The notes beneath the pieces were generated by a model. The model was not told where the DNA came from and did not search any database. It saw nothing but the letters and a program-made list of their open reading frames with translations. A DNA stretch of 64,000 nt. It comes from Escherichia coli (GTDB taxonomy: Bacteria; Pseudomonadota; Gammaproteobacteria; Enterobacterales; Enterobacteriaceae). The stretch is taken from the NCBI RefSeq assembly GCF_965641715.1, contig NZ_OZ282453.1. One strand, written 5' to 3'. This document shows, piece after piece, positions 1 through 64,000 of the stretch (the stretch's first letter is position 1; each line of letters begins with the position of its first letter). The translations under genes were made by a program, and so were the position numbers.

Positions 1-611
1 ACCAGTTTCTGCGCTGTGCCTGCTTTCATTCGCGAAGAACCGGTAACCACTTCGGCACCTACAATCGGTGTAATGGCAAACTCAGCGGTGGATGAAACGG
101 CGCTCCCCGGATTACAGGAAATTCCCACTGTGCGGCAGCCGAGCTGGTGTGCGTATTCCAGTCCGGCAATTACATACGGCGTGCGACCACTGGCCGCAAT
201 GCCAACCACCACATCCTGCGCGGTTAAGCCGATGTTTTTCAGATCGTTAACACCGCCTTCCCGGCTATCTTCAGCGCCTTCCACCGCGTGCTGAATGGCA
301 TATTCGCCGCCAGCAATTAATCCAACCACCAAACCCGGTTTCACGCCGTAGGTGGGCGGACATTCGCTGGCATCCAGAATCCCCAGACGACCGGATGTTC
401 CCGCACCGAGATAAATCAGACGACCGCCGCCGCTTACCTGGGCGTGGATAACATCGATCGCCGCGGCGATATCCGGCAGTACGCGCTCAACGGCAAGCGG
501 TACGGTTTTATCTTCATCGTTGATAATCCGGCACATTTCCAGCGTTGATACGCGGTCAATTTCAGCCGAGGCGGCGTTCGAGCCTTCGGTAATCATCTTT
601 TCAAGTTGCAT
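1..611 (-). CDS. murQ: N-acetylmuramic acid 6-phosphate etherase, N-terminal part; 3' end lies beyond window start
   Basis: Minus-strand frame open to the window edge; ATG at 611..609 translates [24 protein letters not shown], matching the MurQ N-terminus. Absent from the ORF track because no stop lies in the window. Confidence 0.88.
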
Positions 612-774
612 CGGTGGTGACCTTACTATTTACGATCAAATAATTGCAGATGTATGGAATCATATATCCCGAATTGACAGACTTAAAGGAATCATTGAGT
701 CTACACTCGCAGAGTGTGAAGAGCGTCATAAGAACTTAAGCGGAATTTTTGCTGCCAGCCCAGGAGAGTGGAAG

Positions 775-1632
775 ATGTTGTACCTGACGAAAATACGCAA
801 TGCGGAAAGTGAATTTACCGAGAACGAGCAAAAAATTGCTGACTTTCTGCGGGCCAACGTGAGTGAGCTGAAATCCGTCTCTTCGCGCAAGATGGCGAAA
901 CAGCTCGGCATCAGCCAGTCGAGTATTGTGAAGTTTGCCCAGAAGCTCGGCGCACAAGGATTTACTGAATTGCGTATGGCGTTAATAGGCGAATACAGTG
1001 CCAGCCGGGAGAAAACGAATGCCACGGCGCTGCACCTGCACAGTTCGATTACCAGTGATGATTCGCTGGAAGTGATTGCCCGCAAACTGAATCGCGAAAA
1101 AGAGCTGGCGCTGGAGCAAACCTGCGCGTTGTTCGACTACGCGCGGCTGCAAAAAATCATTGATGTCATCAGTAAAGCGCAATTTATTCAGATAACGGGC
1201 CTGGGCGGATCGGCGCTGGTGGGGCGCGATCTGTCGTTCAAACTGATGAAAATTGGCTATCGCGTGGCCTGCGAAGCCGACACGCACGTACAAGCCACCG
1301 TTTCCCAGGCGTTGAAAAAAGGCGATGTACAAATCGCTATCTCTTACAGCGGCAGTAAAAAAGAGATTGTCTTGTGCGCAGAAGCGGCACGAAAGCAGGG
1401 GGCAACGGTGATTGCCATTACTTCTCTGGCTGACTCTCCGCTGCGGCGGCTGGCGCATTTCACACTCGATACCGTTTCCGGTGAAACCGAATGGCGTAGC
1501 TCGTCGATGTCTACCCGCACGGCGCAAAATTCTGTTACCGATTTACTGTTTGTTGGTCTTGTGCAACTCAATGATGTGGAGTCATTGAAAATGATTCAGC
1601 GCAGCAGTGAGCTAACACAACGCCTGAAATGA
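775..1632 (+). CDS. murR: RpiR/SIS-family transcriptional repressor of murQP (285 aa)
   Basis: Internal ATG at 775 of track ORF 520..1632 gives [14 protein letters not shown]...; HTH plus SIS domain; divergent from murQ. Confidence 0.9.
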
Positions 1633-1760
1633 TGCATAAAGCAGCGACTGGATTGAGATTTTCCTGAATTAGTGAGCTGATCCGCAGCAATATTTTGTTT
1701 ATCCTGTATTTTCAGAGGGAATGGAGTGTAACGCTCTGTATTAACAAGGAGAGCATTAAA

Positions 1761-2552
1761 ATGGGTAAACTCACGGGCAAGACAGCACTGATTACGGGCG
1801 CATTGCAGGGAATTGGCGAAGGAATTGCCAGAACTTTTGCACGTCATGGCGCAAACCTAATCTTGCTGGATATCTCCCCTGAGATCGAAAAGCTGGCGGA
1901 CGAACTGTGTGGTCGTGGTCATCGCTGTACGGCGGTTGTCGCCGATGTGCGTGACCCGGCGTCGGTAGCCGCAGCTATCAAACGCGCGAAGGAAAAAGAA
2001 GGGCGCATTGATATCCTGGTGAATAACGCAGGCGTTTGTCGTCTGGGCAGTTTCCTCGATATGAGCGATGACGATCGCGATTTCCATATTGATATCAATA
2101 TTAAAGGCGTATGGAACGTCACGAAGGCGGTGCTGCCGGAGATGATTGCGCGCAAAGATGGTCGCATTGTGATGATGTCTTCGGTCACTGGCGATATGGT
2201 GGCCGATCCGGGTGAAACGGCGTACGCTTTAACGAAAGCGGCGATTGTTGGCCTGACTAAATCGCTGGCGGTGGAGTACGCGCAGTCGGGGATTCGCGTT
2301 AACGCCATCTGCCCGGGATACGTCCGCACGCCAATGGCGGAAAGCATTGCCCGCCAGTCGAACCCGGAAGATCCAGAGTCGGTGCTGACTGATATGGCAA
2401 AAGCAATCCCGCTGCGTCGCCTCGCCGATCCGCTGGAAGTCGGCGAACTGGCGGCCTTCCTCGCATCGGATGAATCCAGCTATTTAACCGGTACACAGAA
2501 TGTGATTGATGGCGGCAGCACACTGCCGGAGACGGTCAGCGTCGGTATCTGA
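1761..2552 (+). CDS. ucpA: Short-chain dehydrogenase/reductase (263 aa)
   Basis: Internal ATG at 1761 of track ORF 1695..2552 (MGKLTGKTALITGALQGIGEG); Rossmann TGxxxGxG motif; RBS ggaga upstream. Confidence 0.9.
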   Translation: MGKLTGKTALITGALQGIGEGIARTFARHGANLILLDISPEIEKLADELCGRGHRCTAVVADVRDPASVAAAIKRAKEKEGRIDILVNNAGVCRLGSFLDMSDDDRDFHIDINIKGVWNVTKAVLPEMIARKDGRIVMMSSVTGDMVADPGETAYALTKAAIVGLTKSLAVEYAQSGIRVNAICPGYVRTPMAESIARQSNPEDPESVLTDMAKAIPLRRLADPLEVGELAAFLASDESSYLTGTQNVIDGGSTLPETVSVGI

Positions 2553-2709
2553 TTCACCTCTGTTTCCTCCCTGCATGTGTGGGGAGGATTTCGTCTTATT
2601 CCCTTTTCAACTTCCAAATCACCAAACGGTATATAAAACCGTTACTCCTTTCACGTCCGTTATAAATATGATGGCTATTAGAAAGTCATTAAATTTATAA
2701 GGGTGCGCA

Positions 2710-3726
2710 ATGGCCGTTAACTTACTGAAAAAGAACTCACTCGCGCTGGTCGCTTCTCTGCTGCTGGCGGGCCATGTACAGGCAACGGAACTGCTGAACA
2801 GTTCTTATGACGTCTCCCGCGAGCTGTTTGCCGCCCTGAACCCGCCGTTTGAGCAACAATGGGCCAAAGATAACGGCGGCGACAAACTGACGATAAAACA
2901 ATCTCATGCCGGGTCATCAAAACAGGCGCTGGCAATTTTGCAGGGCTTAAAAGCCGACGTTGTCACTTATAACCAGGTGACCGACGTACAAATTCTGCAT
3001 GATAAAGGCAAGCTTATCCCGGCGGACTGGCAGTCGCGCCTGCCGAATAATAGCTCGCCGTTCTACTCCACCATGGGCTTCCTGGTGCGTAAGGGCAACC
3101 CGAAGAATATCCACGACTGGAACGACCTGGTGCGCTCCGACGTGAAACTGATTTTCCCGAACCCGAAAACGTCGGGTAACGCGCGTTATACCTATCTGGC
3201 GGCATGGGGCGCAGCGGATAAAGCTGACGGTGGCGACAAAGCCAAAACCGAACAGTTTATGACCCAGTTCCTGAAAAACGTTGAAGTGTTCGATACTGGC
3301 GGTCGTGGCGCGACCACCACTTTTGCCGAGCGCGGGCTGGGCGATGTGCTGATTAGCTTTGAATCGGAAGTGAACAACATCCGTAAACAGTATGAAGCGC
3401 AGGGCTTTGAAGTGGTGATTCCGAAAACCAACATTCTGGCGGAATTCCCGGTGGCGTGGGTTGATAAAAACGTGCAGGCCAACGGTACGGAAAAAGCAGC
3501 AAAAGCCTACCTGAACTGGCTCTACAGCCCGCAGGCGCAGACCATCATCACCGACTATTACTACCGCGTAAATAACCCGGAAGTCATGGACAAACTGAAA
3601 GATAAATTCCCGCAGACCGAACTGTTCCGCGTGGAAGACAAATTTGGCTCCTGGCCGGAAGTGATGAAAACCCACTTCACCAGCGGCGGCGAGTTAGACA
3701 AGCTGTTAGCGGCGGGGCGTAACTGA
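2710..3726 (+). CDS. cysP: Thiosulfate/sulfate ABC transporter periplasmic binding protein
   Basis: 338-aa ORF with signal peptide ([25 protein letters not shown]); first gene of the cysPUWAM arrangement. Confidence 0.93.
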
Positions 3727-4559
3727 TGTTTGCAGTTTCATCAAGACGCGTGCTGCCGGGCTTTACCTTAAGCCTCGGCACCAGTCTGCTGTTTGTTTGC
3801 CTGATTTTGCTGCTGCCACTCTCCGCGCTGGTGATGCAGCTGGCCCAGATGAGCTGGGCGCAGTACTGGGAGGTGATCACCAACCCGCAGGTGGTCGCAG
3901 CCTACAAAGTGACGCTGCTGTCGGCGTTTGTGGCATCGATTTTTAACGGCGTTTTCGGTCTGCTGATGGCGTGGATCTTAACTCGTTATCGCTTCCCTGG
4001 CCGCACGCTGCTTGATGCGCTGATGGATTTACCCTTTGCGCTGCCAACGGCAGTCGCCGGTTTAACGCTGGCCTCGCTCTTTTCTGTAAACGGTTTTTAC
4101 GGTGAATGGCTGGCGAAGTTTGATATCAAAGTCACCTATACCTGGCTGGGGATTGCGGTGGCGATGGCCTTTACCAGCATTCCGTTTGTGGTACGTACCG
4201 TGCAGCCGGTGCTGGAAGAGTTAGGCCCGGAATATGAAGAAGCGGCGGAAACGCTTGGTGCAACGCGCTGGCAGAGTTTCTGTAAAGTGGTGCTGCCGGA
4301 GCTTTCTCCGGCGCTGGTGGCGGGCGTGGCGCTGTCGTTTACCCGTAGTCTTGGTGAGTTTGGCGCGGTGATATTTATCGCCGGGAACATCGCCTGGAAG
4401 ACGGAAGTGACGTCGCTGATGATTTTTGTGCGCTTGCAGGAGTTTGATTACCCGGCGGCGAGCGCGATTGCTTCGGTGATCCTCGCGGCATCTCTGCTGC
4501 TGCTGTTCTCAATTAACACTCTGCAAAGTCGCTTTGGTCGGCGTGTGGTAGGTCATTAA
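3726..4559 (+). CDS. cysU: Sulfate/thiosulfate ABC transporter permease
   Basis: 277-aa multi-TM ORF; start overlaps the cysP stop by 1 nt. Confidence 0.93.
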   Translation: MFAVSSRRVLPGFTLSLGTSLLFVCLILLLPLSALVMQLAQMSWAQYWEVITNPQVVAAYKVTLLSAFVASIFNGVFGLLMAWILTRYRFPGRTLLDALMDLPFALPTAVAGLTLASLFSVNGFYGEWLAKFDIKVTYTWLGIAVAMAFTSIPFVVRTVQPVLEELGPEYEEAAETLGATRWQSFCKVVLPELSPALVAGVALSFTRSLGEFGAVIFIAGNIAWKTEVTSLMIFVRLQEFDYPAASAIASVILAASLLLLFSINTLQSRFGRRVVGH

Positions 4560-5434
4560 TGGCGGAAGTTACCCAATTGAAGCGTTATGACGCGCGCCCG
4601 ATTAACTGGGGCAAATGGTTTCTGATTGGCATCGGGATGCTGGTTTCGGCGTTCATCCTGCTGGTGCCGATGATTTACATCTTCGTGCAGGCATTCAGCA
4701 AGGGGCTGATGCCGGTTTTACAGAATCTGGCCGATCCGGACATGTTGCACGCGATTTGGCTGACGGTGATGATTGCGCTGATTGCCGTACCGGTGAACCT
4801 GGTGTTCGGCATTCTGCTGGCCTGGCTGGTGACGCGCTTTAACTTCCCCGGACGCCAGTTACTGCTGACGCTACTGGACATTCCGTTTGCCGTATCGCCG
4901 GTGGTTGCCGGTCTGGTGTATCTGCTGTTCTACGGCTCTAACGGCCCGCTGGGCGGCTGGCTGGATGAACATAATCTGCAAATCATGTTCTCCTGGCCGG
5001 GAATGGTGCTGGTCACCATCTTTGTGACGTGTCCGTTTGTGGTGCGCGAGCTGGTGCCGGTGATGTTAAGCCAGGGCAGCCAGGAAGACGAAGCGGCGAT
5101 TTTGCTTGGCGCGTCTGGCTGGCAGATGTTCCGTCGCGTTACATTACCGAATATTCGCTGGGCGCTGCTTTACGGCGTGGTGCTGACCAACGCCCGCGCG
5201 ATTGGCGAGTTTGGCGCGGTGTCGGTGGTTTCCGGCTCGATTCGTGGCGAAACACTTTCGCTGCCGTTACAGATTGAATTGCTGGAGCAGGACTACAACA
5301 CCGTCGGCTCCTTTACCGCCGCCGCGCTGTTGACGCTGATGGCGATTATCACCCTGTTTTTAAAGAGTATGTTGCAGTGGCGTCTGGAGAATCAGGAAAA
5401 ACGCGCGCAGCAGGAGGAGCATCATGAGCATTGA
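4559..5434 (+). CDS. cysW: Sulfate/thiosulfate ABC transporter permease
   Basis: 291-aa multi-TM ORF; start overlaps the cysU stop by 1 nt. Confidence 0.93.
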
Positions 5435-6521
5435 GATTGCCAATATTAAGAAGTCTTTTGGTCGCACCCAGGTGCTGAACGATATCTCACTGGATATTCC
5501 TTCTGGTCAGATGGTCGCGTTGCTGGGGCCCTCCGGCTCCGGGAAAACCACGCTGCTGCGGATTATCGCCGGGCTGGAGCATCAAACCAGCGGGCATATC
5601 CGTTTCCACGGTACCGACGTCAGCCGCCTGCATGCGCGCGACCGTAAAGTCGGTTTCGTGTTCCAGCATTACGCGCTGTTCCGCCATATGACGGTATTCG
5701 ACAATATCGCTTTTGGCCTGACGGTGCTGCCGCGTCGCGAGCGCCCGAATGCCGCGGCGATCAAAGCGAAAGTGACAAAATTGCTGGAAATGGTCCAGCT
5801 TGCCCATCTGGCGGATCGTTATCCGGCGCAGCTTTCCGGCGGCCAGAAACAGCGTGTAGCGCTGGCGCGTGCGCTTGCTGTAGAACCGCAAATTCTGCTG
5901 CTTGATGAACCGTTTGGCGCGTTGGATGCGCAGGTGCGTAAAGAGCTGCGTCGCTGGCTGCGTCAACTCCATGAAGAACTAAAATTCACCAGCGTTTTTG
6001 TGACCCACGATCAGGAAGAAGCGACCGAAGTAGCTGATCGTGTAGTTGTGATGAGCCAGGGCAATATTGAACAGGCTGACGCGCCGGATCAGGTATGGCG
6101 CGAACCGGCGACCCGTTTTGTGCTCGAATTTATGGGCGAAGTGAACCGCCTGCAGGGAACCATTCGCGGCGGGCAGTTCCATGTTGGCGCACATCGCTGG
6201 CCGCTGGGCTACACACCTGCGTATCAGGGGCCGGTGGATCTCTTCCTGCGCCCGTGGGAAGTGGATATCAGCCGCCGTACCAGCCTCGATTCGCCGCTGC
6301 CGGTACAGGTACTGGAAGCCAGCCCGAAAGGTCACTACACCCAATTAGTGGTGCAGCCGCTGGGGTGGTACAACGAACCGCTGACGGTCGTGATGCATGG
6401 CGACGATGCCCCGCAGCGTGGCGAGCGTTTATTCGTTGGTCTGCAACATGCGCGGCTGTATAACGGCGACGAGCGTATCGAAACCCGAGATGAGGAACTT
6501 GCTCTCGCACAAAGCGCCTGA
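5424..6521 (+). CDS. cysA: Sulfate/thiosulfate ABC transporter ATP-binding subunit
   Basis: 365-aa ORF with Walker A (GPSGSGKTT) and ABC signature (LSGGQKQR); overlaps cysW by 11 nt. Confidence 0.95.
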
Positions 6522-6543
6522 TAGGTTGAGTGAATGTTAAACG

Positions 6544-6575
6544 CCCGGAGGCGCTTCCCGCGATCCGGGTTTTTT
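6544..6575 (+). terminator. Putative rho-independent terminator downstream of cysA
   Basis: GC-rich hairpin cccggaggcgc...gcgatccggg followed by tttttt. Confidence 0.55.
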
Positions 6576-6598
6576 AATGGCAAGGTTTGTAACCTGTA

Positions 6599-6632
6599 GG
6601 CCTGATAAGACGCGCAAGCGTCGCATCAGGCG
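6599..6632. repeat. REP (repetitive extragenic palindromic) element
   Basis: gcctgataagacgcgcaagcgtcgcatcaggc, the typical E. coli REP palindrome; lies in the cysA-cysM spacer. Confidence 0.75.
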
Positions 6633-6654
6633 ACACCACGTATGGACAGAGATC

Positions 6655-7566
6655 GTGAGTACATTAGAACAAACAATAGGCAATACGCCTCTGGTGAAGT
6701 TGCAGCGAATGGGGCCGAATAACGGCAGTGAAGTGTGGTTAAAGCTGGAAGGCAATAACCCGGCCGGTTCGGTGAAAGATCGTGCCGCGCTATCGATGAT
6801 TGTTGAGGCGGAAAAGCGCGGGGAAATTAAACCGGGTGATGTGTTAATCGAAGCCACCAGTGGTAACACCGGCATTGCGCTGGCAATGATTGCCGCGCTT
6901 AAAGGCTATCGCATGAAATTGCTGATGCCCGACAACATGAGCCAGGAACGCCGTGCGGCGATGCGTGCTTATGGTGCGGAACTGATTCTTGTCACCAAAG
7001 AGCAGGGCATGGAAGGTGCGCGCGATCTGGCGCTGGAGATGGCGAATCGTGGTGAAGGAAAGCTGCTCGATCAGTTCAATAATCCCGATAACCCTTACGC
7101 CCATTACACCACTACCGGGCCGGAAATCTGGCAGCAAACTGGCGGGCGCATTACCCATTTTGTCTCCAGCATGGGAACAACCGGCACTATCACCGGTGTG
7201 TCACGCTTTATGCGCGAACAATCCAAACCGGTGACCATTGTCGGCCTGCAACCGGAAGAGGGCAGCAGCATTCCCGGCATTCGCCGCTGGCCTACGGAAT
7301 ATCTGCCGGGGATTTTCAACGCTTCGCTGGTGGATGAGGTGCTGGATATTCATCAGCGCGATGCAGAAAACACCATGCGCGAACTGGCAGTGCGGGAAGG
7401 GATTTTCTGTGGCGTCAGTTCCGGCGGCGCGGTTGCTGGAGCACTGCGGGTGGCAAAAGCTAACCCTGGTGCGGTGGTGGTAGCGATCATCTGCGATCGT
7501 GGCGATCGCTACCTTTCCACCGGGGTGTTTGGGGAAGAGCATTTTAGCCAGGGGGCGGGGATTTAA
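6655..7566 (+). CDS. cysM: Cysteine synthase B / O-acetylserine sulfhydrylase B (303 aa, GTG start)
   Basis: GTG at 6655 gives (M)STLEQTIGNTPLVKLQRM...; PLP-dependent cysteine synthase fold; the track ORF from 6577 is an in-frame upstream extension through the REP. Confidence 0.9.
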   Translation: MSTLEQTIGNTPLVKLQRMGPNNGSEVWLKLEGNNPAGSVKDRAALSMIVEAEKRGEIKPGDVLIEATSGNTGIALAMIAALKGYRMKLLMPDNMSQERRAAMRAYGAELILVTKEQGMEGARDLALEMANRGEGKLLDQFNNPDNPYAHYTTTGPEIWQQTGGRITHFVSSMGTTGTITGVSRFMREQSKPVTIVGLQPEEGSSIPGIRRWPTEYLPGIFNASLVDEVLDIHQRDAENTMRELAVREGIFCGVSSGGAVAGALRVAKANPGAVVVAIICDRGDRYLSTGVFGEEHFSQGAGI

Positions 7567-7568
7567 GA

Positions 7569-8028
<460 letters not shown>

Positions 8029-8041
8029 GAGAAAAAATTAA

Positions 8042-8893
8042 ATGAGTAGTTTGTTGTTGTTTAACGATAAGAGCAGGGCACTGCAGGCGGATATCGTCGC
8101 CGTGCAGTCGCAGGTAGTGTACGGCAGCGTAGGCAACAGCATTGCCGTGCCTGCTATCAAACAGAACGGCCTGAATGTCTTTGCCGTGCCGACGGTATTG
8201 CTGAGCAATACGCCGCATTATGACACTTTCTACGGTGGTGCGATTCCGGACGAATGGTTTAGCGGCTATTTGCGTGCGCTTCAGGAGCGTGATGCGCTGC
8301 GCCAACTTCGTGCTGTAACCACGGGCTATATGGGAACGGCATCGCAAATCAAAATCCTTGCCGAGTGGCTGACTGCGCTACGCAAAGACCATCCTGACCT
8401 ATTGATCATGGTCGATCCGGTGATTGGCGATATTGACAGCGGAATTTATGTCAAACCTGACCTTCCCGAAGCGTATCGACAATATTTACTGCCGCTGGCG
8501 CAGGGAATTACCCCCAATATCTTTGAGTTGGAAATCCTGACCGGTAAAAATTGCCGCGATCTCGACAGTGCCATTGCTGCCGCAAAAAGTCTGCTTTCAG
8601 ACACATTAAAATGGGTGGTGATTACCAGCGCCTCCGGTAATGAAGAAAATCAGGAGATGCAGGTTGTGGTGGTCACTGCCGACAGCGTGAATGTCATTTC
8701 CCATTCACGGGTAAAAACCGACCTGAAAGGGACTGGCGACCTGTTTTGTGCTCAGCTCATCAGTGGCTTGCTGAAAGGGAAGGCGTTAACCGATGCAGTG
8801 CACCGAGCGGGGTTGCGCGTACTGGAAGTGATGCGCTACACCCAGCAGCATGAGAGCGATGAATTGATTTTGCCGCCGCTGGCGGAAGCATAA
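8042..8893 (+). CDS. pdxK: Pyridoxal/pyridoxine/pyridoxamine kinase
   Basis: 283-aa [36 protein letters not shown]...; ribokinase-like PdxK family. Confidence 0.9.
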
Positions 8894-8921
8894 AAAAATG
8901 GCGCCGATGGGCGCCATTTTT
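8893..8921. terminator. Bidirectional rho-independent terminator between pdxK and crr
   Basis: Hairpin aaaaatggcgcc-gatg-ggcgccattttt, with A-tract and T-tract on either side, between convergent genes. Confidence 0.65.
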
Positions 8922-8935
8922 CACTGCGGCAAGAA

Positions 8936-9445
8936 TTACTTCTTGATGCGGATAACCGGGGTTTCACCCACGGTTACGCTACCGGACAGTTTGATCAGTT
9001 CTTTGATTTCGTCCATGTTGGAGATAACAACCGGAGTCAGGGTAGACTTGGCTTTCTCTTCCAGCAGCGGCAGATCAAATTCAATGACAGTATCGCCAAC
9101 TTTCACGCGCTGACCTTCTTCAGCAATACGCTTGAAGCCTTCGCCTTTCAGTTCAACGGTGTCGATACCGAAGTGGACGAACAGTTCAACGCCGCTATCA
9201 GATTCGATAGAGAATGCGTGGTTGGTTTCAAAGATTTTACCAATGGTGCCGTCTACAGGCGCGACCATTTTGTTACCCGTTGGTTTGATAGCAATACCAT
9301 CACCAACGATTTTTTCCGCAAAAACGACATCCGGCACGTCTTCGATATTGACGATCTCGCCAGAGAGCGGAGCAATGATCTCAATAGTTCCGGTATCCTT
9401 CTTGTCGTCGGAAACCAGAGATTTCAGTTTATCGAACAAACCCAT
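8936..9445 (-). CDS. crr: PTS glucose-specific EIIA component
   Basis: 169-aa [19 protein letters not shown]...; last gene of ptsH-ptsI-crr. Confidence 0.97.
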
Positions 9446-9485
9446 GATCTTCTCCTAAGCAGTAAATTGGGCCGCATCTCGTGGA

Positions 9486-11213
9486 TTAGCAGATTGTTTT
9501 TTCTTCAATGAACTTGTTAACCAGCGTCATTAACTCGTCCGTTGTCGGTTGAGCAAGAGCCTGCTCTGCTAACACCTTCGCATCTTCGAAGTTCGTGTTA
9601 CGGATAATCTTCTTAATGCGCGGGATAGAAATGGCGCTCATAGAGAATTCGTCCAGACCCATCCCCAGCAACAGAAGTGTAGCACGTTCATCGCCAGCAA
9701 GCTCACCACACATGCCAGTCCATTTGCCTTCAGCATGAGAAGCATCAATAACTTGCTTGATCAAGTTCAGCACGGACGGTGACATTGGCTGGTAAAGGTG
9801 TGAAATCATATCATTACCACGGTCAACTGCCAGAGTGTACTGCGTTAAATCATTGGTGCCGATACTAAAGAAATCAACTTCTTTGGCTAAATGACGTGCA
9901 ATTGTTGCGGCAGCCGGTGTTTCCACCATTACGCCGATTTCAATTGACTCGTCAAACGCTTTACCTTCGTCGCGCAGTTCCTGTTTGTAGATTTCGATCT
10001 CTTTGCGCAGTGCACGCACTTCTTCAACAGAGATGATCATCGGGAACATAATGCGCAATTTACCGAAAGCCGAGGCACGCAGGATAGCGCGGAGCTGATC
10101 GCGCAGGATCTCTTTACGATCCATCGCGATACGGATAGCGCGCCAGCCGAGGAACGGGTTCTCTTCTTTCGGGAAGTTCATGTATGGCAGCTCTTTGTCG
10201 CCGCCGATGTCCATGGTACGAACGATAACCGCCTGCGAGCCACACGCTTCAGCCACTGCTTTGTAAGCAGCAAACTGTTCTTCTTCAGTGGGCAGCGCGT
10301 CGCGGTCCATGAACAGGAACTCAGTACGATACAGACCAACGCCTTCAGCGCCGTTACGCTCTGCACCTTCAACGTCACGAACCGTACCAATGTTAGCGCA
10401 TACTTCTACCTGGTGACCGTCCAGCGTAATAGCTGGCAGATCTTTCAGTTTAGCAAGCTCTGCTTTTTCAGAAGCCACTTGCTCCTGAACAGCGCGCATT
10501 TTATCAATAACTTCGTTGGTTGGATTGACGTAAACCTGATTATTTACGGCATCCAGAATCAGATAGTCGTCATTTTTCACCTGAGAGGTGACGCTACCGG
10601 TACCCACGATAGCAGGCAGTTCCAGAGAACGCGCCATGATAGAGGTGTGGGAAGTACGGCCACCCGCGTCGGTGATGAAACCCAGCACCTTCTTCAGGTT
10701 CAGCTGTGCGGTTTCGGACGGCGTCAGGTCAGCGGCAACCAGAATGACTTCATCCTGAATGGCGCTCAGGTCGATAATCTTCAGGCCCAGGATGTTGCGC
10801 AGCAGGCGCTTACCGATATCACGTACGTCAGCCGCACGTTCTTTCAGGTATTCATCATCCAGCTCTTCCAGGGCAGAAGCCTGACCTTCGATAACTTCAT
10901 GAGCAGCTGCGTCAGCTGTCATGTGTTTATCTTTAATCAGGGCTATGATTTCCTGCTCCAGCTCCTCATCTTCGAGCAGCATAATATGCCCTTCAAAGAT
11001 GGCTTCTTTTTCTTCACCGAACGTTTCACCAGCTTTCGTTTTGATCGTTTCCAGCTGGGCTGATGCCTTGGCACGACCGCTCAGAAAACGTTCAACTTCC
11101 TGATCAACCTGGTCGGCAGAAATTTTTTTCCGGTCAATGACAATTTCGTCTTCTTTCAGAAGCAGAGCTTTACCGAAAGCGATACCCGGGGATGCTAAAA
11201 TGCCTGAAATCAT
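9486..11213 (-). CDS. ptsI: PTS enzyme I (phosphoenolpyruvate-protein phosphotransferase)
   Basis: 575-aa [33 protein letters not shown]... Confidence 0.97.
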
Positions 11214-11257
11214 AACCCTACCTTACTTGTGACTGATTTTTAAAAGAACCCGGGAAA

Positions 11258-11515
11258 TTACTCGAGTTCCGCCATCAGTTTAACCAGATGTTCAACCGCT
11301 TTCTGCTCGTCTTCGCCTTCTGCGGAGATAGTCACAACGGTACCTTGAGTCAGGCCCAGAGTCTGCAGTTTAAACAGGCTTTTCGCGCTGGCGCTTTTGC
11401 CGTTGGAAGTCACAGTAATTTCAGAAGTGAAGCCCTTAGCTTCTTTTACAAACTGGGCAGCAGGGCGGGTGTGCAGACCGTTCGGAGCGGTAATGGTAAC
11501 TTCTTGCTGGAACAT
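11258..11515 (-). CDS. ptsH: PTS phosphocarrier protein HPr
   Basis: 85-aa [32 protein letters not shown]... with the His15 region. Confidence 0.97.
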
Positions 11516-11849
11516 TGTATTTCCCCAACTTATAGGTTTAGTGTTGTGGAACTAAAGTCTAGCCTGGCGGTTCGACTTTAGCCTGTATTGTTAGCGCCAG
11601 TTTTTAACAGACGCGACGCACGAAGAGCGCAATACAGTCCATTGCTGGCGGGTGTTGACCGCTGACGTTTCGTACGTCATTAAACATTATGCCGCTAAAG
11701 GAAGAATTGAACCAAATCATAAAATCGATTCAGCTTTGGCTTTTCCTGTAACGATTAATTTCGCGCATCAAAATAATTAGTCTGGTTAAATACCAGTTCC
11801 GACAGGCTGAATCAATGCCAGGAGGGGCGAAAGTTTGAAGCAGGCCACA

Positions 11850-11877
11850 AAAAAGCACCTAAAAAGGTGCTTTTTTA
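11850..11877 (-). terminator. Putative rho-independent terminator downstream of cysK
   Basis: Hairpin aaaaagcacc-taaaaa-ggtgctttttt just 3' of the cysK stop. Confidence 0.6.
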
Positions 11878-11898
11878 CGCATTTTTAACAAGCTGGCA

Positions 11899-12870
11899 TT
11901 ACTGTTGCAATTCTTTCTCAGTGAAGAGATCGGCAAACAATGCGGTGCTTAAATAACGCTCACCCGATGACGGTAGAATAACCACAATATTCTTGTTGGT
12001 AAAGCTTTCATCTTCTTGTAGTTTCAACGCCGCAGCAACAGCTGCTCCAGAAGAGATACCTGCAAGAATACCTTCTTCTTCCATCAGACGACGCGCGGTA
12101 GAAATCGCTTCTTCATTGGTTATGCCAATGACTTTATCGACCAGCTTGAGATCGAGGTTAGCCGGGATAAAACCAGCGCCAATACCCTGAATTTTATGCG
12201 GGCCAGGTTTAATCTCTTCACCTGCCAGCGCCTGGGCGATAACTGGAGAATCGGTTGGCTCAACGGCGACAGAGATAAGATCGGTCTTGCCTTTGGTGCC
12301 TTTAATGTAGCGGCTGACGCCAGTCAGCGTACCGCCAGTCCCAACGCCAGCAATAAATACATCAACCTGACCGTCGGTATCTTCCCAGATCTCCGGACCG
12401 GTGGTTTTTTCGTGAATTTCAGGGTTTGCCGGATTGCTGAATTGTTGCAGCAGCAGGTATTTCTCTGGATTGCTGGCGACAATTTCTTCTGCTTTTTGGA
12501 TTGCGCCTTTCATGCCTTTAGCACCTTCGGTCAGCACCAGGTTTGCACCTAACGCTTTCAGCAGCTTGCGGCGTTCAATACTCATGGTTTCTGGCATGGT
12601 CAGGGTGAGTTTGTAACCGCGAGCGGCAGCTACATAGGCCAGTGCAATCCCGGTATTACCGCTGGTCGGTTCAACCAGTTCAACGCCTGGTTTCAGCACG
12701 CCGCGCTTTTCGGCATCCCAAATCATGTTGGCACCGATACGGCACTTAACGCTGAAGCTGGGGTTACGAGATTCCACCTTCGCCAGAATGCGTCCGTTAC
12801 CGATGCGATTCAGGCGAACCAGCGGCGTGTGACCGATAGTCAGCGAGTTATCTTCAAAAATCTTACTCAT
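11899..12870 (-). CDS. cysK: Cysteine synthase A / O-acetylserine sulfhydrylase A
   Basis: 323-aa [47 protein letters not shown]... Confidence 0.97.
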
Positions 12871-13054
12871 GGCCTGTCCTTAACTGTATGAAATTGGGAT
12901 ACAACAGGTAGCATACCCGCTCAGAGAATATGCGGAAGTAAGGATTTAGCATATCTATATACAGAAGGGAAATAATGACATGCAAGATGGAATAAGGGGC
13001 GGCATAAGCCACCCCTGTTTCACACAAACGGTTTACAAAATAACCGGTAGATTG

Positions 13055-13816
13055 TTACCGCCACATCGCGTGTTTATCGCGATAGCAATCGACCCACATC
13101 GCCGTCGCGCCACAAACGGCAACGGGCATGATGAACAGATTAAGCAGCGGGATCATCGTAAACAGGCTGGTTAAAGCACCAAACTGCATATTGGTGATTT
13201 TGCGTGTGCGCAGGGCGGTGCGCATCTCTTTAAACGGCACTTTGTGGTTATCGAAGGGGTAATCGCAATACTGGATGGCTAACATCCAGGCGCTAAACAG
13301 GAACCACAGTACCGGCGCGACGGTTTGCCCAATACCAGGGATGAAGTAAAGAATTAGTAATACAATTGCGCGTGGCAGATACCAGGCAAATTTTTGCCAT
13401 TCGCGTTTCATGATTCGCGGCACATCTTTCATGATACCGAAAATCCCGGTATCTGGCGGTGTAGCGCCAGTCAATCGTGCTTCCAGTTGTTCAGCCAATA
13501 AACCGTTGAACGGAGCGGCAATCCAGTTAGCAATCGTTGAGAAGAAATAGCCAAACACTAACAGCACAGAGATGACAGCCAGAGGCCACAACAGATAGCT
13601 CAGCCATTGTAACCAGTCCGGAACATAACTCATGAGAGTCGGGATCCAGACATCGAGTTGCGTAAAGAGCCACCAGAATGCGCCCCCCATCAACAAAATA
13701 TTGACCAGCAGCGGTAAAATAACGAAACGCCGAATCCCAGGTTGCGAGACGAGCTTCCAGCCTTGCGCAAAATAGTAAAAACCGCTGCGTGGGGCAGATG
13801 TGAATGATGAAACCAT
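13055..13816 (-). CDS. cysZ: Sulfate transporter CysZ (inner membrane)
   Basis: 253-aa multi-TM ORF; position between cysK and zipA. Confidence 0.9.
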
Positions 13817-14045
13817 AATCAGGATGAGCTCCTTTTGACCAATCCCAGGAAAATTGTGCGTATTTTACCGGGTAATTGCGCAATGGACAGTTAGGATATG
13901 TTCGAAAAAACAGCAAAAAGCACGATTTCATCTATCTTTGTGCTGTGAAAGTTAATAGTGCACTTGCACTTGAGGTAATCGGCAAATACTCTTAGTGAGT
14001 AAATGTTTGCCGTGGTGGCAAGGTGTTAGAACAACAGAGAATATA

Positions 14046-15044
14046 ATGATGCAGGATTTGCGTCTGATATTAATCATTGTTGGCGCGATCGCCATAATCG
14101 CTTTACTGGTACATGGTTTCTGGACCAGCCGTAAAGAACGATCTTCTATGTTCCGCGATCGGCCATTAAAACGAATGAAGTCAAAACGTGACGACGATTC
14201 TTATGACGAGGATGTCGAAGATGATGAGGGCGTTGGTGAGGTTCGTGTTCACCGCGTGAATCATGCCCCGGCTAACGCCCAGGAGCATGAGGCTGCTCGT
14301 CCGTCGCCGCAACACCAGTACCAACCGCCTTATGCGTCTGCGCAGCCGCGTCAACCGGTCCAGCAGCCGCCTGAAGCGCAGGTACCGCCGCAACATGCTC
14401 CGCGTCCAGCGCAGCCGGTGCAGCAACCCGTGCAGCAGCCTGCCTATCAGCCGCAGCCTGAACAGCCGTTGCAGCAGCCAGTTTCGCCACAGGTCGCGCC
14501 AGCGCCGCAGCCAGTGCATTCAGCACCGCAACCGGCACAACAGGCTTTCCAGCCTGCAGAACCCGTAGCGGCACCACAGCCTGAGCCTGTAGCGGAACCG
14601 GCTCCAGTCATGGATAAACCGAAGCGCAAAGAAGCGGTGATTATCATGAACGTCGCGGCGCATCACGGTAGCGAGCTAAACGGTGAACTGCTTCTTAACA
14701 GCATTCAACAAGCGGGCTTCATTTTTGGCGATATGAATATTTACCATCGTCATCTTAGCCCGGATGGCAGCGGCCCGGCGTTATTCAGCCTGGCGAATAT
14801 GGTGAAACCGGGAACCTTTGATCCTGAAATGAAGGATTTCACTACTCCGGGTGTCACTATCTTTATGCAGGTACCGTCTTACGGTGACGAGCTGCAGAAC
14901 TTCAAGCTGATGCTGCAATCTGCGCAGCATATTGCCGATGAAGTGGGCGGTGTCGTGCTTGACGATCAGCGCCGTATGATGACTCCGCAGAAATTGCGCG
15001 AGTATCAGGACATCATCCGCGAAGTTAAAGACGCCAACGCCTGA
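14046..15044 (+). CDS. zipA: Cell division protein ZipA (332 aa as read here)
   Basis: ATG at 14046 gives [31 protein letters not shown]...; N-terminal TM anchor, long P/Q-rich linker, C-terminal FtsZ-binding domain. Track ORF from 13995 is an upstream extension. Confidence 0.9.
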
Positions 15045-15073
15045 TACACTTAAGGCAAATTAACTCCTCTTCG

Positions 15074-15097
15074 AACCCCCGCTTGTCGGGGGTTTTT
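15074..15097 (+). terminator. Putative rho-independent terminator downstream of zipA
   Basis: Hairpin aacccccg-cttgt-cgggggtt followed by ttttt. Confidence 0.55.
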
Positions 15098-15105
15098 AGC
15101 ATTGA

Positions 15106-17130
<2,025 letters not shown>

Positions 17131-17131
17131 G

Positions 17132-17350
17132 ATGGAAAAAGAGCAGCTGATTGAAATAGCCAATACGATAATGCCGTTTGGCAAATACAAAGGGCGTCGC
17201 TTAATCGACCTGCCGGAGGAGTATCTGCTGTGGTTTGCCCGCAAAGATGAGTTCCCGGCAGGGAAGCTCGGTGAGCTAATGCAAATCACGCTGCTGATTA
17301 AAACCGAGGGGCTGACGCAACTGGTCCAGCCCCTGAAGCGTCCGCTTTAA
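17132..17350 (+). CDS. ypeB: Small conserved protein YpeB (72 aa)
   Basis: ATG at 17132, 1 nt after the ligA stop (MEKEQLIEIANTIMPFGKYKGRRLIDL...); track ORF 17039.. is an extension overlapping ligA. Confidence 0.8.
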   Translation: MEKEQLIEIANTIMPFGKYKGRRLIDLPEEYLLWFARKDEFPAGKLGELMQITLLIKTEGLTQLVQPLKRPL

Positions 17351-18345
17351 GCTTTATCGGTGCTGCTTTCCTGCTGCGCCTGTAACTGTTCGGTCTGGCG
17401 TTTGTATCGACGCGCCAGCACCGCACAGACCATCAATTGGATCTGATGGAAAATCATCAGGGGCAGCACCATCATACCGATCACCGATGTGGGGAACAGA
17501 ATGTTTGCCATCGGGATGCCATTTGCCAGACTCTTTTTCGAACCACAAAAGACGATAGTAATTTCATCTGCCTTATTGAAGCCCAGTCGGCGTGCCATAA
17601 AGACGTTAACTACAATCACGATAGCCAGAAGAACGCAGCTGACCACCACGATAAACAGCAATGATCCCCAGCCAACTTTATGCCAGATACCATTAACGAC
17701 GGCTTCGCTGAACGCTGTATAAACCACCAACAGAATGGACGTCTGGTCAGTTTTCGCAATCCATTTTTTATTGCGCGACACCCAGTCACCAATCCACGGC
17801 CGGGAAAGATGCCCCAACACAAACGGCAGCAGCAGTTGCAGCATAATTTTACCGACCTGCTCAAGGCTGCCCCCTGCACCGTGAACATTCATCACCAGAC
17901 CAACCAGCAATGGTGAAAGGAAAATCCCCAGCAGGCTGGATGCTGACGCAGAACAAACCGCCGCCGCGACGTTACCGCCCGCCATTGACGTGAAGGCGAT
18001 TGCAGACTGCACGGTAGCCGGGAGAATGCACAAGTAGAGAAAACCGGAGTAGAGCATCGGGTCGACATTTACCGGTTTCCACCAGGCAAACAGTACACCC
18101 AGAATCGGAAACAGCACGAAGGTGCTGCACATTACCCACAAATGCAGTCGCCAGTGACCACCGCCAGCAATAATCGCCTCACGCGACAACTTCGCGCCGT
18201 GCATAAAGAACAGCAGGGCAATAGCTGCGGTGGTCAGATTTTCAAAGAAGGGGACGAAATCGCCTCTGGCCGGAAAGAAAGAGGCCAGCAACACCACCGT
18301 GATCAGGGTTAAGGTGAAAGGATCGAGGATACGAAAAAGTTTCAT
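17347..18345 (-). CDS. yfeH: Inner-membrane transporter, bile acid:sodium symporter-like family
   Basis: 332-aa multi-TM ORF; stop overlaps the ypeB stop (convergent, 4-nt overlap). Confidence 0.85.
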   Translation of the reverse strand: MKLFRILDPFTLTLITVVLLASFFPARGDFVPFFENLTTAAIALLFFMHGAKLSREAIIAGGGHWRLHLWVMCSTFVLFPILGVLFAWWKPVNVDPMLYSGFLYLCILPATVQSAIAFTSMAGGNVAAAVCSASASSLLGIFLSPLLVGLVMNVHGAGGSLEQVGKIMLQLLLPFVLGHLSRPWIGDWVSRNKKWIAKTDQTSILLVVYTAFSEAVVNGIWHKVGWGSLLFIVVVSCVLLAIVIVVNVFMARRLGFNKADEITIVFCGSKKSLANGIPMANILFPTSVIGMMVLPLMIFHQIQLMVCAVLARRYKRQTEQLQAQQESSTDKA

Positions 18346-18434
18346 AAAGACTCCAGATGATCGATGGTTCTATTGTGCTTCTTCCAGTTTGAGAAATAAA
18401 ATTGATTTATTGCATCCATTCATGAAGAAAACAG

Positions 18435-19361
18435 ATGAATTATTCTTTAAAACAATTAAAGGTTTTCGTCACAGTAGCGCAGGAGAAAAGTTTTAGTCGT
18501 GCAGGAGAGCGTATCGGCCTGAGCCAGTCGGCAGTAAGTCACAGTGTGAAGGAGCTGGAAAATCATACTGGTGTTCGCCTGCTGGACAGAACCACGCGTG
18601 AAGTGGTGCTTACAGATGCAGGGCAGCAGTTGGCTTTGCGTCTTGAGCGACTGCTGGATGAACTTAACAGCACGTTGCGCGATACCGGGCGTATGGGGCA
18701 ACAACTGAGCGGAAAAGTTCGGGTCGCTGCCAGCCAGACCATTTCCGCGCATCTTATTCCGCAATGCATTGCTGAAAGCCATCGCCGCTATCCAGATATT
18801 CAGTTTGTCCTGCACGATCGTCCGCAGCAGTGGGTGATGGAAAGTATTCGCCAGGGAGATGTCGACTTTGGCATCGTCATCGATCCAGGCCCAGTGGGCG
18901 ATCTGCAATGTGAAGCGATTCTTTCCGAGCCTTTCTTTCTGCTTTGCCATCGCGATAGCGCTTTGGCCGTGGAAGATTATGTACCCTGGCAGGCATTACA
19001 GGGAGCGAAATTGGTGTTGCAGGATTACGCGTCAGGCAGCCGACCGCTGATTGACGCAGCGCTGGCGCGCAATGGTATTCAGGCGAATATTGTGCAGGAG
19101 ATTGGACATCCGGCGACGCTGTTCCCGATGGTAGCCGCAGGCATCGGCATCAGTATTCTTCCCGCACTGGCGCTACCATTGCCTGAAGGTAGCCCACTGG
19201 TGGTAAAGCGCATTACGCCGGTTGTTGAACGCCAGTTGATGCTGGTGCGCAGGAAGAACCGTTCACTTTCCACCGCCGCTGAAGCGTTATGGGACGTGGT
19301 ACGAGACCAGGGCAATGCGCTAATGGCTGGTCGGGAAGGGGATCCGTTGTATCAGATATAG
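18435..19361 (+). CDS. yfeR: LysR-family transcriptional regulator
   Basis: 308-aa ORF with N-terminal HTH ([35 protein letters not shown]) and LysR substrate-binding domain; divergent from yfeH. Confidence 0.85.
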
Positions 19362-19693
19362 ATATCGATATGAGTCGTATTTTCAACAGGATTTAGAAGG
19401 GATACATTCAGAGACAAACGCTGCTCTTTCTCCTGCGCCTTTTCTGCCTGCTGTCTCTGCAACTGCGCCAGTTGTGTTTCCAGTAGGGTGATTTGCTGTT
19501 GAATCAATTCGGCCTGTTTTTGCTTGTCTTCAGCACTGCCGCTAGTGTCTACAATCTCTTTAATTTGTTGAGTGAGTTTGATGATTTGCTGACTTATCCG
19601 CGCGATTTGTGAAGCAACATCGCTACCTTGTGATGCCCTGTTACTACTCTGTGTTTGTATGGAAGGAATTGAAGTTGAAGAGATAGTGGCCAT
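19352..19693 (-). CDS. FlxA-like small Q-rich coiled-coil protein (113 aa)
   Basis: ATG at 19693 with AGGA 7 nt upstream; Gln/Leu-rich heptad region ([35 protein letters not shown]) and C-terminal IDIYI resemble FlxA-family proteins; overlaps the yfeR 3' end by 10 nt. Confidence 0.65.
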
Positions 19694-19721
19694 TGTTCAG
19701 TCCTCGTCACTGTACGAGGTA

Positions 19722-19748
19722 ATATCGGTAGAAGAACAAGGAACTTGA
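19722..19748 (-). promoter_or_regulatory. Candidate sigma28 (FliA) promoter for the FlxA-like ORF
   Basis: Minus strand reads TCAAGTTC-N11-ACCGATAT against consensus TAAAGTTT-N11-GCCGATAA; -10 ends about 28 nt upstream of the ATG. Confidence 0.45.
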
Positions 19749-19781
19749 GAAGAAAAATCAATCTTACAAATCGCAGATAGC

Positions 19782-19808
19782 AAAAAAGCGCCTTTAGGGC
19801 GCTTTTTT
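19782..19808. terminator. Hairpin terminator 3' of lysV (bidirectional shape)
   Basis: aaaaaagcgcc-ttta-gggcgctttttt immediately downstream of the tRNA-Lys 3' end. Confidence 0.65.
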
Positions 19809-19812
19809 ACAT

Positions 19813-19888
19813 TGGTGGGTCGTGCAGGATTCGAACCTGCGACCAATTGATTAAAAGTCAACTGCTCTACCAACTGAGCTAACGACCC
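19813..19888 (-). tRNA. lysV: tRNA-Lys (anticodon UUU)
   Basis: Reverse complement reads GGGTCGTTAGCTCAGTTGGTAGAGCAGTTGACTTTTAATCAATTGGTCGCAGGTTCGAATCCTGCACGACCCACCA. Confidence 0.97.
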
Positions 19889-19892
19889 GAAG

Positions 19893-19968
19893 TGGTGGGT
19901 GATGACGGGATCGAACCGCCGACCCCCTCCTTGTAAGGGAGGTGCTCTCCCAGCTGAGCTAATCACCC
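19893..19968 (-). tRNA. valY: tRNA-Val (anticodon UAC)
   Basis: Reverse complement reads GGGTGATTAGCTCAGCTGGGAGAGCACCTCCCTTACAAGGAGGGGGTCGGCGGTTCGATCCCGTCATCACCCACCA; 4-nt spacer to lysV. Confidence 0.97.
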
Positions 19969-20014
19969 ACTTCGGTACTTCACATTGTTACAAGAAATTT
20001 AGCTGGCGAGAAAG

Positions 20015-20090
20015 TGGTGGGTGATGACGGGATCGAACCGCCGACCCCCTCCTTGTAAGGGAGGTGCTCTCCCAGCTGAGCTAATCACCC
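20015..20090 (-). tRNA. valX: tRNA-Val (anticodon UAC)
   Basis: Identical 76-nt tRNA-Val sequence, second tandem copy. Confidence 0.97.
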
Positions 20091-20134
20091 ACTTCTCAAT
20101 TTCTTGCTACACGGCGGAGACTACATAAAGTAGT

Positions 20135-20210
20135 TGGTGGGTGATGACGGGATCGAACCGCCGACCCCCTCCTTGTAAGGGAGGTGCTCTCCCAGCTGAG
20201 CTAATCACCC
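20135..20210 (-). tRNA. valU: tRNA-Val (anticodon UAC)
   Basis: Identical 76-nt tRNA-Val sequence, promoter-proximal copy. Confidence 0.97.
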
Positions 20211-20227
20211 CCGCTGTGTGGAGTCGC

Positions 20228-20255
20228 ATTATAGGGAGAGTTCAAAATGAGTCAA
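20228..20255 (-). promoter_or_regulatory. Sigma70 promoter of the valU-valX-valY-lysV tRNA operon
   Basis: Minus strand reads TTGACT-N16-TATAAT followed by GC-rich discriminator gcgactcc, about 16 nt before the mature tRNA 5' end. Confidence 0.6.
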
Positions 20256-20468
20256 CGCATTTTCTAAAGAAATTGTTCGTTCGTCGTAAATTTAAGCAAG
20301 ATGATCGCAAAACAGACCGTGTTGCGCAATTTGTCAACGAAAACAATAATGCGTAAGGTAGAAGCCCGAACTACATTGAGGAATCAGGCGGGAGTGATAG
20401 AATATCGCCCACTCAATTTTTCCAGGATTTGCCGGTTGTCGGCATCTTTCTAAACGTAAGGCCATTTC

Positions 20469-21884
20469 ATGAAAATCAAAACTCGCTTCGCGCCAAGCCC
20501 AACAGGCTATCTGCACGTTGGCGGCGCGCGTACTGCTCTTTACTCCTGGCTTTTTGCACGTAACCACGGCGGTGAGTTCGTGCTGCGTATTGAAGACACC
20601 GATCTTGAGCGTTCCACGCCGGAAGCTATCGAAGCCATTATGGATGGCATGAACTGGCTGAGCCTGGAGTGGGATGAAGGTCCGTACTACCAGACCAAAC
20701 GTTTTGATCGCTACAACGCAGTGATCGATCAGATGCTGGAGGAGGGCACTGCTTATAAATGCTATTGCTCTAAAGAGCGCCTGGAAGCGCTGCGCGAAGA
20801 ACAAATGGCGAAAGGTGAGAAGCCGCGTTATGACGGTCGCTGCCGCCACAGTCATGAGCATCACGCTGATGATGAGCCGTGTGTCGTACGTTTTGCTAAC
20901 CCGCAGGAAGGTTCTGTTGTTTTTGACGATCAGATCCGTGGTCCGATCGAGTTCAGCAACCAGGAGCTGGATGATCTGATTATCCGCCGTACCGATGGTT
21001 CCCCAACCTATAACTTCTGTGTGGTTGTCGATGACTGGGATATGGAAATCACCCACGTTATCCGTGGCGAAGACCATATCAACAACACGCCACGCCAGAT
21101 CAACATTCTTAAAGCCCTGAAAGCGCCGGTACCGGTTTACGCGCACGTTTCTATGATCAACGGCGATGACGGCAAAAAACTGTCCAAACGTCACGGGGCA
21201 GTCAGCGTAATGCAGTATCGTGATGACGGTTATTTGCCAGAAGCACTGCTGAACTATCTGGTGCGTCTGGGCTGGTCCCACGGCGATCAGGAAATCTTCA
21301 CTCGTGAAGAGATGATCAAATACTTCACTTTGAATGCCGTCAGCAAATCTGCCAGTGCGTTCAACACCGACAAGCTGCTGTGGCTGAACCATCACTACAT
21401 TAATGCGCTGCCGCCGGAGTATGTTGCTACTCACTTACAGTGGCACATTGAGCAGGAAAATATCGATACCCGTAACGGCCCGCAGCTGGCTGATCTGGTG
21501 AAACTGCTGGGCGAACGCTGCAAGACGCTGAAAGAGATGGCACAGAGCTGCCGTTATTTCTACGAAGATTTTGCTGAGTTCGATGCCGACGCCGCGAAAA
21601 AACATCTGCGTCCGGTAGCGCGTCAGCCGCTGGAAGTGGTTCGTGACAAACTGGCCGCGATTACTGACTGGACCGCTGAAAACGTTCATCACGCTATTCA
21701 GGCGACGGCGGATGAGCTGGAAGTGGGTATGGGTAAAGTTGGTATGCCGCTGCGTGTCGCCGTAACCGGTGCGGGGCAGTCTCCGGCACTGGATGTTACC
21801 GTTCACGCAATCGGTAAGACACGTAGCATTGAGCGTATCAACAAAGCGCTGGCCTTTATTGCTGAACGCGAAAACCAGCAGTAA
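20469..21884 (+). CDS. gltX: Glutamyl-tRNA synthetase
   Basis: 471-aa [33 protein letters not shown]... with HIGH-type and KMSKS-type (KLSKR) motifs. Confidence 0.97.
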
Positions 21885-21903
21885 TTAGCGTGTAAAAAGA
21901 TAA

Positions 21904-21933
21904 ACGGCAGGAGATAATATCCTGCCGTTTTTT
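21904..21933 (+). terminator. Rho-independent terminator downstream of gltX
   Basis: Hairpin acggcagg-agataatat-cctgccgt followed by tttttt. Confidence 0.65.
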
Positions 21934-21935
21934 AT

Positions 21936-22328
21936 TTATGCTGATTCGTCAATATCGAGACGGGCGAGGAAATTGCGAATTCCTTCACGTGACAAAAATT
22001 GCGCGACTTTTTCCTGCTCAATGTCTGTCATATTATCTATCGCGTTGATGATTTGTCGATACGCCGGGGCGCGTGCTCCAGGAGCGTATTCAGCAATTCT
22101 CTCTTCAGCTTCCATCAACATTGGTGTGTTATGGAAGGCTGGCGTGTTCTGAATAAACTCGCAAACTTGCGTATCGACCAGAATAAGTCTGGCACGACCG
22201 CCTTTCACGCCGGGAAATTTTTCCGTTTTCCAGCCTTTTTCTCTGATCCAACGGTTAACAGTTTGTTTAGCCACACCGAGGCATTCAGCCAGTTCTTCGG
22301 TGGTCATTTTATTGCGTAATCTTTTCAT
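21936..22328 (-). CDS. yfeD: Small putative DNA-binding protein, YfeD-like (130 aa)
   Basis: N-terminal HTH-like segment (LAECLGVAKQTVNRWIREKGWKT); paralogous to the adjacent yfeC. Confidence 0.8.
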   Translation of the reverse strand: MKRLRNKMTTEELAECLGVAKQTVNRWIREKGWKTEKFPGVKGGRARLILVDTQVCEFIQNTPAFHNTPMLMEAEERIAEYAPGARAPAYRQIINAIDNMTDIEQEKVAQFLSREGIRNFLARLDIDESA

Positions 22329-22329
22329 A

Positions 22330-22689
22330 TTATTTGCTATCGCGAATCCCTAAGCGTTGTAACAATCCGATAATCCCTTCCCGCAGAAGCAAGGATGTAA
22401 ACTGTTTTTGTTCAACTGGCGTCATCTCTTTCGCCAGTGTCACCAGCAATACTTCAAGCGGCGCATCACCAGAAAGGGCAGGCGCTTCTCCCTGACCTTC
22501 TGGACGTTCAGCATTACGAATATATTCACGAACCTGTTCATTGACGTGAACCAGTCGGGCTTTGCCACCCTGGACGCCTGGTTTTGGTGACGTCGTCCAG
22601 CCTTCCTTGCGTACCCATTTATTAATGGTCTGGCGGCTATAGCCGGTCAGTCTGGCAAGTTCATCTGGCGTCATCCTCTCCTTGAACAT
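22330..22689 (-). CDS. yfeC: Small putative DNA-binding protein, YfeC-like (119 aa)
   Basis: N-terminal HTH-like segment (LARLTGYSRQTINKWVRKEGWTT); tandem paralogue of yfeD, separated by 1 nt. Confidence 0.8.
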   Translation of the reverse strand: MFKERMTPDELARLTGYSRQTINKWVRKEGWTTSPKPGVQGGKARLVHVNEQVREYIRNAERPEGQGEAPALSGDAPLEVLLVTLAKEMTPVEQKQFTSLLLREGIIGLLQRLGIRDSK

Positions 22690-22848
22690 AACAATTCCCT
22701 GAATGTATGTGGGTCTATTAGTAGTTCATTTTATAGCACCACTTTACAGGAAACCGTGACATGAATAACTACTGAATGCGAGCGGTTTTCCAAAATTGTT
22801 CATTTGCCTGATTTTTCAGCGATTGAAACTACACGCTGCAATTTGCCG

Positions 22849-22877
22849 TTGACACATTCGGGCGGAATTCATATGAT
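22849..22877 (+). promoter_or_regulatory. Sigma70 promoter of the tRNA-Ala pair
   Basis: TTGACA-N17-TATGAT followed by GC-rich discriminator gccgccc, about 32 nt upstream of the first tRNA-Ala. Confidence 0.6.
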
Positions 22878-22909
22878 GCCGCCCGTCAACTCGACAAGCT
22901 TTACGTGAC

Positions 22910-22985
<76 letters not shown>

Positions 22986-23024
22986 AATTTTGCACCCAGC
23001 AAATTTGGTACGTAAACGCATCGT

Positions 23025-23100
<76 letters not shown>

Positions 23101-23107
23101 AATTTCC

Positions 23108-23136
23108 AACCCTCGCTGCAAAGCGGGGGTTTTTTG
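23108..23136 (+). terminator. Rho-independent terminator after the tRNA-Ala pair
   Basis: Hairpin ccctcgc-tgcaaa-gcggggg followed by tttttt. Confidence 0.6.
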
Positions 23137-23307
23137 TCTCTGCTTTTTGCCGCTTTTGTAATACAGTCTACGTCCGGGTTAGCGCCGCCTGGTGAAAGCA
23201 TCATTGGATGAAAAATCGGCAACAGGCTGGCCCCTGTTTGCTTCGCGATGCGAATAAACTTATTATTTGTGTGCCTGAAAACCCCGATCAGTGAGAGTAG
23301 TGTACTC

Positions 23308-25497
23308 ATGTTTGTGGAGCATAACCTGATAAAAAATATCAAGATATTCACACTAGCGTTTACGCTCACCGTGGTACTTATTCAGCTATCCCGTTTTATT
23401 TCGCCACTTGCCATTATCCATTCCAGTTATATCTTTCTGGCGTGGATGCCACTGTGCGTAATGCTGTCAATCTTGTTTATCTTTGGCTGGCGCGGTGTCG
23501 TTCCCGTTTTATGCGGGATGTTTTGCACCAATCTGTGGAACTTTCATCTCTCTTTTTTACAGACTGCGGTCATGCTCGGCAGCCAGACATTTGTCGTGTT
23601 GTGTGCCTGCGCAATATTACGCTGGCAGCTGGGGACGCGTTGGCGTTATGGATTGACCAGCCGATATGTCTGGCAACGTCTGTTCTGGCTTGGTTTGGTG
23701 ACGCCGATCGGCATCAAATGCAGCATGTATCTTGTGGGGAGCTTCTTTGATTTCCCGCTAAAGATATCCACCTTTTTCGGCGATGCGGATGCCATTTTCA
23801 CGGTCGTGGATTTACTAAGCCTTTTCACCGCTGTTCTGATTTACAACATGCTTTTCTACTATCTCACTCGCATGATTGTAAGTCCCCACTTTGCGCAGAT
23901 ATTGTGGCGCAGGGATATCGCTCCGTCATTGGGCAAAGAGAAACGCGCATTTACCTTAAGCTGGCTGGCAGCGTTAAGCGTGCTGCTACTTCTGCTGTGC
24001 ACACCTTATGAAAACGACTTTATTGCCGGTTACCTGGTACCCGTTTTCTTCATCATCTTTACCCTCGGGGTCGGTAAGCTTCGCTATCCGTTTTTAAATC
24101 TCACCTGGGCTGTTTCAACGCTTTGCCTGCTGAATTACAACCAGAACTTTTTGCAAGGGGTGGAAACCGAATATTCGCTGGCATTTATTCTCGCGGTGCT
24201 GATTTCCTTTAGCGTTTGCCTGCTCTATATGGTGCGCATTTATCATCGCAGTGAATGGCTTAATCGCCGCTGGCATTTGCAGGCGCTGACCGATCCGTTA
24301 ACGCTCCTGCCCAACTTTCGTGCGTTGGAACAAGCGCCGGAGCAAGAGGCGGGCAAGAGTTTTTGCTGCCTGCGCATTGATAATCTTGAGTTTATGAGTC
24401 GTCATTACGGGTTGATGATGCGCGTTCACTGTATCCGATCAATTTACCGTACGCTGCTGCCATTGATGCAGGAAAACGAAAAGTTGTATCAATTGCCGGG
24501 TAGTGAACTGCTGTTAGTGCTGAGCGGGCCGGAAACGGAAGGGCGACTCCAGCATATGGTTAACATCCTGAATAGTCGGCAAATTCACTGGAACAATACC
24601 GGGCTGGATATGGGCTATGGTGCTGCCTGGGGGCGTTTTGATGGAAATCAGGAAACCTTGCAACCCTTGTTGGGGCAGTTAAGCTGGCTGGCGGAGCAAT
24701 CCTGCGCACATCATCATGTGCTGGCGCTGGATAGCAGAGAGGAGATGGTTTCCGGGCAGACCACTAAACAGGTGCTATTGCTGAATACCATTCGCACGGC
24801 GTTAGATCAGGGTGATTTGCTGCTCTACGCCCAGCCAATTCGCAACAAAGAGGGTGAAGGTTATGATGAGATCCTCGCGCGACTGAAATATGACGGCGGC
24901 ATTATGACCCCGGATAAGTTTCTGCCCCTTATTGCTCAGTTTAACCTTAGCGCGCGTTTTGATTTGCAAGTGCTGGAATCCTTGTTGAAGTGGCTGGCAA
25001 CACACCCTTGCGACAAAAAAGGCCCGCGCTTTTCAGTTAATTTAATGCCGCTCACGCTGCTGCAAAAGAATATTGCCGGGCGGATTATTCGTCTATTTAA
25101 GCGTTATCACATCTCCCCGCAGGCGGTCATTCTTGAGATCACCGAGGAGCAGGCGTTTTCTAACGCAGAAAGCAGCATGTACAACATCGAGCAGCTGCAT
25201 AAGTTTGGTTTCCGGATTGCGATTGATGACTTTGGCACCGGATATGCCAACTACGAACGGTTAAAGCGTTTGCAGGCTGATATCATCAAAATTGATGGCG
25301 TCTTTGTGAAAGATATCGTCACGAATACGCTGGATGCGATGATTGTGAGATCAATTACCGATCTGGCGAAAGCGAAGTCATTGAGTGTGGTTGCGGAGTT
25401 TGTTGAGACGCAACAGCAGCAGGCGCTATTGCATAAGCTCGGAGTGCAATATCTGCAAGGGTATTTGATTGGACGCCCGCAGCCATTAGTTGATTAA
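23308..25497 (+). CDS. pdeA: c-di-GMP phosphodiesterase-type protein: N-terminal multi-TM sensor domain, degenerate GGDEF, EAL domain (729 aa)
   Basis: ATG at 23308 gives MFVEHNLIKNIKIFTLAFT...; about 9 predicted TM segments; GGDEF position reads GSELL; EAL-domain motifs QPI...EIL and DDFGTGYANY. Track ORF 23248.. is an extension. Confidence 0.85.
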   Translation: MFVEHNLIKNIKIFTLAFTLTVVLIQLSRFISPLAIIHSSYIFLAWMPLCVMLSILFIFGWRGVVPVLCGMFCTNLWNFHLSFLQTAVMLGSQTFVVLCACAILRWQLGTRWRYGLTSRYVWQRLFWLGLVTPIGIKCSMYLVGSFFDFPLKISTFFGDADAIFTVVDLLSLFTAVLIYNMLFYYLTRMIVSPHFAQILWRRDIAPSLGKEKRAFTLSWLAALSVLLLLLCTPYENDFIAGYLVPVFFIIFTLGVGKLRYPFLNLTWAVSTLCLLNYNQNFLQGVETEYSLAFILAVLISFSVCLLYMVRIYHRSEWLNRRWHLQALTDPLTLLPNFRALEQAPEQEAGKSFCCLRIDNLEFMSRHYGLMMRVHCIRSIYRTLLPLMQENEKLYQLPGSELLLVLSGPETEGRLQHMVNILNSRQIHWNNTGLDMGYGAAWGRFDGNQETLQPLLGQLSWLAEQSCAHHHVLALDSREEMVSGQTTKQVLLLNTIRTALDQGDLLLYAQPIRNKEGEGYDEILARLKYDGGIMTPDKFLPLIAQFNLSARFDLQVLESLLKWLATHPCDKKGPRFSVNLMPLTLLQKNIAGRIIRLFKRYHISPQAVILEITEEQAFSNAESSMYNIEQLHKFGFRIAIDDFGTGYANYERLKRLQADIIKIDGVFVKDIVTNTLDAMIVRSITDLAKAKSLSVVAEFVETQQQQALLHKLGVQYLQGYLIGRPQPLVD

Positions 25498-25525
25498 CAG
25501 GCGTAAAAAAGCCGGGGAATTATCC

Positions 25526-26864
25526 CATAAGCGCTAACTTAAGGGTTGTGGTATTACGCCTGATATGATTTAACGTGCCGATGAATTACTCTCACGATAA
25601 CTGGTCAGCAATTCTGGCCCATATTGGTAAGCCCGAAGAACTGGATACTTCGGCACGTAATGCCGGGGCTCTAACCCGCCGCCGCGAAATTCGTGATGCT
25701 GCAACTCTGCTACGTCTGGGGCTGGCTTACGGCCCCGGGGGGATGTCATTACGTGAAGTCACTGCATGGGCTCAGCTCCATGACGTTGCAACATTATCTG
25801 ACGTGGCTCTCCTGAAGCGGCTGCGGAATGCCGCCGACTGGTTTGGCATACTTGCCGCACAAACACTTGCTGTACGCGCCGCAGTTACGGGTTGTACAAG
25901 CGGAAAGAGATTGCGTCTTGTCGATGGAACAGCAATCAGTGCGCCCGGGGGCGGCAGCGCTGAATGGCGACTACATATGGGATATGATCCTCATACCTGT
26001 CAGTTCACTGATTTTGAGCTAACCGACAGCAGAGACGCTGAACGGCTGGACCGATTTGCGCAAACGGCAGACGAGATACGCATTGCTGACCGGGGATTCG
26101 GTTCGCGTCCCGAATGTATCCGCTCACTTGCTTTTGGAGAAGCTGATTATATCGTCCGGGTTCACTGGCGAGGATTGCGCTGGTTAACTGCAGAAGGAAT
26201 GCGCTTTGACATGATGGGTTTTCTGCGCGGGCTGGATTGCGGTAAGAACGGTGAAACCACTGTAATGATAGGCAATTCAGGTAATAAAAAAGCCGGAGCT
26301 CCCTTTCCGGCACGTCTCATTGCCGTATCACTTCCTCCCGAAAAAGCATTAATCAGTAAAACCCGACTGCTCAGCGAGAATCGTCGAAAAGGACGAGTAG
26401 TTCAGGCGGAAACGCTGGAAGCAGCGGGCCATGTGCTATTGCTAACATCATTACCGGAAGATGAATATTCAGCAGAGCAAGTGGCTGATTGTTACCGTCT
26501 GCGATGGCAAATTGAACTGGCTTTTAAGCGGCTCAAAAGTTTGCTGCACCTGGATGCTTTGCGTGCAAAGGAACCTGAACTCGCGAAAGCGTGGATATTT
26601 GCTAATCTACTCGCCGCATTTTTAATTGACGACATAATCCAGCCATCGCTGGATTTCCCCCCCAGAAGTGCCGGATCCGAAAAGAAGAACTAACTCGTTG
26701 TGGAGAATAACAAAAATGGTCATCTGGAGCTTACAGGTGGCCATTCGTGGGACAGTATCCCTGACAGCCTACAAAACGCAATTGAAGAACGCGAGGCATC
26801 GTCTTAACGAGGCACCGAGGCGTCGCATTCTTCAGATGGTTCAACCCTTAAGTTAGCGCTTATG
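25526..26864 (+). mobile_element. IS186 insertion sequence (IS4 family), about 1.34 kb
   Basis: Terminal inverted repeats cataagcgctaacttaagggttg (left) and caacccttaagttagcgcttatg (right); flanked by a duplicated ggaattatcc-type target sequence; carries one transposase ORF. Confidence 0.93.
25575..26693 (+). CDS. insL: IS186 transposase (372 aa as read)
   Basis: ORF MNYSHDNWSAILAHIGKPEELDTSARNAGALTRR... inside the IS186 inverted repeats; IS4-family DDE transposase. Confidence 0.93.
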   Translation: MPMNYSHDNWSAILAHIGKPEELDTSARNAGALTRRREIRDAATLLRLGLAYGPGGMSLREVTAWAQLHDVATLSDVALLKRLRNAADWFGILAAQTLAVRAAVTGCTSGKRLRLVDGTAISAPGGGSAEWRLHMGYDPHTCQFTDFELTDSRDAERLDRFAQTADEIRIADRGFGSRPECIRSLAFGEADYIVRVHWRGLRWLTAEGMRFDMMGFLRGLDCGKNGETTVMIGNSGNKKAGAPFPARLIAVSLPPEKALISKTRLLSENRRKGRVVQAETLEAAGHVLLLTSLPEDEYSAEQVADCYRLRWQIELAFKRLKSLLHLDALRAKEPELAKAWIFANLLAAFLIDDIIQPSLDFPPRSAGSEKKN

Positions 26865-26896
26865 GGAATTATCCCCGGCTTTTTTATGTATGGTGC

Positions 26897-28099
26897 TTAC
26901 AGCACCAGTGCTGCGATTGACGCAGACAGCACACTCACCAGGGTAGAGCCGTAAACCAGTTTCAGACCGAAGCGAGAAACCACGTTACCTTGCTCTTCAT
27001 TCAGGCCCTTAACTGCACCTGCGATAATCCCGATTGAAGAGAAGTTAGCGAAGGAAACCAGGAACACAGAGATGATGCCTTCAGCACGCGGAGAGAGCGT
27101 GGAAGCAATTTTCTGCAGATCCATCATCGCAACGAACTCGTTAGAAACCAGTTTGGTCGCCATGATACTGCCCACTTGCAGTGCTTCACTGGAAGGAACA
27201 CCCATCACCCATGCAATCGGATAGAAGATGTAGCCCAGGATGCCCTGGAAGGAGATGCTGTAGCCAAACCAGCCAGTCACGGTAGCAAACAGTGCGTTCA
27301 GCGCGGCGATCAGGGCGATAAAGCCGATCAGCATCGCGGCAACGATAATGGCAACTTTGAAACCTGCCAGAATGTATTCACCCAGCATTTCGAAGAAGCT
27401 CTGACCTTCGTGCAGGTTGGACATCTGAATGTTTTCTTCACTGGCATCAACACGGTAAGGGTTGATCAGCGACAGCACGATAAAGGTGCTGAACATATTC
27501 AGTACCAGTGCTGCAACGACATATTTCGGCTCCAGCATGGTCATGTATGCACCAACGATGGACATCGACACGGTGGACATCGCCGTTGCTGCCATGGTGT
27601 ACATACGGTTACGGGAGATTTTGCCAAGGATATCTTTATAGGCAATAAAGTTTTCAGACTGACCCAGAATCAGGGAGCTGACGGCGTTAAAGGATTCCAG
27701 TTTGCCCATACCGTTGACTTTGGAGAGCAGGAAACCAATTGCGCGGATAATCACCGGCAACACGCGAATGTGCTGGAGAATACCGATCAGTGCAGAGATA
27801 AAGACGATTGGGCACAGTACTTTCAGGAAGAAGAATGCCAGGCCTTGATCATTCATGCTACCAAAGACGAAGTTAGTCCCTTCGTTGGCAAATCCGAGCA
27901 GTTTTTCGAACATTTCGGAGAAGCCTTTCACGAAGCCTAAACCAACGTCGGAGTTCAGGAAGAACCACGCCAGTAACACTTCGATAACAAGCAGTTGAAT
28001 AACATAACGGATACGAATTTTTTTGCGGTCGCTGCTTACCAGCAGTGCGAGAATCGCAACAACGGCAAGTGCCAGTACAAAATGAAGGACGCGGTCCAT
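26897..28099 (-). CDS. nupC: Nucleoside:H+ symporter (CNT family), 400 aa
   Basis: ATG at 28099 gives [27 protein letters not shown]...; track ORF extends 13 codons upstream. Confidence 0.9.
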
Positions 28100-28365
28100 A
28101 TTTGCTCCAAATATGAGGCAGGTTAAATTTCCGTGCACATTCTATGTAACATGGTTAAGGAAAACGAGATCTGACACACACTATAATGACGTCCTGTGAC
28201 AAGCTTCAAAAATAGTGAGCTGTCATACATTTCTGCTATGTTGTGTATGGAAGCTGAAAGTTATGTAAATGTGCTAACATTAAACATAACCATAACATTC
28301 AAGTCATCAATCTTTTCGTAGTCATAATCCTGGTCTATCAGAGAAATCACCACAATCCATTTAAA

Positions 28366-28386
28366 TGAATTTGATAATCATTCTCG
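28366..28386. promoter_or_regulatory. Fur box upstream of mntH
   Basis: aatttgataatcattctcg closely matches the Fur consensus GATAATGATAATCATTATC. Confidence 0.6.
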
Positions 28387-28400
28387 TTTGACATAGCATG

Positions 28401-28422
28401 AAACATAGCAAAGGCTATGTTT
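28401..28422. promoter_or_regulatory. MntR operator upstream of mntH
   Basis: Near-perfect palindrome aaacatagcaaaggctatgttt, 13 nt upstream of the mntH ATG. Confidence 0.7.
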
Positions 28423-28425
28423 TAG

Positions 28426-29673
<1,248 letters not shown>

Positions 29674-29700
29674 TTGAATGAGCGTCGCATCTGGCACTAT

Positions 29701-29735
<35 letters not shown>

Positions 29736-29757
29736 GCGTTAAAGAGCCGGTTTGTAT

Positions 29758-29789
29758 GCCTGATAAGACGCGCTAGCGTCGCATCAGGC
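29758..29789. repeat. REP element (second of a BIME-like pair)
   Basis: gcctgataagacgcgctagcgtcgcatcaggc, near-identical to the REP at 6599..6632. Confidence 0.75.
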
Positions 29790-29813
29790 ATTGTGCTCCA
29801 TTGGCGAATGTGT

Positions 29814-30140
29814 TTAATGGCGGTGTCCATGTCCGCGGCCTTTTCCGCGATGATCGTCACGATCGCGCCAGCCTTCACGATAGCCACGCTCATATGCTTT
29901 ACGCTTATCCCAGCCACGATGGTAGCCATTATCATGACGCCACCAGCGGTTTTTACGCCATTCATAATTGCGATGCCAGTAGTCACGGTCGCGCCAGTGA
30001 CCACCGTCCCAGTAATTACCGTAATGATCGCGATCGCCAATTTGTAATTTGATTGATGGCAGTAGGGTGATTTCGCCTGCGTTTGCCGCAAGCGGGGTAA
30101 ATGCCATCAGGGCGGCCGCCAGAAACAGTGACCTGAACAT
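29814..30140 (-). CDS. ypeC: Small secreted His/Arg/Trp-rich protein (108 aa)
   Basis: Signal peptide [21 protein letters not shown] followed by repeated RD/HR/W-rich low-complexity sequence ending GHGHRH. Confidence 0.8.
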
Positions 30141-30254
30141 TGTTATTCTCCTTCACGATCGAAGCCGTCAGCGGCCTGTTAACGCAATATTACGGGGAGG
30201 TAAAGCCCCGTATCATCGCCATAACTCTTAAATCATAAAGGAGAGCATTTTTTG

Positions 30255-31511
30255 CTAAACGTTATCGTGGGGTGGCTGTTGCTTCGGACGATTGACCATC
30301 ATCATCGGCTTACCTGCTAATAACAGCCATGCCGGAAGCATGACGATACAGAGCAGCGGTAGCAATGTGGTATTGGGTACAACGACTGCCGCCATAAAAA
30401 GACTTAACCAGCCATCGCGTGTTACCACCAGCACGATGCCGAGAATAGCGCAGGAAACGGTTATTGCCGCTGGTACGGCGGGAACGTGCTCATGCAGCAT
30501 CAACCCTAATGCCACGCCGACAAACACTGCCGGGAAGATTCGCCCACCGCGAAAGCCACTGGCGGCAGCAACGACCAGGGCGGCAAGTTTAATTACCGCC
30601 AGCAAAAAGTAATCGCTGGTGCTGAAAGCCTGATTTGCCACCATCTGCTGCATCTCATCCAGCCCTTTAAACAGCGAAACTGGTCCACCAATAACCCCCA
30701 GAATACCGAGAATAAATCCGCCAATACCCAGCACGAGCACCGGATTTTTCATTTGATGCATCATCGCGTGCAACCGTGGTAAGCACCATACGGCGACCAT
30801 CCCTGCTGCGATGGCAATCGCCGCGACAATTGCACCGCTGAGAATATCGGTCATTTCCATCTGTCCGTAATGCGCAATGGGCAGTGAAAAATGGGGATGG
30901 AAAAATAATCCGGTAGTAAGTGCACCAGCTGCTGCCGCCATTAACGGCGCAAAAAGACGATCCCATAGCGGAACTTCACTACTGCCATTTAAGGTTTGCG
31001 AAAATATCAACGCCGCCGCAACAGGTGTACCAAACAGCGCGCCGATGGTTCCGGCAGAGGCTAAAATAGTCCACTCCATTCGGTTGACGCGCGGTAACAG
31101 ACGAGCGCCAATGGCAACCGCAAGGGCGATATTGACGGTCATGATCGGATGTTCCGGCCCCAGGCTGACGCCGCCAGCAAGACCGAGAATTAATGCTACG
31201 ATAAGTCCTGGTAGCGCAGAGGGCGGAACCGGTGCGCCGATCAGCGGTTCACAGGCGGGGTCTGGTCCGGCATGACCCTGGCTGAAACGGATAACCAACC
31301 CCACCGCAATACCCGTTAGCGTTAATACACCGATGATCCAGAGGGGTGAATCCTGGGCTATCCCCAGAGTTCCCGGCAGTCGTTGCCAGAGCAAATTCTG
31401 TAATACCGAGGCGATTTTCATCACCACAATCAGAATAAGACTGGACGCAATCCCAATTGCCACGGCGGGGAGCGATAATAACAACATGGTTCTGGCTCGC
31501 GGATGGAGCAT
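30255..31511 (-). CDS. yfeO: ClC-family voltage-gated chloride channel-like membrane protein
   Basis: 418-aa multi-TM ORF with ClC-like GxGIP/GxFxP-type segments. Confidence 0.85.
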
Positions 31512-31714
31512 GTTCTATTCCTTATGCGGGGTCAGATACTTAGTTTGCCCAGCTTGCAAAAAGGCATCGCTGCAATTGGTGCTGAAACGATAAAGTAATT
31601 GTGTGACCCAGATCGATATTTACAGGGAGCCTGCCTTTCCGGCGTTGTTGTTATGCCCCCAGGTATTTACAGTGTGAGAAAGAATTATTTTGACTTTAGC
31701 GGAGCAGTTGAAGA

Positions 31715-32680
31715 ATGACAAAGTATGCATTAGTCGGTGATGTGGGCGGCACCAACGCACGTCTTGCTCTGTGTGATATTGCCAGTGGTGAAATCTCGCA
31801 GGCTAAGACCTATTCAGGGCTTGATTACCCCAGCCTCGAAGCGGTCATTCGCGTTTATCTTGAAGAACATAAGGTCGAGGTGAAAGACGGCTGTATTGCC
31901 ATCGCTTGCCCAATTACCGGTGACTGGGTGGCAATGACCAACCATACCTGGGCGTTCTCAATTGCCGAAATGAAAAAGAATCTCGGTTTTAGCCATCTGG
32001 AAATTATTAACGATTTTACCGCTGTATCGATGGCGATCCCGATGCTGAAAAAAGAGCATCTGATTCAGTTTGGTGGCGCAGAACCGGTAGAAGGTAAGCC
32101 TATTGCGGTTTACGGTGCCGGAACGGGGCTTGGGGTTGCGCATCTGGTCCATGTCGATAAGCGTTGGGTAAGCTTGCCGGGCGAAGGCGGTCACGTTGAT
32201 TTTGCGCCGAATAGTGAAGAAGAGGCCATTATCCTCGAAATATTGCGTGCGGAAATTGGCCATGTTTCGGCGGAACGCGTGCTTTCTGGCCCTGGGCTGG
32301 TGAATTTGTATCGCGCAATTGTGAAAGCTGACAACCGCCTGCCAGAAAATCTCAAGCCAAAAGATATTACCGAACGCGCGCTGGCTGACAGCTGCACCGA
32401 TTGCCGCCGTGCGTTGTCGCTGTTTTGCGTCATTATGGGCCGTTTTGGCGGCAATCTGGCGCTCAATCTCGGGACATTTGGCGGCGTATTTATTGCGGGC
32501 GGTATCGTGCCGCGCTTCCTTGAGTTCTTCAAAGCCTCTGGTTTTCGTGCCGCATTTGAAGATAAAGGGCGCTTTAAAGAATATGTCCATGATATTCCGG
32601 TGTATCTCATCGTCCATGACAATCCGGGTCTTCTCGGTTCCGGTGCACATTTACGCCAGACCTTAGGGCACATTCTGTAA
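31715..32680 (+). CDS. glk: Glucokinase
   Basis: 321-aa [24 protein letters not shown]... (ROK/glucokinase ATP-binding motif). Confidence 0.96.
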
Positions 32681-32898
32681 ATCCTTCCTGTTATATCGGG
32701 AGGTAACTCTCCCGATAATCTTTTAAATCATACAGTTAATTCAATTTTTCTTTGTGTCCCCTCACAAGGCCGACCTGCGTCACACTTCCGTACAGCGGGA
32801 TTAATTCTCCAGTAAATGCATTATTTGTCTGGTAACGGCGATTTGTTTTGCACGTTCATAATTTCACTCGTCAACTATCACTGAACGAGGAATTAACG

Positions 32899-33225
32899 AT
32901 GAGTAAGAAACTGATTGCCTTATGTGCCTGCCCGATGGGCCTGGCTCACACCTTTATGGCCGCTCAGGCGCTGGAAGAAGCAGCGGTAGAAGCCGGTTAT
33001 GAAGTGAAAATTGAAACCCAGGGCGCGGACGGTATCCAGAATCGCCTGACGGCGCAGGATATCGCCGAAGCGACCATCATCATCCACTCCGTGGCAGTTA
33101 CCCCGGAAGATAACGAACGTTTCGAATCACGCGACGTTTATGAAATCACTTTGCAGGACGCAATTAAAAACGCTGCGGGCATCATCAAAGAAATCGAAGA
33201 GATGATTGCCTCTGAACAACAGTAA
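32899..33225 (+). CDS. fryB: PTS fructose-like EIIB component (108 aa)
   Basis: ATG at 32899 gives MSKKLIALCACPMGLAHTFMAA... with the EIIB phospho-cysteine motif CxxG; track ORF from 32848 is an extension. Confidence 0.85.
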   Translation: MSKKLIALCACPMGLAHTFMAAQALEEAAVEAGYEVKIETQGADGIQNRLTAQDIAEATIIIHSVAVTPEDNERFESRDVYEITLQDAIKNAAGIIKEIEEMIASEQQ

Positions 33226-33246
33226 TATTCGACAGGGATAATTGTT

Positions 33247-34494
33247 ATGGCCATTAAAAAACGCAGTGCAACCGTTGTGCCTGGCGCATCCGGTGCGGCA
33301 GCGGCAGTTAAGAATCCGCAGGCCTCTAAAAGCAGCTTCTGGGGTGAACTCCCGCAGCATGTGATGTCAGGGATTTCACGCATGGTGCCGACCTTAATTA
33401 TGGGCGGTGTGATCCTCGCTTTCAGCCAGCTGATTGCTTATAGCTGGCTTAAAATTCCTGCTGAGATCGGCATCATGGATGCTCTTAATAGCGGGAAATT
33501 CTCCGGTTTCGACCTCTCCTTACTGAAATTTGCCTGGTTGTCGCAGTCCTTCGGCGGCGTGTTGTTTGGTTTTGCCATTCCGATGTTTGCTGCTTTTGTG
33601 GCGAACTCTATCGGTGGCAAACTGGCGTTTCCGGCTGGTTTTATCGGCGGCTTGATGTCTACCCAGCCGACGCAACTGCTGAACTTCGATCCCAGCACTA
33701 TGCAATGGGCGACCTCTTCGCCGGTGCCGTCCACCTTCATTGGTGCGCTGATTATTTCTATCGTTGCCGGTTACCTTGTGAAATGGATGAACCAGAAAAT
33801 CCAGTTACCGGATTTCCTGTTAGCGTTCAAAACCACATTTTTGCTACCGATTCTTTCCGCCATTTTTGTCATGCTGGCGATGTACTACGTCATCACCCCA
33901 TTTGGGGGCTGGATCAACGGCGGTATCCGTACTGTGCTGACTGCCGCAGGTGAGAAGGGCGCGCTGATGTACGCAATGGGGATCGCCGCGGCGACAGCAA
34001 TCGACCTTGGTGGCCCGATCAACAAAGCCGCAGGTTTCGTTGCCTTCAGCTTTACCACTGACCACGTATTACCGGTCACCGCTCGTTCTATCGCTATTGT
34101 TATTCCGCCGATTGGTCTGGGTCTGGCGACCATTATCGACCGCCGTTTAACCGGCAAACGTCTGTTCAGTGCTCAGCTTTATCCGCAGGGTAAAACCGCG
34201 ATGTTCCTGGCGTTTATGGGGATTAGTGAGGGTGCGATTCCGTTTGCACTGGAAAGCCCCATCACCGCCATTCCGTCCTATATGGTTGGCGCGATTGTCG
34301 GCTCAACCGCAGCTGTCTGGCTGGGCGCAGTGCAATGGTTCCCGGAGTCCGCTATCTGGGCATGGCCGCTGGTCACTAACCTGGGCGTCTATATGGCGGG
34401 GATCGCGCTGGGGGCAGTCATTACTGCGCTGATGGTGGTGTTCCTGCGTCTGATGATGTTCCGTAAAGGCAAATTGTTAATCGATAGCCTGTAA
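33247..34494 (+). CDS. fryC: PTS fructose-like EIIC permease component
   Basis: 415-aa multi-TM ORF directly downstream of fryB. Confidence 0.85.
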
Positions 34495-34508
34495 GAAGGA
34501 AAATCCAG

Positions 34509-35594
34509 ATGACATTACTCGCTTCGCTGCGTGACTGGCTTAAGGCGCAACAACTGGATGCGGTGCTTCTCTCCTCACGGCAGAACAAACAGCCGCATCT
34601 GGGGATCTCCACCGGATCAGGCTATGTGCTGATTAGCCGTGAAAGTGCGCACATTCTGGTGGACTCGCGCTATTACGCGGATGTAGAAGCCCGCACGCAA
34701 GGTTACCAGCTGCATTTGCTTGACGCGACGCACACGCTTACAACCATCGCCAGGCAAATCATTGCCGATGAGCAGTTGCAAACGCTCGGTTTTGAAGGCC
34801 AGCAGGTGAGTTGGGAAACCGCGCACCGCTGGCAGTCTGAACTCAATGCGAAACTGGTAAGCGCCACGCCGGATGTGCTGCGGCAAATCAAAACGCCAGA
34901 GGAGGTGGAGAAAATCCGTCTTGCCTGTGGGATTGCCGATCGCGGTGCAGAGCATATTCGCCGCTTTATTCAGGCGGGGATGAGCGAGCGCGAGATAGCC
35001 GCTGAACTGGAGTGGTTTATGCGCCAGCAGGGCGCAGAAAAAACCTCTTTTGACACCATTGTCGCCAGTGGCTGGCGTGGGGCGCTGCCGCACGGCAAAG
35101 CCAGCGACAAGATTGTTGCAGCGGGAGAGTTTGTCACTCTCGATTTCGGTGCGCTGTATCAGGGCTACTGCTCTGATATGACGCGCACCTTGCTGGTGAA
35201 TGGCGAAGGGGTGAGCGCCGAATCTCATCCGCTGTTTAACGTCTATCAGATTGTTTTGCAGGCACAGCTCGCAGCAATCTCTGCAATTCGCCCCGGCGTG
35301 CGCTGCCAGCAGGTTGACGACGCCGCGCGTCGGGTGATTACCGAGGCAGGATTTGGCGACTATTTTGGTCACAACACCGGTCATGCTATCGGCATTGAAG
35401 TTCATGAAGATCCGCGTTTTTCACCGCGGGACACCACGACGCTACAGCCAGGCATGTTACTGACCGTGGAGCCGGGGATTTATTTGCCAGGGCAAGGGGG
35501 CGTGCGCATCGAGGATGTTGTGCTGGTCACCCCGCAAGGCGCAGAAGTGCTCTACGCCATGCCGAAAACAGTGTTGCTCACGGGAGAGGCATAA
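34509..35594 (+). CDS. ypdF: Xaa-Pro aminopeptidase (M24 family)
   Basis: 361-aa ORF with M24 metal-binding signature ([13 protein letters not shown]). Confidence 0.85.
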
Positions 35595-36631
35595 TGGATT
35601 TATCGCTATTGAAAGCGTTGAGCGAGGCAGATGCGATCGCCTCCTCGGAACAGGAAGTGCGGCAGATCCTGCTGGAAGAAGCGGATCGCCTGCAAAAAGA
35701 AGTGCGATTTGATGGGCTGGGATCGGTGCTGATCCGCCTGAATGAATCGACAGGTCCGAAGGTGATGATCTGTGCGCATATGGACGAAGTGGGATTTATG
35801 GTGCGCAGCATCTCCCGCGAAGGGGCGATTGATGTGCTGCCGGTTGGCAATGTACGCATGGCTGCCCGCCAGCTGCAGCCGGTGCGCATCACCACCCGTG
35901 AAGAGTGCAAAATTCCAGGCCTGCTTGACGGCGACCGGCAGGGGAATGACGTCAGCGCCATGCGCGTGGATATTGGCGCGCGCTCGTATGACGAAGTGAT
36001 GCAGGCGGGAATTCGTCCAGGCGATCGCGTCACGTTCGATACCACTTTTCAGGTTCTCCCCCACCAGCGAGTGATGGGGAAAGCCTTTGATGACCGCCTC
36101 GGTTGCTATCTGCTGGTGACGTTACTACGTGAGCTGCACGACGCCGAACTGCCTGCGGAAGTGTGGCTGGTGGCCAGTTCCAGCGAAGAGGTGGGATTAC
36201 GCGGCGGGCAAACTGCCACCCGCGCGGTGTCGCCGGACGTCGCCATTGTCCTTGATACCGCCTGCTGGGCGAAAAACTTTGATTATGGCGCGGCTAACCA
36301 TCGCCAGATTGGTAACGGCCCGATGCTGGTGTTAAGCGACAAGTCACTGATTGCGCCGCCAAAACTCACCGCCTGGATCGAAACCGTGGCGGCAGAAATT
36401 GGCGTGCCGTTACAGGCGGATATGTTCAGTAACGGCGGCACTGACGGTGGAGCGGTGCACTTAACCGGTACCGGCGTACCCACAGTGGTGATGGGGCCTG
36501 CCACCCGCCACGGACATTGCGCCGCGTCGATTGCCGATTGCCGCGACATTTTGCAGATGGAGCAACTTTTATCTGCCCTTATTCAACGTCTTACGCGTGA
36601 GACGGTTGTTCAACTGACGGATTTCAGATGA
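35594..36631 (+). CDS. ypdE: M42-family aminopeptidase
   Basis: 345-aa ORF; start overlaps the ypdF stop by 1 nt. Confidence 0.85.
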
Positions 36632-36655
36632 TCTCCTGATTAACCCGGAGCGGTT

Positions 36656-39151
36656 ATGTTAACGATTCAATTTCTCTGTCCTTTGCCTAACGGTCTACAT
36701 GCTCGTCCGGCGTGGGAACTTAAAGAACAGTGCAGCCAGTGGCAAAGCGAAATCACTTTTATTAACCATCGCCAGAACGCAAAGGCCGATGCCAAAAGCT
36801 CGCTGGCGCTGATTGGCACCGGCACCCTATTTAATGACAGTTGCAGCCTGAACATTAGCGGCAGCGATGAAGAGCAGGCGCGGCGCGTGCTGGAAGAGTA
36901 CATCCAGGTGCGCTTTATCGACAGCGACAGCGTTCAGCCTACGCAGGCAGAACTGACGGCGCATCCGCTGCCGCGTTCATTAAGCCGCCTTAACCCGGAT
37001 TTACTATACGGCAATGTGCTGGCAAGCGGCGTCGGCGTGGGTACGCTGACCCTGTTACAAAGCGACAGCCTCGACAGTTATCGGGCAATCCCCGCCAGTG
37101 CGCAAGATTCCACCCGGCTGGAGCACAGCCTGGCAACGCTTGCCGAGCAACTGAACCAGCAATTGCGTGAGCGTGACGGCGAAAGCAAAACTATCCTCAG
37201 CGCCCATTTGTCGCTGATTCAGGATGATGAATTTGCAGGCAATATCAGTCGCCTGATGACAGAACAGCATCAGGGGCTGGGGGCGGCGATCATCAGCAAT
37301 ATGGAGCAGGTTTGCGCCAAACTTTCTGCTTCTACCAGCGATTATCTGCGCGAACGTGTTAGCGACATTCGCGATATTAGCGAACAGTTGCTGCATATTA
37401 CCTGGCCGGAACTGAAGCCGCGCAACAATCTGGTGCTGGAAAAACCGACTATTCTGGTGGCCGAGGATTTAACCCCAAGCCAGTTTTTAAGCCTGGAGTT
37501 AAAAAATCTTGCGGGCATGATTCTGGAGAAAACCGGGCGCACCTCGCATACCCTGATTCTGGCCCGCGCCTCGGCGATCCCGGTACTGAGCGGCCTGCCG
37601 CTGGATGCGATTGCCCGTTATGCCGGGCAACCTGCAGTGCTTGACGCCCAGTGCGGCGTGCTGGCGATTAACCCGAATGACGCGGTTAGCGGTTATTATC
37701 AGGTCGCGCAGACGCTGGCGGATAAACGCCAAAAACAACAGGCGCAGGCTGCCGCGCAGCTGGCTTATTCCCGTGATAACAAGCGTATTGATATCGCGGC
37801 GAATATTGGCACCGCTCTGGAAGCGCCTGGCGCGTTTGCCAACGGCGCGGAAGGCGTCGGGCTGTTCCGTACCGAAATGCTCTATATGGATCGCGACAGC
37901 GCGCCGGACGAGCAGGAGCAATTTGAAGCCTACCAGCAGGTGCTACTGGCAGCGGGCGACAAGCCGATTATCTTCCGCACAATGGACATCGGAGGCGATA
38001 AAAGCATTCCTTATCTGAATATTCCCCAGGAAGAGAACCCGTTCCTCGGCTATCGCGCGGTACGTATTTACCCGGAATTTGCTGGCCTGTTCCGCACTCA
38101 ACTGCGGGCCATTTTGCGCGCCGCCAGTTTCGGCAACGCCCAGTTGATGATCCCGATGGTTCACAGCCTCGATCAGATCTTATGGGTGAAGGGCGAGATC
38201 CAAAAAGCGATCGTTGAGCTTAAGCGCGATGGCCTGCGTCATGCAGAGACGATTACGCTGGGTATCATGGTGGAAGTGCCGTCGGTGTGCTACATCATCG
38301 ATCACTTCTGCGATGAGGTCGATTTCTTCAGTATCGGCTCCAACGATATGACCCAGTATCTGTATGCGGTCGATCGTAATAACCCGCGCGTATCGCCGCT
38401 ATATAACCCGATTACGCCATCGTTCCTGCGCATGTTGCAGCAAATAGTTACCACTGCGCATCAGCGGGGCAAATGGGTAGGCATTTGCGGTGAACTGGGC
38501 GGTGAAAGTCGTTATCTGCCGCTACTGCTTGGGCTGGGACTGGACGAGTTAAGCATGAGTAGTCCGCGCATTCCGGCGGTGAAAAGCCAGCTTCGTCAAC
38601 TGGATAGCGAGGCGTGTCGGGAACTGGCGCGTCAGGCATGTGAATGCCGCAGCGCGCAGGAAATTGAAGCGTTACTCACCGCCTTTACGCCGGAAGAAGA
38701 CGTTCGCCCATTACTGGCGCTGGAGAATATCTTTGTTGATCAGTCCTTTAGCAATAAAGAGCAGGCGATCCAGTTCCTGTGCGGTAACCTCGGCGTTAAC
38801 GGGCGCACTGAACATCCGTTCGAGCTGGAAGAGGATGTCTGGCAGCGGGAAGAGATTGTCACCACTGGCGTTGGTTTTGGCGTGGCGATCCCGCACACCA
38901 AATCTCAGTGGATCCGTCATTCCAGTATCAGCATTGCCCGGCTGGCGAAACCGGTTGACTGGCAGTCAGAAATGGGCGAAGTCGAACTGGTGATCATGCT
39001 GACGCTGGGTGCTAACGAAGGGATGAATCATGTGAAAGTCTTCTCGCAGCTGGCGCGTAAACTGGTGAATAAAAACTTCCGCCAGTCGTTGTTTGCCGCG
39101 CAAGATGCACAAAGTATCCTGACGCTGCTGGAAACAGAATTAACCTTCTGA
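36656..39151 (+). CDS. fryA: PTS multiphosphoryl transfer protein (HPr-like, EI-like and EIIA-like domains fused)
   Basis: 831-aa ORF; N-terminal HPr-like segment (LPNGLHARPA), central EI homology (GGRTSH, GSNDMTQY), C-terminal EIIA-Fru-like domain. Confidence 0.9.
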   Translation: MLTIQFLCPLPNGLHARPAWELKEQCSQWQSEITFINHRQNAKADAKSSLALIGTGTLFNDSCSLNISGSDEEQARRVLEEYIQVRFIDSDSVQPTQAELTAHPLPRSLSRLNPDLLYGNVLASGVGVGTLTLLQSDSLDSYRAIPASAQDSTRLEHSLATLAEQLNQQLRERDGESKTILSAHLSLIQDDEFAGNISRLMTEQHQGLGAAIISNMEQVCAKLSASTSDYLRERVSDIRDISEQLLHITWPELKPRNNLVLEKPTILVAEDLTPSQFLSLELKNLAGMILEKTGRTSHTLILARASAIPVLSGLPLDAIARYAGQPAVLDAQCGVLAINPNDAVSGYYQVAQTLADKRQKQQAQAAAQLAYSRDNKRIDIAANIGTALEAPGAFANGAEGVGLFRTEMLYMDRDSAPDEQEQFEAYQQVLLAAGDKPIIFRTMDIGGDKSIPYLNIPQEENPFLGYRAVRIYPEFAGLFRTQLRAILRAASFGNAQLMIPMVHSLDQILWVKGEIQKAIVELKRDGLRHAETITLGIMVEVPSVCYIIDHFCDEVDFFSIGSNDMTQYLYAVDRNNPRVSPLYNPITPSFLRMLQQIVTTAHQRGKWVGICGELGGESRYLPLLLGLGLDELSMSSPRIPAVKSQLRQLDSEACRELARQACECRSAQEIEALLTAFTPEEDVRPLLALENIFVDQSFSNKEQAIQFLCGNLGVNGRTEHPFELEEDVWQREEIVTTGVGFGVAIPHTKSQWIRHSSISIARLAKPVDWQSEMGEVELVIMLTLGANEGMNHVKVFSQLARKLVNKNFRQSLFAAQDAQSILTLLETELTF

Positions 39152-39153
39152 CG

Positions 39154-40011
39154 TTAGCCCTGAAAACGGGCGCTGTACTCTCCCGGCGTCAGACCAAACT
39201 GACGCCGGAAAACGCGACAAAAATAGTCGCTATCCGGAAAACCGCAACGCTGTGCCACTTCATGAATTGACAGATGATATTTCTGCAAAATCATCCTCGC
39301 CTTCGCCATTCGCACCCAACGCACATACTCGATAAAACGCATCGTTCCATGCTGAGCAAACAGTTTTGACAGATGATTGGGCGTGATATTAAAAAACTGC
39401 GCCACGCTCTCGCGGGTGAGCGGCTGGGCATAATTATCCTGAACCCAGTTACAAATGCTGTGATAGAGAAAATCGCCGCGCGGCTGCGAATTGCCCGGCG
39501 GCATATTCACCACGTTACGGCAAAGATGCAGCAAACTTAACACCAGCGGCTGAATGATATTTTGCTCCAGCGGCGAACGGCTAAGATGGGTGAGGGCGGT
39601 AAGCATCGCTTCACCTTCACCGCGTTGCAGGCTGGGAAGCTGGATCTGGCGAGCAGGATGCAACAACGACGTGGTGCGGCTATCGTAAAACGATAACCCA
39701 AGCCAGGTCGGAGCGAACACCAGGCTTAACAGCATCACCGGTTTGTTGTTGACCGGTAAATTAGCCGCGCGCGCCGGAATAAACAGCATTTCTCCTTCCA
39801 CCAAACGTTGCTGCTTTGCTTCCAGCAGATTGCCGTATTCGCCGCGCAGCACGATATCCAGACGGGGAAAATCAATACATAAACTGCCCACCGGCAACGA
39901 GGCAGGCTGGCTGGCAAACCAGACGCGCCCCAGTAGTTGCGGGTTAAGCACCAGGCCGCTGAACAGATCGGCGAAAAATTGTTGATCGGCGGGCAAGCCT
40001 GGTGCTTTCAT
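39154..40011 (-). CDS. ypdC: AraC-family transcriptional regulator
   Basis: 285-aa ORF with C-terminal AraC-type HTH; stop 2 nt after the fryA stop (convergent). Confidence 0.85.
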   Translation of the reverse strand: MKAPGLPADQQFFADLFSGLVLNPQLLGRVWFASQPASLPVGSLCIDFPRLDIVLRGEYGNLLEAKQQRLVEGEMLFIPARAANLPVNNKPVMLLSLVFAPTWLGLSFYDSRTTSLLHPARQIQLPSLQRGEGEAMLTALTHLSRSPLEQNIIQPLVLSLLHLCRNVVNMPPGNSQPRGDFLYHSICNWVQDNYAQPLTRESVAQFFNITPNHLSKLFAQHGTMRFIEYVRWVRMAKARMILQKYHLSIHEVAQRCGFPDSDYFCRVFRRQFGLTPGEYSARFQG

Positions 40012-40023
40012 GAAAGTTCCCGA

Positions 40024-40758
40024 TTAAAGATGCATTAACTGGCGAAATTCTTTAACTTTGCTGCGGCTGACCGGCACTTCAAAATCCAGATCTTTCAGCC
40101 GCAGAATGTAGGTGTTATTAAACCACGGTTCGATCTCGCGGATTTTGTTCAGATTGACACAAAATGAGCGATGGCAGCGGAAAAAATGCGACGGCGGCAG
40201 TTTGCTGCAAAATTCGGTAATGTTCATCGGCATTACATAGGATTCACGCCGCGTATAAACAAAGGTCATTTTCTCGTGCGCTTCGGCGTAATAGATATCG
40301 TTAATGGGGGTGACGATTATTCGCTCATCTTTCACCAGATTAATGGTGTCATTCTCACGCGTTACCGTCGCGGCAGGCGTACTGCTGGTCTGCTGTTGCT
40401 GCCAGGCCGCTTCCAGTTTTTGCAGCATCCCGGTAATGCGTGACTCCTGATACGGTTTGAGAATGTAGTCAAACGCCTCAAGTTCAAACGCTTCTACCGC
40501 ATGTTCTTTCCACGCGGTGATAAACACAATAAACGGTTTATGGGCGAACTGGCTGATGTTTTGTGCCAGCAACACACCATCCAGCGACGGAATATTGATA
40601 TCCAGAAAAATGGCGTCGACGCGGTTATGCTGCAAAAACTTCAACACGTCCAGACCGTCGTCAAAGGTGCCGACAATCTCCATCTGGCTGTGCTCTTTAA
40701 TTAGCCAGCTCAGTTCCTGTTGTGCCAGGAATTCGTCTTCAACAATGATGACTTTCAC
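40024..40758 (-). CDS. ypdB: LytTR-family response regulator (244 aa, GTG start)
   Basis: GTG at 40758 gives (M)KVIIVEDEFLAQQELSWLIKEH...; receiver domain plus LytTR DNA-binding domain; track ORF uses a TTG 6 codons upstream. Confidence 0.85.
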   Translation of the reverse strand: MKVIIVEDEFLAQQELSWLIKEHSQMEIVGTFDDGLDVLKFLQHNRVDAIFLDINIPSLDGVLLAQNISQFAHKPFIVFITAWKEHAVEAFELEAFDYILKPYQESRITGMLQKLEAAWQQQQTSSTPAATVTRENDTINLVKDERIIVTPINDIYYAEAHEKMTFVYTRRESYVMPMNITEFCSKLPPSHFFRCHRSFCVNLNKIREIEPWFNNTYILRLKDLDFEVPVSRSKVKEFRQLMHL

Positions 40759-40772
40759 AATATCACTCCAGC

Positions 40773-42470
40773 TCAAAGCAATAACGTAGCCTGTGAGGCG
40801 ACTGGGGTGCGTTGGTTAGGAATGTAAAACGCAATTTCCGTTCCTGGTTCCAGGCGGCGGATATGCAGCCCCTCGCCATACAATAACTTCACGCGATGAT
40901 GGACATTCAGCAGGCCAATTTTATTGCCCGGCATTTCATTCGCTTCGACCCGCTCAATCACCTTTGGATCGATGCCGTGCCCGGTATCCCGCACCGCAAT
41001 GCGTACCCGATTGCCGCACTCTGCAACGCTGATGGTGACAACGCCTTTACCTTTGCAAGGCTGGATACCGTGGACAATGGCATTCTCCACCAACGGCTGG
41101 ATCAGCAGGCTGGGAATGCAGCAATTCACCTCTTCATCAATATCATAGATAACCGTCAGCTTGTCGCCAAAGCGGGCCTGCTCAATGGCAATATAGTCTT
41201 TAATTTGATACAGCTCTTTTTTGATATCGATTTGCTCATCGTCTTTTAATTCAATGTTATAGCGCAGATAACGCGACAGATTAAAGATCAGCTGGCGAGC
41301 GGTATCCGGATTCAGACGGATCGACGATGAAATAGCGTTCAGAGCGTTAAACAGAAAATGGGGATTAATTTTGCTTTGCAGGGCGCGAAGCTCTGCCTTA
41401 TTTGCCATTTCACGTAGCTGCTCGGCGCGTGAAACCTCCAGTTGCGTGGAGATGATTTGCGACAGACCAACCGCCATTTCCTGTAATGACGAGGTTATCT
41501 GATGCGCGTGGCAGTAGTAAATTTTCAGCGTTCCGGTCACAACGCCTTTCTCCCACAATGGGATCACCAGCATGGAATGAATCTCTGGTGTGCGGTGGGC
41601 TTCATCATTGTTTTTAATGATGATTTTTCCGTAATTCATCGCCTGACGGGTAGTCGGGCTAATGAAGTCATCGCCGTTCTGATAGTTATGTTCACCCACG
41701 CCAACATAGGCCAGCACATGATCGGTATTAGTAATCGCCACCGCATCGGCGTGAATGTCATCGCGAATAATTTCACAAACTTTGCGTAATGACTCGCTAT
41801 TGACATGGCGAAACAGCGGCAGCGTTTTGTTGGCGATATCCAGCGCCAACTTGGCCTGCCGCGCGGCGCTGGCCTCTTTTTCGCCCTCAACGCTTTGCAC
41901 CAGAAGCACAATAAAGCCGATACAGACGCTGCCGAGGATCATTGGAATCCCGATTTTAGAGACGATATCGATCCCCAACGCGGTAGTTGGTGCCCAGACA
42001 ATCACCAGAATCATGGTCAACGTTTCACACAACATGCCGCCGAGAATACCGACGCGCCAGCGCTGTGCTTTGGGGATTTTCAGGTTGATCCAGCCCGATA
42101 TACAACCCGCCAGAATGCTGGTGATAAAGCAGGGGATCGCCGTCACGCCGCCGATATCAATTAAATAACGATGAATACCCGCAATCACGCCGGTAATGAT
42201 GCCCACCCACGGGCCAAACAGAATCCCGCCGGACATCACCGCGATAATACGTACGTTCACCAGCGAGCCTTCTACGGGAACGCCGGACCAGGTGCTGAAC
42301 AGAGCGAACAGCGAGAAAATGGCGGTAACGGCGAGCAACTCTCTCGGTGAGTGTGCCGACTTGTGCAACAGTTCGCGAAACAGGCGGATACGGATGAGAA
42401 AGAACAGGCAGATAAGCATTAACGCTGCCCGATCGAAGACCGCCAGCAGCATGTTGAATATTTCGTGCAC
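40773..42470 (-). CDS. ypdA: LytS-type sensor histidine kinase (565 aa, GTG start)
   Basis: N-terminal multi-TM 5TM-Lyt domain, GAF-like region, HisKA_3/HATPase_c (RDTGHGI); immediately upstream of ypdB. Confidence 0.88.
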
Positions 42471-42846
42471 GGGTGACTCTGAATAAGGATTAAACCTCTA
42501 TGATAGGTAACCTGAAGGCTGATGACCAGCAGGCCGTTTTTGAGGAAAAACCACAATTTTAAAAGGGGATTGATAGATAAATGGTGTATTAGCAATGCAT
42601 CTCTTGATAATGCACTTCTGGTTAGTAAATTTATTGAAATTATTATGTTAATAAAATGAGTGGTAATTTTCTTGTTAGCGCAGATAATTTTCCTGTTTTT
42701 AAAGCAGAGTTCCTCATTTAACGTCATTAATAAAAATGTTCTAAAACGCTGGACAGACAGAAATTAATCAGGCTATTTTCAAAACAGCCACCATCGTGGC
42801 AGCGTCGCTCGGACGGTCCGGGCGCTAACGTTAATCTGAGGAAATT

Positions 42847-44085
42847 ATGGCTGACACTCGCCCTGAACGTCGCTTTACGCGCATTGATCGTCTCCCGCCC
42901 TATGTTTTTAACATTACCGCTGAACTGAAAATGGCTGCGCGTCGGCGCGGCGAAGATATTATCGATTTCAGTATGGGTAACCCGGACGGTGCGACTCCGC
43001 CGCATATCGTCGAAAAATTATGTACTGTGGCCCAGCGCCCGGACACGCATGGTTACTCCACTTCACGCGGCATTCCGCGGCTACGTCGCGCCATTTCCCG
43101 TTGGTATCAGGATCGCTACGACGTTGAAATCGACCCGGAATCAGAAGCCATCGTCACTATTGGTTCGAAAGAGGGCCTGGCGCATCTGATGCTGGCGACA
43201 CTGGATCACGGTGACACAGTGCTGGTGCCGAATCCAAGTTACCCCATTCATATTTACGGCGCGGTGATTGCCGGGGCTCAGGTACGCTCAGTGCCGCTGG
43301 TGGAAGGTGTCGATTTCTTCAACGAACTGGAGCGCGCCATTCGTGAAAGTTATCCGAAACCGAAGATGATGATCCTCGGCTTCCCGTCGAACCCAACCGC
43401 GCAATGCGTGGAACTGGAGTTCTTCGAAAAGGTTGTGGCGCTGGCGAAACGCTACGATGTGCTGGTGGTCCACGACCTGGCCTATGCGGACATCGTCTAC
43501 GATGGCTGGAAAGCGCCGTCAATCATGCAGGTGCCAGGTGCACGCGATGTGGCGGTCGAGTTCTTTACGCTGTCGAAAAGCTACAACATGGCGGGCTGGC
43601 GTATCGGCTTTATGGTTGGCAACAAAACGCTGGTCAGTGCGCTGGCACGTATTAAAAGCTATCACGATTACGGCACCTTTACGCCGTTGCAGGTGGCGGC
43701 GATTGCGGCGCTGGAGGGCGATCAACAGTGTGTGCGCGACATTGCCGAACAGTACAAACGCCGCCGTGATGTATTGGTTAAAGGGCTGCATGAAGCGGGC
43801 TGGATGGTCGAAATGCCGAAGGCTTCGATGTATGTCTGGGCGAAAATACCGGAACCGTATGCTGCCATGGGCTCGCTGGAATTTGCCAAGAAATTGCTTA
43901 ACGAAGCGAAGGTCTGTGTCTCTCCGGGGATTGGCTTTGGCGACTATGGTGATACGCATGTGCGCTTTGCACTGATTGAAAACCGCGACCGTATTCGTCA
44001 GGCGATTCGTGGGATTAAAGCGTTGTTCCGTGCCGACGGTTTACTACCCGCCAGCAGCAAACATATTCACGAAAACGCGGAATAA
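42847..44085 (+). CDS. alaC: Glutamate-pyruvate aminotransferase (PLP-dependent)
   Basis: 412-aa [26 protein letters not shown]...; class I aminotransferase with PLP lysine ([10 protein letters not shown]). Confidence 0.93.
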
Positions 44086-44104
44086 ACACCGACCTCAGAA
44101 ATGC

Positions 44105-44132
44105 AAACAGGAGCCTGATGGCTCCTGTTTTT
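44105..44132. terminator. Bidirectional rho-independent terminator between alaC and ypdK
   Basis: Hairpin aaacaggagcc-tgat-ggctcctgttt followed by ttt. Confidence 0.7.
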
Positions 44133-44149
44133 CATTGCACAGTTTGCTT

Positions 44150-44221
44150 TTAGATCATCAGGGCAAAAGTACCGGCCCAAACGATGACCATAAAAGAAAT
44201 GCCCATAAAGAAATATTTCAC
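44150..44221 (-). CDS. ypdK: Very small membrane protein YpdK (23 aa, GTG start)
   Basis: Minus strand reads gtg aaa tat ttc ttt atg ggc att tct ttt atg gtc atc gtt tgg gcc ggt act ttt gcc ctg atg atc taa = (M)KYFFMGISFMVIVWAGTFALMI; below the ORF-track size cut-off. Confidence 0.7.
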   Translation of the reverse strand: MKYFFMGISFMVIVWAGTFALMI

Positions 44222-44576
44222 TTTACATCTCTCCGCGTAATTGCTGTTACGCCTGAATGACTTCATTACACCTGATACAGTGAGTTGACACCGGGCAAAA
44301 CGACCTTAAAAGTCCTGTATTTTACCGTGGGCATCACCCCAGAATTCTGAGCTAAACTGCTCGAGACGGCGCTAATGTACGCCTAAAACTGAAACGAGAC
44401 AAGAGGCATTTTCTTATTTACTTTTAGTAACTTACAGGTGTCTCATATCGGCGACAGTTTAATTTCTGACGGTAATAATTAGAGATTCAGCGAAGGAAAA
44501 AACCTTAAGAAAAAAGCCATAAAAACCATGAGGTTATTATGGCTTATGTGAGGAGGTAAAGAGTCAGAGCAGTTTG

Positions 44577-45497
44577 TTAAATGTATAACGACGATTCTCC
44601 CACCGGGCGCGTTTTAAAGCGACGGTGGATCCAGAGGTACTGCTCCGGTGCGCGCATGATCTCTTTCTCGATAATCTTGTTCATATAGGCAGCGGCTTGA
44701 TTTTCATCTGTCGGGTAGCCTTCCATCTCTGGGGTGATGAACAAACGATATCCGCTGTAATCCGCTTTTCTTACCATCGTTACGGTCAACATGGCTGCGC
44801 CAGAGAGACGGGAGAGAACATAGGTGCCATTGGTTGTGGCGACATTTTCTACCGCAAAGAACGGCGCGAAGGAGCTGCCTTTACGACCATAATCCTGATC
44901 GGGAGCAAACCATACCGCTTCACCTTTCTTCAGTGCACTGACAATGCCGCGCAGATTATTTCTGCCGATCATCGCTTTGTTAGAGCGCATGCGACCACGG
45001 GTCTGCACCCATTCCATCAGCTGATTATTATGTGGACGATAGGTAGCCATCATTGGCTGACAAAGTCCCATCACGCGGCCGCCCAGTTCCAGCGACATAA
45101 AATGGACGCCGACAACCATTACGCCGCGATTTTGCATTTGTGCGCGTTTAAGGTTATCCAGCCCTTCAACATCAAACCATTTACGTACGCGACTGTCGGG
45201 CCAGAACCACGCCATGCCGGTTTCTACCAGCGCCATGCCGAGTGAACGAAAGTTTTCGGCAATCATCTTCTCGCGTTCTTCCGCAGAATGCTGCGGGAAG
45301 CAAAGTTCCAGGTTTTTACGGGCGATAGATTCACGCCGTTTCAGGAATGGTCGCGCCATTGCGCCAATACGCGTGCCGAGAAAGCAGAGAACAGGATAAG
45401 GAAGCTGTACCCAAAGCCAGAGTACACCAAGCCCAAACCATGTGAGCCAGTAGCGAGGATATAGAAACTCGCGGGAAAATTTGCATTGTGGAAACAT
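44577..45497 (-). CDS. lpxP: Lipid A palmitoleoyl-ACP acyltransferase (cold-induced), 306 aa
   Basis: ATG at 45497 gives MFPQCKFSREFLYPRYWLTWFGLGVLWLW...; track ORF extends 22 codons upstream. Confidence 0.9.
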   Translation of the reverse strand: MFPQCKFSREFLYPRYWLTWFGLGVLWLWVQLPYPVLCFLGTRIGAMARPFLKRRESIARKNLELCFPQHSAEEREKMIAENFRSLGMALVETGMAWFWPDSRVRKWFDVEGLDNLKRAQMQNRGVMVVGVHFMSLELGGRVMGLCQPMMATYRPHNNQLMEWVQTRGRMRSNKAMIGRNNLRGIVSALKKGEAVWFAPDQDYGRKGSSFAPFFAVENVATTNGTYVLSRLSGAAMLTVTMVRKADYSGYRLFITPEMEGYPTDENQAAAYMNKIIEKEIMRAPEQYLWIHRRFKTRPVGESSLYI

Positions 45498-45849
45498 AGT
45501 TACCTTCTGTAGATACGAATTGTTGTATCGCAGAAGATTCCATGTCGACAGCGGTACACTCAATTGATTAGGCCATCATGTACGACAATGGTTCCTGTAA
45601 AGAGTGTAAAGACTAGTCAGGACATAACCACGAGGAGCATGAATGCGGTATCTGTACTTTATCACTCGCTGACTGCTTTCAGCTACTGATTATTAATCGT
45701 GCAAAGTAAATATTTTTCCGTACACAACAGTCTTGCATTTAACATGCTGTTTTCATTGATGCTTAGCAAAAATTGCCAGAGATTAAGGATTGTCTTACTA
45801 TTAAAGTGACTGAAGTTACAGGTTTTTTAGCGCGGCAGGAGGTTGAGCT

Positions 45850-46092
45850 ATGATTTATTTATGGATGTTTCTCGCCCTGTGTATTGTCTGCGTAAGCGGA
45901 TACATCGGTCAGGTACTGAACGTGGTATCGGCGGTCTCTTCTTTCTTCGGCATGGTGATCCTCGCTGCACTCATTTATTACTTCACCATGTGGTTAACTG
46001 GCGGTAATGAACTGGTGACGGGGATATTTATGTTTCTTGCCCCGGCTTGTGGCTTGATGATTCGCTTTATGGTGGGGTATGGCAGGCGATAG
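45850..46092 (+). CDS. yfdY: Small inner-membrane protein YfdY (80 aa)
   Basis: Two predicted TM helices (MIYLWMFLALCIVCVSGYIG...). Confidence 0.75.
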   Translation: MIYLWMFLALCIVCVSGYIGQVLNVVSAVSSFFGMVILAALIYYFTMWLTGGNELVTGIFMFLAPACGLMIRFMVGYGRR

Positions 46093-46168
46093 TGGGTCAG
46101 GATGGCTCATTTGGGCAGGTGTTCACATCAGCATCAGACATGATTGTTCACCTGCCAGGTGGCAGACG

Positions 46169-46444
46169 CTATCGCACAGGATGAATAAGATAATTCGCCT
46201 TTGTCGGAAAAGGGGGCGTGGTTTCTTCTGTGAGGTTTAATGGTGGCGCATCTTCTCTCATCTTAAACAAAATTGCCTGTGATGGCTGAATTTTTGTAGA
46301 GTGAGTTGTCGTCATCGCTGATGTTTTTTCCGTCTCTTTATAGCTCCTCTCACTTCCACCACCAGAAATGGAAAATGCAAAAACATTGCATGCCATAATA
46401 GAGACCAATAAAAATAAGCTAAAAAGTATTAAGTTTACTTTCAT
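46169..46444 (-). CDS. ypdI: Small putative lipoprotein YpdI (91 aa)
   Basis: Signal peptide with lipobox-like LVSIMAC (Cys19). Confidence 0.75.
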   Translation of the reverse strand: MKVNLILFSLFLLVSIMACNVFAFSISGGGSERSYKETEKTSAMTTTHSTKIQPSQAILFKMREDAPPLNLTEETTPPFPTKANYLIHPVR

Positions 46445-46739
46445 AGAAAGTTATCCTGAAAATGGTTCACTGAGAATGTACGATGTTATGGCTGTATTTA
46501 CATATAATTAATCAATATTTACATCGATATAATAAATGACATCTCTTTGTGGTACATAAGAATAGTTCTCTGTGACAGGAAGCATATTCCTACAATTGTA
46601 AGACTAAAATACTTCTTGCGATAATAACTACAACTGTAAGATAACCCTTTCAAAATGACCGTTGCTCTCTGATTTCTCATTTCATGCTCACCCAATATGA
46701 TGGCGGCGTTTTCTAAAACTGTTAAAGAATGAGGTAAGT

Positions 46740-47372
46740 ATGAAACGTTTAATTATGGCTACGATGGTCACAGCTATTCTGGCATCTTCAACTGTATGGG
46801 CTGCTGATAATGCACCGGTAGCGGCACAACAGCAAACTCAGCAAGTTCAGCAAACCCAGAAAACGGCAGCAGCAGAGCGTATCTCTGAACAAGGTTTATA
46901 TGCGATGCGTGACGTGCAGGTAGCGCGCCTGGCTCTGTTTCATGGCGATCCGGAAAAGGCAAAAGAACTGACCAATGAAGCTTCCGCTTTGTTGTCAGAT
47001 GACAGTACCGAATGGGCAAAGTTCGCTAAGCCAGGTAAAAAGACCAATCTCAATGATGACCAATATATTGTCATTAATGCATCTGTCGGAATTTCTGAGA
47101 GTTATGTAGCAACACCCGAAAAAGAAGCCGCGATAAAAATTGCCAATGAAAAAATGGCGAAAGGGGATAAAAAGGGCGCAATGGAAGAGCTTCGCCTGGC
47201 CGGTGTTGGTGTAATGGAAAACCAATATCTGATGCCGCTTAAACAGACTCGTAATGCACTTGCTGATGCGCAGAAACTGCTTGATAAAAAGCAATACTAC
47301 GAGGCAAACCTGGCGCTTAAAGGTGCGGAAGATGGAATCATCGTCGATAGCGAAGCACTGTTTGTGAACTAA
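46740..47372 (+). CDS. yfdX: Periplasmic YfdX-family protein
   Basis: 210-aa ORF with signal peptide [21 protein letters not shown]. Confidence 0.85.
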
Positions 47373-47884
47373 TGCTGACAGGCAGTATATTGAGGTAAAG
47401 GATTTAACTCCCTCCAGCCGACAATTTTTTATGACCACAATACGACAGGTTGTGGTCATAAAATTATTTGGCGCTCGCGGTTCTATAAACTCGCATTTTA
47501 TATTCCTCAAAGTAAACCGCAATAATCCCGTGTCATCACAAATCATTTATTATGTTATGTTTTATGGTACGCTTTAAAAAGCGTAATCATACCCTTGCTT
47601 GTAAATCACCGGCGCTTCTTACAGTTGTAAGAATAACATCACAAATGTCGCGGCTCTCTCTGATTACCGCGAGCCAATATTTATCATATTCTTCTTTTCG
47701 TCCTCACTACTTACCATGCGGAAAGGAATTGGAAGTGGCGATGAAATGATTTTCAGCACTTGATACGGGAATTTAAAAATATCGAGTGCCGCTACGACGA
47801 TATTTTGCGGATTATTTATAGAGGGCGTTATGCCTTAAATAAACGCTAAATTAACACATATTTAATTAACTAATAGGTATTGCT

Positions 47885-49135
47885 ATGTCAACTCCACTTC
47901 AAGGAATTAAAGTTCTCGATTTCACCGGTGTGCAATCTGGCCCATCTTGTACTCAAATGCTGGCCTGGTTTGGCGCTGACGTCATTAAAATTGAACGCCC
48001 CGGCGTTGGTGACGTAACGCGTCACCAGCTGCGAGATATTCCTGATATCGATGCGCTTTACTTCACCATGCTTAACAGTAACAAACGTTCTATTGAGTTA
48101 AATACCAAAACAGCGGAAGGCAAAGAGGTAATGGAAAAGCTGATCCGCGAAGCTGATATCTTAGTCGAGAACTTTCATCCAGGGGCCATTGATCACATGG
48201 GTTTCACCTGGGAGCATATTCAAGAAATCAATCCACGTCTGATTTTTGGTTCGATCAAAGGGTTTGATGAGTGTTCGCCTTATGTGAATGTAAAAGCCTA
48301 TGAAAACGTTGCTCAGGCAGCGGGTGGCGCGGCATCCACTACGGGTTTTTGGGACGGTCCGCCGCTGGTAAGCGCTGCAGCGTTAGGAGACAGCAACACC
48401 GGAATGCATTTGCTGATCGGTTTACTTGCTGCTTTGCTGCATCGCGAAAAAACGGGGCGTGGGCAACGAGTCACCATGTCAATGCAGGATGCCGTATTGA
48501 ACCTTTGCCGCGTGAAATTACGCGACCAGCAGCGTCTCGATAAATTGGGTTATCTGGAAGAATACCCGCAGTATCCGAATGGCACATTTGGTGATGCAGT
48601 TCCCCGCGGAGGTAATGCGGGTGGTGGCGGTCAGCCTGGCTGGATCCTGAAATGTAAAGGTTGGGAAACCGATCCTAACGCCTATATTTATTTCACTATT
48701 CAGGAGCAAAACTGGGAAAACACCTGTAAAGCCATCGGCAAACCAGATTGGATTACCGATCCGGCATACAGTACAGCCCATGCCCGACAGCCACATATTT
48801 TCGATATTTTTGCTGAAATCGAAAAATACACTGTCACTATTGATAAACATGAAGCGGTGGCCTATTTGACTCAATTTGATATTCCTTGTGCACCGGTTTT
48901 AAGTATGAAAGAAATTTCACTTGATCCCTCTTTGCGCCAAAGTGGCAGTGTTGTCGAAGTGGAACAACCGTTGCGTGGAAAATATCTGACAGTTGGTTGT
49001 CCAATGAAATTCTCTGCCTTTACGCCAGATATTAAAGCTGCGCCGCTATTAGGTGAACATACCGCTGCTGTATTGCAGGAGCTGGGTTATAGCGACGATG
49101 AAATTGCTGCAATGAAGCAAAACCACGCCATCTGA
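47885..49135 (+). CDS. frc: Formyl-CoA:oxalate CoA-transferase
   Basis: 416-aa class III CoA-transferase [46 protein letters not shown]... Confidence 0.95.
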
Positions 49136-49188
49136 TATTAACGGGGGCTTCTGGCTCCCAATTTATAAAAATTTCGAGGTTATTAATC

Positions 49189-50883
49189 ATGTCAGATCAA
49201 CTTCAAATGACAGATGGTATGCATATCATCGTTGAAGCATTAAAACAGAATAATATTGACACTATTTATGGTGTTGTAGGTATTCCTGTGACGGATATGG
49301 CGCGCCATGCCCAGGCGGAAGGCATTCGTTATATTGGTTTTCGTCATGAGCAGTCGGCAGGCTATGCCGCTGCGGCAAGCGGTTTTCTTACCCAAAAACC
49401 GGGGATCTGCCTGACAGTTTCTGCGCCAGGATTCCTCAATGGTTTGACCGCATTGGCCAACGCAACGGTAAATGGTTTTCCGATGATCATGATTAGCGGC
49501 TCCAGCGACCGCGCGATCGTCGACCTACAGCAAGGTGATTATGAAGAGCTGGACCAAATGAATGCGGCAAAACCGTATGCCAAAGCAGCATTTCGCGTTA
49601 ATCAGCCGCAGGATCTTGGCATTGCATTGGCACGCGCTATCCGGGTCTCCGTATCGGGTCGCCCTGGCGGAGTTTATCTTGATTTGCCAGCAAATGTCCT
49701 GGCCGCGACGATGGAAAAAGACGAAGCGTTAACCACGATTGTAAAAGTTGAAAATCCGTCGCCAGCATTATTGCCATGCCCGAAGTCAGTCACTAGCGCA
49801 ATTTCGCTTTTAGCAAAAGCTGAACGGCCATTAATTATCCTTGGCAAAGGCGCGGCGTATTCACAAGCTGATGAACAGCTTCGTGAATTTATTGAAAGTG
49901 CCCAGTTTCCATTCCTGCCAATGTCTATGGCGAAAGGGATCCTCGAAGATACGCATCCACTTTCTGCGGCAGCTGCGCGTTCGTTTGCCCTGGCAAATGC
50001 TGACGTTGTCATGCTTGTTGGTGCACGACTGAATTGGTTACTGGCACACGGTAAAAAAGGATGGGCGGCAGATACACAGTTTATTCAACTGGATATTGAA
50101 CCGCAGGAAATTGACAGCAACCGCCCCATTGCTGTGCCAGTCGTTGGCGATATTGCATCCAGTATGCAAGGTATGCTGGCAGAACTGAAACAAAACACAT
50201 TTACGACTCCACTGGTATGGCGCGATATTTTAAATATCCACAAGCAGCAAAATGCACAAAAAATGCATGAAAAATTGAGTACAGATACCCAACCATTAAA
50301 TTACTTTAATGCATTAAGTGCTGTGCGCGATGTATTACGCGAGAACCAGGATATTTATTTAGTAAATGAAGGGGCAAATACCCTGGATAATGCACGAAAT
50401 ATTATTGATATGTATAAACCACGTCGTCGTCTGGATTGTGGTACCTGGGGTGTCATGGGCATCGGTATGGGCTATGCCATCGGTGCTAGCGTGACCTCTG
50501 GTTCTCCGGTTGTCGCCATTGAAGGTGATAGTGCTTTTGGTTTCAGTGGGATGGAGATTGAAACGATTTGTCGATATAACCTGCCGGTGACGATCGTTAT
50601 TTTTAATAATGGCGGCATCTACAGAGGAGACGGTGTTGATCTCAGTGGCGCTGGTGCACCATCACCAACAGATCTGTTGCACCATGCAAGGTATGACAAA
50701 TTAATGGATGCGTTTCGTGGCGTTGGCTATAACGTCACCACGACAGATGAACTTCGTCATGCTTTAACCACCGGTATTCAGTCGCGCAAACCGACCATTA
50801 TTAATGTGGTCATCGACCCTGCAGCAGGAACTGAAAGTGGCCATATTACCAAACTTAACCCAAAACAAGTCGCTGGTAATTAA
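49189..50883 (+). CDS. oxc: Oxalyl-CoA decarboxylase (ThDP-dependent)
   Basis: 564-aa ORF with ThDP-binding motif GDSAFGFSGMEIETICRYNLPVTIVIFNNGG. Confidence 0.95.
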   Translation: MSDQLQMTDGMHIIVEALKQNNIDTIYGVVGIPVTDMARHAQAEGIRYIGFRHEQSAGYAAAASGFLTQKPGICLTVSAPGFLNGLTALANATVNGFPMIMISGSSDRAIVDLQQGDYEELDQMNAAKPYAKAAFRVNQPQDLGIALARAIRVSVSGRPGGVYLDLPANVLAATMEKDEALTTIVKVENPSPALLPCPKSVTSAISLLAKAERPLIILGKGAAYSQADEQLREFIESAQFPFLPMSMAKGILEDTHPLSAAAARSFALANADVVMLVGARLNWLLAHGKKGWAADTQFIQLDIEPQEIDSNRPIAVPVVGDIASSMQGMLAELKQNTFTTPLVWRDILNIHKQQNAQKMHEKLSTDTQPLNYFNALSAVRDVLRENQDIYLVNEGANTLDNARNIIDMYKPRRRLDCGTWGVMGIGMGYAIGASVTSGSPVVAIEGDSAFGFSGMEIETICRYNLPVTIVIFNNGGIYRGDGVDLSGAGAPSPTDLLHHARYDKLMDAFRGVGYNVTTTDELRHALTTGIQSRKPTIINVVIDPAAGTESGHITKLNPKQVAGN

Positions 50884-50952
50884 ATACTGACATCGTCTCC
50901 TCTTGCCAACTCATTATGCGATGGTGAGGGGACCCTTATCGGAAATACTATT

Positions 50953-51897
50953 ATGCTAACATTTTTTATTGGCGATTTATTGCCTATTATCGTAATCATG
51001 CTGTTGGGTTATTTTAGCGGCAGACGAGAAACTTTTTCAGAAGATCAAGCCCGGGCATTTAATAAACTGGTTTTAAACTACGCGCTTCCTGCAGCCCTAT
51101 TTGTTTCTATTACCCGGGCAAACAGGGAAATGATTTTTGCGGACACTCGTCTGACCCTTGTATCACTCGTGGTTATTGTCGGATGTTTCTTTTTCTCCTG
51201 GTTTGGTTGCTACAAATTTTTTAAACGTACCCATGCAGAAGCAGCTGTATGTGCATTAATTGCAGGTTCACCTACCATTGGATTCCTGGGGTTTGCAGTT
51301 CTCGATCCTATTTATGGTGATTCCGTATCAACAGGTTTAGTGGTAGCAATTATTTCTATTATTGTTAACGCAATTACTATTCCTATTGGTCTGTATTTGC
51401 TGAATCCTTCCTCAGGAGCGGATGGTAAGAAGAATAGTAATCTGAGCGCATTAATTTCTGCGGCAAAGGAGCCTGTAGTATGGGCACCTGTTCTGGCAAC
51501 GATCCTGGTGCTGGTTGGGGTAAAAATCCCGGCAGCATGGGACCCAACCTTTAATCTGATTGCGAAGGCTAACTCAGGGGTAGCGGTATTCGCTGCGGGG
51601 TTGACTCTGGCTGCACATAAATTCGAGTTCAGTGCCGAAATTGCTTATAACACCTTCCTGAAACTGATTCTGATGCCACTGGCGCTGCTTCTTGTTGGTA
51701 TGGCATGTCATTTGAACAGCGAACATCTGCAGATGATGGTACTGGCAGGCGCATTACCGCCGGCATTCTCCGGAATCATTATTGCCAGCCGGTTTAATGT
51801 CTACACCCGCACTGGTACAGCGTCATTGGCTGTGAGCGTACTGGGTTTTGTCGTCACGGCTCCCTTGTGGATTTATGTCAGTCGACTGGTTTCATAA
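50953..51897 (+). CDS. yfdV: AEC (auxin efflux carrier) family transporter
   Basis: 314-aa multi-TM ORF downstream of oxc. Confidence 0.85.
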
Positions 51898-51970
51898 TTA
51901 ATCATGTTATTGATTTTACATAAATGCCGAAGTGTCTTTTCACCTTCGGCTTTTTTCAAGGCATAAGCAA

Positions 51971-53116
51971 ATGACAAATAATGAAAGCAAAGGGCCGTTT
52001 GAAGGCTTATTAGTTATCGATATGACACATGTCCTTAATGGACCTTTCGGAACTCAACTTCTTTGTAATATGGGCGCAAGGGTAATTAAAGTTGAGCCGC
52101 CGGGTCATGGTGATGATACCCGCACATTTGGTCCCTATGTGGATGGACAGTCACTCTATTACAGTTTTATTAATCATGGTAAAGAGAGTGTGGTTCTTGA
52201 TTTAAAGAATGATCACGATAAAAGTATATTTATAAATATGCTTAAACAAGCTGATGTATTAGCTGAGAATTTTCGCCCAGGTACAATGGAAAAACTGGGG
52301 TTTTCATGGGAAAGGTTACAAGAAATCAACCCGCGCCTCATATATGCTTCATCGTCAGGTTTCGGACATACCGGTCCGCTAAAAGATGCTCCTGCCTACG
52401 ATACCATCATTCAGGCAATGAGCGGGATAATGATGGAAACGGGATACCCTGATGCTCCGCCAGTGCGCGTTGGTACTTCTCTTGCGGATCTATGCGGCGG
52501 TGTCTATTTATTCAGCGGAATAGTGAGTGCACTTTATGGCCGCGAAAAGAGCCAGAGAGGGGCGCATGTCGATATAGCGATGTTTGATGCCACTCTGAGT
52601 TTTCTGGAGCACGGGCTGATGGCATATATCGCGACTGGGAAGTCACCACAACGTTTGGGAAATCGCCACCCCTACATGGCACCTTTTGATGTTTTCGATA
52701 CTCAGGATAAGCCGATTACGATTTGTTGTGGTAATGACAAGCTTTTTTCTGCGTTATGCCAGGCACTGGAGCTTACGGAACTGGTTAATGATCCCCGATT
52801 TAGCAGCAATATTTTACGCGTAAAAAACCAGGCTATTCTTAAACAATATATTGAGCGGACGTTAAAAACGCAGGCAGCTGAAGTTTGGTTAGCCAGAATA
52901 CATGAAGTTGGTGTACCCGTCGCGCCGTTATTAAGTGTGGCTGAGGCCATTAATTTGCCACAAACTCAGGCGAGAAATATGTTGATTGAAGCCGGGGGAA
53001 TAATGATGCCGGGTAATCCGATAAAAATCAGTGGCTGCGCGGACCCGCATGTTATGCCGGGAGCGGCAACGCTCGACCAGCATGGGGAGCAAATTCGCCA
53101 GGAGTTCTCATCATAA
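51971..53116 (+). CDS. yfdE: Acetyl-CoA:oxalate CoA-transferase (class III CoA-transferase), 381 aa
   Basis: ATG at 51971 gives MTNNESKGPFEGLLVIDMTHVLNGPFGTQLL..., paralogous to frc; track ORF extends 13 codons upstream. Confidence 0.88.
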   Translation: MTNNESKGPFEGLLVIDMTHVLNGPFGTQLLCNMGARVIKVEPPGHGDDTRTFGPYVDGQSLYYSFINHGKESVVLDLKNDHDKSIFINMLKQADVLAENFRPGTMEKLGFSWERLQEINPRLIYASSSGFGHTGPLKDAPAYDTIIQAMSGIMMETGYPDAPPVRVGTSLADLCGGVYLFSGIVSALYGREKSQRGAHVDIAMFDATLSFLEHGLMAYIATGKSPQRLGNRHPYMAPFDVFDTQDKPITICCGNDKLFSALCQALELTELVNDPRFSSNILRVKNQAILKQYIERTLKTQAAEVWLARIHEVGVPVAPLLSVAEAINLPQTQARNMLIEAGGIMMPGNPIKISGCADPHVMPGAATLDQHGEQIRQEFSS

Positions 53117-53171
53117 ATGTAAGATGTGCTGGTAAATAGCTCCCACATTTGAACATTGTGGGAGCCGCTAT

Positions 53172-56100
53172 TTAGTCATTTTGCTGACAGAAAACAGCAA
53201 TCTCCTGGTCCAGCTCTGCAATGTGTTCTTTTACAGAGTTCAGCAGCTGAAGAATTTCAGGCTTACTGTCATCTGAAACAGGTGTTATTTCTAACTGATG
53301 GCTAATATTAATCAACTTTTGCAAATTCAGGATGTTAGCCGCACCGTGGATGCGATGAATACACTGATGGAAAGTTCTGTTATCGCCAGCTTGCAGCGCA
53401 TGAAATGCAGCGGGTAGATCTTTATGCGTTTCATGCTGGAAAGTCATGAGAATCTCCTGCATCAGTTGTAGATCGTTCGCCGTATTATTTTTCAGGGCCT
53501 CGATATCAAGGTGGCGATACTGAGGTACAATATGTGCAACCTGGTGTAACTGACTTAAATGTGTTTTCAGTACATCCAGGGTCAACGGTTTGAACAAACA
53601 TAAGTTCATGCCGCAATTTAACCCTTTTTCACGTTCGTTAGCCTGTGCGTTGGCTGTAAGCCCCCAGATGGGTAAGGAAGAATTTTGCTCACGGAGTTTG
53701 CGAGTCAACTCAAAACCATCCATATTCGGCATATTAACGTCAGTAACAAGCAGATCATAATGTTGCATACTGACTTTGTGTAGCGCTTGCACACCATCGG
53801 TGGCTTCATCAACATCATATCCTAATAGATTTAGCTGGCGTTTGAGTAATAGCCTGTTGGTCGGATGATCATCCGCGATTAATATGCTCAACTTTTCAGG
53901 TAGTGTGATAGGTTGTTCTGCTTTTGCCTCGACAGCCGCCACTTGTTGGGTAATTTCTACCGGGATTGTGATCGTAAATGTTGTTCCTATGCCTGGATGA
54001 CTTTCTAATGACAAATCACCCTGCATGTTTTTAATTAATTCTTTGCAGATCATTAAGCCTAAACCAGAACCTGTTTGCTGACGACCTGCACTTGTTTGGC
54101 TATAACGTTTAAACAGTTGTTGTTGTTCTTCCTGTGATAATCCACTTCCAGAATCCATAATCGTCATTTTGATTACAGCGTGGTTGTCATCAATGTGAAC
54201 CAGGGAGGTCGTAATTTTTACTGCCCCCTCGGTGGTAAATTTGAGAGCATTACTCAGTAAATTTGATAAGACCTGCTTAAACGCCTGAGGGTCGATCTTA
54301 ACCAGGTAATGTTCAGGAAACGTACTGCTGCAACTTAATGCGATCGATTTGCTTGCAGCAATCGCACCGAAAGAGTGACAAGTGTTCTGGACTAAAGTAG
54401 GAATATCGACCCATTGTGGTTGAAGTTGATAGTTACCCGATTCAATTTTGTCGACATCAAGGATTTCACCAATTAAGCCGAGGAGTGATTGTCCGGTGGC
54501 GTAGGCAAGTGAAATCGCCTCCACCCGTTGTTCCTTGCTAAGACCAGAACCCGACAGAAGTTCCAGGAAGCCCATAATGGAGCTTATTGGTGTTCTTATT
54601 TCGTGACTCATTGTTGCCAGAAACTGACTTTTTGCGACAGTTGCATTGATCGCTTTATTTCTCTCTACTTCGAGTGCATGAATTAAATCACGCGTCTCGG
54701 TAATATCTTGCCAACCACAAATATAAACAGCATGTTCGCTGGCTGGCAGATTACATAATGTATGCCAGTGATTAATGCATCTTTTCTCGATGCCATTATC
54801 AATTTCAAATACCTGTGTGTATATTGTTCGATTTTCTTTCGTCTCTGCTGTGACTTCATGCGTATTAGAAAAAACATCTTTAAAGGGTGATTCACTGTTT
54901 TCTAATGGCAACATTGCATTTTTGTAGTAATCAGCAGTGAAATAATGTTCAAATGCACTATTGTGACTAATGACATTACCTTGCCAGTTTACAACATAAG
55001 TTGGATTCGGTAAGGAGTCCGAGAGCGCTTTCCGGAATGATATTTGGTTTTCTAAATCACCCTGAATGACTTTACGACGACGAACTGAGCGTAACAGGTA
55101 GAATCCCCATAAAAGGCTACTGCCAACTAATAAAACGGATAATGTCGTAACAATATAAAATTGCTCGCTATAGAGGTCCCATGTGTCAATGGTCACATTG
55201 GGCATTTTAATCCATTTTTCGGTCAGGCGCAGAACTTCGCTTGGGGGGATTGCATTCAGTGCTTTATTAATAATATCCTTAAGTTCCGGTTCTCCGCGAG
55301 GAAAAGCGAACGAAAGCGATGCATTCGGAACGCCGGGAATAAGAAAATGATAAAGTTCATTAGGATAGTAATGGTCGATCATGTAACGTGAATTTAGCTG
55401 TGTCGCGACCAGAGCATCAAGTTCACCTTCCTTGACCTTGTGAAATGCAGCGCTGGCGTTATCGACTTTTATCCACTCTACCTCCGGATACATCTCTTTT
55501 AATTGCGAATGCAGCTCATAATAATATGGAATGGCAACTTTCATTCCTTTTTTTAATGTTTGTTCACTGTCAGGCGCTTTTTGCATGACAAAAACGTAAG
55601 GCGTTGTTATGAAGGCTTCAGCAAATAAAACATTATTTTCTCTATCTTCACTATAAATAGCACCGGGTAATATATCCCATCCGCCGGGATTCAGCTGTGT
55701 TCCAGCATGGATATTGTGTGAAACGGTGATCGGAGAAAAATTTAAACCTGTTTGCAAGGTAATAATATTAAGAATGTCCCCCATAACGCCCCGAACCGAG
55801 CCATTTTCATCCGTCATAGAATAGGGGGGCGAGTAAGGATTTTCCAGCACCTTTAAATCGGGATGCTGCTTAATCCATTGTTTTTCATGTTCAGTGAGTT
55901 CTAATGGTTTGTTCAGAAAGGCCAGGTTTCCTGTATCAAGCCAATTTTGTGATACTTCATAGCGAACTTCATTTGTCAAAGCATCAACAAATCGATTGAG
56001 TACTTCATTAAGAACGACAGATTCTTTTCTGGTCAAGAAAAAATTATATTGACGCGGTGAGTTATAATATTTCACTACATTTAAGGAGTGAGTGAAATAG

Positions 56101-56765
56101 CGGGAAATCATACTGCTGGTAATGATGTTACTACCAATAAAGTAATCATTCTGTCCGGCAGAGACGGATGCTAATGCCTGATATAAATTTGTAAAAGAGA
56201 TAATTGTTGCTTTTGGAAATGATTGATGAATTACCTCGTCAGGGGGATAATTTGCTACTCGAGCAATATTTACTGGTTTTGATGAGGTAAGCGGTCGCAT
56301 TGAATCGTGAAGGGTGGTGACCAGCGCCGGAAAGGTAATTATCAGTGGTTTGGTTGCAGCAATGTCATCATTAAGAGGCGGCGAAGCAACTAAATGTGAT
56401 AACACTATATCGACTTCACCTTCTTCCAGCGCGTCCATTGCTTTTTGATGATCGGCGTATTCCCGGAGTGTTAATTTGATATTTAACGCTCTTTTTAAAA
56501 GATTTAAATAATCAGCATTAATACCACGAACCCGTTGCTGCGAATCGGTATGCAACAACGTAGCCGTTTGGGACTTATGTACTGCAATCACAAGATTTTT
56601 TTTGCTCGCTAACCAACGTAATTCCTTGTTGCTCAGACGTAGTGGATCAAGTGTGACACGGTTGTTACTACTGATGCCACGATATTCGATGTAATCTTCG
56701 TCTGCGAAACTTATGGTCGACCAAAGACCACAACAGAGAAGAAAAATATAGGGTAAAAACTTCAT
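53172..56765 (-). CDS. evgS: Hybrid sensor histidine kinase EvgS
   Basis: 1197-aa ORF: signal peptide, two periplasmic binding-protein-like domains, TM, HisKA (H-box SHEIRTP), HATPase, receiver and HPt domains. Confidence 0.96.
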   Translation of the reverse strand: MKFLPYIFLLCCGLWSTISFADEDYIEYRGISSNNRVTLDPLRLSNKELRWLASKKNLVIAVHKSQTATLLHTDSQQRVRGINADYLNLLKRALNIKLTLREYADHQKAMDALEEGEVDIVLSHLVASPPLNDDIAATKPLIITFPALVTTLHDSMRPLTSSKPVNIARVANYPPDEVIHQSFPKATIISFTNLYQALASVSAGQNDYFIGSNIITSSMISRYFTHSLNVVKYYNSPRQYNFFLTRKESVVLNEVLNRFVDALTNEVRYEVSQNWLDTGNLAFLNKPLELTEHEKQWIKQHPDLKVLENPYSPPYSMTDENGSVRGVMGDILNIITLQTGLNFSPITVSHNIHAGTQLNPGGWDILPGAIYSEDRENNVLFAEAFITTPYVFVMQKAPDSEQTLKKGMKVAIPYYYELHSQLKEMYPEVEWIKVDNASAAFHKVKEGELDALVATQLNSRYMIDHYYPNELYHFLIPGVPNASLSFAFPRGEPELKDIINKALNAIPPSEVLRLTEKWIKMPNVTIDTWDLYSEQFYIVTTLSVLLVGSSLLWGFYLLRSVRRRKVIQGDLENQISFRKALSDSLPNPTYVVNWQGNVISHNSAFEHYFTADYYKNAMLPLENSESPFKDVFSNTHEVTAETKENRTIYTQVFEIDNGIEKRCINHWHTLCNLPASEHAVYICGWQDITETRDLIHALEVERNKAINATVAKSQFLATMSHEIRTPISSIMGFLELLSGSGLSKEQRVEAISLAYATGQSLLGLIGEILDVDKIESGNYQLQPQWVDIPTLVQNTCHSFGAIAASKSIALSCSSTFPEHYLVKIDPQAFKQVLSNLLSNALKFTTEGAVKITTSLVHIDDNHAVIKMTIMDSGSGLSQEEQQQLFKRYSQTSAGRQQTGSGLGLMICKELIKNMQGDLSLESHPGIGTTFTITIPVEITQQVAAVEAKAEQPITLPEKLSILIADDHPTNRLLLKRQLNLLGYDVDEATDGVQALHKVSMQHYDLLVTDVNMPNMDGFELTRKLREQNSSLPIWGLTANAQANEREKGLNCGMNLCLFKPLTLDVLKTHLSQLHQVAHIVPQYRHLDIEALKNNTANDLQLMQEILMTFQHETHKDLPAAFHALQAGDNRTFHQCIHRIHGAANILNLQKLINISHQLEITPVSDDSKPEILQLLNSVKEHIAELDQEIAVFCQQND

Positions 56766-56769
56766 GTGG

Positions 56770-57384
56770 TTAGCCGATTTTGTTACGTTGTGCGAATGTG
56801 TAAAGATCCATCAGTGATTTACATTCTAATTTTTCCATCAGGCGACTTTTATAAGTGCTGACAGTTTTGTTGCTGATGAACATTTTTTCAGCAATGTCAT
56901 TATTATCCTTGCCATCAAGAATATACCGCATGACACTAATTTCTTGTTTCGATAAGGAGTCGAGTTTTTGCTGGTCGGACGTTAAACTTCCAACAAACCG
57001 GTTGAGAGAGAAGGGGAAATAGCAGTAGCCATTTTTTGCAGCTTCAATAGCCGCAATGATATTGTTCATGCCTTCTTTTTTACTCACGAAACCATTAGCG
57101 CCAGCATCAGCACAATGTTTCCCGTAAAAATGGTCATTTTTAGCGGAGACGATAATAATAATTCCGCTATATTGGCGCTTCCTCAGCGTTTCTAACACCT
57201 GGATACCGTTAACTCCGGGGATATCGACATCAATGATGACGATATCAGGCTTAAGTGTTTCCACCCGCTGAACGGCACTTCCGCCTTCAGTCAACTCTGC
57301 TAAGATTTCAATATCGTTTTTGATCAATAAATTACGAATTGCTGCGATAGCAAGAGGATGGTCATCAATAATTATTGCGTTCAT
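56770..57384 (-). CDS. evgA: Response regulator EvgA (NarL/FixJ family)
   Basis: 204-aa ORF MNAIIIDDHPLAIAAIRNLL... with receiver and LuxR-type HTH. Confidence 0.96.
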   Translation of the reverse strand: MNAIIIDDHPLAIAAIRNLLIKNDIEILAELTEGGSAVQRVETLKPDIVIIDVDIPGVNGIQVLETLRKRQYSGIIIIVSAKNDHFYGKHCADAGANGFVSKKEGMNNIIAAIEAAKNGYCYFPFSLNRFVGSLTSDQQKLDSLSKQEISVMRYILDGKDNNDIAEKMFISNKTVSTYKSRLMEKLECKSLMDLYTFAQRNKIG

Positions 57385-57609
57385 AGATTATTCCCTTTGC
57401 AATGAAGCATCTCCCTTCTCCCTGTAGTAATACAGACATAAGGCATCATCTCATTTTCTCAATAAAAATAAGAAAATTTGAGCTTCCTTTAAGATAATTC
57501 GACAAGTATACCATATAAATAGTCGGCATATATGAAATGTCAACAATAAAATCAGGGATTGTACCGATGATTTATAGTTTCACATTAGCACTATAAGTCT
57601 TCTCACTAA

Positions 57610-57626
57610 TCCTACAGGCGTAAGAA
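57610..57626. promoter_or_regulatory. Candidate EvgA-binding inverted repeat in the evgA-emrK divergent region
   Basis: tcctacaggcgtaagaa; on the other strand TTCTTACGCCTGTAGGA resembles the TTCPyTACA / TGTAPuGAA half-site pattern. Confidence 0.35.
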
Positions 57627-57799
57627 TTGTATTGCAAAAGCCACGGTTTAGTCCTCTGTTGTTTTTTTTTCACCTCATTTAAATTAGGCCTCCAACGTTC
57701 CTGGGATAATGTGCAACACATGCACTGTGTTTGATATGAAGAATGAATACTCTTTTCATTCAATTCATAAATTTCATCTATGCGAAATGAGAGATAAAA

Positions 57800-58963
57800 G
57801 TGGAACAGATTAATTCAAATAAAAAACATTCTAACAGAAGAAAATACTTTTCTTTATTGGCGATAGTTTTATTTATTGCGTTTTCAGGTGCTTATGCCTA
57901 TTGGTCAATGGAATTAGAAGACATGATTAGTACAGATGACGCCTATGTCACGGGGAATGCAGATCCAATTTCTGCACAAGTCTCAGGTAGTGTCACTGTA
58001 GTTAATCATAAAGATACGAACTACGTTCGACAGGGTGACATTTTAGTTTCACTGGATAAAACTGATGCCACTATCGCACTCAATAAAGCTAAAAATAATC
58101 TGGCAAATATTGTTCGGCAAACGAATAAACTGTACTTACAGGATAAACAATACAGTGCCGAAGTCGCTTCAGCACGTATTCAGTATCAACAATCTTTAGA
58201 AGATTATAACCGTCGTGTGCCTTTAGCGAAGCAGGGGGTTATTTCAAAAGAAACGCTGGAGCATACCAAAGATACGTTAATAAGTAGCAAAGCGGCATTG
58301 AATGCCGCTATCCAGGCTTATAAAGCGAATAAAGCTTTAGTAATGAACACACCATTAAACCGTCAGCCACAAGTCGTTGAAGCTGCGGATGCAACCAAAG
58401 AAGCCTGGTTGGCGCTTAAACGTACGGATATTAAGAGTCCGGTTACCGGCTATATTGCCCAGCGAAGTGTTCAGGTCGGCGAAACAGTGAGTCCCGGACA
58501 ATCGTTAATGGCTGTCGTACCAGCACGTCAAATGTGGGTTAATGCCAACTTTAAAGAAACACAACTCACGGATGTACGGATTGGTCAATCGGTCAATATT
58601 ATCAGCGATCTTTATGGTGAGAATGTTGTGTTTCATGGCCGGGTGACAGGGATCAATATGGGAACCGGCAATGCGTTCTCCTTATTACCTGCACAAAATG
58701 CGACAGGGAACTGGATCAAAATCGTTCAGCGTGTACCGGTTGAAGTTTCTCTTGATCCAAAAGAACTCATGGAACACCCCTTGCGCATTGGTTTATCGAT
58801 GACTGCAACTATTGATACGAAGAACGAAGACATTACTGAGATGCCTGAGCTGGCTTCAACCGTGACGTCCATGCCGGCTTATACCAGTAAGGCTTTAGTT
58901 ATCGATACCAGTCCGATAGAAAAAGAAATTAGCAACATTATTTCGCATAATGGACAACTTTAA
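57800..58963 (+). CDS. emrK: Multidrug efflux membrane fusion protein (GTG start as read)
   Basis: 387-aa ORF (M)EQINSNKKHSNRRKYFSLLAIVLFIAF..., HlyD-family. Confidence 0.9.
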   Translation: MEQINSNKKHSNRRKYFSLLAIVLFIAFSGAYAYWSMELEDMISTDDAYVTGNADPISAQVSGSVTVVNHKDTNYVRQGDILVSLDKTDATIALNKAKNNLANIVRQTNKLYLQDKQYSAEVASARIQYQQSLEDYNRRVPLAKQGVISKETLEHTKDTLISSKAALNAAIQAYKANKALVMNTPLNRQPQVVEAADATKEAWLALKRTDIKSPVTGYIAQRSVQVGETVSPGQSLMAVVPARQMWVNANFKETQLTDVRIGQSVNIISDLYGENVVFHGRVTGINMGTGNAFSLLPAQNATGNWIKIVQRVPVEVSLDPKELMEHPLRIGLSMTATIDTKNEDITEMPELASTVTSMPAYTSKALVIDTSPIEKEISNIISHNGQL

Positions 58964-60501
58964 TGGCAATCACTAAATCAACTCCGGCACCATTAACCGG
59001 TGGGACGTTATGGTGCGTCACTATTGCATTGTCATTAGCGACGTTTATGCAAATGTTGGATTCCACTATTTCTAACGTCGCAATACCGACAATATCTGGC
59101 TTTCTGGGAGCATCAACAGACGAAGGTACCTGGGTTATCACTTCGTTTGGCGTAGCAAATGCCATTGCGATCCCTGTTACCGGCAGGCTGGCACAAAGAA
59201 TAGGCGAATTAAGGTTATTTTTACTTTCAGTCACTTTTTTTTCGCTGTCTTCCTTAATGTGTAGTTTATCGACCAATCTTGATGTGCTGATATTTTTTAG
59301 AGTCGTTCAGGGGTTAATGGCAGGGCCGTTAATTCCACTGTCACAGAGTTTATTATTAAGGAATTATCCACCAGAAAAAAGAACATTTGCTCTGGCATTA
59401 TGGTCAATGACCGTGATTATCGCTCCGATATGTGGGCCGATATTGGGCGGTTATATTTGTGATAACTTTAGCTGGGGTTGGATATTTTTAATCAATGTCC
59501 CTATGGGGATTATCGTCCTGACATTATGCTTAACCTTACTTAAAGGAAGAGAAACTGAGACTTCACCGGTCAAAATGAATCTACCAGGACTGACCCTGTT
59601 AGTGCTCGGTGTTGGTGGCTTGCAAATTATGCTTGATAAAGGGCGCGATCTGGATTGGTTCAACTCGAGTACAATAATAATATTAACAGTAGTATCAGTT
59701 ATTTCTCTGATCTCTTTAGTCATTTGGGAGTCGACCTCAGAGAACCCGATTCTTGATCTCAGTTTGTTTAAGTCCCGTAATTTCACCATTGGTATAGTGA
59801 GTATCACATGCGCGTATTTATTTTACTCTGGAGCGATCGTCCTTATGCCGCAGTTACTCCAGGAAACGATGGGGTATAATGCGATATGGGCCGGACTTGC
59901 TTATGCGCCCATCGGCATCATGCCACTATTAATTTCACCTTTGATAGGACGTTATGGCAACAAAATAGACATGCGGTTGTTAGTGACATTTAGTTTTTTG
60001 ATGTATGCGGTTTGCTATTACTGGCGTTCTGTGACATTTATGCCAACGATTGATTTTACAGGTATCATTTTGCCGCAGTTTTTTCAGGGATTCGCCGTTG
60101 CCTGTTTCTTTTTACCCTTAACAACGATTTCGTTTTCAGGCTTGCCAGATAATAAATTTGCCAATGCCTCGAGTATGAGTAATTTTTTTCGTACCTTGTC
60201 AGGATCAGTTGGTACGTCGTTGACAATGACGCTGTGGGGACGACGCGAATCGTTACACCATAGTCAGTTAACAGCAACCATCGATCAATTTAACCCCGTG
60301 TTTAATTCATCGTCACAAATTATGGATAAATACTATGGTTCGCTTTCAGGAGTTCTTAATGAAATTAATAATGAAATAACCCAGCAGTCACTTTCTATTT
60401 CTGCAAATGAGATTTTCCGTATGGCGGCTATTGCTTTTATCTTACTTACGGTTTTGGTGTGGTTTGCGAAACCGCCTTTTACAGCGAAAGGCGTTGGGTG
60501 A
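58963..60501 (+). CDS. emrY: Multidrug efflux MFS transporter (14-TM, EmrB-like)
   Basis: 512-aa multi-TM ORF; start overlaps the emrK stop by 1 nt. Confidence 0.93.
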   Translation: MAITKSTPAPLTGGTLWCVTIALSLATFMQMLDSTISNVAIPTISGFLGASTDEGTWVITSFGVANAIAIPVTGRLAQRIGELRLFLLSVTFFSLSSLMCSLSTNLDVLIFFRVVQGLMAGPLIPLSQSLLLRNYPPEKRTFALALWSMTVIIAPICGPILGGYICDNFSWGWIFLINVPMGIIVLTLCLTLLKGRETETSPVKMNLPGLTLLVLGVGGLQIMLDKGRDLDWFNSSTIIILTVVSVISLISLVIWESTSENPILDLSLFKSRNFTIGIVSITCAYLFYSGAIVLMPQLLQETMGYNAIWAGLAYAPIGIMPLLISPLIGRYGNKIDMRLLVTFSFLMYAVCYYWRSVTFMPTIDFTGIILPQFFQGFAVACFFLPLTTISFSGLPDNKFANASSMSNFFRTLSGSVGTSLTMTLWGRRESLHHSQLTATIDQFNPVFNSSSQIMDKYYGSLSGVLNEINNEITQQSLSISANEIFRMAAIAFILLTVLVWFAKPPFTAKGVG

Positions 60502-60608
60502 TGGTAAAAGGAGGGGGTTATAGCGGGTAAGACCGGGGATCTTAAGTCTGCGCCATCGGCAGCATCGCTCACCCAGGGAAAGGATGGCGATGCTGCGTTG
60601 AAACGTTA

Positions 60609-61937
60609 TTAACGGCCTTTTGCCAGATATTGATTCATCTCTTCTTCCGGCACCATTCCACCTCCCGTCGCCCACACCAGATGAGTGGTATTACGCAGTT
60701 GTTCTGCGCTGAAACCGTGCATCTGTTGGTAACTTACTGATGCACACACGCGCTGAGGTCCGGCCATACCCGCCAGTGCCGAAGGTTCAAGACGAATACC
60801 TTCTTCCTGCGCCAGCCAGCCAAGCATGTCATACATGGTTTGATCGCTAAGGGTATAGAAGCCATCCAGCAGACGCTCCATTGCCCGCCCGACAAAGCCT
60901 GATGCGCGACCAACTGCAAGGCCATCCGCTGCGGTAAGGTTGTCGATACCAATATCCTGAACAGAAATCTGATCGTGTAATCCTGTATGGACGCCTAACA
61001 ACATACAAGGGGAGTGCGTTGGTTCGGCAAAAAAGCAGTGAACATGATCGCCAAACGCCAGTTTAAGCCCGAATGCGACGCCACCAGGACCACCGCCAAC
61101 ACCACACGGCAGATAGACAAACAGAGGGTTATCAGCATCGACGATACGGCCTTGCTGGGCAAATTGCGCTTTAAGACGCTGGCCAGCGACGGAATACCCA
61201 AGGAACAACGTGCGGGAATTTTCGTCATCAATAAAGAAACAGTTCGGGTCAGACTGCGCTGCTTTACGTCCTTCCTCGACGGCAACACCATAATCTTGCT
61301 CATATTCCACGACCGTAACGCCATGGCTGCGCAGTTTCGCTTTTTTCCATGCCCGGGCATCAGCAGACATATGCACTGTCACCTTAAAGCCAATGCGGGC
61401 GCTCATTATGCCGATTGACAATCCCAGATTTCCGGTTGAGCCCACAGCAATGCTGTATTGGCTAAAGAACTGTTTAAACTCCTGAGAAAGCAGTTTGCTG
61501 TAGTCATCTTCAAGTGTCAGCAACCCCGCTTCCAGAGCCAGTTTTTCTGCGTGTGCCAGGACTTCATAAATCCCGCCGCGTGCTTTTATGGAGCCGGAAA
61601 TGGGCAAATGGCTATCTTTTTTCAGTAACAGTTGCCCGCTGATCGGTTGTTGATATTCCTTTTCCAGCCGTTTTTGCATAGCCGGAATGGCAACCAGTTC
61701 TGATTCAATAATCCCCCCAGTGGCAGCAGTTTCAGGAAATGCTTTTGCCAGATAGGGTGCAAAACGGGATAAGCGCGCATGGGCGTCCTGAACATCCTGT
61801 TCGGTCAGGCCAACATAAGGTAAACCTTCAGCCAATGAGGTCGTGCCAGGATTAAACCAGGTGGTTTCTTTAAGAGCAACCAGATCCTTTACCAACGGAT
61901 ACTGGGCGATGAGCGAGTTCATTTTAGCGTTTTCCAT
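60609..61937 (-). CDS. dsdA: D-serine dehydratase (PLP-dependent)
   Basis: 442-aa [34 protein letters not shown]... with PLP lysine region (SGSIKARGG). Confidence 0.96.
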
Positions 61938-61954
61938 AGTACGTCTCTTTGCGC

Positions 61955-63292
61955 TTAGATGATAAATGACAGCAGGAATGTGCCCGCCAGAGCGACGACT
62001 GAAGCGATAAATGTCGCTGTCGTATAGTATTTAAATGTTTCATTGAGCGTAGCGCCGCAATATTGCTTCACCAGCCAGAAAAGCGAGTCCGTAACGATCG
62101 TGCAGCCAATTGCGCCTGAACCGATAGCAATCGCAATAATTTCCGGGCTGATGTCGGGATACAGCGGCAGCATGGGTGCAACAATTGCCGTTGCCCCCAT
62201 CATTGCCACGGTAGCGGAGCCCACTGCAGCATGCAGAATAAGAGCCACTAACCAGGCCAGAAGAATCGGGTGCATATGCATATTGGAGAGAATCACTGCC
62301 AGCGTATCAGCGAGACTGCTGCTTTTTAAAATGGCGTTGAATGCGCCTCCTGCCCCGATAATCAGCAAAATATTAGCAATAGAACCGAAGCCATTTTCCG
62401 TATGTGTGAGCATCGTACCCATGCTCATATGCTGGCGTATACCCAACACATAATAGGCGACAAACACGGCGATAAACATGGCAGTGATAGGGTTGCCAAT
62501 AAACTCAAGCAAGATATACAAACCACTCTCACGCGCCATATTCAATTCGGCAATCGTTTTAACCAACATCAGCGCAATGGGTAGCAGTATGGTGAATAAC
62601 GTTGCGCATAATGACGGTAGTGTTTTTTCATCGCGAACTTTGAGATCGGCAAACTCTGTGGGTACAGGTTTAAAGGGCAGTCGTTGACCCAGAAATTTAA
62701 GGAAAAGTGGGCCACCGATCAGTGATGCCATCAGCCCAACCAGCAAACCGTAGACGATCACCGAACCGATATCTGCGCCCAGCTTATTGGCAACATATAA
62801 AGCAGCCGGATGTGGGGGAACCACGCAGTGCACTGCCATCAATGCGGTACACAGCGGAATGGCCAGCTTTAACAATGAGGTATTGGTTTTTTTGGCAATT
62901 GAAAAAGCCAGAGGAATCAATAGCACGACGCCCACTTCAACAAACAGCGTGATGCCGCAAATCAGGCCAACCAGCACCATAATGACATCAGCCGAAAGCC
63001 AGCGGCAGCGTTGAAGTGTCAGACCAATTCTTTCTGCGGCCCCGGATACTTCCATCATTTTTCCCAGTATCGTGCCAAGGCCGATAACCGCAGCAAGGAA
63101 CCCCAGCGTTCCGCCAATTCCACTTTCAATAGCATTTACCATATCCAGTGGCCCCATGCCCATCATCGTTCCCACGAAGAAGCTGGCCAGTAACAGCGCC
63201 AGAAACGGGTGGAATTTGAACTTCACGATGGTCAGTACAATTAACACGATGCTGATAAGCAGCGTGCTCACAACCCAGATTTGAGAGTGCAT
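61955..63292 (-). CDS. dsdX: D-serine transporter (GntP family)
   Basis: 445-aa multi-TM ORF immediately upstream of dsdA. Confidence 0.93.
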
Positions 63293-63509
63293 ATCTCACC
63301 TTCCCCTGTGATTAATCTGATGATATTGGACAAAAAAACAATGCAGGCTGACAAACGATAAAATTTGCCTTTCACATGAGACAAATTGCATCAAGGGAGT
63401 GATTTACATCTAAAAATGAAGTTAAATTGAGATATGGTTCACTTTAGCTCACCTTACAGCTGAAATTTTGCCGCTATTTTTTTACACTTAAGAGAAAAAT
63501 GAGGTGATT

Positions 63510-64000
63510 ATGGAACCCCTTCGTGAAATAAGAAATCGACTGCTTAACGGCTGGCAACTATCAAAACTGCATACTTTTGAAGTGGCTGCCAGGCATCAGT
63601 CCTTCGCCCTGGCGGCAGAGGAATTGTCGCTGAGCCCCAGTGCGGTAAGTCACCGTATCAATCAGCTGGAAGAAGAATTGGGTATTCAGTTGTTTGTTCG
63701 TTCCCATCGCAAAGTGGAATTAACGCACGAGGGGAAACGCGTTTATTGGGCGCTAAAATCGTCGCTGGATACCCTGAACCAGGAAATTCTTGATATCAAA
63801 AATCAGGAGTTATCGGGAACGTTAACTCTGTATTCCCGGCCCTCTATCGCTCAATGCTGGTTGGTGCCCGCATTAGGTGACTTTACACGCCGCTATCCGT
63901 CTATTTCGCTCACCGTGCTCACTGGTAATGACAATGTCAATTTGCAACGTGCCGGAATCGATTTGGCGATCTACTTTGATGATGCGCCGTCAGCGCAACT
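63510..64000 (+). CDS. dsdC: LysR-family activator of dsdXA, N-terminal part; 3' end beyond window end
   Basis: ATG at 63510 gives MEPLREIRNRLLNGWQLSKLHTFEVAARHQSFALAAEELSLSPSAVSHRINQLEE... (LysR HTH); open to the window edge; divergent from dsdX. Confidence 0.88.
   Translation, partial: MEPLREIRNRLLNGWQLSKLHTFEVAARHQSFALAAEELSLSPSAVSHRINQLEEELGIQLFVRSHRKVELTHEGKRVYWALKSSLDTLNQEILDIKNQELSGTLTLYSRPSIAQCWLVPALGDFTRRYPSISLTVLTGNDNVNLQRAGIDLAIYFDDAPSAQ

Follow-up and report, generated by a model that had tools for sequence, protein, structure and literature searches.

FlxA of Escherichia coli K-12 (b1566, 110 aa) is the founding member of the Pfam family PF14282, and its gene is named for FliA-dependent expression. 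The flagellar (FliA) regulon has been defined mostly in K-12, where flxA resides within the cryptic prophage Qin; the gene is also found on phage PhiR42_1. FliA binds at flxA in K-12, and deleting fliA lowers the expression of flxA from 280 to 2 units (PMC4183435). The gene is listed as uncharacterised in a 2024 survey (PMC11551758).

The window analyzed here, the whole stretch of 64,000 nucleotides of E. coli DNA, encodes a 113-aa member of the same family. Unlike K-12 flxA, this copy is not in a prophage but has a chromosomal location with synteny conserved between genera. By BLASTP, the window protein and K-12 FlxA share 43% of their residues across 74 aa (E 2e-12), a stretch that corresponds to the helical core. 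Both proteins have a Ser/Thr-rich N-terminus and end in IDIY(V/I), whereas outside the core the window protein has diverged from its K-12 counterpart.

A chromosomal FlxA family gene between yfeR and lysV

The initial annotation described, between yfeR and lysV, a single minus-strand ORF of 113 aa with a good ribosome-binding site and a C-terminal IDIYI. This gene is found at 19352..19693 (minus strand, ATG start, stop codon included; supported by the ORF list, Pfam and RefSeq); its translation ends in HIDIYI, and a Shine-Dalgarno sequence, GAGG, can be read at 19702..19705 (minus strand), 8 nt before the ATG. The upstream flank is lysV, tRNA-Lys(UUU), at 19813..19888 (minus strand; ARAGORN and Rfam), which is encoded on the same strand at a distance of 119 nt and belongs to the tRNA operon valU-valX-valY-lysV; the three tRNA-Val genes lie between lysV and gltX (20469..21884, plus strand). 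An Rfam scan of 19000..20500 detects the four tRNAs only, with no RtT or other RNA family. The opposite flank is yfeR, a LysR-type regulator (18435..19361, plus strand; ORF list and annotation), next to the ORF of yfeH (17347..18345, minus strand). The yfeR and flxA-like genes converge, and the last 10 nt of yfeR overlap the 3' end of the flxA-like gene (19352..19361). No terminator-like site was found between these convergent genes, so that a yfeR transcript would cross the whole flxA-like gene in antisense orientation and a flxA-like transcript would enter yfeR in the same manner; the first terminator 3' of yfeR is the bidirectional lysV terminator at 19782..19808.

An hmmscan search started with the window protein identifies similarity to the FlxA profile, PF14282 (E 9.1e-14, 51.8 bits; residues 15-92 aligned to model positions 4-82 of 101), and the remaining Pfam matches are weak coiled-coil hits only. 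Together with the BLASTP match and the common C-terminal IDIY, this bears out the FlxA-like character first assigned to the protein from its sequence. Precomputed PF14282 matches are present on all close relatives. Among the matches listed, the orthologues have lengths of 111-115 aa and share 55-88% identity with the window protein; they come from Pseudocitrobacter, six Kluyvera species, Pluralibacter, an Enterobacter species and other Enterobacteriaceae. An alignment of 15 sequences contains an invariant core, SQIxRIxQQIxxLTQ...KQKQAExIQxQIxxLExQLAQLQ..QAEK, and an equally invariant tail, I-D-x-Y. The dN/dS ratio of the gene is 0.17 when the window is compared with Pseudocitrobacter faecalis, and a pair of Kluyvera species gives 0.04. 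Given this purifying selection and the constancy of length across genera, the flxA-like ORF is a genuine FlxA family gene that encodes a protein under selection.

Structure prediction points to a helical hairpin. In an AlphaFold2 model built from the 15-sequence alignment, residues ~22-49 and 54-99 form the two helices of an antiparallel hairpin whose core has a pLDDT of 85-93, and both termini are modeled with low confidence (pLDDT <50 for residues 1-22). Ser, Thr and Gln abound in the N-terminal segment; together with its low-confidence modeling, this composition is compatible with a disordered export signal but is not specific to one. A Foldseek search against the PDB gives nothing at E <= 0.001; the best match, the FliJ-like hairpin CdsO (E 0.37), reflects generic helical-hairpin similarity and is not taken as evidence. 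Likewise, a sequence search of the PDB yields designed coiled coils only, which are composition-driven matches, and an NCBIfam scan yields sub-threshold coiled-coil noise, with no curated family above the cut-offs. The protein does match PHROG 11044 (E 4.6e-8), a family without an assigned function. In this case, the fold and sequence searches (Foldseek, PDB, PHROG and NCBIfam) identify no significant relative with a known function.

Two alleles of the locus and its conservation in other genera

A blastn search of the window against MG1655 reveals homology that ends at 19362 and restarts at 19770, so that a 407-bp segment (19363..19769), containing the body of the flxA-like gene together with its promoter motif, is without a K-12 counterpart. 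The corresponding K-12 interval comprises 4557 bp with an RtT-like repeat, xapR, xapB, xapA and yfeN, in agreement with the initial annotation, which placed yfeN and xapABR (about 4.5 kb) here in K-12 and noted that none of these genes is present in the window. The 407-bp segment occurs in 1316 of 5426 complete E. coli genomes (nearly full-length in 1307 of them, always chromosomal), and the K-12 junction between yfeN and yfeR occurs in 4073. Since these two counts nearly add up to the total, the flxA-like and xap-yfeN forms are two alternative alleles, the K-12 type accounting for about 75% of E. coli; the locus is indeed strain-variable, as had been surmised. Carriers of the flxA-like form include O157:H7, O145 and derivatives of E. 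coli B. Frameshifted variants exist (P0001, 159 aa; P0007, 95 aa), and of 40 matches sampled from the 1316, 39 are full-length, every one of them with an intact, annotated ORF.

RefSeq annotates a 'FlxA-like family protein' at the yfeR/lysV position in about 1300 complete genomes (e.g., WP_000201414.1 and WP_000201407.1), and the record of O157 Sakai contains ECs_3279 under the gene name flxA with the product 'hypothetical protein'. Thus, the initial interpretation is upheld but does not amount to a discovery: this is a common, already annotated arrangement, namely a known gene that forms a well-populated allele of a dimorphic locus. A literature search found no paper mentioning 'FlxA-like' or ECs3279.

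Several strains show further variation at this position. E. coli HH97 (NZ_CP116409.1; L005 3644..4860) has a rare third form of the locus with about 1.2 kb between yfeR and lysV, in which only an 86%-identical flxA-like fragment, poly-A/T tracts and a second start-like remnant are recognizable; this strain has only two tRNA-Val genes. In O157 Sakai, ECs_3279 (L024 7113..7454) encodes Gly in place of Asp110 within IDIY, a motif that does not vary among the 15 aligned members; the adjacent yfeR (ECs_3280) is a pseudogene in the same strain, and an internal stop in yfeR is flagged in the O157:H7 strain Wll001. Strain LH10-b-1 matches the window with 100% identity across the flxA-like ORF and promoter, and is otherwise identical to it over the aligned region except for an extra 156-bp RtT-like unit between lysV and the flxA-like promoter (L001 3570..3725). 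This unit duplicates the final 18 nt of lysV and the terminator, and PGAP labels the region 'RtT sRNA'. A similar RtT-like repeat precedes xapR in K-12 (L002 2373..2531), and the window lacks a copy. The insertion point of the repeat (19769/19770) coincides with the breakpoint of K-12 homology at 19770.

Outside E. coli, the gene order gltX, three tRNA-Val genes (valUXY), lysV, flxA-like gene, convergent yfeR, yfeH, ypeB is common to Pseudocitrobacter, Kluyvera, Pluralibacter and related loci, as judged on loci long enough to include both flanks; shorter contigs contain one consistent flank. In most of the orthologous loci, the flxA-like gene directly follows the lysV terminator. Altogether, the same gene is present in the same chromosomal synteny, at 55-88% identity, in at least four other genera. 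Such shared synteny implies vertical descent and a greater age of the flxA-like form; the arrangement in the window appears to be ancestral and the xap-yfeN form of K-12 derived. Two contigs in this set deserve comment. In CAJYVI010000110.1, labeled as a Pseudocitrobacter metagenome-assembled genome, the flxA-like gene differs from that of E. coli by a dS of only 0.10 (0.55 for P. faecalis), which could mean that the gene was recently exchanged with E. coli or that the contig was binned wrongly; the upstream tRNA array of this contig is unusual as well (Lys, Val, Lys, Lys, Lys). The contig CACSKA010000009.1, labeled Chryseobacterium sp. 18061, shows the full enterobacterial synteny with a gltX 92% identical to that of E. 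coli, and its label is very probably due to contamination or mislabeling.

A conserved sigma-28-type motif upstream of the gene

A pair of elements close to the FliA consensus, separated by 11 nt, was reported upstream of the gene when the sequence was first inspected, and it is present exactly as described. The -35 element is TCAAGTTC (19741..19748, minus strand; consensus TAAAGTTT) and the -10 element is ACCGATAT (19722..19729, minus strand; consensus GCCGATAA). Each matches 6 of the 8 consensus bases, and the -10 element ends 27 nt 5' of the ATG. A position matrix derived from 52 in vivo ChIP-seq sites (Fitzgerald et al. 2014, Table 2; PMC4183435) assigns this site 15.6 bits, the top score among the 127,946 positions of the window. 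This value exceeds those obtained for the fliC, ycgR, aer and trg promoters in leave-one-out scoring and falls among the scores of sites occupied in vivo. By itself, the rank carries little weight, as a 15.6-bit site turns up somewhere in 25% of shuffled 64-kb windows. The per-position probability of this score, however, is 2.2e-6, so that a chance match on the correct strand within an intergenic stretch of about 100 nt is unlikely. The pattern of 12 fixed bases T.AAGTT-N13-CCGATA occurs once in the window with 0 mismatches; with at most one mismatch, a shuffled window is expected to contain 0.21 matches.

In all 15 orthologous loci that were scored, representing at least four genera, the best site has 13.3-21.2 bits and ends 27-30 nt before the ATG. 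The CCGATA of the -10 element and the TCAAG of the -35 element are invariant in these loci, and the sequence around the motif is unalignable; three orthologues have a 12-nt spacer instead of the 11-nt one. An AGG core of the Shine-Dalgarno sequence, at an identical 8-nt spacing, is likewise shared by 14 of 14 orthologous leaders. The case for a credible sigma-28 promoter is thus carried by position and conservation, the latter being the stronger of the two, and not by rank in the window.

Comparison with described promoters points in the same direction. The K-12 flxA gene is preceded immediately by a sigma-28 promoter, TAAAGATT-N11-GCCGATAG, which shares with the motif in the window the 11-nt spacer and an end about 25-30 nt before the ATG; FliA binding and dependence are established for the K-12 gene and are predicted for the window copy from its promoter sequence. 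The class-3 flgKL promoter, bound by FliA in vivo (PMC4183435), has an identical -35 hexamer, TCAAGT; the ycgR and fliD promoters have the same ACCGATA in the -10 element, and those of modA and motA have the same GATATT ending. The spacer of 11 nt is that of class-3 FliA promoters in general, although the site in the window is identified by motif and conservation alone. Given the conservation of the motif at a fixed distance from the gene and the FliA dependence of K-12 flxA, FliA-dependent transcription of the flxA-like gene is likely.

The first base of the -10 element (window position 19729) is polymorphic within E. coli. It is A in the window and in E. coli B (ACCGATAT, 15.6 bits), as opposed to the consensus G in O157 Sakai, EC6868 and all other genera (GCCGATAT, 18.7 bits). 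The substitution costs the allele in the window 3 bits compared to the O157 allele, and it may result in a weaker promoter. Elsewhere in the window, the fourth-best match to the FliA matrix, TCAACTTCAACCACAATGGGTCGATATT (54402..54429, minus strand), differs only in the last base from the K-12 intragenic evgS site bound by FliA in vivo (PMC4183435, Table 2); the evgS site, which the matrix recovers, was part of the training set.

Upstream of the motif, the valU-valX-valY-lysV operon ends in a bidirectional intrinsic terminator, A6-GCGCC-loop-GGCGC-T6 (19782..19808), with fold energies of -19.1 kcal/mol on the minus strand and -15.6 kcal/mol on the plus strand; it is not listed by a simple terminator scan. 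The terminator is retained in most orthologous loci and is predicted to insulate the flxA-like promoter from the tRNA operon. A scan for sigma-70 promoters finds no candidate between this terminator and the flxA-like ATG. Downstream of the motif, the leader contains a possible hairpin, CCTCGT-ACAGTG-ACGAGG (19702..19719, minus strand; MFE -8.6 kcal/mol), which would pair the Shine-Dalgarno sequence. Analogous pairings that involve different bases can be drawn in Kluyvera (CCUUAU/AUAAGG) and Pluralibacter (ACUCC/GGAGU). The pairing probability of the Shine-Dalgarno sequence is high in most orthologues, yet not clearly above that of shuffled controls because pyrimidine-rich leaders pair with the purine-rich Shine-Dalgarno sequence in any case, so that sequestration by such a hairpin is unproven. 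If transcription begins where it typically does at sigma-28 promoters, the transcript might lack the 5' arm of the hairpin; masking would then concern only the transcripts reading through from the tRNA operon.

Alternative interpretations and predicted role

The observations are best explained by a chromosomal paralogue of flxA in the yfeR-lysV interval that is probably a class-3 (sigma-28) gene of the flagellar regulon with a helical-hairpin product. One alternative, which appears improbable, is a real gene whose sigma-28-like motif does not work as its promoter; a sigma-70 promoter or read-through transcription of the tRNA operon would then account for its expression, placing the gene outside the flagellar regulon. 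The short distance to lysV on the same strand is compatible with this possibility, as are the departure of the -10 element from the consensus and the frequency of equally good matches in shuffled windows. However, read-through would have to pass a strong terminator (-19.1 kcal/mol, T6) located between lysV and the motif, the sigma-70 scan offers no substitute promoter, and the FliA motif is the only upstream block that is kept across genera, at a fixed distance from the ATG; moreover, the paralogous K-12 flxA is strictly FliA-dependent (PMC4183435).

It is less probable still that the gene is horizontally acquired prophage cargo (a moron) that, like the Qin copy, was inserted beside a tRNA gene in some strains. 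Apart from the phage association of flxA in Qin and PhiR42_1, this scenario could draw on the fact that tRNA genes are common integration sites, on the dimorphism of the locus in E. coli and on the match to PHROG 11044. Nevertheless, the segment is only 407 bp long and is flanked by yfeR and lysV, without phage or integrase genes; a tblastn search of 50,697 phage genomes with the window protein yields no match; and the synteny with at least four other genera suggests vertical descent, with the K-12 form being the derived one. A prophage-borne location of the copy in the window was rejected on these grounds. Finally, that the ORF is a functionless, decaying remnant and the variable locus a scar left by insertion or deletion of the xap-yfeN block is hardly credible: the frameshifted variants P0001 and P0007, the fragments in the rare HH97 form and the D110G replacement of O157 Sakai in the otherwise invariant IDIY motif all illustrate decay in individual strains, but the ORF is intact in every full-length match of the sample, it evolves under purifying selection, and the promoter motif, the Shine-Dalgarno sequence and the ORF length are maintained across genera.

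Under the preferred interpretation, that of a flagellar-regulon gene, the 407-bp allele would contain a self-contained unit, in which a gene of 113 codons follows a sigma-28 promoter and a short leader that includes the Shine-Dalgarno sequence; the unit is situated just 3' of the valU-valX-valY-lysV terminator and converges on yfeR. RNA polymerase with FliA would start transcription a few bases past ACCGATAT, and would do so only after completion of the hook-basal body and export of FlgM, that is, with class-3 timing like that of K-12 flxA. In the K-12-type allele, this unit would have been replaced by the xapRBA-yfeN block. The earlier suggestion that the locus may carry a gene of the flagellar regulon is in keeping with both the FlxA family match and the conserved sigma-28-type motif, and membership in the regulon appears probable.

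As to the function of the protein, our preferred guess, a possible but doubtful one, is that of a non-essential accessory protein that might be a late substrate of the flagellar type III apparatus. It draws on the low-confidence, Ser/Thr-rich N-terminus and on a lead from K-12, where FlxA in the culture exoproteome rose together with FlgK, FliD, FliC, FlgL and FlgM (PMC6391000). CheY, isocitrate lyase and other cytoplasmic proteins were present in the same exoproteome (PMC6391000), so that lysis could also explain the presence of FlxA. A broader hypothesis, which we consider unlikely, is that FlxA is an ancestral, core-chromosomal class-3 gene of a clade of Enterobacteriaceae, encoding an exported late substrate or an export-gate factor, and that K-12 lost it to xapRBA-yfeN and kept only the prophage paralogue. 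If true, this would account for the impression that flxA is dispensable cargo of a prophage.

Beyond the existing annotation of the gene, the present analysis adds the conservation of a sigma-28-type promoter across genera, the apparent ancestry of the flxA-like form and the absence from K-12 of a probable member of the regulon. The two alleles, xap-yfeN and flxA-like, provide a clean marker for the population genetics of E. coli. For studies of FlxA function, the chromosomal copy is a better subject than the Qin copy because its promoter and synteny are conserved. Given that the FliA regulon was mapped mostly in K-12, which lacks the yfeR/lysV flxA-like locus, O157:H7 and E. coli B/BL21 probably possess one FliA-controlled gene beyond the K-12 map.

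Follow-up and report, generated by a model that had tools for sequence, protein, structure and literature searches.

An accessory slot abutting the valU-valX-valY-lysV tRNA operon of Escherichia coli holds either a flxA-like gene or the xap genes

The stretch of Escherichia coli DNA analysed here, 64,000 nucleotides in length and hereafter called the window, contains a minus-strand tRNA operon in which three genes for tRNA-Val(UAC) are followed by one for tRNA-Lys(UUU). The three tRNA-Val genes are identical to one another, and ARAGORN, Rfam and this identity bear out the tandem arrangement pointed out in a preliminary description of the sequence, whose interval 19782-20255 coincides exactly with the operon from terminator through promoter. 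The region is bordered by ligA, yfeH and yfeR on the left and by gltX on the right. A short variable cassette with a FlxA-like gene lies between yfeR and the operon, and the features of the region are the following:

18435..19361, plus strand: yfeR, gene of a LysR-family regulator; left conserved flank, kept in K-12 and in other genera
19352..19693, minus strand: FlxA-like gene, 113 aa, coiled-coil, Gln-rich (open reading frame and Pfam PF14282)
19363..19766, no strand assigned: variable cassette, FlxA-like allele; 404 bp without a K-12 counterpart
19702..19719, minus strand: putative small 5'-UTR hairpin CCTCGT-ACAGTG-ACGAGG, read from the sequence, which overlaps the GAGG ribosome-binding site
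19722..19748, minus strand: predicted FliA (sigma-28) promoter of the FlxA-like gene, TCAAGTTC-N11-ACCGATAT (relaxed FliA pattern)
19767..19781, minus strand: last shared bases past the terminator, GCTATCTGCGATTTG on the minus strand (comparison with K-12)
19782..19808, no strand assigned: two-way intrinsic terminator hairpin of the tRNA operon, AAAAAAGCGCC-TTTAG-GGCGCTTTTTT, found in both alleles
19813-19830, minus strand: last 18 nt of lysV, a piece duplicated in RtT-bearing strains and single here
19813..19888, minus strand: lysV, tRNA-Lys(UUU) (ARAGORN and Rfam)
19893..19968, minus strand: valY, tRNA-Val(UAC) (ARAGORN and Rfam)
20015..20090, minus strand: valX, tRNA-Val(UAC) (ARAGORN and Rfam)
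20135..20210, minus strand: valU, tRNA-Val(UAC) (ARAGORN and Rfam)
20228..20255, minus strand: promoter-like site of the valU-valX-valY-lysV operon, TTGACT-16-TATAAT, 11 of 12 sigma-70 consensus positions
20469..21884, plus strand: gltX, right conserved flank beyond the tRNA operon

The terminator at 19782-19808 (-20.2 kcal/mol, z = -5.0) is built from an 11-nt inverted repeat with 100% complementarity and a 5-nt loop, with A6 on one side and T6 on the other, as corresponds to an intrinsic terminator. A simple pattern scan missed this hairpin, which was found by folding and by an inverted-repeat search, and it is common to the window, K-12 and other genera. The operon itself shows some plasticity, with 1 to 3 identical copies of tRNA-Val(UAC) among relatives and some E. 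coli, a variation presumably produced by recombination between the identical copies.

When the full 64-kb window was compared by megablast with about 74 kb of annotated K-12 sequence, the two were found to be colinear and only positions 19363-19766 were left unmatched, in agreement with the earlier remark that the content 3' of lysV differs from that of K-12. In K-12 the place is taken by yfeN-xapA-xapB-DUF1427-xapR, of about 4.4 kb, with an additional 156-bp RtT repeat unit adjoining lysV. A blastn-short search of 19363-19766 against the K-12 cassette returned chance 9-13-mers only, with no remnant of one cassette inside the other. Because each allele has its own unique DNA, the difference between the window and K-12 is a two-state replacement and not a simple insertion or deletion; the junction is thus variable, as had been supposed, and its explanation by a simple deletion fails for this pair. 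The GC content of the flxA-like cassette is 42.8%, compared with 52-54% in the flanking genes, and low GC is often taken as a sign of foreign origin.

Other differences from K-12 were observed at a distance from the slot. An IS421 element of the IS4 family (25504-26886; transposase open reading frame 25575-26693, NF033592, E = 1e-38) occupies the same pdeA-nupC site as in K-12 in the opposite orientation. At 7571|7572 the window is without some 958 bp carrying yfeS, a WGR-domain gene that K-12 has between cysM and yfeK, and a 143-bp stretch found only in K-12 maps near window position 2597.

The left breakpoint (19362|19363) falls 1 nt past the yfeR stop codon, the right one (19766|19767) falls 46 nt past the CCA end of lysV, beyond the terminator and 15 more shared bases, and neither changes position among E. 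coli, other Escherichia and Pseudocitrobacter. A CAGATA microhomology noticed by eye near both breakpoints is too short to carry meaning and was absent from the output of the repeat search.

The 3' ends of tRNA genes are classic attachment sites, and this general experience was behind the initial proposal that the FlxA-like gene, or the xap genes in K-12, may have arrived through a tRNA-associated event. In its explicit form, one of the cassettes would be, or would have been, a genomic island put into the 3' end of lysV by a site-specific recombinase, the integrase having later been lost. In this regard, the last 18 nt of lysV and the terminator are indeed found a second time downstream of lysV in K-12-type strains. 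However, the sequence shared with K-12 runs past the CCA end through the whole terminator, so that the boundary of the cassette does not lie in the 3' part of the tRNA gene. A search tolerating up to 3 mismatches located the 18-mer ATCCTGCACGACCCACCA, the end of lysV, at a single site of the window; none of the 12-mers taken from the last 45 nt of lysV recurs there, and a repeat search of 19300-19900 gave no direct repeat bracketing the cassette. The att-like copy of the lysV end, for which a search of the yfeR flank had been advised, is therefore absent. No integrase is found in the 64 kb either, as already stated in the preliminary description: outside 19363-19766 and its FlxA-like open reading frame, the sequence is colinear with annotated core genes of K-12, and IS421 is the sole mobile element.

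The repeat of K-12 accounts for the duplicated tRNA end. Its 156-bp unit (locus L001 12373-12528) is composed of a body of about 94 nt, then the 18-nt end of lysV and finally a copy of the terminator, lies between lysV and xapR, and its portion at L001 12373-12498 scores 47.3 bits against the threshold of 45 for Rfam family RF00391. With a period of 156, the unit at lysV is present in 0, 1 or 2 copies among Escherichia, and a related species of the genus (L010 4810-5180) shows 2.4 tandem copies. The window is in the zero-copy state, since no match to the RtT covariance model appears in 17000-24000 even at E <= 1. Among E. coli genomes the unit accompanies the flxA-like cassette in 380 of 1316 cases and the xap cassette in 1911 of 4099, and is thus uncoupled from which cassette is present. 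The intuition that a repeat of the tRNA end would turn up was consequently right for K-12 and many other strains, where the 18-nt copy exists, and wrong in its implication, as the copy encloses only the RtT unit; lying between lysV and xapR, it leaves the xap genes outside the bracketed segment. Moreover, the lysV repeat is found with and without either cassette, and the flxA-like gene is syntenic in at least seven genera. Altogether, integration into the tRNA is largely refuted for both cassettes and appears to us scarcely credible, and adjacency to a tRNA gene is by itself no evidence of tRNA-targeted integration. As a separate observation, in an E. hormaechei genome (L025 11918-16925) yfeD, next to yfeC and just beyond gltX, is interrupted by a resolvase gene together with P2-like genes for tail and baseplate, so the wider neighbourhood can host prophage insertions in relatives.

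The only gene of the cassette belongs to the FlxA family (PF14282), with a score of 52.2 bits over residues 15-92, compared with a gathering cut-off of 26.3, and E = 7e-14; RefSeq labels the same open reading frame as 'FlxA-like family protein'. The gene ends 10 nt inside the 3' end of yfeR, an overlap kept in most orthologues. Upstream of it, elements resembling TAAAGTTT-N11-GCCGATAA, with the spacing proper of FliA-type promoters, are found, and the relaxed FliA pattern has a single match in the 64-kb window compared with 0.04 expected by chance. The -10 element of E. coli, ACCGATAT, is two positions off the consensus. Comparison of ten orthologue upstream regions from 7 genera revealed that a TCAAG-type -35 element is kept in most of them and that the sequence GCCGATA is kept in all nine besides E. 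coli, which has ACCGATA, at 22-35 nt before the ATG, while spacers and surroundings cannot be aligned. The site also resembles mapped FliA sites such as those of flgKL, ycgR and Qin flxA. Given this unique match, the conserved elements, the likeness to mapped sites and the relation with Qin FlxA, the FlxA-like gene is predicted to depend on FliA. The stem of the putative 5'-UTR hairpin, as read from the sequence, is likewise kept in two Pseudocitrobacter loci (L003 and L005) and in another E. coli (L011).

The flxA gene of K-12 resides in the cryptic prophage Qin, which raises the alternative that the FlxA-like gene of the window is a prophage remnant. Both proteins share the Pfam family and 43% identity over 74 aa (K-12 b1566), and the low GC of the cassette would agree with such an origin. 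Nevertheless, tblastn against 50,697 phage records gave no match at E <= 1e-3, there are no phage genes nearby, and the gene keeps a syntenic position with a divergence that follows the host across genera, all of which makes a prophage origin very improbable. The cassette is low in GC although it is syntenic and apparently an old occupant of the place.

The history of the slot was approached through its relatives. An exhaustive phmmer search of 1.84 billion representative proteins with the FlxA-like protein gave 80 clusters of relatives, compared with only 8 matches in a word-indexed protein search, and an exact-peptide scan of genome contigs for YfeR recovered 8 loci, from close relatives only, in a sample that leaves Salmonella, E. 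albertii and E. fergusonii outside. The nearest relatives, orthologues with 45-58% identity, share the gltX-tRNA-flxA-like-yfeR-yfeH-ypeB-ligA context; they come from Enterobacter roggenkampii, from Yokenella regensburgei, from Cedecea colo, where yfeR and yfeH are missing, and from a contig whose FlxA-like protein falls in one cluster with that of 'Enterobacteriaceae bacterium C34A'. Similar proteins of 113-114 aa occupy the same position in E. hormaechei and Scandinavium goeteborgense. Three arrangements in which xap genes take part were found as well:

Citrobacter-like 2.7-Mb contig (L020): yfeR, flxA-like, xapA, xapB, xapR, RtT, lysV
C. freundii: yfeR-xapABR, with a yfeR-xapA spacer that aligns with the flxA-like-to-xapA spacer of L020
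K-12 type: yfeN in place of flxA-like

Because of the aligned spacer, the arrangement of C. freundii appears to be a deletion derivative from which flxA-like was lost. The syntenic orthologues across genera, together with the composite arrangement of L020, suggest that flxA-like is most likely the old occupant of the slot, and that the xap genes would be a later arrival acquired horizontally. In this line, the xapABR cluster for xanthosine catabolism has been reported to be repeatedly co-transferred in a horizontal manner (Price, Dehal & Arkin 2008, PMC2395238). The comparison across genomes that had been advised for deciding on the ancestral state thus confirmed a variable junction and points to flxA-like as the older state. 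It should be added that re-import, in place of retention, could also account for the E. coli allele, since the flxA-like alleles of E. coli and Pseudocitrobacter share 81-88% amino acid identity.

Among 5426 complete E. coli genomes, the flxA-like cassette is present in 1316 and yfeN-xapA-xapB-xapR in 4099, and both were matched in one genome only, HH97. The latter was put aside as a composite allele, as its scrambled fragments and long poly-A runs are probably assembly noise. The yfeR-lysV interval of this genome (L027 5690-6906) spans 1.2 kb in which degenerate pieces of flxA-like and xapB are jumbled, and could alternatively represent a decayed composite allele.

These data bear on a second alternative, by which the lineage of the window would descend from an ancestor carrying flxA-like and xapABR together, as in L020, and would have lost xap once, the flxA-like-only state being then derived. 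The existence of the composite in L020 makes the scheme conceivable, the locus seems prone to deletions as judged from the apparent loss of flxA-like in C. freundii, and REP-like palindromes were seen by eye to flank xapR. Against it, no clean composite exists among the E. coli genomes, with the noisy HH97 as the only double match, and the E. coli xap allele has yfeN where flxA-like would be, so it cannot give rise to the flxA-like allele by deletion. Moreover, terminator and promoter are separated in the window by about the same distance as in Enterobacter, Yokenella and Scandinavium, all of them without xap, and blastn-short against the K-12 cassette detected no xap or REP scar at 19749-19766. 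A single deletion is consequently an unlikely origin for the state of the window.

The distribution of both states within the species is also informative. BL21 and other B strains, as well as O157:H7, have flxA-like and K-12 has xap, K-12 and BL21 being both members of phylogroup A. In a published pan-genome table, 51% of phylogroup A and 45% of B1 have xapB. Since K-12 and BL21 differ and about half of A and B1 have xapB, the state of the slot varies within phylogroups, which fits recombination. The xap cassette is in turn bimodal when compared with K-12, with an identity of at least 99% in 2434 genomes, of 90-95% in 1642 and almost none in between, a divergence between the two types that exceeds what we would expect within E. 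coli. In a related Escherichia (L008), xapABR has only 72-78% DNA identity and stands near the Citrobacter type.

Pseudocitrobacter shows the two alleles as well: flxA-like occupies the slot in P. faecalis and in a MAG, and yfeN-xapABR occupies that of P. vendiensis. Between E. coli and this genus yfeR and the cassettes share 85-94% DNA identity. The yfeR of other genera reaches only 72-75%, while the identity of ligA to E. coli is about 76-83% in all the genera compared. The profile against P. faecalis follows the same tendency, with 84-90% over yfeR and flxA-like and 75-82% in yfeH and ligA, a moderate rise. These identities are suggestive of a movement of the yfeR-cassette segment between Escherichia and Pseudocitrobacter. 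A literature search found no account of this flxA-like/xap dimorphism, and neither the fact that absence of xap corresponds to flxA-like at fixed breakpoints nor the recurrence of both states in Pseudocitrobacter was found in the papers searched.

Altogether, we consider it likely that the interval between yfeR and the terminator is a replaceable slot, originally held by flxA-like and later by xap, whose alleles are exchanged by homologous recombination in the flanks and for which the tRNA operon is only a neighbour. The flxA-like gene, with its own FliA-type promoter, would have been resident just past the tRNA terminator with its end inside the 3' end of yfeR. The xap genes would have arrived between the flxA-like promoter and the terminator, flxA-like being afterwards lost or displaced in some lineages, and the xanthosine module yfeN-xapA-xapB-xapR would have come to replace it in about three quarters of E. 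coli, K-12 among them. Transfer of alleles between strains would proceed by homologous recombination in the conserved flanks, formed by yfeR, yfeH and ligA to the left and by the tRNA operon and gltX to the right, and apparently the same process also operates between Escherichia and Pseudocitrobacter. The tRNA genes would thus be neighbours of the slot and not a target of integration. A more ambitious version would see here a long-lived, cross-genus either/or polymorphism between a FlxA-like protein of the FliA regulon and an outer-membrane channel with xanthosine catabolism, both alleles having passed between Escherichia and Pseudocitrobacter and being maintained at intermediate frequency through some balancing or niche-dependent selection, with RtT, which restores the 3' end of its cognate tRNA at lysV as well as at tyrT, as the footprint of a small element that targets tRNA 3' ends; such a view is speculative and we hold it to be improbable.

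The locus is, in short, an ordinary replacement-type accessory slot abutting a tRNA operon, and the value of its description is mostly housekeeping. It explains the absence of xapABR and yfeN from B strains, O157:H7 and about one quarter of E. coli, documents a lysV counterpart of the tyrT-type RtT repeat that varies in copy number and carries the end of its cognate tRNA, and assigns a probable place in the FliA regulon to a widespread gene of the FlxA family. The published FliA ChIP and RNA-seq maps were made in K-12, which lacks the FlxA-like gene of the slot, and K-12-based maps of the flagellar regulon are unable to detect it.

Several known systems offer points of comparison. The FlxA of Qin has the same PF14282 domain and a similar length (110 aa versus 113 aa here), and both genes have a sigma-28 type promoter about 25-30 nt upstream of the ATG. 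Qin flxA is described as FliA-dependent and dispensable for motility by Ide & Kutsukake (1997), at least in the form in which that work is cited in PMC4183435. In contrast to this prophage gene, the FlxA-like gene of the window is chromosomal and syntenic across the Enterobacteriaceae. The xapABR cluster is the alternative occupant of the slot, variable within phylogroups, and the window is devoid of all of it. With tRNA-linked genomic islands the window shares a variable segment directly 3' of a tRNA gene; such islands have an integrase and att repeats of the tRNA 3' end, whereas the slot has neither and its boundary falls outside the tRNA. Finally, the RtT repeats of tyrT (RF00391; rttR) are tandem units of 178 bp, each closed by 19 nt from the 3' end of tRNA-Tyr, and the window has zero RtT units. 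The K-12 lysV body is homologous to the tyrT-locus body (L033), with 70-72% identity over 97 nt, and at both loci the unit consists of the body followed by the cognate tRNA 3' end, to which the lysV unit adds a copy of the terminator. The RtT body thus occurs with the end of a different cognate tRNA at each locus, 18 nt of lysV versus 19 nt of tRNA-Tyr, and either tandem duplication or an element that targets tRNA ends may have given rise to the repeat.

Follow-up and report, generated by a model that had tools for sequence, protein, structure and literature searches.

Between gltX and a pair of tRNA-Ala genes, Escherichia coli carries two small adjacent genes, yfeC and yfeD, whose products have been described as helix-turn-helix (HTH) proteins, MerR family regulators, excisionase-like proteins and a toxin-antitoxin pair. 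What are these two proteins, why are there two of them, and how is the pair expressed and used? Databases and publications already cover both genes, the family they belong to, their paralogy and where their products bind genome-wide, and these data are considered here together with a comparative analysis of the locus as it occurs in a 64,000-nucleotide stretch of E. coli contig NZ_OZ282453.1 (the window, to which all positions refer unless stated otherwise).

The locus is laid out as the first-pass annotation of the window had read it: two adjacent ORFs of 130 and 119 aa on the minus strand, at exactly the coordinates claimed, a gap of one base between them, and a yfeC promoter region standing back-to-back with the tRNA-Ala promoter in a divergent arrangement (Table 1). 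The RefSeq product names are "MerR family transcriptional regulator" for YfeD and "YfeC-like transcriptional regulator" for YfeC, and the names yfeD and yfeC also appear in the RefSeq annotation of near-identical E. coli genomes. Many complete E. coli genomes match positions 21700–23300 at 99.8% identity, at least 80% of this interval is covered in 5245 of 5426 genomes, and an Rfam scan returned the tRNAs and nothing else.

Table 1. Features of the yfeC-yfeD locus and its flanks (positions in the window; -, minus strand; +, plus strand;., no strand assigned).
Feature	Position	Strand	Remarks
gltX	20469-21884	+	converges on yfeD
Bidirectional intrinsic terminator	21902-21930	.	serves convergent gltX and yfeD; 11-bp stem with 6 G-C pairs, T-runs on both strands
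yfeD	21936-22328	-	second gene, 130 aa ORF; faster-evolving paralogue; K-12 b2399
yfeC/yfeD junction	22329	-	one base: yfeC stop TAA (22330-22332), N, yfeD ATG (22326-22328)
yfeC	22330-22689	-	promoter-proximal first gene, 119 aa, ATG 22689-22687; K-12 b2398
Shine-Dalgarno-like AGGGA	22696-22700	-	6 nt upstream of the 119-aa yfeC start; CAGG(A/G)AAT conserved across genera
Predicted yfeC extended -10 (TGcTATAAA)	22730-22738	-	without recognisable -35
Conserved upstream blocks	22741-22782	-	invariant or nearly invariant columns, 24-genus alignment
Block CTCGCA	22782-22777	-	
Block AGTTA	22770-22766	-	
Block GTCAC	22760-22756	-	
Block TTTCnnnTAAA	22753-22743	-	
tRNA-Ala promoter	22849-22877	+	near-consensus sigma-70, TTGACA-17-TATGAT, 11/12; GC-rich discriminator next
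tRNA-Ala(GGC) x2 (alaW-alaX)	22910-22985, 23025-23100	+	divergent from yfeC
Published YfeC ChIP-exo peak assigned to "yfeC"	23078-23111	.	NC_000913.2 2516052-2516085

At the protein level, the two gene products are paralogues. BLASTP aligns YfeD residues 4–129 with YfeC residues 2–118, an interval that takes in the C-terminal region as well as the N-terminal motif, with 48 of 127 positions identical (38%), 55% positives and an e-value of 3e-27, which is far above chance. Paralogous small HTH proteins had been proposed on first reading, with a formal pairwise alignment as the natural check, and both the full-length similarity and the common family membership bear this out; the N-terminal motif then written down was nearly right, although in YfeC the place of TxEELA is taken by TPDELA and that of KQT by RQT. 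Over their full length both belong to PF07037 ("YfeC-like", formerly DUF1323), which is matched over its entire profile (positions 1–122 of 122) by YfeD (residues 8–129, 213.5 bits, E = 1e-63) and by YfeC (residues 6–118, 173.0 bits, E = 3.6e-51), the curated gathering threshold being 22.9 bits. Far weaker matches to HTH_17, HTH_23, HTH_3 and the TIGR01764 excisionase model cover the first 30–50 residues only.

The alignments show conserved N- and C-terminal blocks with a variable linker between them, matching the two-domain architecture of PF07037, and a similar organization emerges from an AF2 monomer model of YfeD (mean pLDDT 75). In this model the N-domain is made of elements E7-9, H10-17, H21-31, E35-37, E47-50 and H53-60, followed by a low-confidence linker (residues 62–87, with pLDDT < 50 over 72–79) and three short C-terminal helices (H88-98, H102-115 and H118-123). 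The HTH anticipated by the first-pass annotation is thus modelled as an excisionase/MerR-like winged helix-turn-helix of about 60 residues, whose recognition helix carries QT[VI]N[RK]W[IV]R (Q22, T23, N25, W27 and R29 being invariant in both paralogues) and whose wing carries PGV[KQ]GG[RK]ARL. A published SUPERFAMILY assignment likewise places both N-domains as "excisionase-like" (Gao et al., 2021, supplement; PMC8464067), and comparisons with BFVD and PHROGs found similarity confined to this domain. The C-domain, of about 40 residues, is family-specific; the motif REGI..[FL]L.RLGI is common to both paralogues, and the conservation of REGI..L.RLGI suggests a structural role, most simply self-association.

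To evaluate how widely this family is distributed, an exhaustive profile search was run against 1.84 billion representative proteins (E <= 1e-3). It returned only 240 matches, many of them fragments and others unrelated proteins with multiple tandem HTHs that match in the HTH only; about 20 are full-length clusters at 50% identity. All named members belong to Enterobacteriaceae (Cronobacter, Cedecea, Atlantibacter, Scandinavium, Entomohabitans and others). The family is therefore tiny and almost confined to Enterobacteriaceae, a statement that rests on this search rather than on the locus scan described below.

The locus scan took one genome per species and yielded 80 loci from about 25 genera, with a query that biased these loci to YfeD-like genes of Enterobacteriaceae. 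The locus architecture is strikingly rigid: 77 of the 80 loci have yfeC and then yfeD in the same orientation, all sampled genera have a divergent tRNA-Ala(GGC) with its 5' end 217–222 bp from the start of yfeC, and most loci, though not those of Kosakonia and a few relatives, have a convergent gltX 30–95 bp downstream. Even the most divergent members (Atlantibacter, Cronobacter and Cedecea) are the position-2 gene of this same locus.

Within one genome, YfeC and YfeD are 36–49% identical. When orthologues were compared over the same genome pairs, mean identity was 74.6% for YfeC vs. 57.6% for YfeD, and in 99% of the 2926 pairs it was YfeD that had diverged further: YfeC evolves slowly and YfeD fast. 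In a neighbour-joining tree the copies fall in position-specific clades, and position 2 shows events particular to single lineages: Enterobacter sp. BIGb0383 has an additional yfeD, and the Cedecea gene at this position is YfeC-like. A single-copy homologue (L089) groups with the YfeC clade and adjoins gltX; the GltX beside it is only 74% identical to that of E. coli, so this contig probably comes from outside Enterobacteriaceae. Taken together, the tree and the synteny point to an old duplication, at or before the root of Enterobacteriaceae, followed by asymmetric divergence. Of the local duplication that had been suggested from the window, the tandem paralogy thus stands, while a recent or genome-local origin does not, given an ordered pair in about 25 genera and copies only 36–49% identical.

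Two mobile origins were also considered and set aside. A tblastn search of 50,697 phage records found no match, which together with the N-domain-only similarity in BFVD and PHROGs led us to reject a phage origin. Plasmid mobility was likewise discarded, as the 13 plasmid matches were mostly chromosome-sized records or chromosome fragments with both paralogues.

Turning to expression, co-transcription of yfeC and yfeD, already thought probable on first reading, is very likely: the junction is tight and conserved (of the 76 loci besides that of the window, 48 have exactly 1 nt, and none falls outside -20 to +9 nt), terminator prediction found none between the two genes, and yfeD mRNA rises on yfeC deletion (see below). 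With a stop and a start codon this close, yfeD translation is probably coupled to yfeC termination.

The YfeC start itself is annotated in two ways, at 22689 by PGAP (119 aa) and at an internal ATG (22674–22672) in K-12 curation (114 aa). Across 24 genera the upstream start codon persists, as ATG or, in Cedecea, as GTG, and is preceded at 6–7 nt by an AGGA/GGGA Shine-Dalgarno-like motif, and the five extra residues follow the pattern M-[FLIV]-K-[ED]-R, with the arginine encoded by five different codons (AGG, CGG, CGA, CGT and AGA). Since this conserved arginine shows synonymous codon turnover, translation from the upstream ATG is favoured, and on comparative grounds the 119-aa start appears better supported than the 114-aa start of K-12. 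Both starts could nonetheless be used, because the K-E codons (AAGGA) could themselves serve as a Shine-Dalgarno sequence for the internal ATG.

Upstream of yfeC, we aligned 270 bp from 24 genera; in the window, the interval between yfeC and alaW measures 220 bp (22690–22909). Here TGCTATAA, at the predicted yfeC -10, is invariant or nearly so, and the predicted extended -10 takes the form TGcTATAA(A/C) across genera, which suggests a yfeC promoter of the extended -10 type; a consensus promoter scan requiring a -35 did not detect it. The yfeC transcript is predicted to begin near 22722–22724 on the minus strand. The hexamers and the GC-rich discriminator of the facing tRNA-Ala promoter are invariant across the same 24 genera. 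Between the two lie the conserved blocks of Table 1, candidate contacts for a regulator or for RNA polymerase. One of them, CTCGCA, forms in most genera the right arm of a palindrome, TGCGAGC-N2-GCTCGCA, the left arm of which is degenerate in E. coli, Salmonella and Citrobacter. Two other readings of this interval were tried and dropped, namely a CRP-like site at AGTTA-N6-TCAC (three mismatches, with 201 such matches in the window vs. 227 expected by chance) and an inverted repeat round the tRNA-Ala -10 (22859–22885), one arm of which is not conserved.

What the two proteins do in the cell has in part been answered by experiment, so that the earlier remark that no targets are evident no longer holds; the deletion phenotypes and ChIP data that the first-pass annotation had pointed to are both in print. 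Gao et al. (2021; PMC8464067) performed ChIP-exo on both proteins with a C-terminal 8xmyc tag, and reported 50 sites for YfeC (60% in regulatory regions, 40% intragenic) and 36 for YfeD. RNA-seq of their yfeC knockout showed 205 changed genes, among which were 20 bound genes, 16 of the 20 being derepressed. The published in vivo data thus show that YfeC and YfeD bind DNA, and that YfeC is mainly a repressor. The tag adjoins the putative oligomerisation domain and, in yfeC-8myc, sits directly on the yfeC-yfeD junction. As for phenotypes, earlier work, as cited in that study, links yfeC deletion to more extracellular DNA (PMC8464067), in neonatal rats a yfeC::kan mutant of E. coli K1 was less lethal and a weaker colonizer of most of the small intestine (PMC5847654), and LEE1 transcription was unaffected by yfeC deletion in EHEC (PMC11508082).

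From the 16 strongest YfeC ChIP-exo peaks, the strongest site lying between chaB and chaC, we re-extracted the YfeC motif. It is central, palindrome-like and weak (about 8 bits), with the consensus GTTTCCGGAAAC, in agreement with the "TTC-rich inverted repeats" described in the paper (PMC8464067), and a weak palindrome of this kind at the strongest sites fits a dimer.

Whether YfeC also controls its own operon is a harder question, and autoregulation is best described as plausible. In the yfeC deletion, yfeD mRNA is about 20-fold up (log2FC +4.3; PMC8464067 supplement), a rise that fits autorepression but also read-through or polarity of the deletion construct; a construct or polarity effect has to be entertained because the published YfeC peak list contains no ChIP-exo peak on the yfeC promoter. 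When mapped from NC_000913.2 through NC_000913.3 to the window, with an error of about ±10 bp, the one peak assigned to "yfeC" lands some 400 bp away from where yfeC begins, over the final 23 nt of the second tRNA-Ala gene and the beginning of its terminator. These conversions also bring the motifs of other peaks to the centre of those peaks, which supports the version offsets used. Because this peak sits on a tRNA gene, it argues less for autoregulation than its published label implies. Very highly transcribed loci are prone to ChIP artefacts. Several YfeC peaks of lower signal-to-noise lie at very highly transcribed genes (rpmH, rpmB, rpsU, rplU, lpp and tRNA-Ala). Finally, a scan with the PWM from the 16 strongest peaks gave as its best intergenic match GGTTTTCCAAAATT (22784–22797), a marginal hit that is only the 10th to 24th best in the 64 kb and that other genera do not conserve.

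Overall, we consider it probable, at roughly 80%, that yfeC and yfeD form a two-gene operon encoding two paralogous small PF07037 transcription factors that derive from one ancient tandem duplication. The operon would be read from an extended -10 promoter divergent from that of tRNA-Ala, and yfeD would be translated by coupling to yfeC termination. In each protein the winged HTH of the N-domain would contact DNA and the C-terminal three-helix bundle would mediate self-association; in vivo, YfeC, with ~50 sites, is mainly a repressor, and YfeD binds a largely different set of 36. The tandem duplication would have taken place at or before the base of Enterobacteriaceae, after which YfeC would have kept the ancestral, slow-evolving role as YfeD diverged faster.

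Four other explanations were weighed against this account. The one that survives best, although we hold it to be unlikely, is that YfeC and YfeD are obligate partners in a hetero-oligomer, i.e., a single regulator, with gene pairing and translational coupling delivering the subunits in fixed proportion. The retention of the ordered pair in nearly all loci (77 of 80) and the tight junction would both be expected, as would the nearly identical recognition helices (Q22, T23, N25, W27 and R29), the common C-terminal motif and the coincidence of the two proteins' peaks at the same ispB/rplU position (3332954). However, that position and one neighbourhood (yagU) are the whole overlap between the 50 and 36 sites, the two proteins evolve at very unequal rates, and in some lineages the position-2 gene is re-duplicated (L069) or YfeC-like (Cedecea). 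In a weak, non-decisive test, a YfeC-(GGGGS)x6-YfeD fusion modelled by AF2 from a 26-row genome-paired alignment gave a pTM of 0.27 and a mean pLDDT of 60, and in this fused chain the C-domains were less confident than in the monomer.

It is also tempting to speculate that the pair serves Enterobacteriaceae specifically as a regulator of the translation apparatus, with a physical link to the genes it controls, but we regard this as improbable. The reading rests on the fixed 217–222 bp divergence from tRNA-Ala(GGC), on gltX convergence in most genera, on the "yfeC" peak at the tRNA-Ala 3' end and terminator, and on the inclusion of rpmH, rpmB, rpsU and rplU among YfeC peaks and derepressed genes. 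If it were true, the conserved blocks between the divergent promoters would be shared control elements.

Very improbable, in our judgement, is that YfeC and YfeD are domesticated excisionases (recombination-directionality factors) or another kind of architectural DNA-bending protein rather than classical transcription factors. The TIGR01764 "excise" model comes close for YfeD (27.7 bits) and less so for YfeC (18.7 bits), both missing its cut-off of 28.8, phrog_4151 is matched at 7e-9, and 40% of YfeC sites are intragenic. Yet all genera examined show pdeA, tRNA-Ala, gltX and tRNA-Val/Lys as the neighbouring genes, with no integrase, att site or prophage genes beside the pair in ~90 loci, and the tblastn search of phage records gave no match. 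In addition, excisionases are devoid of the extra C-domain that YfeC and YfeD conserve, and 205 genes change in the yfeC-deletion RNA-seq.

Least credible of all is a type II toxin-antitoxin pair, predicted with high confidence as a new pair by RASTA-Bacteria (2007) and repeated as a label in the K1 paper (PMC5847654): small, adjacent, tightly coupled genes with an HTH in one partner and a high RASTA rank do fit, but we reject the label as the partners are homologous over their full length, which toxin and antitoxin are not, four HMM libraries (Pfam, NCBIfam, PHROGs and PADLOC) return HTH matches only and no toxin domain, chromosomal DNA is bound in vivo by YfeC as well as by YfeD, the locus belongs to the core genome of about 25 genera at a constant, syntenic place and is neither mobile nor patchy, and yfeC can be deleted, with yfeD 20-fold up and no toxicity reported.

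A few modest points may help annotators and those who work on these regulators. Neither the toxin-antitoxin label nor the "MerR family" product name is supported, and the comparative data prefer the 119-aa YfeC start over the K-12 annotation. From an evolutionary point of view, the YfeC-like family represents a narrow innovation found almost only in Enterobacteriaceae and kept within a strikingly rigid locus, and the asymmetric divergence of YfeC and YfeD makes the pair a small, clear-cut example of subfunctionalisation following a tandem duplication.

Compared with known systems, the K-12 proteins YfeC (b2398) and YfeD (b2399) are the same genes, with no difference of substance beyond the annotated YfeC start. 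The likeness to MerR regulators, on the other hand, fails on sequence as well as on architecture. Among the MerR domain models (PF00376/PF13411), MerR_1 reaches 12.6 bits in YfeC vs. a cut-off of 21.6, and YfeD has no match. MerR activators possess a long antiparallel coiled-coil dimerisation helix and usually an effector-binding region, whereas the YfeD model has neither, and no MerR chain aligns past the YfeD N-domain at an acceptable rmsd. The product name is thus rejected on these two grounds, "MerR-like winged helix" being the most that applies. MerR regulators act by distorting DNA at promoters with a 19–20 bp spacer; the published effects of YfeC are mostly repression.

The nearest structural counterparts are found instead among small winged HTH proteins. 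A PDB sequence search found no relative, and the Pukovnik Xis (4j2n), BldC (6amk), pSK1 Par (8csh) and RacA (5i41) share the fold class of their N-domain at a sequence identity of only 19–25%. YfeC and YfeD have no recombinase or partition context. Their domain composition differs as well: Xis, BldC, Par and RacA are single-domain proteins or carry other partner domains, whereas YfeC and YfeD add to the winged helix a linker and a three-helix C-domain.

Among the loci carrying YfeC-like genes (L-numbers) in our scan of one genome per species, mostly Enterobacteriaceae, two represent natural loss or disruption of the yfeC-yfeD pair. At L006 (Escherichia sp. MOD1-EC7003) we looked for a yfeC ORF and found none at the locus, and the distance from tRNA-Ala to yfeD is 333 bp instead of the usual ~580 bp, which indicates that ~250 bp have been deleted. 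At L082 (Enterobacter sp. EA-1), frameshifts split the locus into three fragments.

The number and nature of the tandem genes also vary (see the table for coordinates). Enterobacter sp. BIGb0383 carries three YfeC-like genes in tandem rather than two, joined by 4-nt overlaps, and the additional copy is a lineage-specific duplicate of yfeD. The downstream (position-2) gene of Cedecea neteri encodes a product of 118 aa that scores higher against the YfeC profile (124 bits) than against the YfeD profile (101 bits), and the junction between the two genes is 47 nt instead of 1 nt. This gene could be a second yfeC duplication that replaced the original occupant, or could reflect extreme divergence. 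A lone YfeC-like gene was observed on a Logan contig (SRR26825337), where it is convergent with gltX. The GltX encoded there shares 74% identity with the E. coli protein, and tRNA-Val and tRNA-Lys lie on the far side of gltX. This arrangement may be the state that preceded the duplication, in a gammaproteobacterium that is more distantly related.

Features discussed in the text, with coordinates in the window or, where a locus is named, in that locus
Feature	Location	Strand	Remark
FlxA-like ORF	19352-19693	-	113 aa; directly past the tRNA-Val/Lys cluster
Conserved region	22790-22824		upstream of the tRNA-Ala -35; nearly invariant CAATCGCTGAAAAA block at ~22811-22824
10-nt inverted repeat, CGGGCGGAAT / ATGCCGCCCG	22859-22885	+	flanks the tRNA-Ala -10 hexamer on both sides
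Three tandem YfeC-like genes, Enterobacter sp. BIGb0383	L069:3244-4387		
YfeC-like pair, Cedecea neteri	L087:2597-3357		
Lone YfeC-like gene, Logan contig	L089:413-763		116 aa

Seven Kosakonia loci (L056, L066-L068, L073, L076 and L081) retain both yfeC and yfeD as well as the tRNA-Ala genes upstream, but gltX was not found in the downstream DNA covered, hence linkage to gltX is not universal. On the other side, the tRNA-Ala nearest yfeC has the anticodon TGC instead of GGC in Escherichia sp. E1V33 (L004) and Citrobacter sp. NCU1 (L012), the second tRNA-Ala copy retaining GGC in both.

Between yfeC and the tRNA-Ala genes, the CAATCGCTGAAAAA block could belong to the tRNA promoter, as a UP element or FIS site, and be unrelated to yfeC. 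The inverted repeat around the -10 hexamer is probably fortuitous, since its conservation in other genera is limited to the discriminator arm.

In published ChIP-exo data (PMC8464067, Dataset S4), the YfeC and YfeD peaks coincide at ispB/rplU (position 3332954), and a YciT peak lies ~40-70 bp from this common peak. Some nearest-gene labels in this dataset are inconsistent with the stated genome version, as coordinate conversion places the peak labelled chaA between chaB and chaC, and that labelled yaiA inside aroM.

Finally, the FlxA-like gene of the window is also found in NZ_OZ197100.1, a near-identical genome, where yfeR and yfeH come next. K-12 carries xapR-xapB at this point instead, so that strains apparently differ in the genes they have adjoining the tRNA cluster.

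Follow-up and report, generated by a model that had tools for sequence, protein, structure and literature searches.

The Escherichia coli gene pdeA encodes a membrane protein in which a GGDEF-like domain and an EAL domain both depart from the letters of their signature motifs, and the locus thereby raises the questions of whether its product is an active c-di-GMP phosphodiesterase, what purpose a degenerate cyclase domain serves in it, and what its membrane domain senses. Here, we analyze the pdeA allele found in a 64,000-nucleotide stretch of E. coli DNA (contig NZ_OZ282453.1, assembly GCF_965641715.1), hereafter the window, whose features are collected in Table 1. On the residues that it retains and lacks, PdeA is very probably an inner-membrane MASE1 - degenerate GGDEF - EAL protein and a predicted c-di-GMP phosphodiesterase that is catalytically competent, with a GGDEF-like coupler and MASE1 as its input.

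The open reading frame is E. coli yfeA (b2395). The K-12 gene is 98.8% identical at the DNA level, RefSeq pdeA (NP_416896.4) has the same length and start, and 727 of 729 amino acids are identical. Near-identity to b2395, together with a place between alaW/alaX and nupC, assigns the gene to the pdeA/yfeA orthologue group of Enterobacteriaceae, and the name pdeA given in the first-pass annotation is confirmed by identity, length, start, and synteny. The order gltX, yfeD and yfeC, two tRNA-Ala(GGC) genes, a strong terminator (23108-23131), pdeA, IS186/IS421, and nupC is that of K-12, in which alaW/alaX, pdeA, IS186, and nupC follow one another in the same way. K-12 MG1655 itself was ruled out as the source of the allele by 27 nucleotide differences, two of them amino acid-changing (C380Y and A728V); bearing these two substitutions relative to K-12 PdeA, the window therefore represents a non-K-12 E. 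coli lineage, which nonetheless carries an IS insertion beside pdeA as K-12 does. C380Y (24445-24447) lies inside the GGDEF-like domain and A728V (25489-25491) is the penultimate residue, neither falling in a functional motif. The exact protein sequence is found in 247 E. coli contigs, and positions 22700-26900 of the window are at most 99.4% identical to any complete RefSeq genome. Thus, the open reading frame is a real, conserved gene and no chance open reading frame.

The start at 23308 is favored by the RefSeq MG1655 pdeA start and by the MASE1 profile, which opens at residue 16 counted from this position; upstream of it lies merely a weak GAGAG Shine-Dalgarno-like element. The frame stays open for 20 codons farther upstream, with an ATG at 23248 (23248-23307; MRINLLFVCLKTPISESSVL). 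A promoter scan of the stretch from the alaX terminator to the start of pdeA revealed no strong σ70 consensus.

Table 1. Features of pdeA and its surroundings, in positions of the window and residues of PdeA.
Feature	Residues	Position	Strand	Basis or remark
tRNA-Ala pair alaW-alaX		22910-22985 and 23025-23100		Upstream of pdeA
Intrinsic terminator of alaW-alaX		23108..23141	+	10-bp stem, 6 GC pairs, T-run; parts the tRNAs from pdeA
pdeA (yfeA) CDS		23308..25497	+	729 aa plus stop; ORF translation, length and start as MG1655 b2395
MASE1 integral-membrane sensor domain	16-315	23353..24252	+	Pfam PF05231, E 3e-67
Degenerate GGDEF-like domain	about 326-480	24283..24747	+	Sub-threshold Pfam GGDEF and alignments
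PGSEL	397-401	24496-24510	+	Opposite G-G-D-E-F in alignments
EAL phosphodiesterase domain	493-724	24784..25479	+	Pfam PF00563, E 2e-59
EIL	521-523
DDFGTGYANY	640-649
Left half of pdeA/nupC bidirectional terminator		25505..25525	+	Parted from its partner half by IS186

The first-pass annotation had judged PdeA unlikely to be an active cyclase, and the motifs and residues of the GGDEF-like domain agree. The match to Pfam GGDEF (PF00990), over residues 326-423, falls short of the gathering score (20.4 versus 23.8 bits) and takes in profile positions 1-109 of 161. The GG[D/E]EF active-site motif is absent, and PGSEL stands in its place; a reading of GSELL at this site had caught a string that is present (LPGSELLLVL) but was one residue out of register, as PGSEL is what aligns with GGDEF both in a HMMER alignment to RbdA and in a MAFFT alignment to DosC, DgcE, and PdeR. 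Spurbeck et al. (2012, Table 1) likewise give PGSEL for yfeA, and the consensus KNDHDR+GGDEF corresponds to ESRLVQ+PGSEL in YfeA (PMC3484386). In the same MAFFT alignment, the residues opposite DxD...KxxND...GH...GD are replaced and QENE stands where the I-site has RxxD. The residues by which a cyclase binds metal and substrate, and those of its I-site, are lost, and PdeA is therefore no cyclase; with PGSEL, QENE, and the missing nucleotide residues, synthesis of c-di-GMP, GTP binding, and product inhibition are all unexpected.

The GGDEF fold is nevertheless recognizable. In an AlphaFold2 model of PdeA from a 39-sequence alignment (mean pLDDT 80), residues 330-470 have the beta-alpha pattern of this fold, and the tandem aligns to those of RbdA, MorA, and PA0575. 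A Foldseek search of the PDB with the cytoplasmic half returned the GGDEF-EAL tandems of RbdA (5xge, E 2e-23), PA0575, MorA, DosP, and LapD. Among solved structures, Pseudomonas aeruginosa RbdA (PA0861) is the best match to the PdeA tandem in both sequence and fold; unlike PdeA, it possesses PAS sensors and a canonical GGDEF domain and is without MASE1. P397, G398, and E400 of the PG(S/N)EL motif are invariant across orthologues of 55-72% identity, and the catalytically dead domain is therefore under a constraint of its own.

A degenerate GGDEF domain can retain a nucleotide-dependent role, as in Caulobacter PdeA (CC3396), where GTP binding by this domain leads to allosteric activation of the EAL domain. 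That E. coli PdeA is likewise a GTP-activated phosphodiesterase would be consistent with the constraint on P397, G398, and E400 and with its best fold match, RbdA, having been crystallized with GTP (5xgd). However, other residues occupy almost every position at which a GGDEF domain contacts nucleotide, with the published comparison of ESRLVQ+PGSEL to KNDHDR+GGDEF and our own alignment in agreement, and the sub-threshold Pfam match extends over two-thirds of the profile only. We therefore consider GTP activation improbable. Under the preferred reading, that of a competent phosphodiesterase with a GGDEF-like coupler, this domain has kept its fold while losing catalysis, GTP binding, and the I-site, and its most likely function would be that of a structural and regulatory coupler that relays to the EAL domain whichever state the membrane domain is in.

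The EAL domain, for its part, has the residues of a working enzyme. The Pfam match scores 201 bits (cut-off 31.3) and spans profile positions 2-236 of 236, and the strings that the first-pass annotation had quoted (LPGSELLLVL, YAQPIRNKEGEGYDEILARL, and DDFGTGYANY) are all present in the PdeA protein. An alignment to characterized EAL phosphodiesterases with scoring of catalytic residues, which that annotation had proposed, was carried out with the EAL domains of ten paralogues encoded by K-12 MG1655. Fifteen catalytic or substrate-binding positions were scored (Q509, E521, L523, R525, N578, E610, T612, E613, D640, D641, K661, D663, E697, E700, and Q717); all are kept in PdeA and no essential residue is missing. 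PdeA is the same as PdeL, DosP, PdeR, and PdeF at all 15, and PdeH agrees with it save at three secondary positions. The metal-binding motif DDFGTGYANY is intact, as had been claimed, both as a string and in the catalytic set to which it belongs. The loop 6 consensus DFG[T/A]GY-x-x is represented in PdeA by DFGTGYAN, and its tail is variable in active E. coli phosphodiesterases, with AT in PdeL (YAT), AN in PdeH (MAN), and AS in PdeF at the last two positions. Because all 15 scored positions match those of proven phosphodiesterases, phosphodiesterase competence is largely evident from sequence, and the earlier statement that it was not evident went too far. Superposition by Foldseek of the modeled EAL domain on those of MucR, MorA, RbdA, BifA, and PA3825 gave TM scores of 0.8-0.9 with an rmsd of 2.0-2.7 Å. 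Its best solved match, the EAL domain of P. aeruginosa MucR (5m1t; TM 0.87-0.91, rmsd 2.0-2.5 Å), belongs to a protein that differs from PdeA in having an MHYT membrane sensor and no MASE1.

The EIL triplet had been singled out as a variant of the EAL motif, an emphasis that proved overstated. Among active E. coli phosphodiesterases only the E and L of ExL are conserved, the middle residue being A, V, I, or L, and EIL also occurs in PdeF, whose EAL domain has been described as catalytically active (PMC3718329). Natural variation at this residue exists within the species: pdeA of O157:H7 strain BB24-1 (positions 999-3188 of locus L010) encodes V522 and hence EVL, versus EIL in the window and in K-12. 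As a form of ExL, EIL is neutral and not notable.

An intact catalytic set argues as well against PdeA being a receptor or "trigger" that binds c-di-GMP without hydrolyzing it and has no enzymatic activity, in the manner of LapD, FimX, or CsrD. LapD possesses the same GGDEF(deg)-EAL tandem and is among the fold matches of PdeA, and single deletions in E. coli are weak or ambiguous in phenotype. The metal-binding and general-base residues of PdeA are nonetheless all intact and invariant, whereas several scored positions have been lost in the degenerate EAL domains of CsrD, BluF, and DgcE. Genetic data from Salmonella also fit the removal of c-di-GMP. Salmonella Typhimurium YfeA (STM2410) is 69% identical to PdeA, colinear with it over 722 amino acids, and keeps PGSEL, EIL, and DDFGTGYANY. 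Salmonella needs yfeA to lower c-di-GMP and aggregation in response to external 5-oxoproline (PMC9509341), and deletion of the gene in a yhjH mutant background impairs motility (PMC4992967); both effects are data of Salmonella YfeA only and are genetic only. Deletion of yfeA in CFT073 reduced biofilm rather than raising it, a phenotype that is uninformative because a diguanylate cyclase (DGC) and a phosphodiesterase (PDE) complemented it alike (PMC3484386). We regard a silent receptor as very unlikely. As the predicted phosphodiesterase that its residues point to, PdeA would cleave c-di-GMP to pGpG in a metal-dependent reaction.

Conservation extends well beyond E. coli. A protein search found full-length PdeA orthologues of 55-72% identity in Citrobacter, Salmonella, Enterobacter, Lelliottia, Leclercia, and Pseudescherichia. 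The 15 EAL positions are invariant in 103 such orthologues, a sample in which Enterobacter predominates, and also in a 39-sequence subset below 88% pairwise identity. Within the wider scored EAL set, only residues 522 (I, rarely V) and 644 (T, rarely S) vary. In E. coli, 5420 of 5426 complete genomes contain pdeA at a coverage of at least 80%, and the gene is under purifying selection, with dN/dS between alleles of 0.023-0.032. A Shigella flexneri cluster (P0042, 314 member sequences) is represented by a 440-amino-acid, MASE1-only PdeA truncation, which suggests pseudogenization of pdeA in Shigella; truncated E. coli variants are also present (P0021 and P0038). The notion that pdeA is a decaying relic without selected function, to which this Shigella truncation and a K-12 annotation of PdeA as "putative" only might lend color, is effectively refuted by a nearly full-length gene in 5420 of 5426 complete E. 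coli genomes, a dN/dS of about 0.02-0.03, and full-length orthologues across Enterobacteriaceae.

The large N-terminal multi-transmembrane domain proposed in the first-pass annotation is borne out by three observations: the MASE1 match spans profile positions 2-298 of 299, a hydropathy scan found at least eight hydrophobic segments over residues 7-309, and the AlphaFold2 model forms a helical bundle in this region. A profile match coupled with multiple N-terminal transmembrane helices places the domain in the MASE1 family. By sequence, no solved relative of MASE1 was found in the PDB at E<=10. A model of MASE1 alone (23308-24297) was of low confidence (pLDDT 65), and Foldseek gave no significant fold match to it; GPCR-like matches were set aside as non-significant noise. 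The S-component of an ECF transporter, ThiT (4tkr_B), was likewise not significant (E 2.4, TM 0.52, 208 columns), although it is the sole compact fold match of this low-confidence model and may be kept as a lead only. MASE1 would be the input module of PdeA, responding to a signal that is possibly periplasmic or in the membrane. It has been associated with the rapid proteolytic turnover of PdeA, to which it may contribute. As had been pointed out earlier, the signal is not evident from sequence.

The 3' side of pdeA differs from that of strains lacking an insertion. pdeA and nupC are convergent and have in common a bidirectional terminator, AAAAAAGCCGGGGAATTATCCCCGGCTTTTTT. An IS186/IS421 copy with terminal repeats CATAAGCGCTAACTTAAGGGTTG and a 10-bp target duplication, GGAATTATCC, is present at 25526-26864, in the loop of this perfect bidirectional terminator, the other half of which lies at 26865-26885. 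The intact O157:H7 hairpin folds with -31.1 kcal/mol (z -7.7), versus -10.4 kcal/mol (z -0.7) for the split copy in the window. The element splits the hairpin, and both pdeA and nupC transcripts may therefore read through into it. An IS is found at this site in 455 of 5426 complete genomes, K-12 among them.

Much of this was on record. The first-pass annotation had allowed that this exact variant might already be characterized, which is substantially the case. The motifs of yfeA were tabulated by Spurbeck et al. (2012), whose Table 1 lists MASE1, PGSEL, EILR, QRDD, TE, and ENEEDKEQ (PMC3484386). Lacey et al. (2013) described E. coli YfeA as MASE1-GGDEF-EAL with GGDEF inactive and EAL active (PMC3718329), and Pfiffer et al. 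(2019) and Sarenko et al. (2017) described PdeA as MASE1-GGDEF(deg)-EAL with strong proteolytic processing (PMC6510439, PMC5635695); genetics of a phosphodiesterase type come from Salmonella. In the literature within reach, we found no in-vitro measurement of hydrolysis by E. coli PdeA. A paralogue of like architecture, E. coli PdeF (YfgF), shares MASE1-GGDEF(deg)-EAL, EIL, and the catalytic set at 30% identity over 711 amino acids, and has SGNDL where PdeA has PGSEL. PdeF is expressed anaerobically, with a MASE1 that modulates the aspartate response; the YfgF aspartate phenotype was not reproduced by E. coli YfeA (PMC3718329). Literature and genome annotation thus already cover the gene, the degeneracy of its domains, and its motif strings, a dead cyclase-like domain and an EIL motif being ordinary for the EAL class.

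As an observation, the divergent motifs are of little consequence, and PdeA is typical of the EAL phosphodiesterase class. The input of MASE1 and its gating of the EAL domain are a real question, and a general one, since DgcE, PdeF, UhpB, and many other sensors carry MASE1 as well; to this question the window adds only a conservation map. In 2016, Reinders et al. reportedly isolated alleles with an activating effect in several PDE genes of E. coli. In the 69%-identical Salmonella orthologue, MASE1 is tied to external 5-oxoproline by genetics. The PG(S/N)EL pocket or the MASE1 bundle might directly bind a small-molecule signal, with 5-oxoproline as a candidate by analogy with Salmonella, a possibility that we hold to be rather unlikely. 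If true, PdeA would be the first protein with MASE1 for which both a ligand and a mechanism are defined.

Follow-up and report, generated by a model that had tools for sequence, protein, structure and literature searches.

An IS186 insertion in the predicted bidirectional terminator between the convergent pdeA and nupC genes of Escherichia coli

IS186, its hairpin targets and the pdeA/nupC locus

Insertion of IS186 has been studied at the level of individual target sites. From 59 new insertion sites, which they reconstructed, Lee et al. (2016) obtained a highly specific GGGG(N6/N7)CCCC pattern, for which the K-12 genome offers only 19 sites with an N6 spacer; single sites are hit repeatedly and in either orientation, owing to the palindromic motif (PMC5009759). 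In the lon promoter, IS186 was found at the same position in both orientations (Lyons et al. 2011, PMC3045373). The three K-12 copies, IS186A, IS186B and IS186C, each carry 10-bp duplications and lie inside GGGG-N6-CCCC hairpins; for IS186A and IS186B, which are located downstream of hokC and hokE, the rebuilt targets are GCGGGG-N6-CCCCGC hairpins at gene 3' ends. As the target motif of IS186 is itself a hairpin, terminators with a GC stem and a loop of 6-7 nt are natural hot spots for the element. Bidirectional intrinsic terminators between convergent genes form a general class.

The insertion described here lies between two such genes in a window of 64,000 nt, by which we mean the whole stretch of E. 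coli DNA that was analysed. Positions 25498-26896 of the window correspond to the exact gap between the stop codon of pdeA and that of nupC (26897-26899, - strand), and the gene order around the site is that of the yfeC / alaXW / pdeA / nupC / mntH region of E. coli. The genes and the parts of the element are as follows.

23308-25497, + strand: coding sequence of pdeA (yfeA), c-di-GMP phosphodiesterase (from Pfam; length and position as in annotated pdeA)
25526-26864, + strand: complete IS186 of 1,339 bp (0/1339 mismatches to K-12 MG1655 IS186C)
25526-25548, + strand: left terminal inverted repeat of 23 bp, at the transposase-start end (from a repeat scan)
25581-26693, + strand: insL, uninterrupted transposase gene of 370 aa, DDE type, IS4 family (open reading frame and Pfam)
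26842-26864, - strand: right terminal inverted repeat of 23 bp (from a repeat scan)
26897-28099, - strand: coding sequence of nupC, nucleoside:H+ symporter of the CNT family (from Pfam; matches annotated nupC)

The two host genes are convergent, and both coding sequences are intact. In Pfam, the pdeA product matched MASE1 (3e-67) and EAL (2e-59), together with a weak, sub-threshold match to GGDEF (4.8e-4, 20.4 bits against a cutoff of 23.8 bits), while the nupC product matched Nucleos_tra2_C (2e-62), Nucleos_tra2_N and Gate. A scan of the whole window against Rfam returned six tRNAs and no other RNA family.

The element between the genes had been described in a preliminary description of this DNA as a complete IS186 with 23-bp terminal inverted repeats and an intact transposase, inserted in the orientation of pdeA, and this is confirmed in all points. 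Over its full length of 1,339 bp the DNA is that of the MG1655 IS186C copy, which bears insL3 (b2394) and is the closest known counterpart. IS186A and IS186B agree with it in length and in their inverted repeats. The inverted repeat CATAAGCGCTAACTTAAGGGTTG is present once per strand, with 0 mismatches between the two ends and a chance expectation of 0.00, and no third copy was found within the 64 kb when up to 2 mismatches were allowed. The insL reading frame is open over all 370 aa, its product matches the Pfam family DDE_Tnp_1 (E=1.6e-26, 93.7 bits against a cutoff of 23), and the gene is co-oriented with pdeA, both being on the + strand. In every property by which membership of IS186 can be judged from sequence, the window element agrees with the family. 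It is apparently functional, as its sequence is that of K-12 copies and activity has been shown for the family. Elsewhere, PGAP (NCBI) names the same protein 'IS4-like element IS421 family transposase'; this is a matter of naming only, the DNA being IS186.

Target duplication and the split terminator

Both inverted repeats are directly abutted by a 10-bp direct repeat, GGAATTATCC, located at 25516-25525 and 26865-26874 (0.1 copies expected per window). With C...G as the ends of the element, a 12-bp reading of the repeat is equally valid (GGGAATTATCCC, 25515-25526 and 26864-26875), and the element between its copies then measures 1,337 bp. The MG1655 annotation draws IS186C 3 bp longer on each side.

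The remaining non-coding sequence consists of the two halves of a putative terminator, the A-tract of which begins 7 nt beyond the pdeA stop codon (25495-25497).

25505-25525: left terminator half, with the A-tract (25505-25510), the stem GCCGGGG (25511-25517) and the loop AATTAT (25518-25523), followed by CC
26865-26885: right terminator half, with the second GGAATTATCC copy (26865-26874), the 3' stem CCCCGGC (26873-26879) and the T-tract (26880-26885)

To represent the site before insertion, the element and one copy of the repeat were removed from the window sequence, and the resulting empty-site query was searched against 5,426 complete E. coli genomes. An uninterrupted, IS-free site was present in 4,461 of the 5,426. 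Strain A30, the closest of these 4,461, reads gtaaaaaagccggggaattatccccggcttttttatg and is identical to the rebuilt site. The IS-free alleles examined contain a single GGAATTATCC copy within A6-GCCGGGG-AATTAT-CCCCGGC-T6, some of them with single-base variants of the hairpin, and the convergent pdeA-nupC spacer of empty genomes measures 49 bp, essentially the A-tract, the hairpin and the T-tract. The target-site duplication proposed in the preliminary description is therefore present, abutting both ends of the element and single in the empty alleles examined; the alignment to an IS-free allele that had been suggested as a check gave an exact match between the rebuilt site and A30, with the duplicated flank in place.

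It had also been proposed that the joined flanks rebuild a hairpin with a T-tract between the convergent genes. The identity with the A30 allele and the folding of both strands support this: the rebuilt hairpin has a folding energy of -31.1 kcal/mol on the + strand and of -25.1 kcal/mol on the - strand, with z of -8.0 and -6.5, respectively, and its stem comprises 7 GC base pairs, lengthened by A:U pairs. The features by which a bidirectional intrinsic terminator can be recognised from sequence, namely a stem-loop, a U-tract on both strands and adjoining convergent stop codons, are all found at the pre-insertion site, which by these sequence criteria would be a two-way intrinsic terminator. 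With its GC stem, the A-tract upstream, the T-tract downstream and the 49-bp spacer, the empty pdeA/nupC allele resembles the bidirectional terminators between convergent genes as a class. A simple pattern scan recognised the intact hairpin in part, on the - strand only.

Unlike the members of this class, the window copy is in two halves and can no longer fold locally. A distance of 1.35 kb now lies between the stem halves. Structure in the four sequences of the actual junctions was no better than in shuffled sequences, the GGG-AATTAT-CCC plus T6 left at the right junction was not stable in folding, and in the occupied locus the terminator pattern scan returned no terminator-like site at the left or the right junction. 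By sequence and folding, the hairpin-plus-U-tract is lost to both genes.

The rebuilt target GGGG-AATTAT-CCCC corresponds to the published IS186 motif, and a second GGGG(N6/7)CCCC site was not found in the 64-kb window. The preference of IS186 for a G-run, a spacer and a C-run, which the preliminary description had named, thus agrees with the GGGG(N6/N7)CCCC pattern (PMC5009759). The insertions in the lon promoter resemble the present one in the G-run/spacer/C-run target, in the repeated hits and in the occurrence of both orientations (PMC3045373, PMC5009759); they differ in that they break a promoter, giving Lon deficiency, whereas the window insertion interrupts the predicted terminator of two genes that are both intact. 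The target hairpins of IS186A and IS186B, in contrast to the one between pdeA and nupC, are without a flanking A-tract and T-tract.

The best explanation, which we consider nearly certain, is that a full-length, apparently functional IS186 transposed into a bidirectional intrinsic terminator common to the convergent genes pdeA and nupC. Following the published behaviour of IS186, the transposase would select the GGGG(N6/N7)CCCC sequence, which is represented here by the stem-loop of the terminator. Cuts staggered by 10 bp within this sequence, as suggested by the IS4 family, and their repair would then produce the GGAATTATCC duplication that is observed. The insertion is real, ordinary and already known, as the site is annotated in K-12 and annotations of an element in the window orientation exist for hundreds of genomes; on its own it matters little and represents a textbook case of IS186.

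Orientation and recurrence of the insertion

A point missed by the preliminary description is that the window element occupies the same site as IS186C of K-12, in the opposite orientation. In MG1655, IS186C is annotated between nupC and pdeA, and its junctions, when read in the orientation of the window, are base-for-base those of the window. Element (0/1339 mismatches), target hairpin, insertion point and 10-bp duplication are the same. The orientation is reversed, with K-12 insL3 running with nupC and the window insL with pdeA; in addition, the window flanks are diverged by ~1-2%, the base of the stem has G in place of A, and an extra G is present at 26895. The window IS186 is inverted with respect to IS186C and hence represents an insertion of its own at a hot spot that is hit recurrently. 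That IS186 can enter either way is due to the palindromic target.

Orientations were counted in complete E. coli genomes with junction-specific queries of 143 nt. The window-type orientation was found in 463 genomes, including E. coli C, ATCC 8739, HS and enterotoxigenic and Shiga-toxin-producing strains, and the K-12-type orientation in 475 genomes, mostly laboratory derivatives of K-12 plus wild isolates. The element is thus at the site in ~17% of the complete genomes sampled, a figure inflated by the K-12 laboratory derivatives. E. coli C, ATCC 8739, HS and ~460 other genomes share site, orientation and duplication with the window, and their full-length copies that were examined differ by 0-1 nt; they differ from the window in that its flank haplotype is absent from them, every junction match being below 99% identity, and in that some carry an AATGAT duplication. 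Across strains, the terminator was seen empty, with IS186 in forward orientation, with IS186 in reverse orientation and, in one strain, with IS4. An allele with an N5 loop was seen in Nissle.

For a comparison of duplication alleles and flanks, 20 loci at the pdeA/nupC site were retrieved. The GGAATTATCC duplication was seen on both sides of the element in both orientations. The variant GGAATGATCC was likewise seen on both sides and in both orientations, in O169:H41 with the window-type orientation and in 1919D3 and 23CRST029 with the K-12-type orientation, and up to 757 genomes have an empty AATGAT allele. Had the sequence changed after insertion, only one copy would differ; the matching variant duplications and the empty AATGAT alleles therefore reflect insertions into a different allele of the terminator. 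Together, two orientations and two duplication alleles indicate at least four independent insertions, and probably more, a count that could be inflated by recombination between alleles. Such recombination is suggested by the hybrid duplication of strain 14EC047, with AATTAT to the left of the element and AATGAT to its right.

The flanks provide a further view of these events. Over 3,400 nt, the window-type strain E. coli C and K-12 are separated by 0 SNPs, the window-type STEC306 and the empty EC16 by 0 SNPs, and the window-type 100416 and the empty 14EC033 by 1 SNP; flank haplotypes are interleaved among the occupied and the empty states. Over 20 kb, the chromosome of the window reaches no more than 99.1% identity with any complete E. 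coli genome (~0.9% diverged from the nearest), with its flanks on a long branch, and despite this diverged host chromosome its IS186 shows 0 differences from the K-12 copy.

Two other histories have to be weighed against separate insertion. The window copy and IS186C may have been inherited from the same insertion event, a reading that would account for the common site and 10-bp duplication and for the 0 mismatches between the elements. We consider it extremely improbable, as by comparison with MG1655 the element lies the other way round between its flanks, the flanks are ~1-2% off K-12, and the identity of the chromosome to any complete E. coli genome does not exceed 99.1%. The other history assumes one ancestral insertion and, later, inversion in place, precise excision and exchange of flanks between lineages by homologous recombination. 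E. coli C and K-12, which are identical in their flanks (0/3,400), duplications and elements and nevertheless carry opposite orientations, would fit it, and for identical-flank pairs of this kind an in-place inversion is formally possible; the hybrid duplication of 14EC047, pointing to recombination across the element, would fit it as well. It is contradicted by the occurrence of GGAATGATCC/GGAATGATCC in both orientations together with the empty AATGAT alleles, as insertion into the other allele predicts, and we know of no mechanism by which an element between 23-bp inverted repeats would be flipped without a change in the flanks. Moreover, experimental insertions of IS186 recur at one and the same site, with the element in both orientations (PMC3045373, PMC5009759). 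We therefore regard a single ancestral insertion as unlikely, and retain repeated, separate insertion at the terminator as the preferred reading.

What is new here, if mildly so, is the population picture of the terminator as a repeatedly used landing site that is entered in two orientations. As the 49-bp terminator is polymorphic, maps of nupC and pdeA transcript 3' ends that are based on K-12 are not transferable to strains with other states. The occupied and the empty strains also represent a ready natural series for studying the splitting of a shared terminator.

Transcription across the occupied site

Within the element, a pattern scan identified one terminator-like structure that bears on transcripts arriving from the nupC side.

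26284-26311, - strand: predicted terminator-like hairpin in IS186, antisense to insL, GCCGGA-AAGGGAGC-TCCGGC followed by TTTTTTAT

Its 6-bp stem is formed in the minimum-energy fold and closes an 8-nt loop, with a weak z of only -1.5 in context. Read-through from nupC would come upon this hairpin (26311-26284 in the direction of transcription), ~590 nt inside the element, before any other terminator-like site. On the + strand, pattern scan and folding revealed no convincing terminator before the right end of IS186.

From this arrangement, transcripts of pdeA are predicted to pass the left end of the element in sense into insL, and some of this read-through may leave the right end antisense to nupC unless Rho intervenes. 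Transcripts of nupC would enter the element antisense to insL and continue until they are stopped by the 26311-26284 hairpin or by Rho. In the K-12 orientation, these sense and antisense relationships are predicted to be swapped.

How far the host genes would be affected depends on two further readings. The insertion may be transcriptionally silent for them, with their 3' ends defined by Rho, RNases or cryptic terminators, and the chances of this are about even. Both coding sequences are intact, the ~17% occupancy (inflated as noted above) in both orientations is as expected of a near-neutral landing site, and the terminator-like hairpin inside the element could cap nupC read-through; on the other hand, the hairpin-plus-U-tract is lost for both genes, so at least the length of the 3' UTR must change. 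The preliminary description also considered outward promoter activity of IS186, and an outward-reading or hybrid promoter would drive antisense transcription into nupC or pdeA. This proposal did not hold up and is in our view highly improbable. A sigma-70 scan of 25200-27200 revealed no promoter-like site at either end of IS186; its 2 hits, against 2.0 expected, are at chance level and are both located beyond the element, on its pdeA side, and the same -35/-10-like pair is found in the empty allele. No description of an outward IS186 promoter was found in a literature search, nor did a full-text search for IS186 together with nupC, yfeA, pdeA or insL return anything. For the insertion into the shared terminator as such, a small or neutral net phenotype appears no less likely than a regulatory one, with both coding sequences intact and both orientations widespread.

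A more far-reaching idea is that the pdeA/nupC terminator is hit recurrently in nature by IS4-family elements, in switchable orientation (IS186 in both, IS4 in one strain), and as such is a selectable regulatory polymorphism, which we hold to be quite unlikely. If it were true, occupancy and orientation would set from which of the two neighbours transcription enters the transposase gene and the opposite gene in sense or antisense, and nucleoside uptake or c-di-GMP turnover would be affected along with the activity of the element itself.

Three further candidate structures were rejected. The + strand terminator-like site at 26581-26594 gave a z of -0.11. The repeat I6, which connects flank and element (25495-25506 and 25554-25565), is dependent on the orientation, and the repeat scan would yield such a match by chance. 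For the repeat I3 over the insL start codon, the fold of 25560-25670 had a z of -0.73 and the pairing was not formed. The internal hairpin at 26284-26311 and the target terminator have 12-13 nt, TAAAAAAGCCGG, in common.

Hairpins as targets of IS186 and IS4

In E. coli E686 (NZ_CP049198.1; about 3035-4486 of its pdeA/nupC locus, L021), IS4 itself and not IS186 is found in the identical pdeA/nupC hairpin. Its junctions run from CCGGGGAATTATCCCC into TAATGCC at one end and from GGCATTA into GGGAATTATCCCCGG at the other, and the target duplication around the element is 12-13 bp. As the same hairpin is targeted by IS186, it draws more than one IS4-family transposase.

In MG1655, both IS186A and IS186B are located within GC hairpins of the form GCGGGG-N6-CCCCGC, directly downstream of the toxin genes hokC and hokE, with a 10-bp duplication at each. 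These are 3' hairpins, as at pdeA/nupC; hence, all three K-12 IS186 copies (3/3) split a hairpin at the 3' end of a gene.

The pdeA/nupC terminator of Nissle, the sole phylogroup B2 strain among the loci sampled, has a loop of 5 nt, GCCGGGG-AATTA-CCCCGGC (about 3020-3050 of its locus, L019), and thus reads GGGG(N5)CCCC. This spacing is seldom used by IS186 (Lee et al. 2016, PMC5009759), which may be the reason why N5-loop alleles like that of Nissle are empty.

Variant and decayed IS186 alleles at the pdeA/nupC site

In EM20-18-50, the two copies of the target duplication differ, with GGATCTCTCC on the left (left junction, about 3050-3060 of its locus, L008) and GGAATTATCC on the right. All 4 substitutions fall within the 6-nt core, while the adjoining pdeA flank is otherwise normal. 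Strain 14EC047 carries a hybrid duplication, its left copy with AATTAT and its right copy with AATGAT, around an IS186 of 1,336 bp that is annotated as frameshifted. The hybrid duplication together with the state of the element suggests that two occupied alleles recombined across the IS186, or else that the sequence decayed once the element was in place. In JNEC-KY203 and B771, an IS1 is nested within the IS186 at this site, the composite of the two elements spanning 2,116 bp in JNEC-KY203; in both strains the IS1 is a secondary insertion into a resident IS186.

Signals and sequence context of the window copy

Two candidate signals lie in and beside the IS186 of the window:

26284-26311, minus strand: terminator-like hairpin with T-tract inside IS186, antisense to insL
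25494-25523, reading into the IS: weak sigma-70-like pair TTAACA-18-AATTAT, with the -35 in the pdeA stop region and the -10 in the hairpin loop

A repeat scan showed that 12-13 nt of the internal hairpin, TAAAAAAGCCGG, recur unchanged in the left half of the target terminator, and on folding the hairpin is weak (z -1.5). In any copy of IS186, it could stop transcription that comes in at the right end. The sigma-70-like pair is found in empty alleles too, and its frequency corresponds to chance level.

In a comparison with 5,426 complete genomes of E. coli, the window flanks (23300-28100) and a neighbouring 20-kb stretch reach a best identity of about 99.1-99.5%, and the lineage of the window is therefore absent from this set; it may belong to Shigella or to a branch of E. 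coli that the set does not cover. At 26895, where the T-tract is separated from the nupC stop, the window has an additional G relative to every genome sampled. In 1919D3, pdeA is annotated with 2,025 nt versus 2,190 nt, its 5' end being shorter by 165 nt.

What the first reader, a model, noticed from the sequence alone, without database searches (positions are those of the whole stretch)
32899..39151. Cryptic fry PTS operon couples fructose-like PTS components to two aminopeptidases
fryB (EIIB), fryC (EIIC), ypdF (M24 Xaa-Pro aminopeptidase), ypdE (M42 aminopeptidase) and fryA (HPr-EI-EIIA fusion) are tightly packed on one strand, with a 1-nt ypdF/ypdE overlap. Peptidases embedded in a sugar-PTS operon are unusual, and as far as I know the transported substrate is unknown. 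The combination suggests uptake of a glycosylated or amino-acid-conjugated compound.
Basis: partly seen in the sequence, partly recalled or inferred. Interest (0 to 1): 0.4.

Follow-up and report, generated by a model that had tools for sequence, protein, structure and literature searches.

The report
Sugar-uptake operon with built-in peptidases
This is the long-annotated E. coli fryBC-ypdFE-fryA operon; comparison with about 70 related loci shows its sugar transporter and peptidases are a conserved unit that probably imports a mannose-type sugar attached to an amino acid or short peptide, which turns an orphan transporter into a testable problem.

Summary
fryB, fryC, ypdF, ypdE and fryA lie on the + strand at 32899-39151. 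The gaps are 21, 14, -1 (TAATG) and 24 nt, and FryA has the domain order HPr-EI-EIIA.

The locus is already annotated. It is present in 5424 of 5426 complete E. coli genomes, and structures of YpdF and a YpdE orthologue are solved. No paper I could reach names a substrate.

What I add by comparison:
- **Discrete transporter clade.** FryC-type EIIC occurs in Enterobacterales and Bacillota, and the next relatives are only about 30% identical.
- **Fixed downstream partner.** In all 70 evaluable loci the gene after the EIIC is either a YpdF-type M24 peptidase (60) or an MngB-like GH38 alpha-mannosidase (10). The two kinds are interleaved on the EIIC tree.
- **Extra partners in Bacillota.** Peptidase-type loci there add a PatB C-S lyase, and eight have an adjacent mannose-6-phosphate isomerase.
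- **Regulator.** The AraC-type gene ypdC travels with the operon, whereas ypdAB does not. A conserved direct-repeat operator precedes fryB.
- **Selection.** All genes are under purifying selection with intact catalytic residues.

Best reading: a self-contained PTS for a mannose-type glyco-amino-acid or glycopeptide. The coupling is well supported; the substrate is inferred. The locus is known, the mechanism untested: moderate interest.

The parts
32694..32717 (+). glk terminator-like hairpin. It marks the upstream boundary of the fry unit.
   Evidence: Stem of 10 pairs followed by a T-rich tail, directly after the glk stop codon.
32771..32789 (+). Conserved upstream block CGACCTGCGTCACACTTCC. 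TCACAC (32780-32785) is nearly invariant. I propose it as a CRP-type half-site about 90 nt upstream of the predicted transcription start (inference).
   Evidence: Phylogenetic footprint in 19 fryB upstream regions from different Enterobacterales genera, including loci in unrelated genomic neighbourhoods.
32797..32836 (+). Candidate YpdC (AraC-type) operator. It holds the direct repeat TCCAGTAA (32808-32815) and TCTGGTAA (32828-32835), 20 nt apart, and abuts the -35 position.
   Evidence: It is the most conserved non-coding block in the 19-genus alignment. The 46-nt stretch 32795-32840 is 100% identical in 5403 of 5420 E. coli records and single-copy per genome, whereas only 7 records reach 99% over the whole operon.
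32857..32862 (+). Predicted -10 element CATAAT (consensus CCATAAT across genera). There is no recognisable -35, which suggests an activator-dependent promoter.
   Evidence: Nearly invariant column block in the upstream alignment. The generic sigma-70 scan finds no full promoter here.
32899..33225 (+). fryB, PTS EIIB (108 aa). Phospho-accepting Cys11 lies in the motif CPMG.
   Evidence: Pfam PTS_IIB, 71 bits. Cys11 is invariant in 74 of 74 relatives. Identity to the Bacillota counterparts is 67-80%.
33247..34494 (+). fryC, PTS EIIC permease (415 aa). It is the founding member of a discrete 'Fry-type' EIIC clade.
   Evidence: Pfam PTS_EIIC. The clade has 100/100 bootstrap support; members are 50-99% identical and the next relatives about 30%.
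34509..35594 (+). ypdF, M24B metallo-aminopeptidase of the Xaa-Pro type (361 aa).
   Evidence: Pfam Creatinase_N + Peptidase_M24. NCBIfam equivalog NF007310, 815 bits against a cutoff of 393. PDB 5cnx is 'Aminopeptidase YpdF'. Metal ligands D212, D223, H292, E321 and E335 are invariant in 60 of 60.
35594..36631 (+). ypdE, M42 metallo-aminopeptidase (345 aa). Its start overlaps the ypdF stop by 1 nt.
   Evidence: Pfam Peptidase_M42, 286 bits. NCBIfam equivalog NF007421, 681 bits against 412. PDB 1ylo is the Shigella orthologue. H62, D64, D167, E198, E199, D221 and H308 are invariant in 45 of 45.
36656..39151 (+). fryA, a fused HPr-EI-EIIA(Fru) phosphoryl-transfer protein (831 aa). It gives the system its own PEP-driven phosphorelay.
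   Evidence: Five Pfam domains in that order. TIGR01417, 505 bits against 342, and TIGR00848 EIIA, 142 bits against 103.5. Expected phospho-sites are present: H15 (GLHARP), H298 (GRTSHT), C611 (CGE) and H747 (AIPH).
39154..40011 (-). ypdC, an AraC-family regulator convergent with fryA, with 2 nt between the stop codons. I propose it as the cognate regulator of the fry operon.
   Evidence: Pfam HTH_18/HTH_AraC. An orthologue accompanies the fry genes in 31 of 34 evaluable Enterobacterales loci, usually 2-7 nt from fryA. This holds in genomes that lack ypdAB and in unrelated neighbourhoods.

Best explanation
The five genes, together with the convergent ypdC, form one inducible catabolic module for a sugar that arrives attached to an amino acid or short peptide.

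**Proposed mechanism.**
1. FryA takes phosphate from PEP and passes it internally from EI His298 to HPr His15 to EIIA His747, and then to FryB Cys11.
2. FryC imports the conjugate, and its sugar moiety is phosphorylated during uptake.
3. In the cytoplasm YpdF, an Xaa-Pro-type M24B peptidase, cuts at proline, and YpdE, a broad M42 aminopeptidase, trims the remaining residues. This leaves a phospho-glycosyl amino acid plus free amino acids.
4. The sugar is most likely mannose, giving mannose-6-phosphate, which ManA feeds into glycolysis.
5. In Bacillota relatives a PatB-type PLP beta-lyase in the same operon could release the phospho-sugar from a Ser, Thr or Cys side chain by beta-elimination. 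E. coli lacks that gene in cis and would need a trans enzyme such as MalY, MetC or MngB.
6. Expression probably depends on YpdC bound to the direct-repeat operator at 32797-32836, possibly with CRP.

**Shown here:** gene content and order, domain and active-site integrity, purifying selection, the cross-phylum linkage of EIIC with M24 or GH38, the PatB and PMI partners, co-inheritance of ypdC, and the conserved upstream footprint.

**Inferred:** that the peptidases act on the imported cargo (about 0.8); that the sugar is mannose-type (about 0.5); that the cargo is an O-mannosyl-Ser/Thr-Pro-type peptide (about 0.2); that YpdC is the activator (about 0.6).
For: **The module is conserved.**
- The same five-gene order is found in S. 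enterica diarizonae and, in an unrelated neighbourhood, in Buttiauxella.
- It also occurs in an Enterobacterales MAG and, as a PRD-regulator-IIA-IIB-IIC-M24(-M42)-PatB operon, in Bacillota.
- FryB is 67-80% and FryC 53-73% identical across these distant loci.
- A scan of one genome per species found 72 FryC-type loci at 50% identity or more, 38 in Enterobacterales and 34 in Bacillota. The next relatives are about 30% identical, and the clade has 100/100 bootstrap support.
- In all 70 loci with readable downstream sequence, the EIIC is followed by M24 (60) or by GH38 (10).

**The M24 peptidase travels with the transporter.**
- The smallest clade holding 22 Fry-linked M24 sequences has 25 leaves out of 92.
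- Two of the three unknowns inside that clade turned out to be Fry-module genes when I looked up their contigs.
- Two controls outside the clade sit in the housekeeping aroQ-M24-efp context.

**The sugar looks like mannose.**
- The GH38 proteins match only the MngB (mannosylglycerate hydrolase) model, at 616-928 bits over their full length.
- GH38-linked and peptidase-linked EIICs are interleaved: each group alone is monophyletic in 0 of 100 replicates, and GH38 group A joins the M20/PatB group in 93 of 100.
- The only other recurrent neighbour in Bacillota loci is class I mannose-6-phosphate isomerase, in 8 peptidase-type loci. It scores above the TIGR00218 cutoff.
- The C. difficile 630 gene list places pmi (CD2491) beside the PTS CD2486-88 and the Xaa-Pro peptidase CD2485 (PMC3510511).

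**The PLP partner is a beta-lyase.** It scores 348-357 bits against the TIGR04350 cutoff of 340, and its best PDB matches are PatB (6qp3) and cysteine-S-conjugate beta-lyases.

**The E. coli copy is functional.**
- dN/dS is 0.011-0.107 within Escherichia, against 0.056 for glk.
- All catalytic residues are invariant.

**Regulation.**
- ypdC is present in 31 of 34 loci.
- The upstream footprint is conserved across genera.
- The candidate operator is 100% identical in 5403 of 5420 E. coli records.

**Physiology from the literature.**
- A UTI89 ypdE mutant is outcompeted in mouse bladder, with a competitive index of 0.30 (PMC8767336).
- An in-frame fryA deletion improves growth on LB plates after prolonged LB culture (PMC5364489).
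Against: - No experiment here or in the accessible literature shows transport of any substrate by FryBC.
- The E. coli operon has no enzyme that would break a sugar-amino-acid bond. It lacks PatB and GH38 in cis, and the nearby alaC is only 22% identical to the PatB partners. The pathway as proposed is therefore incomplete in the window itself.
- Sugar identity is inferred from relatives that are 50-68% identical, and EIIC specificity can change at that distance.
- PMI is adjacent in only 8 of 24 Bacillota peptidase-type loci.
- The NJ trees are simple distance trees. Strict monophyly of the Fry-linked M24 sequences fails (1 of 100), because one non-PTS sequence (P0145) falls inside the clade.
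- Canonical aminopeptidases need a free alpha-amino group and have not been shown to accept phospho-glycosylated residues.
- The CRP and YpdC sites are predictions from conservation only.
- A 43-carbon-source transcriptome atlas does not mention fry at all (PMC13343008), so common substrates apparently do not stand out as inducers.
Confidence: 0.5

Rival explanations
1. The system salvages glycated (Amadori or Heyns) peptides. The Fru-family PTS takes up fructosyl peptides formed by non-enzymatic glycation, and YpdF and YpdE release the fructosyl amino acid, by analogy with the frl, gfr and fra systems.
For: - FryB and FryC belong to the Fru family and come close to the fructose-specific models (TIGR00829 92 bits against 77; TIGR01427 157.5 against 157.55).
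- Peptidases would be needed to process glycated peptides.
- The operon is a core gene set of gut Enterobacterales and gut Clostridia.
Against: - No deglycase, SIS-domain protein or fructosamine kinase gene recurs in any of about 70 loci.
- A PatB-type beta-lyase needs a free alpha-amine and a beta-substituent, which does not fit an N-alpha-fructosyl amino acid.
- The recurrent partners are GH38 alpha-mannosidase and mannose-6-phosphate isomerase, not fructose enzymes.
Confidence: 0.12
2. The cargo is an aminoacyl or peptidyl amino-sugar, or a cysteine S-conjugate of a glycoside. An example is a bacillithiol-like Cys-GlcN-hydroxy acid or its S-conjugates. The aminopeptidases cleave the amide between amino acid and sugar, and PatB destroys the released cysteine conjugate.
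For: - Aminopeptidases readily cleave aminoacyl amides (established knowledge, from memory).
- The M20 partner of the Clostridium-type loci is a Sapep/PepV dipeptidase. It also resembles the Cys-Gly-3M3SH dipeptidase, which works with a PatB C-S lyase in Staphylococcus.
- PatB relatives in the PDB are cysteine-S-conjugate beta-lyases.
- An alpha-glycosyl hydroxy acid resembles mannosylglycerate, the substrate of the related MngAB system.
Against: - No glycosidase or deacetylase is present to finish such a pathway in the peptidase-type loci.
- Adjacency of PMI and the GH38 alternative point to mannose, not glucosamine.
- An Xaa-Pro-type peptidase is the one invariant partner, and this model does not explain it.
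Confidence: 0.12
3. This is a conventional hexose PTS (fructose or mannose) with co-regulated but mechanistically independent peptidases. The operon merely co-expresses carbon uptake with general peptide or proline turnover.
For: - YpdE and YpdF act on ordinary peptides in vitro (Zheng et al. 2005, J Bacteriol 187:3671, cited in PMC3511314; the details are from memory).
- The closest non-PTS relatives of YpdF are housekeeping Xaa-Pro peptidases next to efp.
- In C. difficile the Xaa-Pro peptidase genes are discussed as suppliers of proline for Stickland metabolism (PMC3510511).
Against: - Gene order EIIC-M24 is kept in 60 loci across two phyla despite changes of regulator, EIIA/EI arrangement and genomic position.
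- The peptidases are replaced by a phospho-glycoside hydrolase, not by nothing, in the other 10 loci.
- The Fry-linked M24 lineage has its own invariant residues (K27, K197, N289) that are absent from the housekeeping enzymes.
- A free hexose would need no downstream hydrolase.
Confidence: 0.08
4. The role is mainly regulatory. FryA acts as a paralogous EI/HPr that modulates other PTS or signalling pathways, for example linked to the adjacent pyruvate-sensing YpdAB system, and FryBC transports little.
For: - FryA carries a complete EI-HPr-EIIA relay.
- The fry locus abuts ypdABC in Escherichia and Citrobacter.
- A fryA in-frame deletion changes fitness in LB without any known substrate (PMC5364489).
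Against: - ypdAB is missing from most loci that keep the fry module.
- Bacillota versions have no FryA fusion at all, yet keep EIIB, EIIC and the peptidases.
- FryC is among the most strongly constrained genes of the module, with dN/dS of 0.026-0.046.
Confidence: 0.05

Closest known systems
E. coli MngA/MngB, the 2-O-alpha-mannosyl-D-glycerate PTS with its GH38 mannosylglycerate hydrolase
   Same: - Both use a Fru-family PTS.
- FryB and FryC hit the MngA model (85 and 102 bits).
- Ten loci of the Fry EIIC clade pair the transporter with an MngB-like GH38.
- The logic is the same: import a glycoside, phosphorylate the sugar, then split off the aglycone in the cytoplasm.
   Different: - FryC is only about 29% related to the MngA EIIC domain and forms a separate clade.
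- EIIA, EIIB and EIIC are not fused into one protein, and E. coli has its own EI-HPr-EIIA protein.
- In the window two metallopeptidases stand where the glycosidase would be.
- The GH38 partners score below the MngB equivalog cutoff (616-928 against 1138).
E. coli frvABXR and sgcXBCQAER operons
   Same: - Both are orphan PTS operons that each contain an M42-family gene, frvX or sgcX.
- YpdE is 35% identical to FrvX and 32% to SgcX.
- Their substrates are also unknown (PMC13343008, for sgc).
   Different: - They have no M24 peptidase and no EI-HPr fusion.
- The EIIC lineages differ: FrvB is 27% identical to FryC, and sgc belongs to a different PTS family.
- The regulators differ.
- I did not test how widely those associations are conserved.
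Amadori-product systems: E. coli frlABCDR, Salmonella gfrABCDEF and fra
   Same: They are dedicated uptake and catabolism systems for a sugar covalently bound to an amino acid, found in gut Enterobacteriaceae (established knowledge, from memory).
   Different: - Those systems rely on deglycases or kinases with SIS or PfkB domains. None recurs near Fry-type loci.
- They contain no peptidases.
- gfr uses a mannose-family PTS, not a Fru-family one.
Staphylococcus hominis Cys-Gly-3M3SH pathway (dipeptidase plus PatB C-S lyase)
   Same: It has the same two-step logic as the Clostridium-type Fry loci: a Sapep/PepV-type M20 dipeptidase frees a beta-substituted amino acid, which a PatB-family PLP lyase then splits by beta-elimination.
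   Different: - Uptake there is by a peptide transporter, not a PTS, and no sugar is involved (from memory).
- The window itself has neither the M20 nor the PatB gene.
The araBAD-type activator-dependent promoter (CRP site plus two direct-repeat AraC half-sites overlapping -35)
   Same: The fryB upstream footprint has a distal TCACA-containing block, two direct repeats about two helical turns apart that end at the -35 position, a good -10 and no -35. An AraC-family gene is always nearby.
   Different: This is purely a sequence inference. The repeat period is 20 nt, not 21. The CRP-like block has only one good half-site. Binding was not tested.
Housekeeping Xaa-Pro aminopeptidases of the PapA/YqhT type, encoded next to efp
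   Same: They are the closest non-PTS relatives of YpdF, at about 42-46% identity, with the same Creatinase_N + M24 architecture.
   Different: - They are not PTS-linked.
- They lack the Fry-lineage-specific residues K27, K197 and N289.

Membership tests
PTS Fru family, EIIB component | PTS_IIB fold with an active-site cysteine in a CPxG loop | tested here: met
   Pfam PF02302 scores 71 bits against a cutoff of 23.6. Cys11 in CACPMG is invariant in 74 of 74 relatives.
PTS Fru family, EIIB component | Equivalog-level match to a named fructose-like EIIB (NF007783) | tested here: not met
   The score is 105 bits against a cutoff of 135. The subfamily-domain model TIGR00829 is met, at 92 bits against 77.
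PTS Fru family, EIIC component | PTS_EIIC membrane domain | tested here: met
   Pfam PF02378 scores 52.6 bits against a cutoff of 30.7 and covers residues 41-346.
Fructose-specific PTS EIIC (TIGR01427) | Score at or above the curated cutoff, and transport of fructose | tested here: inconclusive
   The score is 157.5 bits against a cutoff of 157.55, just below. Fructose transport cannot be tested with these tools. Genomic partners point to mannose instead.
PTS Enzyme I / HPr / EIIA(Fru) multiphosphoryl transfer protein | All three modules present with their phospho-accepting histidines and the EI catalytic cysteine | tested here: met
   Pfam finds HPr, the three EI domains and EIIA_2 in that order. 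TIGR01417 scores 505 bits against 342 and TIGR00848 142 bits against 103.5. H15, H298, C611 and H747 sit in the canonical motifs.
Peptidase M24B (Xaa-Pro peptidases) | Creatinase_N plus pita-bread domain with five metal ligands (Asp, Asp, His, Glu, Glu) | tested here: met
   Pfam PF01321 and PF00557 both match. D212, D223, H292, E321 and E335 are invariant in 60 of 60. The protein is about 97% identical to PDB 5cnx 'Aminopeptidase YpdF'.
Peptidase M24B (Xaa-Pro peptidases) | Cleavage specificity for Xaa-Pro bonds | not testable with these tools
   This rests on Zheng et al. 2005 (cited in PMC3511314; the paper is not held; details from memory). It is consistent with the nearest relatives being annotated proline dipeptidases or aminopeptidase P.
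Peptidase M42 (TET-type aminopeptidases) | M42 domain with His, Asp, Glu-Glu, Asp and His metal and catalytic residues | tested here: met
   Pfam PF05343 scores 286 bits. The equivalog NF007421 scores 681 bits against 412. H62, D64, D167, E198, E199, D221 and H308 are invariant in 45 of 45. PDB 1ylo is the orthologue.
AraC/XylS transcription factors (ypdC) | C-terminal double helix-turn-helix domain | tested here: met
   Pfam HTH_18 scores 74 bits and HTH_AraC 49 bits.
AraC/XylS transcription factors (ypdC) | Binds direct-repeat half-sites at its target promoter and responds to an effector | not testable with these tools
   There is only a conserved direct repeat at 32808/32828 and co-inheritance with the operon.
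MngAB-type mannoside PTS system | A GH38 phospho-alpha-mannoside hydrolase encoded with the transporter | tested here: not met
   There is no GH38 gene in the window operon. One is present in 10 related loci of the same EIIC clade. The window may therefore work on a related sugar, but it is not a member of this system.
Amadori-product (frl/gfr/fra-type) catabolic systems | A deglycase or fructosamine kinase (SIS or PfkB type) encoded with the transporter | tested here: not met
   No such gene is in the window operon. None is among the recurrent neighbours of about 70 related loci.
PatB/MalY C-S lyase partner of the extended Fry module | A TIGR04350-class PLP lyase adjacent to the peptidases | tested here: not met
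   It is absent from the window. The nearby alaC (42847-44085) is only 21-23% identical to the PatB partners. PatB is present in 23 of 24 Bacillota peptidase-type loci and in one Enterobacterales MAG.

The most novel reading that the evidence does not exclude
The Fry family is a phosphotransferase system for glycopeptides. It would import short O-mannosylated Ser/Thr-Pro-type peptides, for example from fungal or actinobacterial mannoproteins or host glycoproteins, and phosphorylate the mannose. An Xaa-Pro peptidase and a second aminopeptidase would trim the peptide. In the full Bacillota version a PatB-type PLP enzyme would then free mannose-6-phosphate by beta-elimination instead of a glycosidase. 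That would be a non-hydrolytic deglycosylation route feeding ManA. E. coli would carry a reduced version with its own EI/HPr and an AraC switch.
Probability: 0.2. Interest if true: 0.75.

Novelty: new variant of a known kind. Interest (0 to 1): 0.45.

Why it matters
fryABC is one of the few E. coli K-12 PTS systems that still has no substrate, even though it is core to the species and the structures of YpdF and a YpdE orthologue are solved.

The comparison narrows an open-ended screen to a short list of candidates: alpha-mannosyl amino acids and peptides, with mannose-6-phosphate as the product. It also names a regulator (YpdC) and an operator that can be used to switch the operon on. The same module in C. 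difficile (CD2484-CD2491) is expressed during infection.

If the substrate is a glycopeptide, this would extend the PTS from sugars to sugar-peptide conjugates. It would also show a beta-eliminative route for removing a sugar from a peptide, and it would bear on how gut bacteria use the leftovers of glycoprotein digestion.

If the system turns out to be an ordinary hexose PTS, the locus is of routine interest only.

Tried and rejected
- **alaC as a remnant of the PLP partner.** I asked whether the aminotransferase gene alaC (42847-44085), which follows ypdC directly in Salmonella, is what remains of the PLP partner seen elsewhere. I rejected this: it is only 21-23% identical to the PatB-type partners, which are C-S lyases.
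- **Generic promoter, terminator and RNA scans.** Promoter and terminator scans of 32500-43000 gave nothing above the shuffled expectation. An Rfam search of 30000-45000 gave no hit.
- **Literature searches.** Searches with fryA, fryB and fryC were swamped by the author name 'Fry'. Targeted searches found no substrate. The primary enzymology paper (PMC1112042) is not held.
- **Second copies of the operator.** I looked for further copies of the candidate operator in E. coli genomes to define a regulon. It is single-copy.
- **ypdAB as part of the module.** Rejected, because they occur only in Escherichia, Citrobacter and Pseudocitrobacter loci.
- **Muropeptide substrate.** A MurNAc PTS/MupG/MurQ cluster lies next to one locus (L012). 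The adjacency does not recur.
- **Strict monophyly of Fry-linked M24.** It fails because one housekeeping-context sequence (P0145) nests inside the clade.
- **The fry region as a hypervariable island.** Rejected. The flanks show the same identity profile of about 99% at best to E. coli.

Full report
**1. The observation**

The window carries five tightly packed + strand ORFs exactly where stated: fryB 32899-33225, fryC 33247-34494, ypdF 34509-35594, ypdE 35594-36631 and fryA 36656-39151.

Pfam assigns PTS_IIB, PTS_EIIC, Creatinase_N + Peptidase_M24 and Peptidase_M42 to the first four. For FryA it gives the order HPr, EI (N-terminal, mobile and PEP-binding domains), then EIIA_2.

The junction sequences show gaps of 21, 14 and 24 nt and the single-base TAATG overlap between ypdF and ypdE.

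Megablast finds the block in 5424 of 5426 complete E. coli genomes, annotated with the same gene names. The window as a whole is a slightly divergent Escherichia lineage. The best identity is about 99% for the operon and for both flanks, so the fry region is not unusually variable.

**2. State of knowledge**

- PDB holds YpdF itself (5cnx) and the Shigella orthologue of YpdE (1ylo).
- The enzymology paper is Zheng et al. [quoted passage not shown] It is cited in PMC3511314 but is not held. From memory it reports YpdE as a broad aminopeptidase and YpdF as an Xaa-Pro/Met aminopeptidase.
- A 2023 review still lists fryB and fryC only as 'fructose-like' (PMC10305011).
- A 2026 atlas of 43 carbon sources does not mention fry (PMC13343008).
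- A UTI89 ypdE mutant is outcompeted in mouse bladder, with a competitive index of 0.30 (PMC8767336).

**3. The peptidases belong to the transporter**

I looked at where relatives of YpdF and FryC are encoded.

- In S. enterica diarizonae the same five genes sit between glk and an AraC-type gene, with no ypdAB.
- In Buttiauxella the five genes plus the AraC gene lie in an unrelated neighbourhood.
- An exhaustive HMMER search shows a gap between the enterobacterial YpdF clade (60% identity or more) and everything else (46% or less).
- The three best distant representatives are all PTS-linked. One is an Enterobacterales MAG with AraC-IIB-IIC-M24-M42-FryA-PLP enzyme. The other two are Bacillota-type operons, PRD-regulator-IIA-IIB-IIC-M24-M42-PLP enzyme and M20-PRD-regulator-IIA-IIB-IIC-M24-PLP enzyme.
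- Across these loci FryB is 67-80% and FryC 53-73% identical to the window proteins, much more than the peptidases at 43-66%.

A scan of one genome per prokaryotic species with a FryC alignment returned 72 loci at 50-99% identity, 38 in Enterobacterales and 34 in Bacillota. The Bacillota include Clostridioides difficile, Hungatella, Ruminococcaceae, Lachnospiraceae, Pelosinus, Tissierellia and Breznakia. The next relatives are only about 30% identical.

I annotated every locus by BLAST against the module proteins. All 36 evaluable Enterobacterales loci have M24 after the EIIC, with M42 and, wherever the contig extends far enough, FryA after that. Of the 34 Bacillota loci, 24 have M24, together with either M42 or an M20 dipeptidase.

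The M24 proteins form essentially one lineage. The smallest clade that contains 22 Fry-linked M24 sequences has 25 of the 92 leaves. I predicted that the three unknowns inside it would be module genes. Two were:

- L091 has a FryC C-terminus followed by M24, M42 and PatB.
- L092 has a LacI-type regulator followed by M20, IIB, IIC and M24.

The third was not (L094). Two controls from outside the clade sit in the housekeeping aroQ-M24-efp context.

**4. What replaces the peptidases, and what else travels with them**

The 10 Bacillota loci without M24 all have an 845-895 aa GH38 alpha-mannosidase directly after the EIIC. Its only NCBIfam match is the MngB mannosylglycerate hydrolase model, aligned over the full length at 616-928 bits, below the equivalog cutoff of 1138.

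On a neighbour-joining tree of 74 EIICs:
- the Fry clade has 100/100 support;
- GH38-linked members are never monophyletic (0/100);
- peptidase-linked members are never monophyletic (0/100);
- one GH38 group joins the M20/PatB group in 93/100 replicates.

So the two kinds of downstream enzyme have been swapped within one transporter lineage.

The PLP enzyme of the peptidase-type loci is a PatB-family C-S lyase. It scores 348-357 bits against the TIGR04350 cutoff of 340, and its best PDB matches are PatB (6qp3) and cysteine-S-conjugate beta-lyases.

I clustered all other neighbouring ORFs. Apart from GH38, only one recurrent family appears in Bacillota: a class I mannose-6-phosphate isomerase. 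It occurs in eight peptidase-type loci from several lineages and scores above the TIGR00218 cutoff. In four loci it lies immediately downstream of PatB on the same strand. In the C. difficile group it lies divergently upstream.

The C. difficile 630 gene list agrees gene for gene: CD2485 is an Xaa-Pro peptidase, CD2486-88 a 'fructose-like' PTS and CD2491 pmi (PMC3510511). That PTS is reported as up-regulated early in mouse infection (bioRxiv 10.1101/598045).

No deglycase, kinase or isomerase other than PMI recurs.

**5. The E. coli version**

Enterobacterales differ from Bacillota in three ways.
- The separate EIIA is replaced by the HPr-EI-EIIA fusion FryA.
- The PRD-type regulator is replaced by an AraC-type one.
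- PatB has been lost, except in one MAG.

The AraC gene ypdC accompanies the operon in 31 of 34 evaluable loci. It is nearly always convergent and 2-7 nt from fryA. ypdAB occurs only in Escherichia, Citrobacter and Pseudocitrobacter.

An alignment of fryB upstream regions from 19 genera, including loci in different neighbourhoods, shows three conserved blocks:
- CGACCTGCGTCACACTTCC at 32771-32789;
- a direct repeat, TCCAGTAA at 32808 and TCTGGTAA at 32828, within 32797-32836;
- CATAAT at 32857-32862, with no -35 element.

This arrangement resembles an AraC-activated promoter assisted by CRP. That reading is an inference. The 46-nt repeat region is 100% identical in 5403 of 5420 E. coli records and single-copy, although only 7 records reach 99% over the whole operon.

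All fry genes are under purifying selection. dN/dS is 0.011-0.107 within Escherichia and up to 0.17 for ypdF between genera, compared with 0.03-0.06 for glk. Every catalytic or phospho-accepting residue I checked is present, and those of FryB, YpdF and YpdE are invariant across the family.

The fry-ypdC genes are somewhat richer in G+C (51-58%, against 49.5% for the window and 47% for ypdB).

**6. Mechanism**

The best-supported reading is a self-contained PTS that imports a glycoside whose aglycone is an amino acid or short peptide.
- The cargo is phosphorylated on the sugar during uptake.
- It is then dismantled by an Xaa-Pro peptidase and a second aminopeptidase.
- The GH38 alternative and the PMI neighbour point to mannose, with mannose-6-phosphate as the product.
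- In the Bacillota version, a dipeptidase or aminopeptidase together with a PatB beta-lyase would suffice to free a phospho-sugar from a Ser, Thr or Cys side chain.
- E. coli would need a trans-acting enzyme for that last step, which is a real gap in the model.

A weak additional hint is that Fry-linked M24 proteins carry lineage-specific invariant residues K27, K197 and N289 next to active-site motifs. This would suit an anionic ligand, but I could not place them in the structure.

My confidence is about 0.8 for peptidase-cargo coupling, 0.5 for a mannose-type sugar, 0.2 for O-mannosyl-Ser/Thr-Pro peptides specifically, and 0.6 for YpdC as the regulator.

**7. Rivals**

| Rival | Main point against it |
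|---|---|
| Glycated (Amadori) peptides | No deglycase; the PatB and PMI/GH38 partners do not fit |
| Aminoacyl amino-sugars or Cys S-conjugates | Would explain the Sapep-type M20 plus PatB pairing, but not PMI, GH38 or the invariant Xaa-Pro peptidase |
| Ordinary hexose PTS with unrelated peptidases | Cross-phylum gene order is conserved, and the peptidases are replaced by a glycosidase, not by nothing |
| Mainly regulatory role for FryA | Bacillota versions lack FryA altogether, and FryC is strongly constrained |

**8. Comparison and verdict**

The nearest characterised system is MngAB (mannosylglycerate PTS plus GH38). The window fails its defining feature because it has no GH38, so it may work on a related sugar but is not a member.

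The frv and sgc operons show that M42 genes in PTS operons are a recurrent E. coli theme.

The locus itself is already known. What may be new is the comparative picture: a discrete Fry clade, the GH38/peptidase alternation, the PatB and PMI partners, and YpdC with its operator. I found none of this in the searchable literature, but I cannot exclude that it has been published.

I rate it a new variant of a known kind (PTS catabolic operons) with moderate interest.

Noticed in passing
window 39154-44085, compared with L002/L003 and L004: ypdA and ypdB lie between ypdC and alaC only in Escherichia, Citrobacter and Pseudocitrobacter. In S. enterica diarizonae and arizonae, ypdC is followed directly by alaC. 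In Enterobacter-type genomes the fry-ypdC block is somewhere else entirely. In E. coli ypdC starts 12 nt after ypdB, so its transcription may have become coupled to the pyruvate-sensing YpdAB operon.
   Followed up: partly
window 42847-44085 (alaC): A class I/II aminotransferase gene lies close to the fry module, and a PLP enzyme of the same Pfam family is part of the module in other taxa. They are not orthologous: identity is 21-23%, and the others are PatB C-S lyases. The resemblance is coincidental.
   Followed up: yes
window 24000-30000: This stretch contains an IS4-like IS421 transposase next to nupC, mntH and pdeA. Only 456 of 5426 E. coli genomes match 80% or more of it in one piece, so the insertion is lineage-specific.
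   Followed up: no
L005 (K-12 4088107-4092823) and L006 (K-12 4526106-4531651): All three M42-family paralogues of E. coli K-12 (YpdE, FrvX, SgcX) are encoded inside orphan PTS operons. YpdE is 35% identical to FrvX and 32% to SgcX. Whether frvX and sgcX show the same cross-phylum linkage was not examined.
   Followed up: partly
L086 (Mesorhizobium jarvisii assembly, 406-nt contig) and L038 ('Chryseobacterium sp. 18061' assembly): A 406-nt contig that is 99% identical to E. coli fryC sits in a Mesorhizobium assembly. A complete Enterobacter-type fry locus sits in an assembly labelled Chryseobacterium. Both look like contamination or mislabelling of public assemblies.
   Followed up: no
L012 11556-16010: In one Clostridiaceae MAG the Fry-type operon is followed directly by a MurNAc-type PTS EIIBC, MupG, a SIS (MurQ-like) protein and an RpiR regulator. 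The adjacency does not recur in other loci.
   Followed up: partly
L017, L025, and proteins P0030-P0037: There are signs of local decay in some lineages. The M42 gene is split in Escherichia sp. MOD1-EC7003, and fryA is split in Citrobacter amalonaticus S646. YpdF is shortened in E. albertii (320 aa) and Shigella dysenteriae (304 aa). The operon is under selection in general but is dispensable in some host-restricted lineages.
   Followed up: no
window 39149-39156: fryA and ypdC converge with only 2 nt between their stop codons and no terminator between them. In Buttiauxella and Hafnia they overlap. Transcripts of the operon and of its presumed regulator must therefore run into each other, which could give antisense or collision-type feedback.
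   Followed up: no
window 34509-35594 (YpdF residues K27, T35, K197, N289): Four positions are invariant or nearly so in Fry-linked M24 peptidases and rare in housekeeping relatives. Two of them are lysines, and they lie next to the PHG and HxxGH active-site motifs. This could reflect binding of a phosphorylated ligand. Their position in the structure was not checked.
   Followed up: partly
window 32899-40011: G+C content is 54-58% in fryC, ypdF, ypdE, fryA and ypdC. That is higher than the window average (49.5%), glk (51%) and ypdB (47%). It is consistent with the six-gene block having a separate origin from its neighbours.
   Followed up: no
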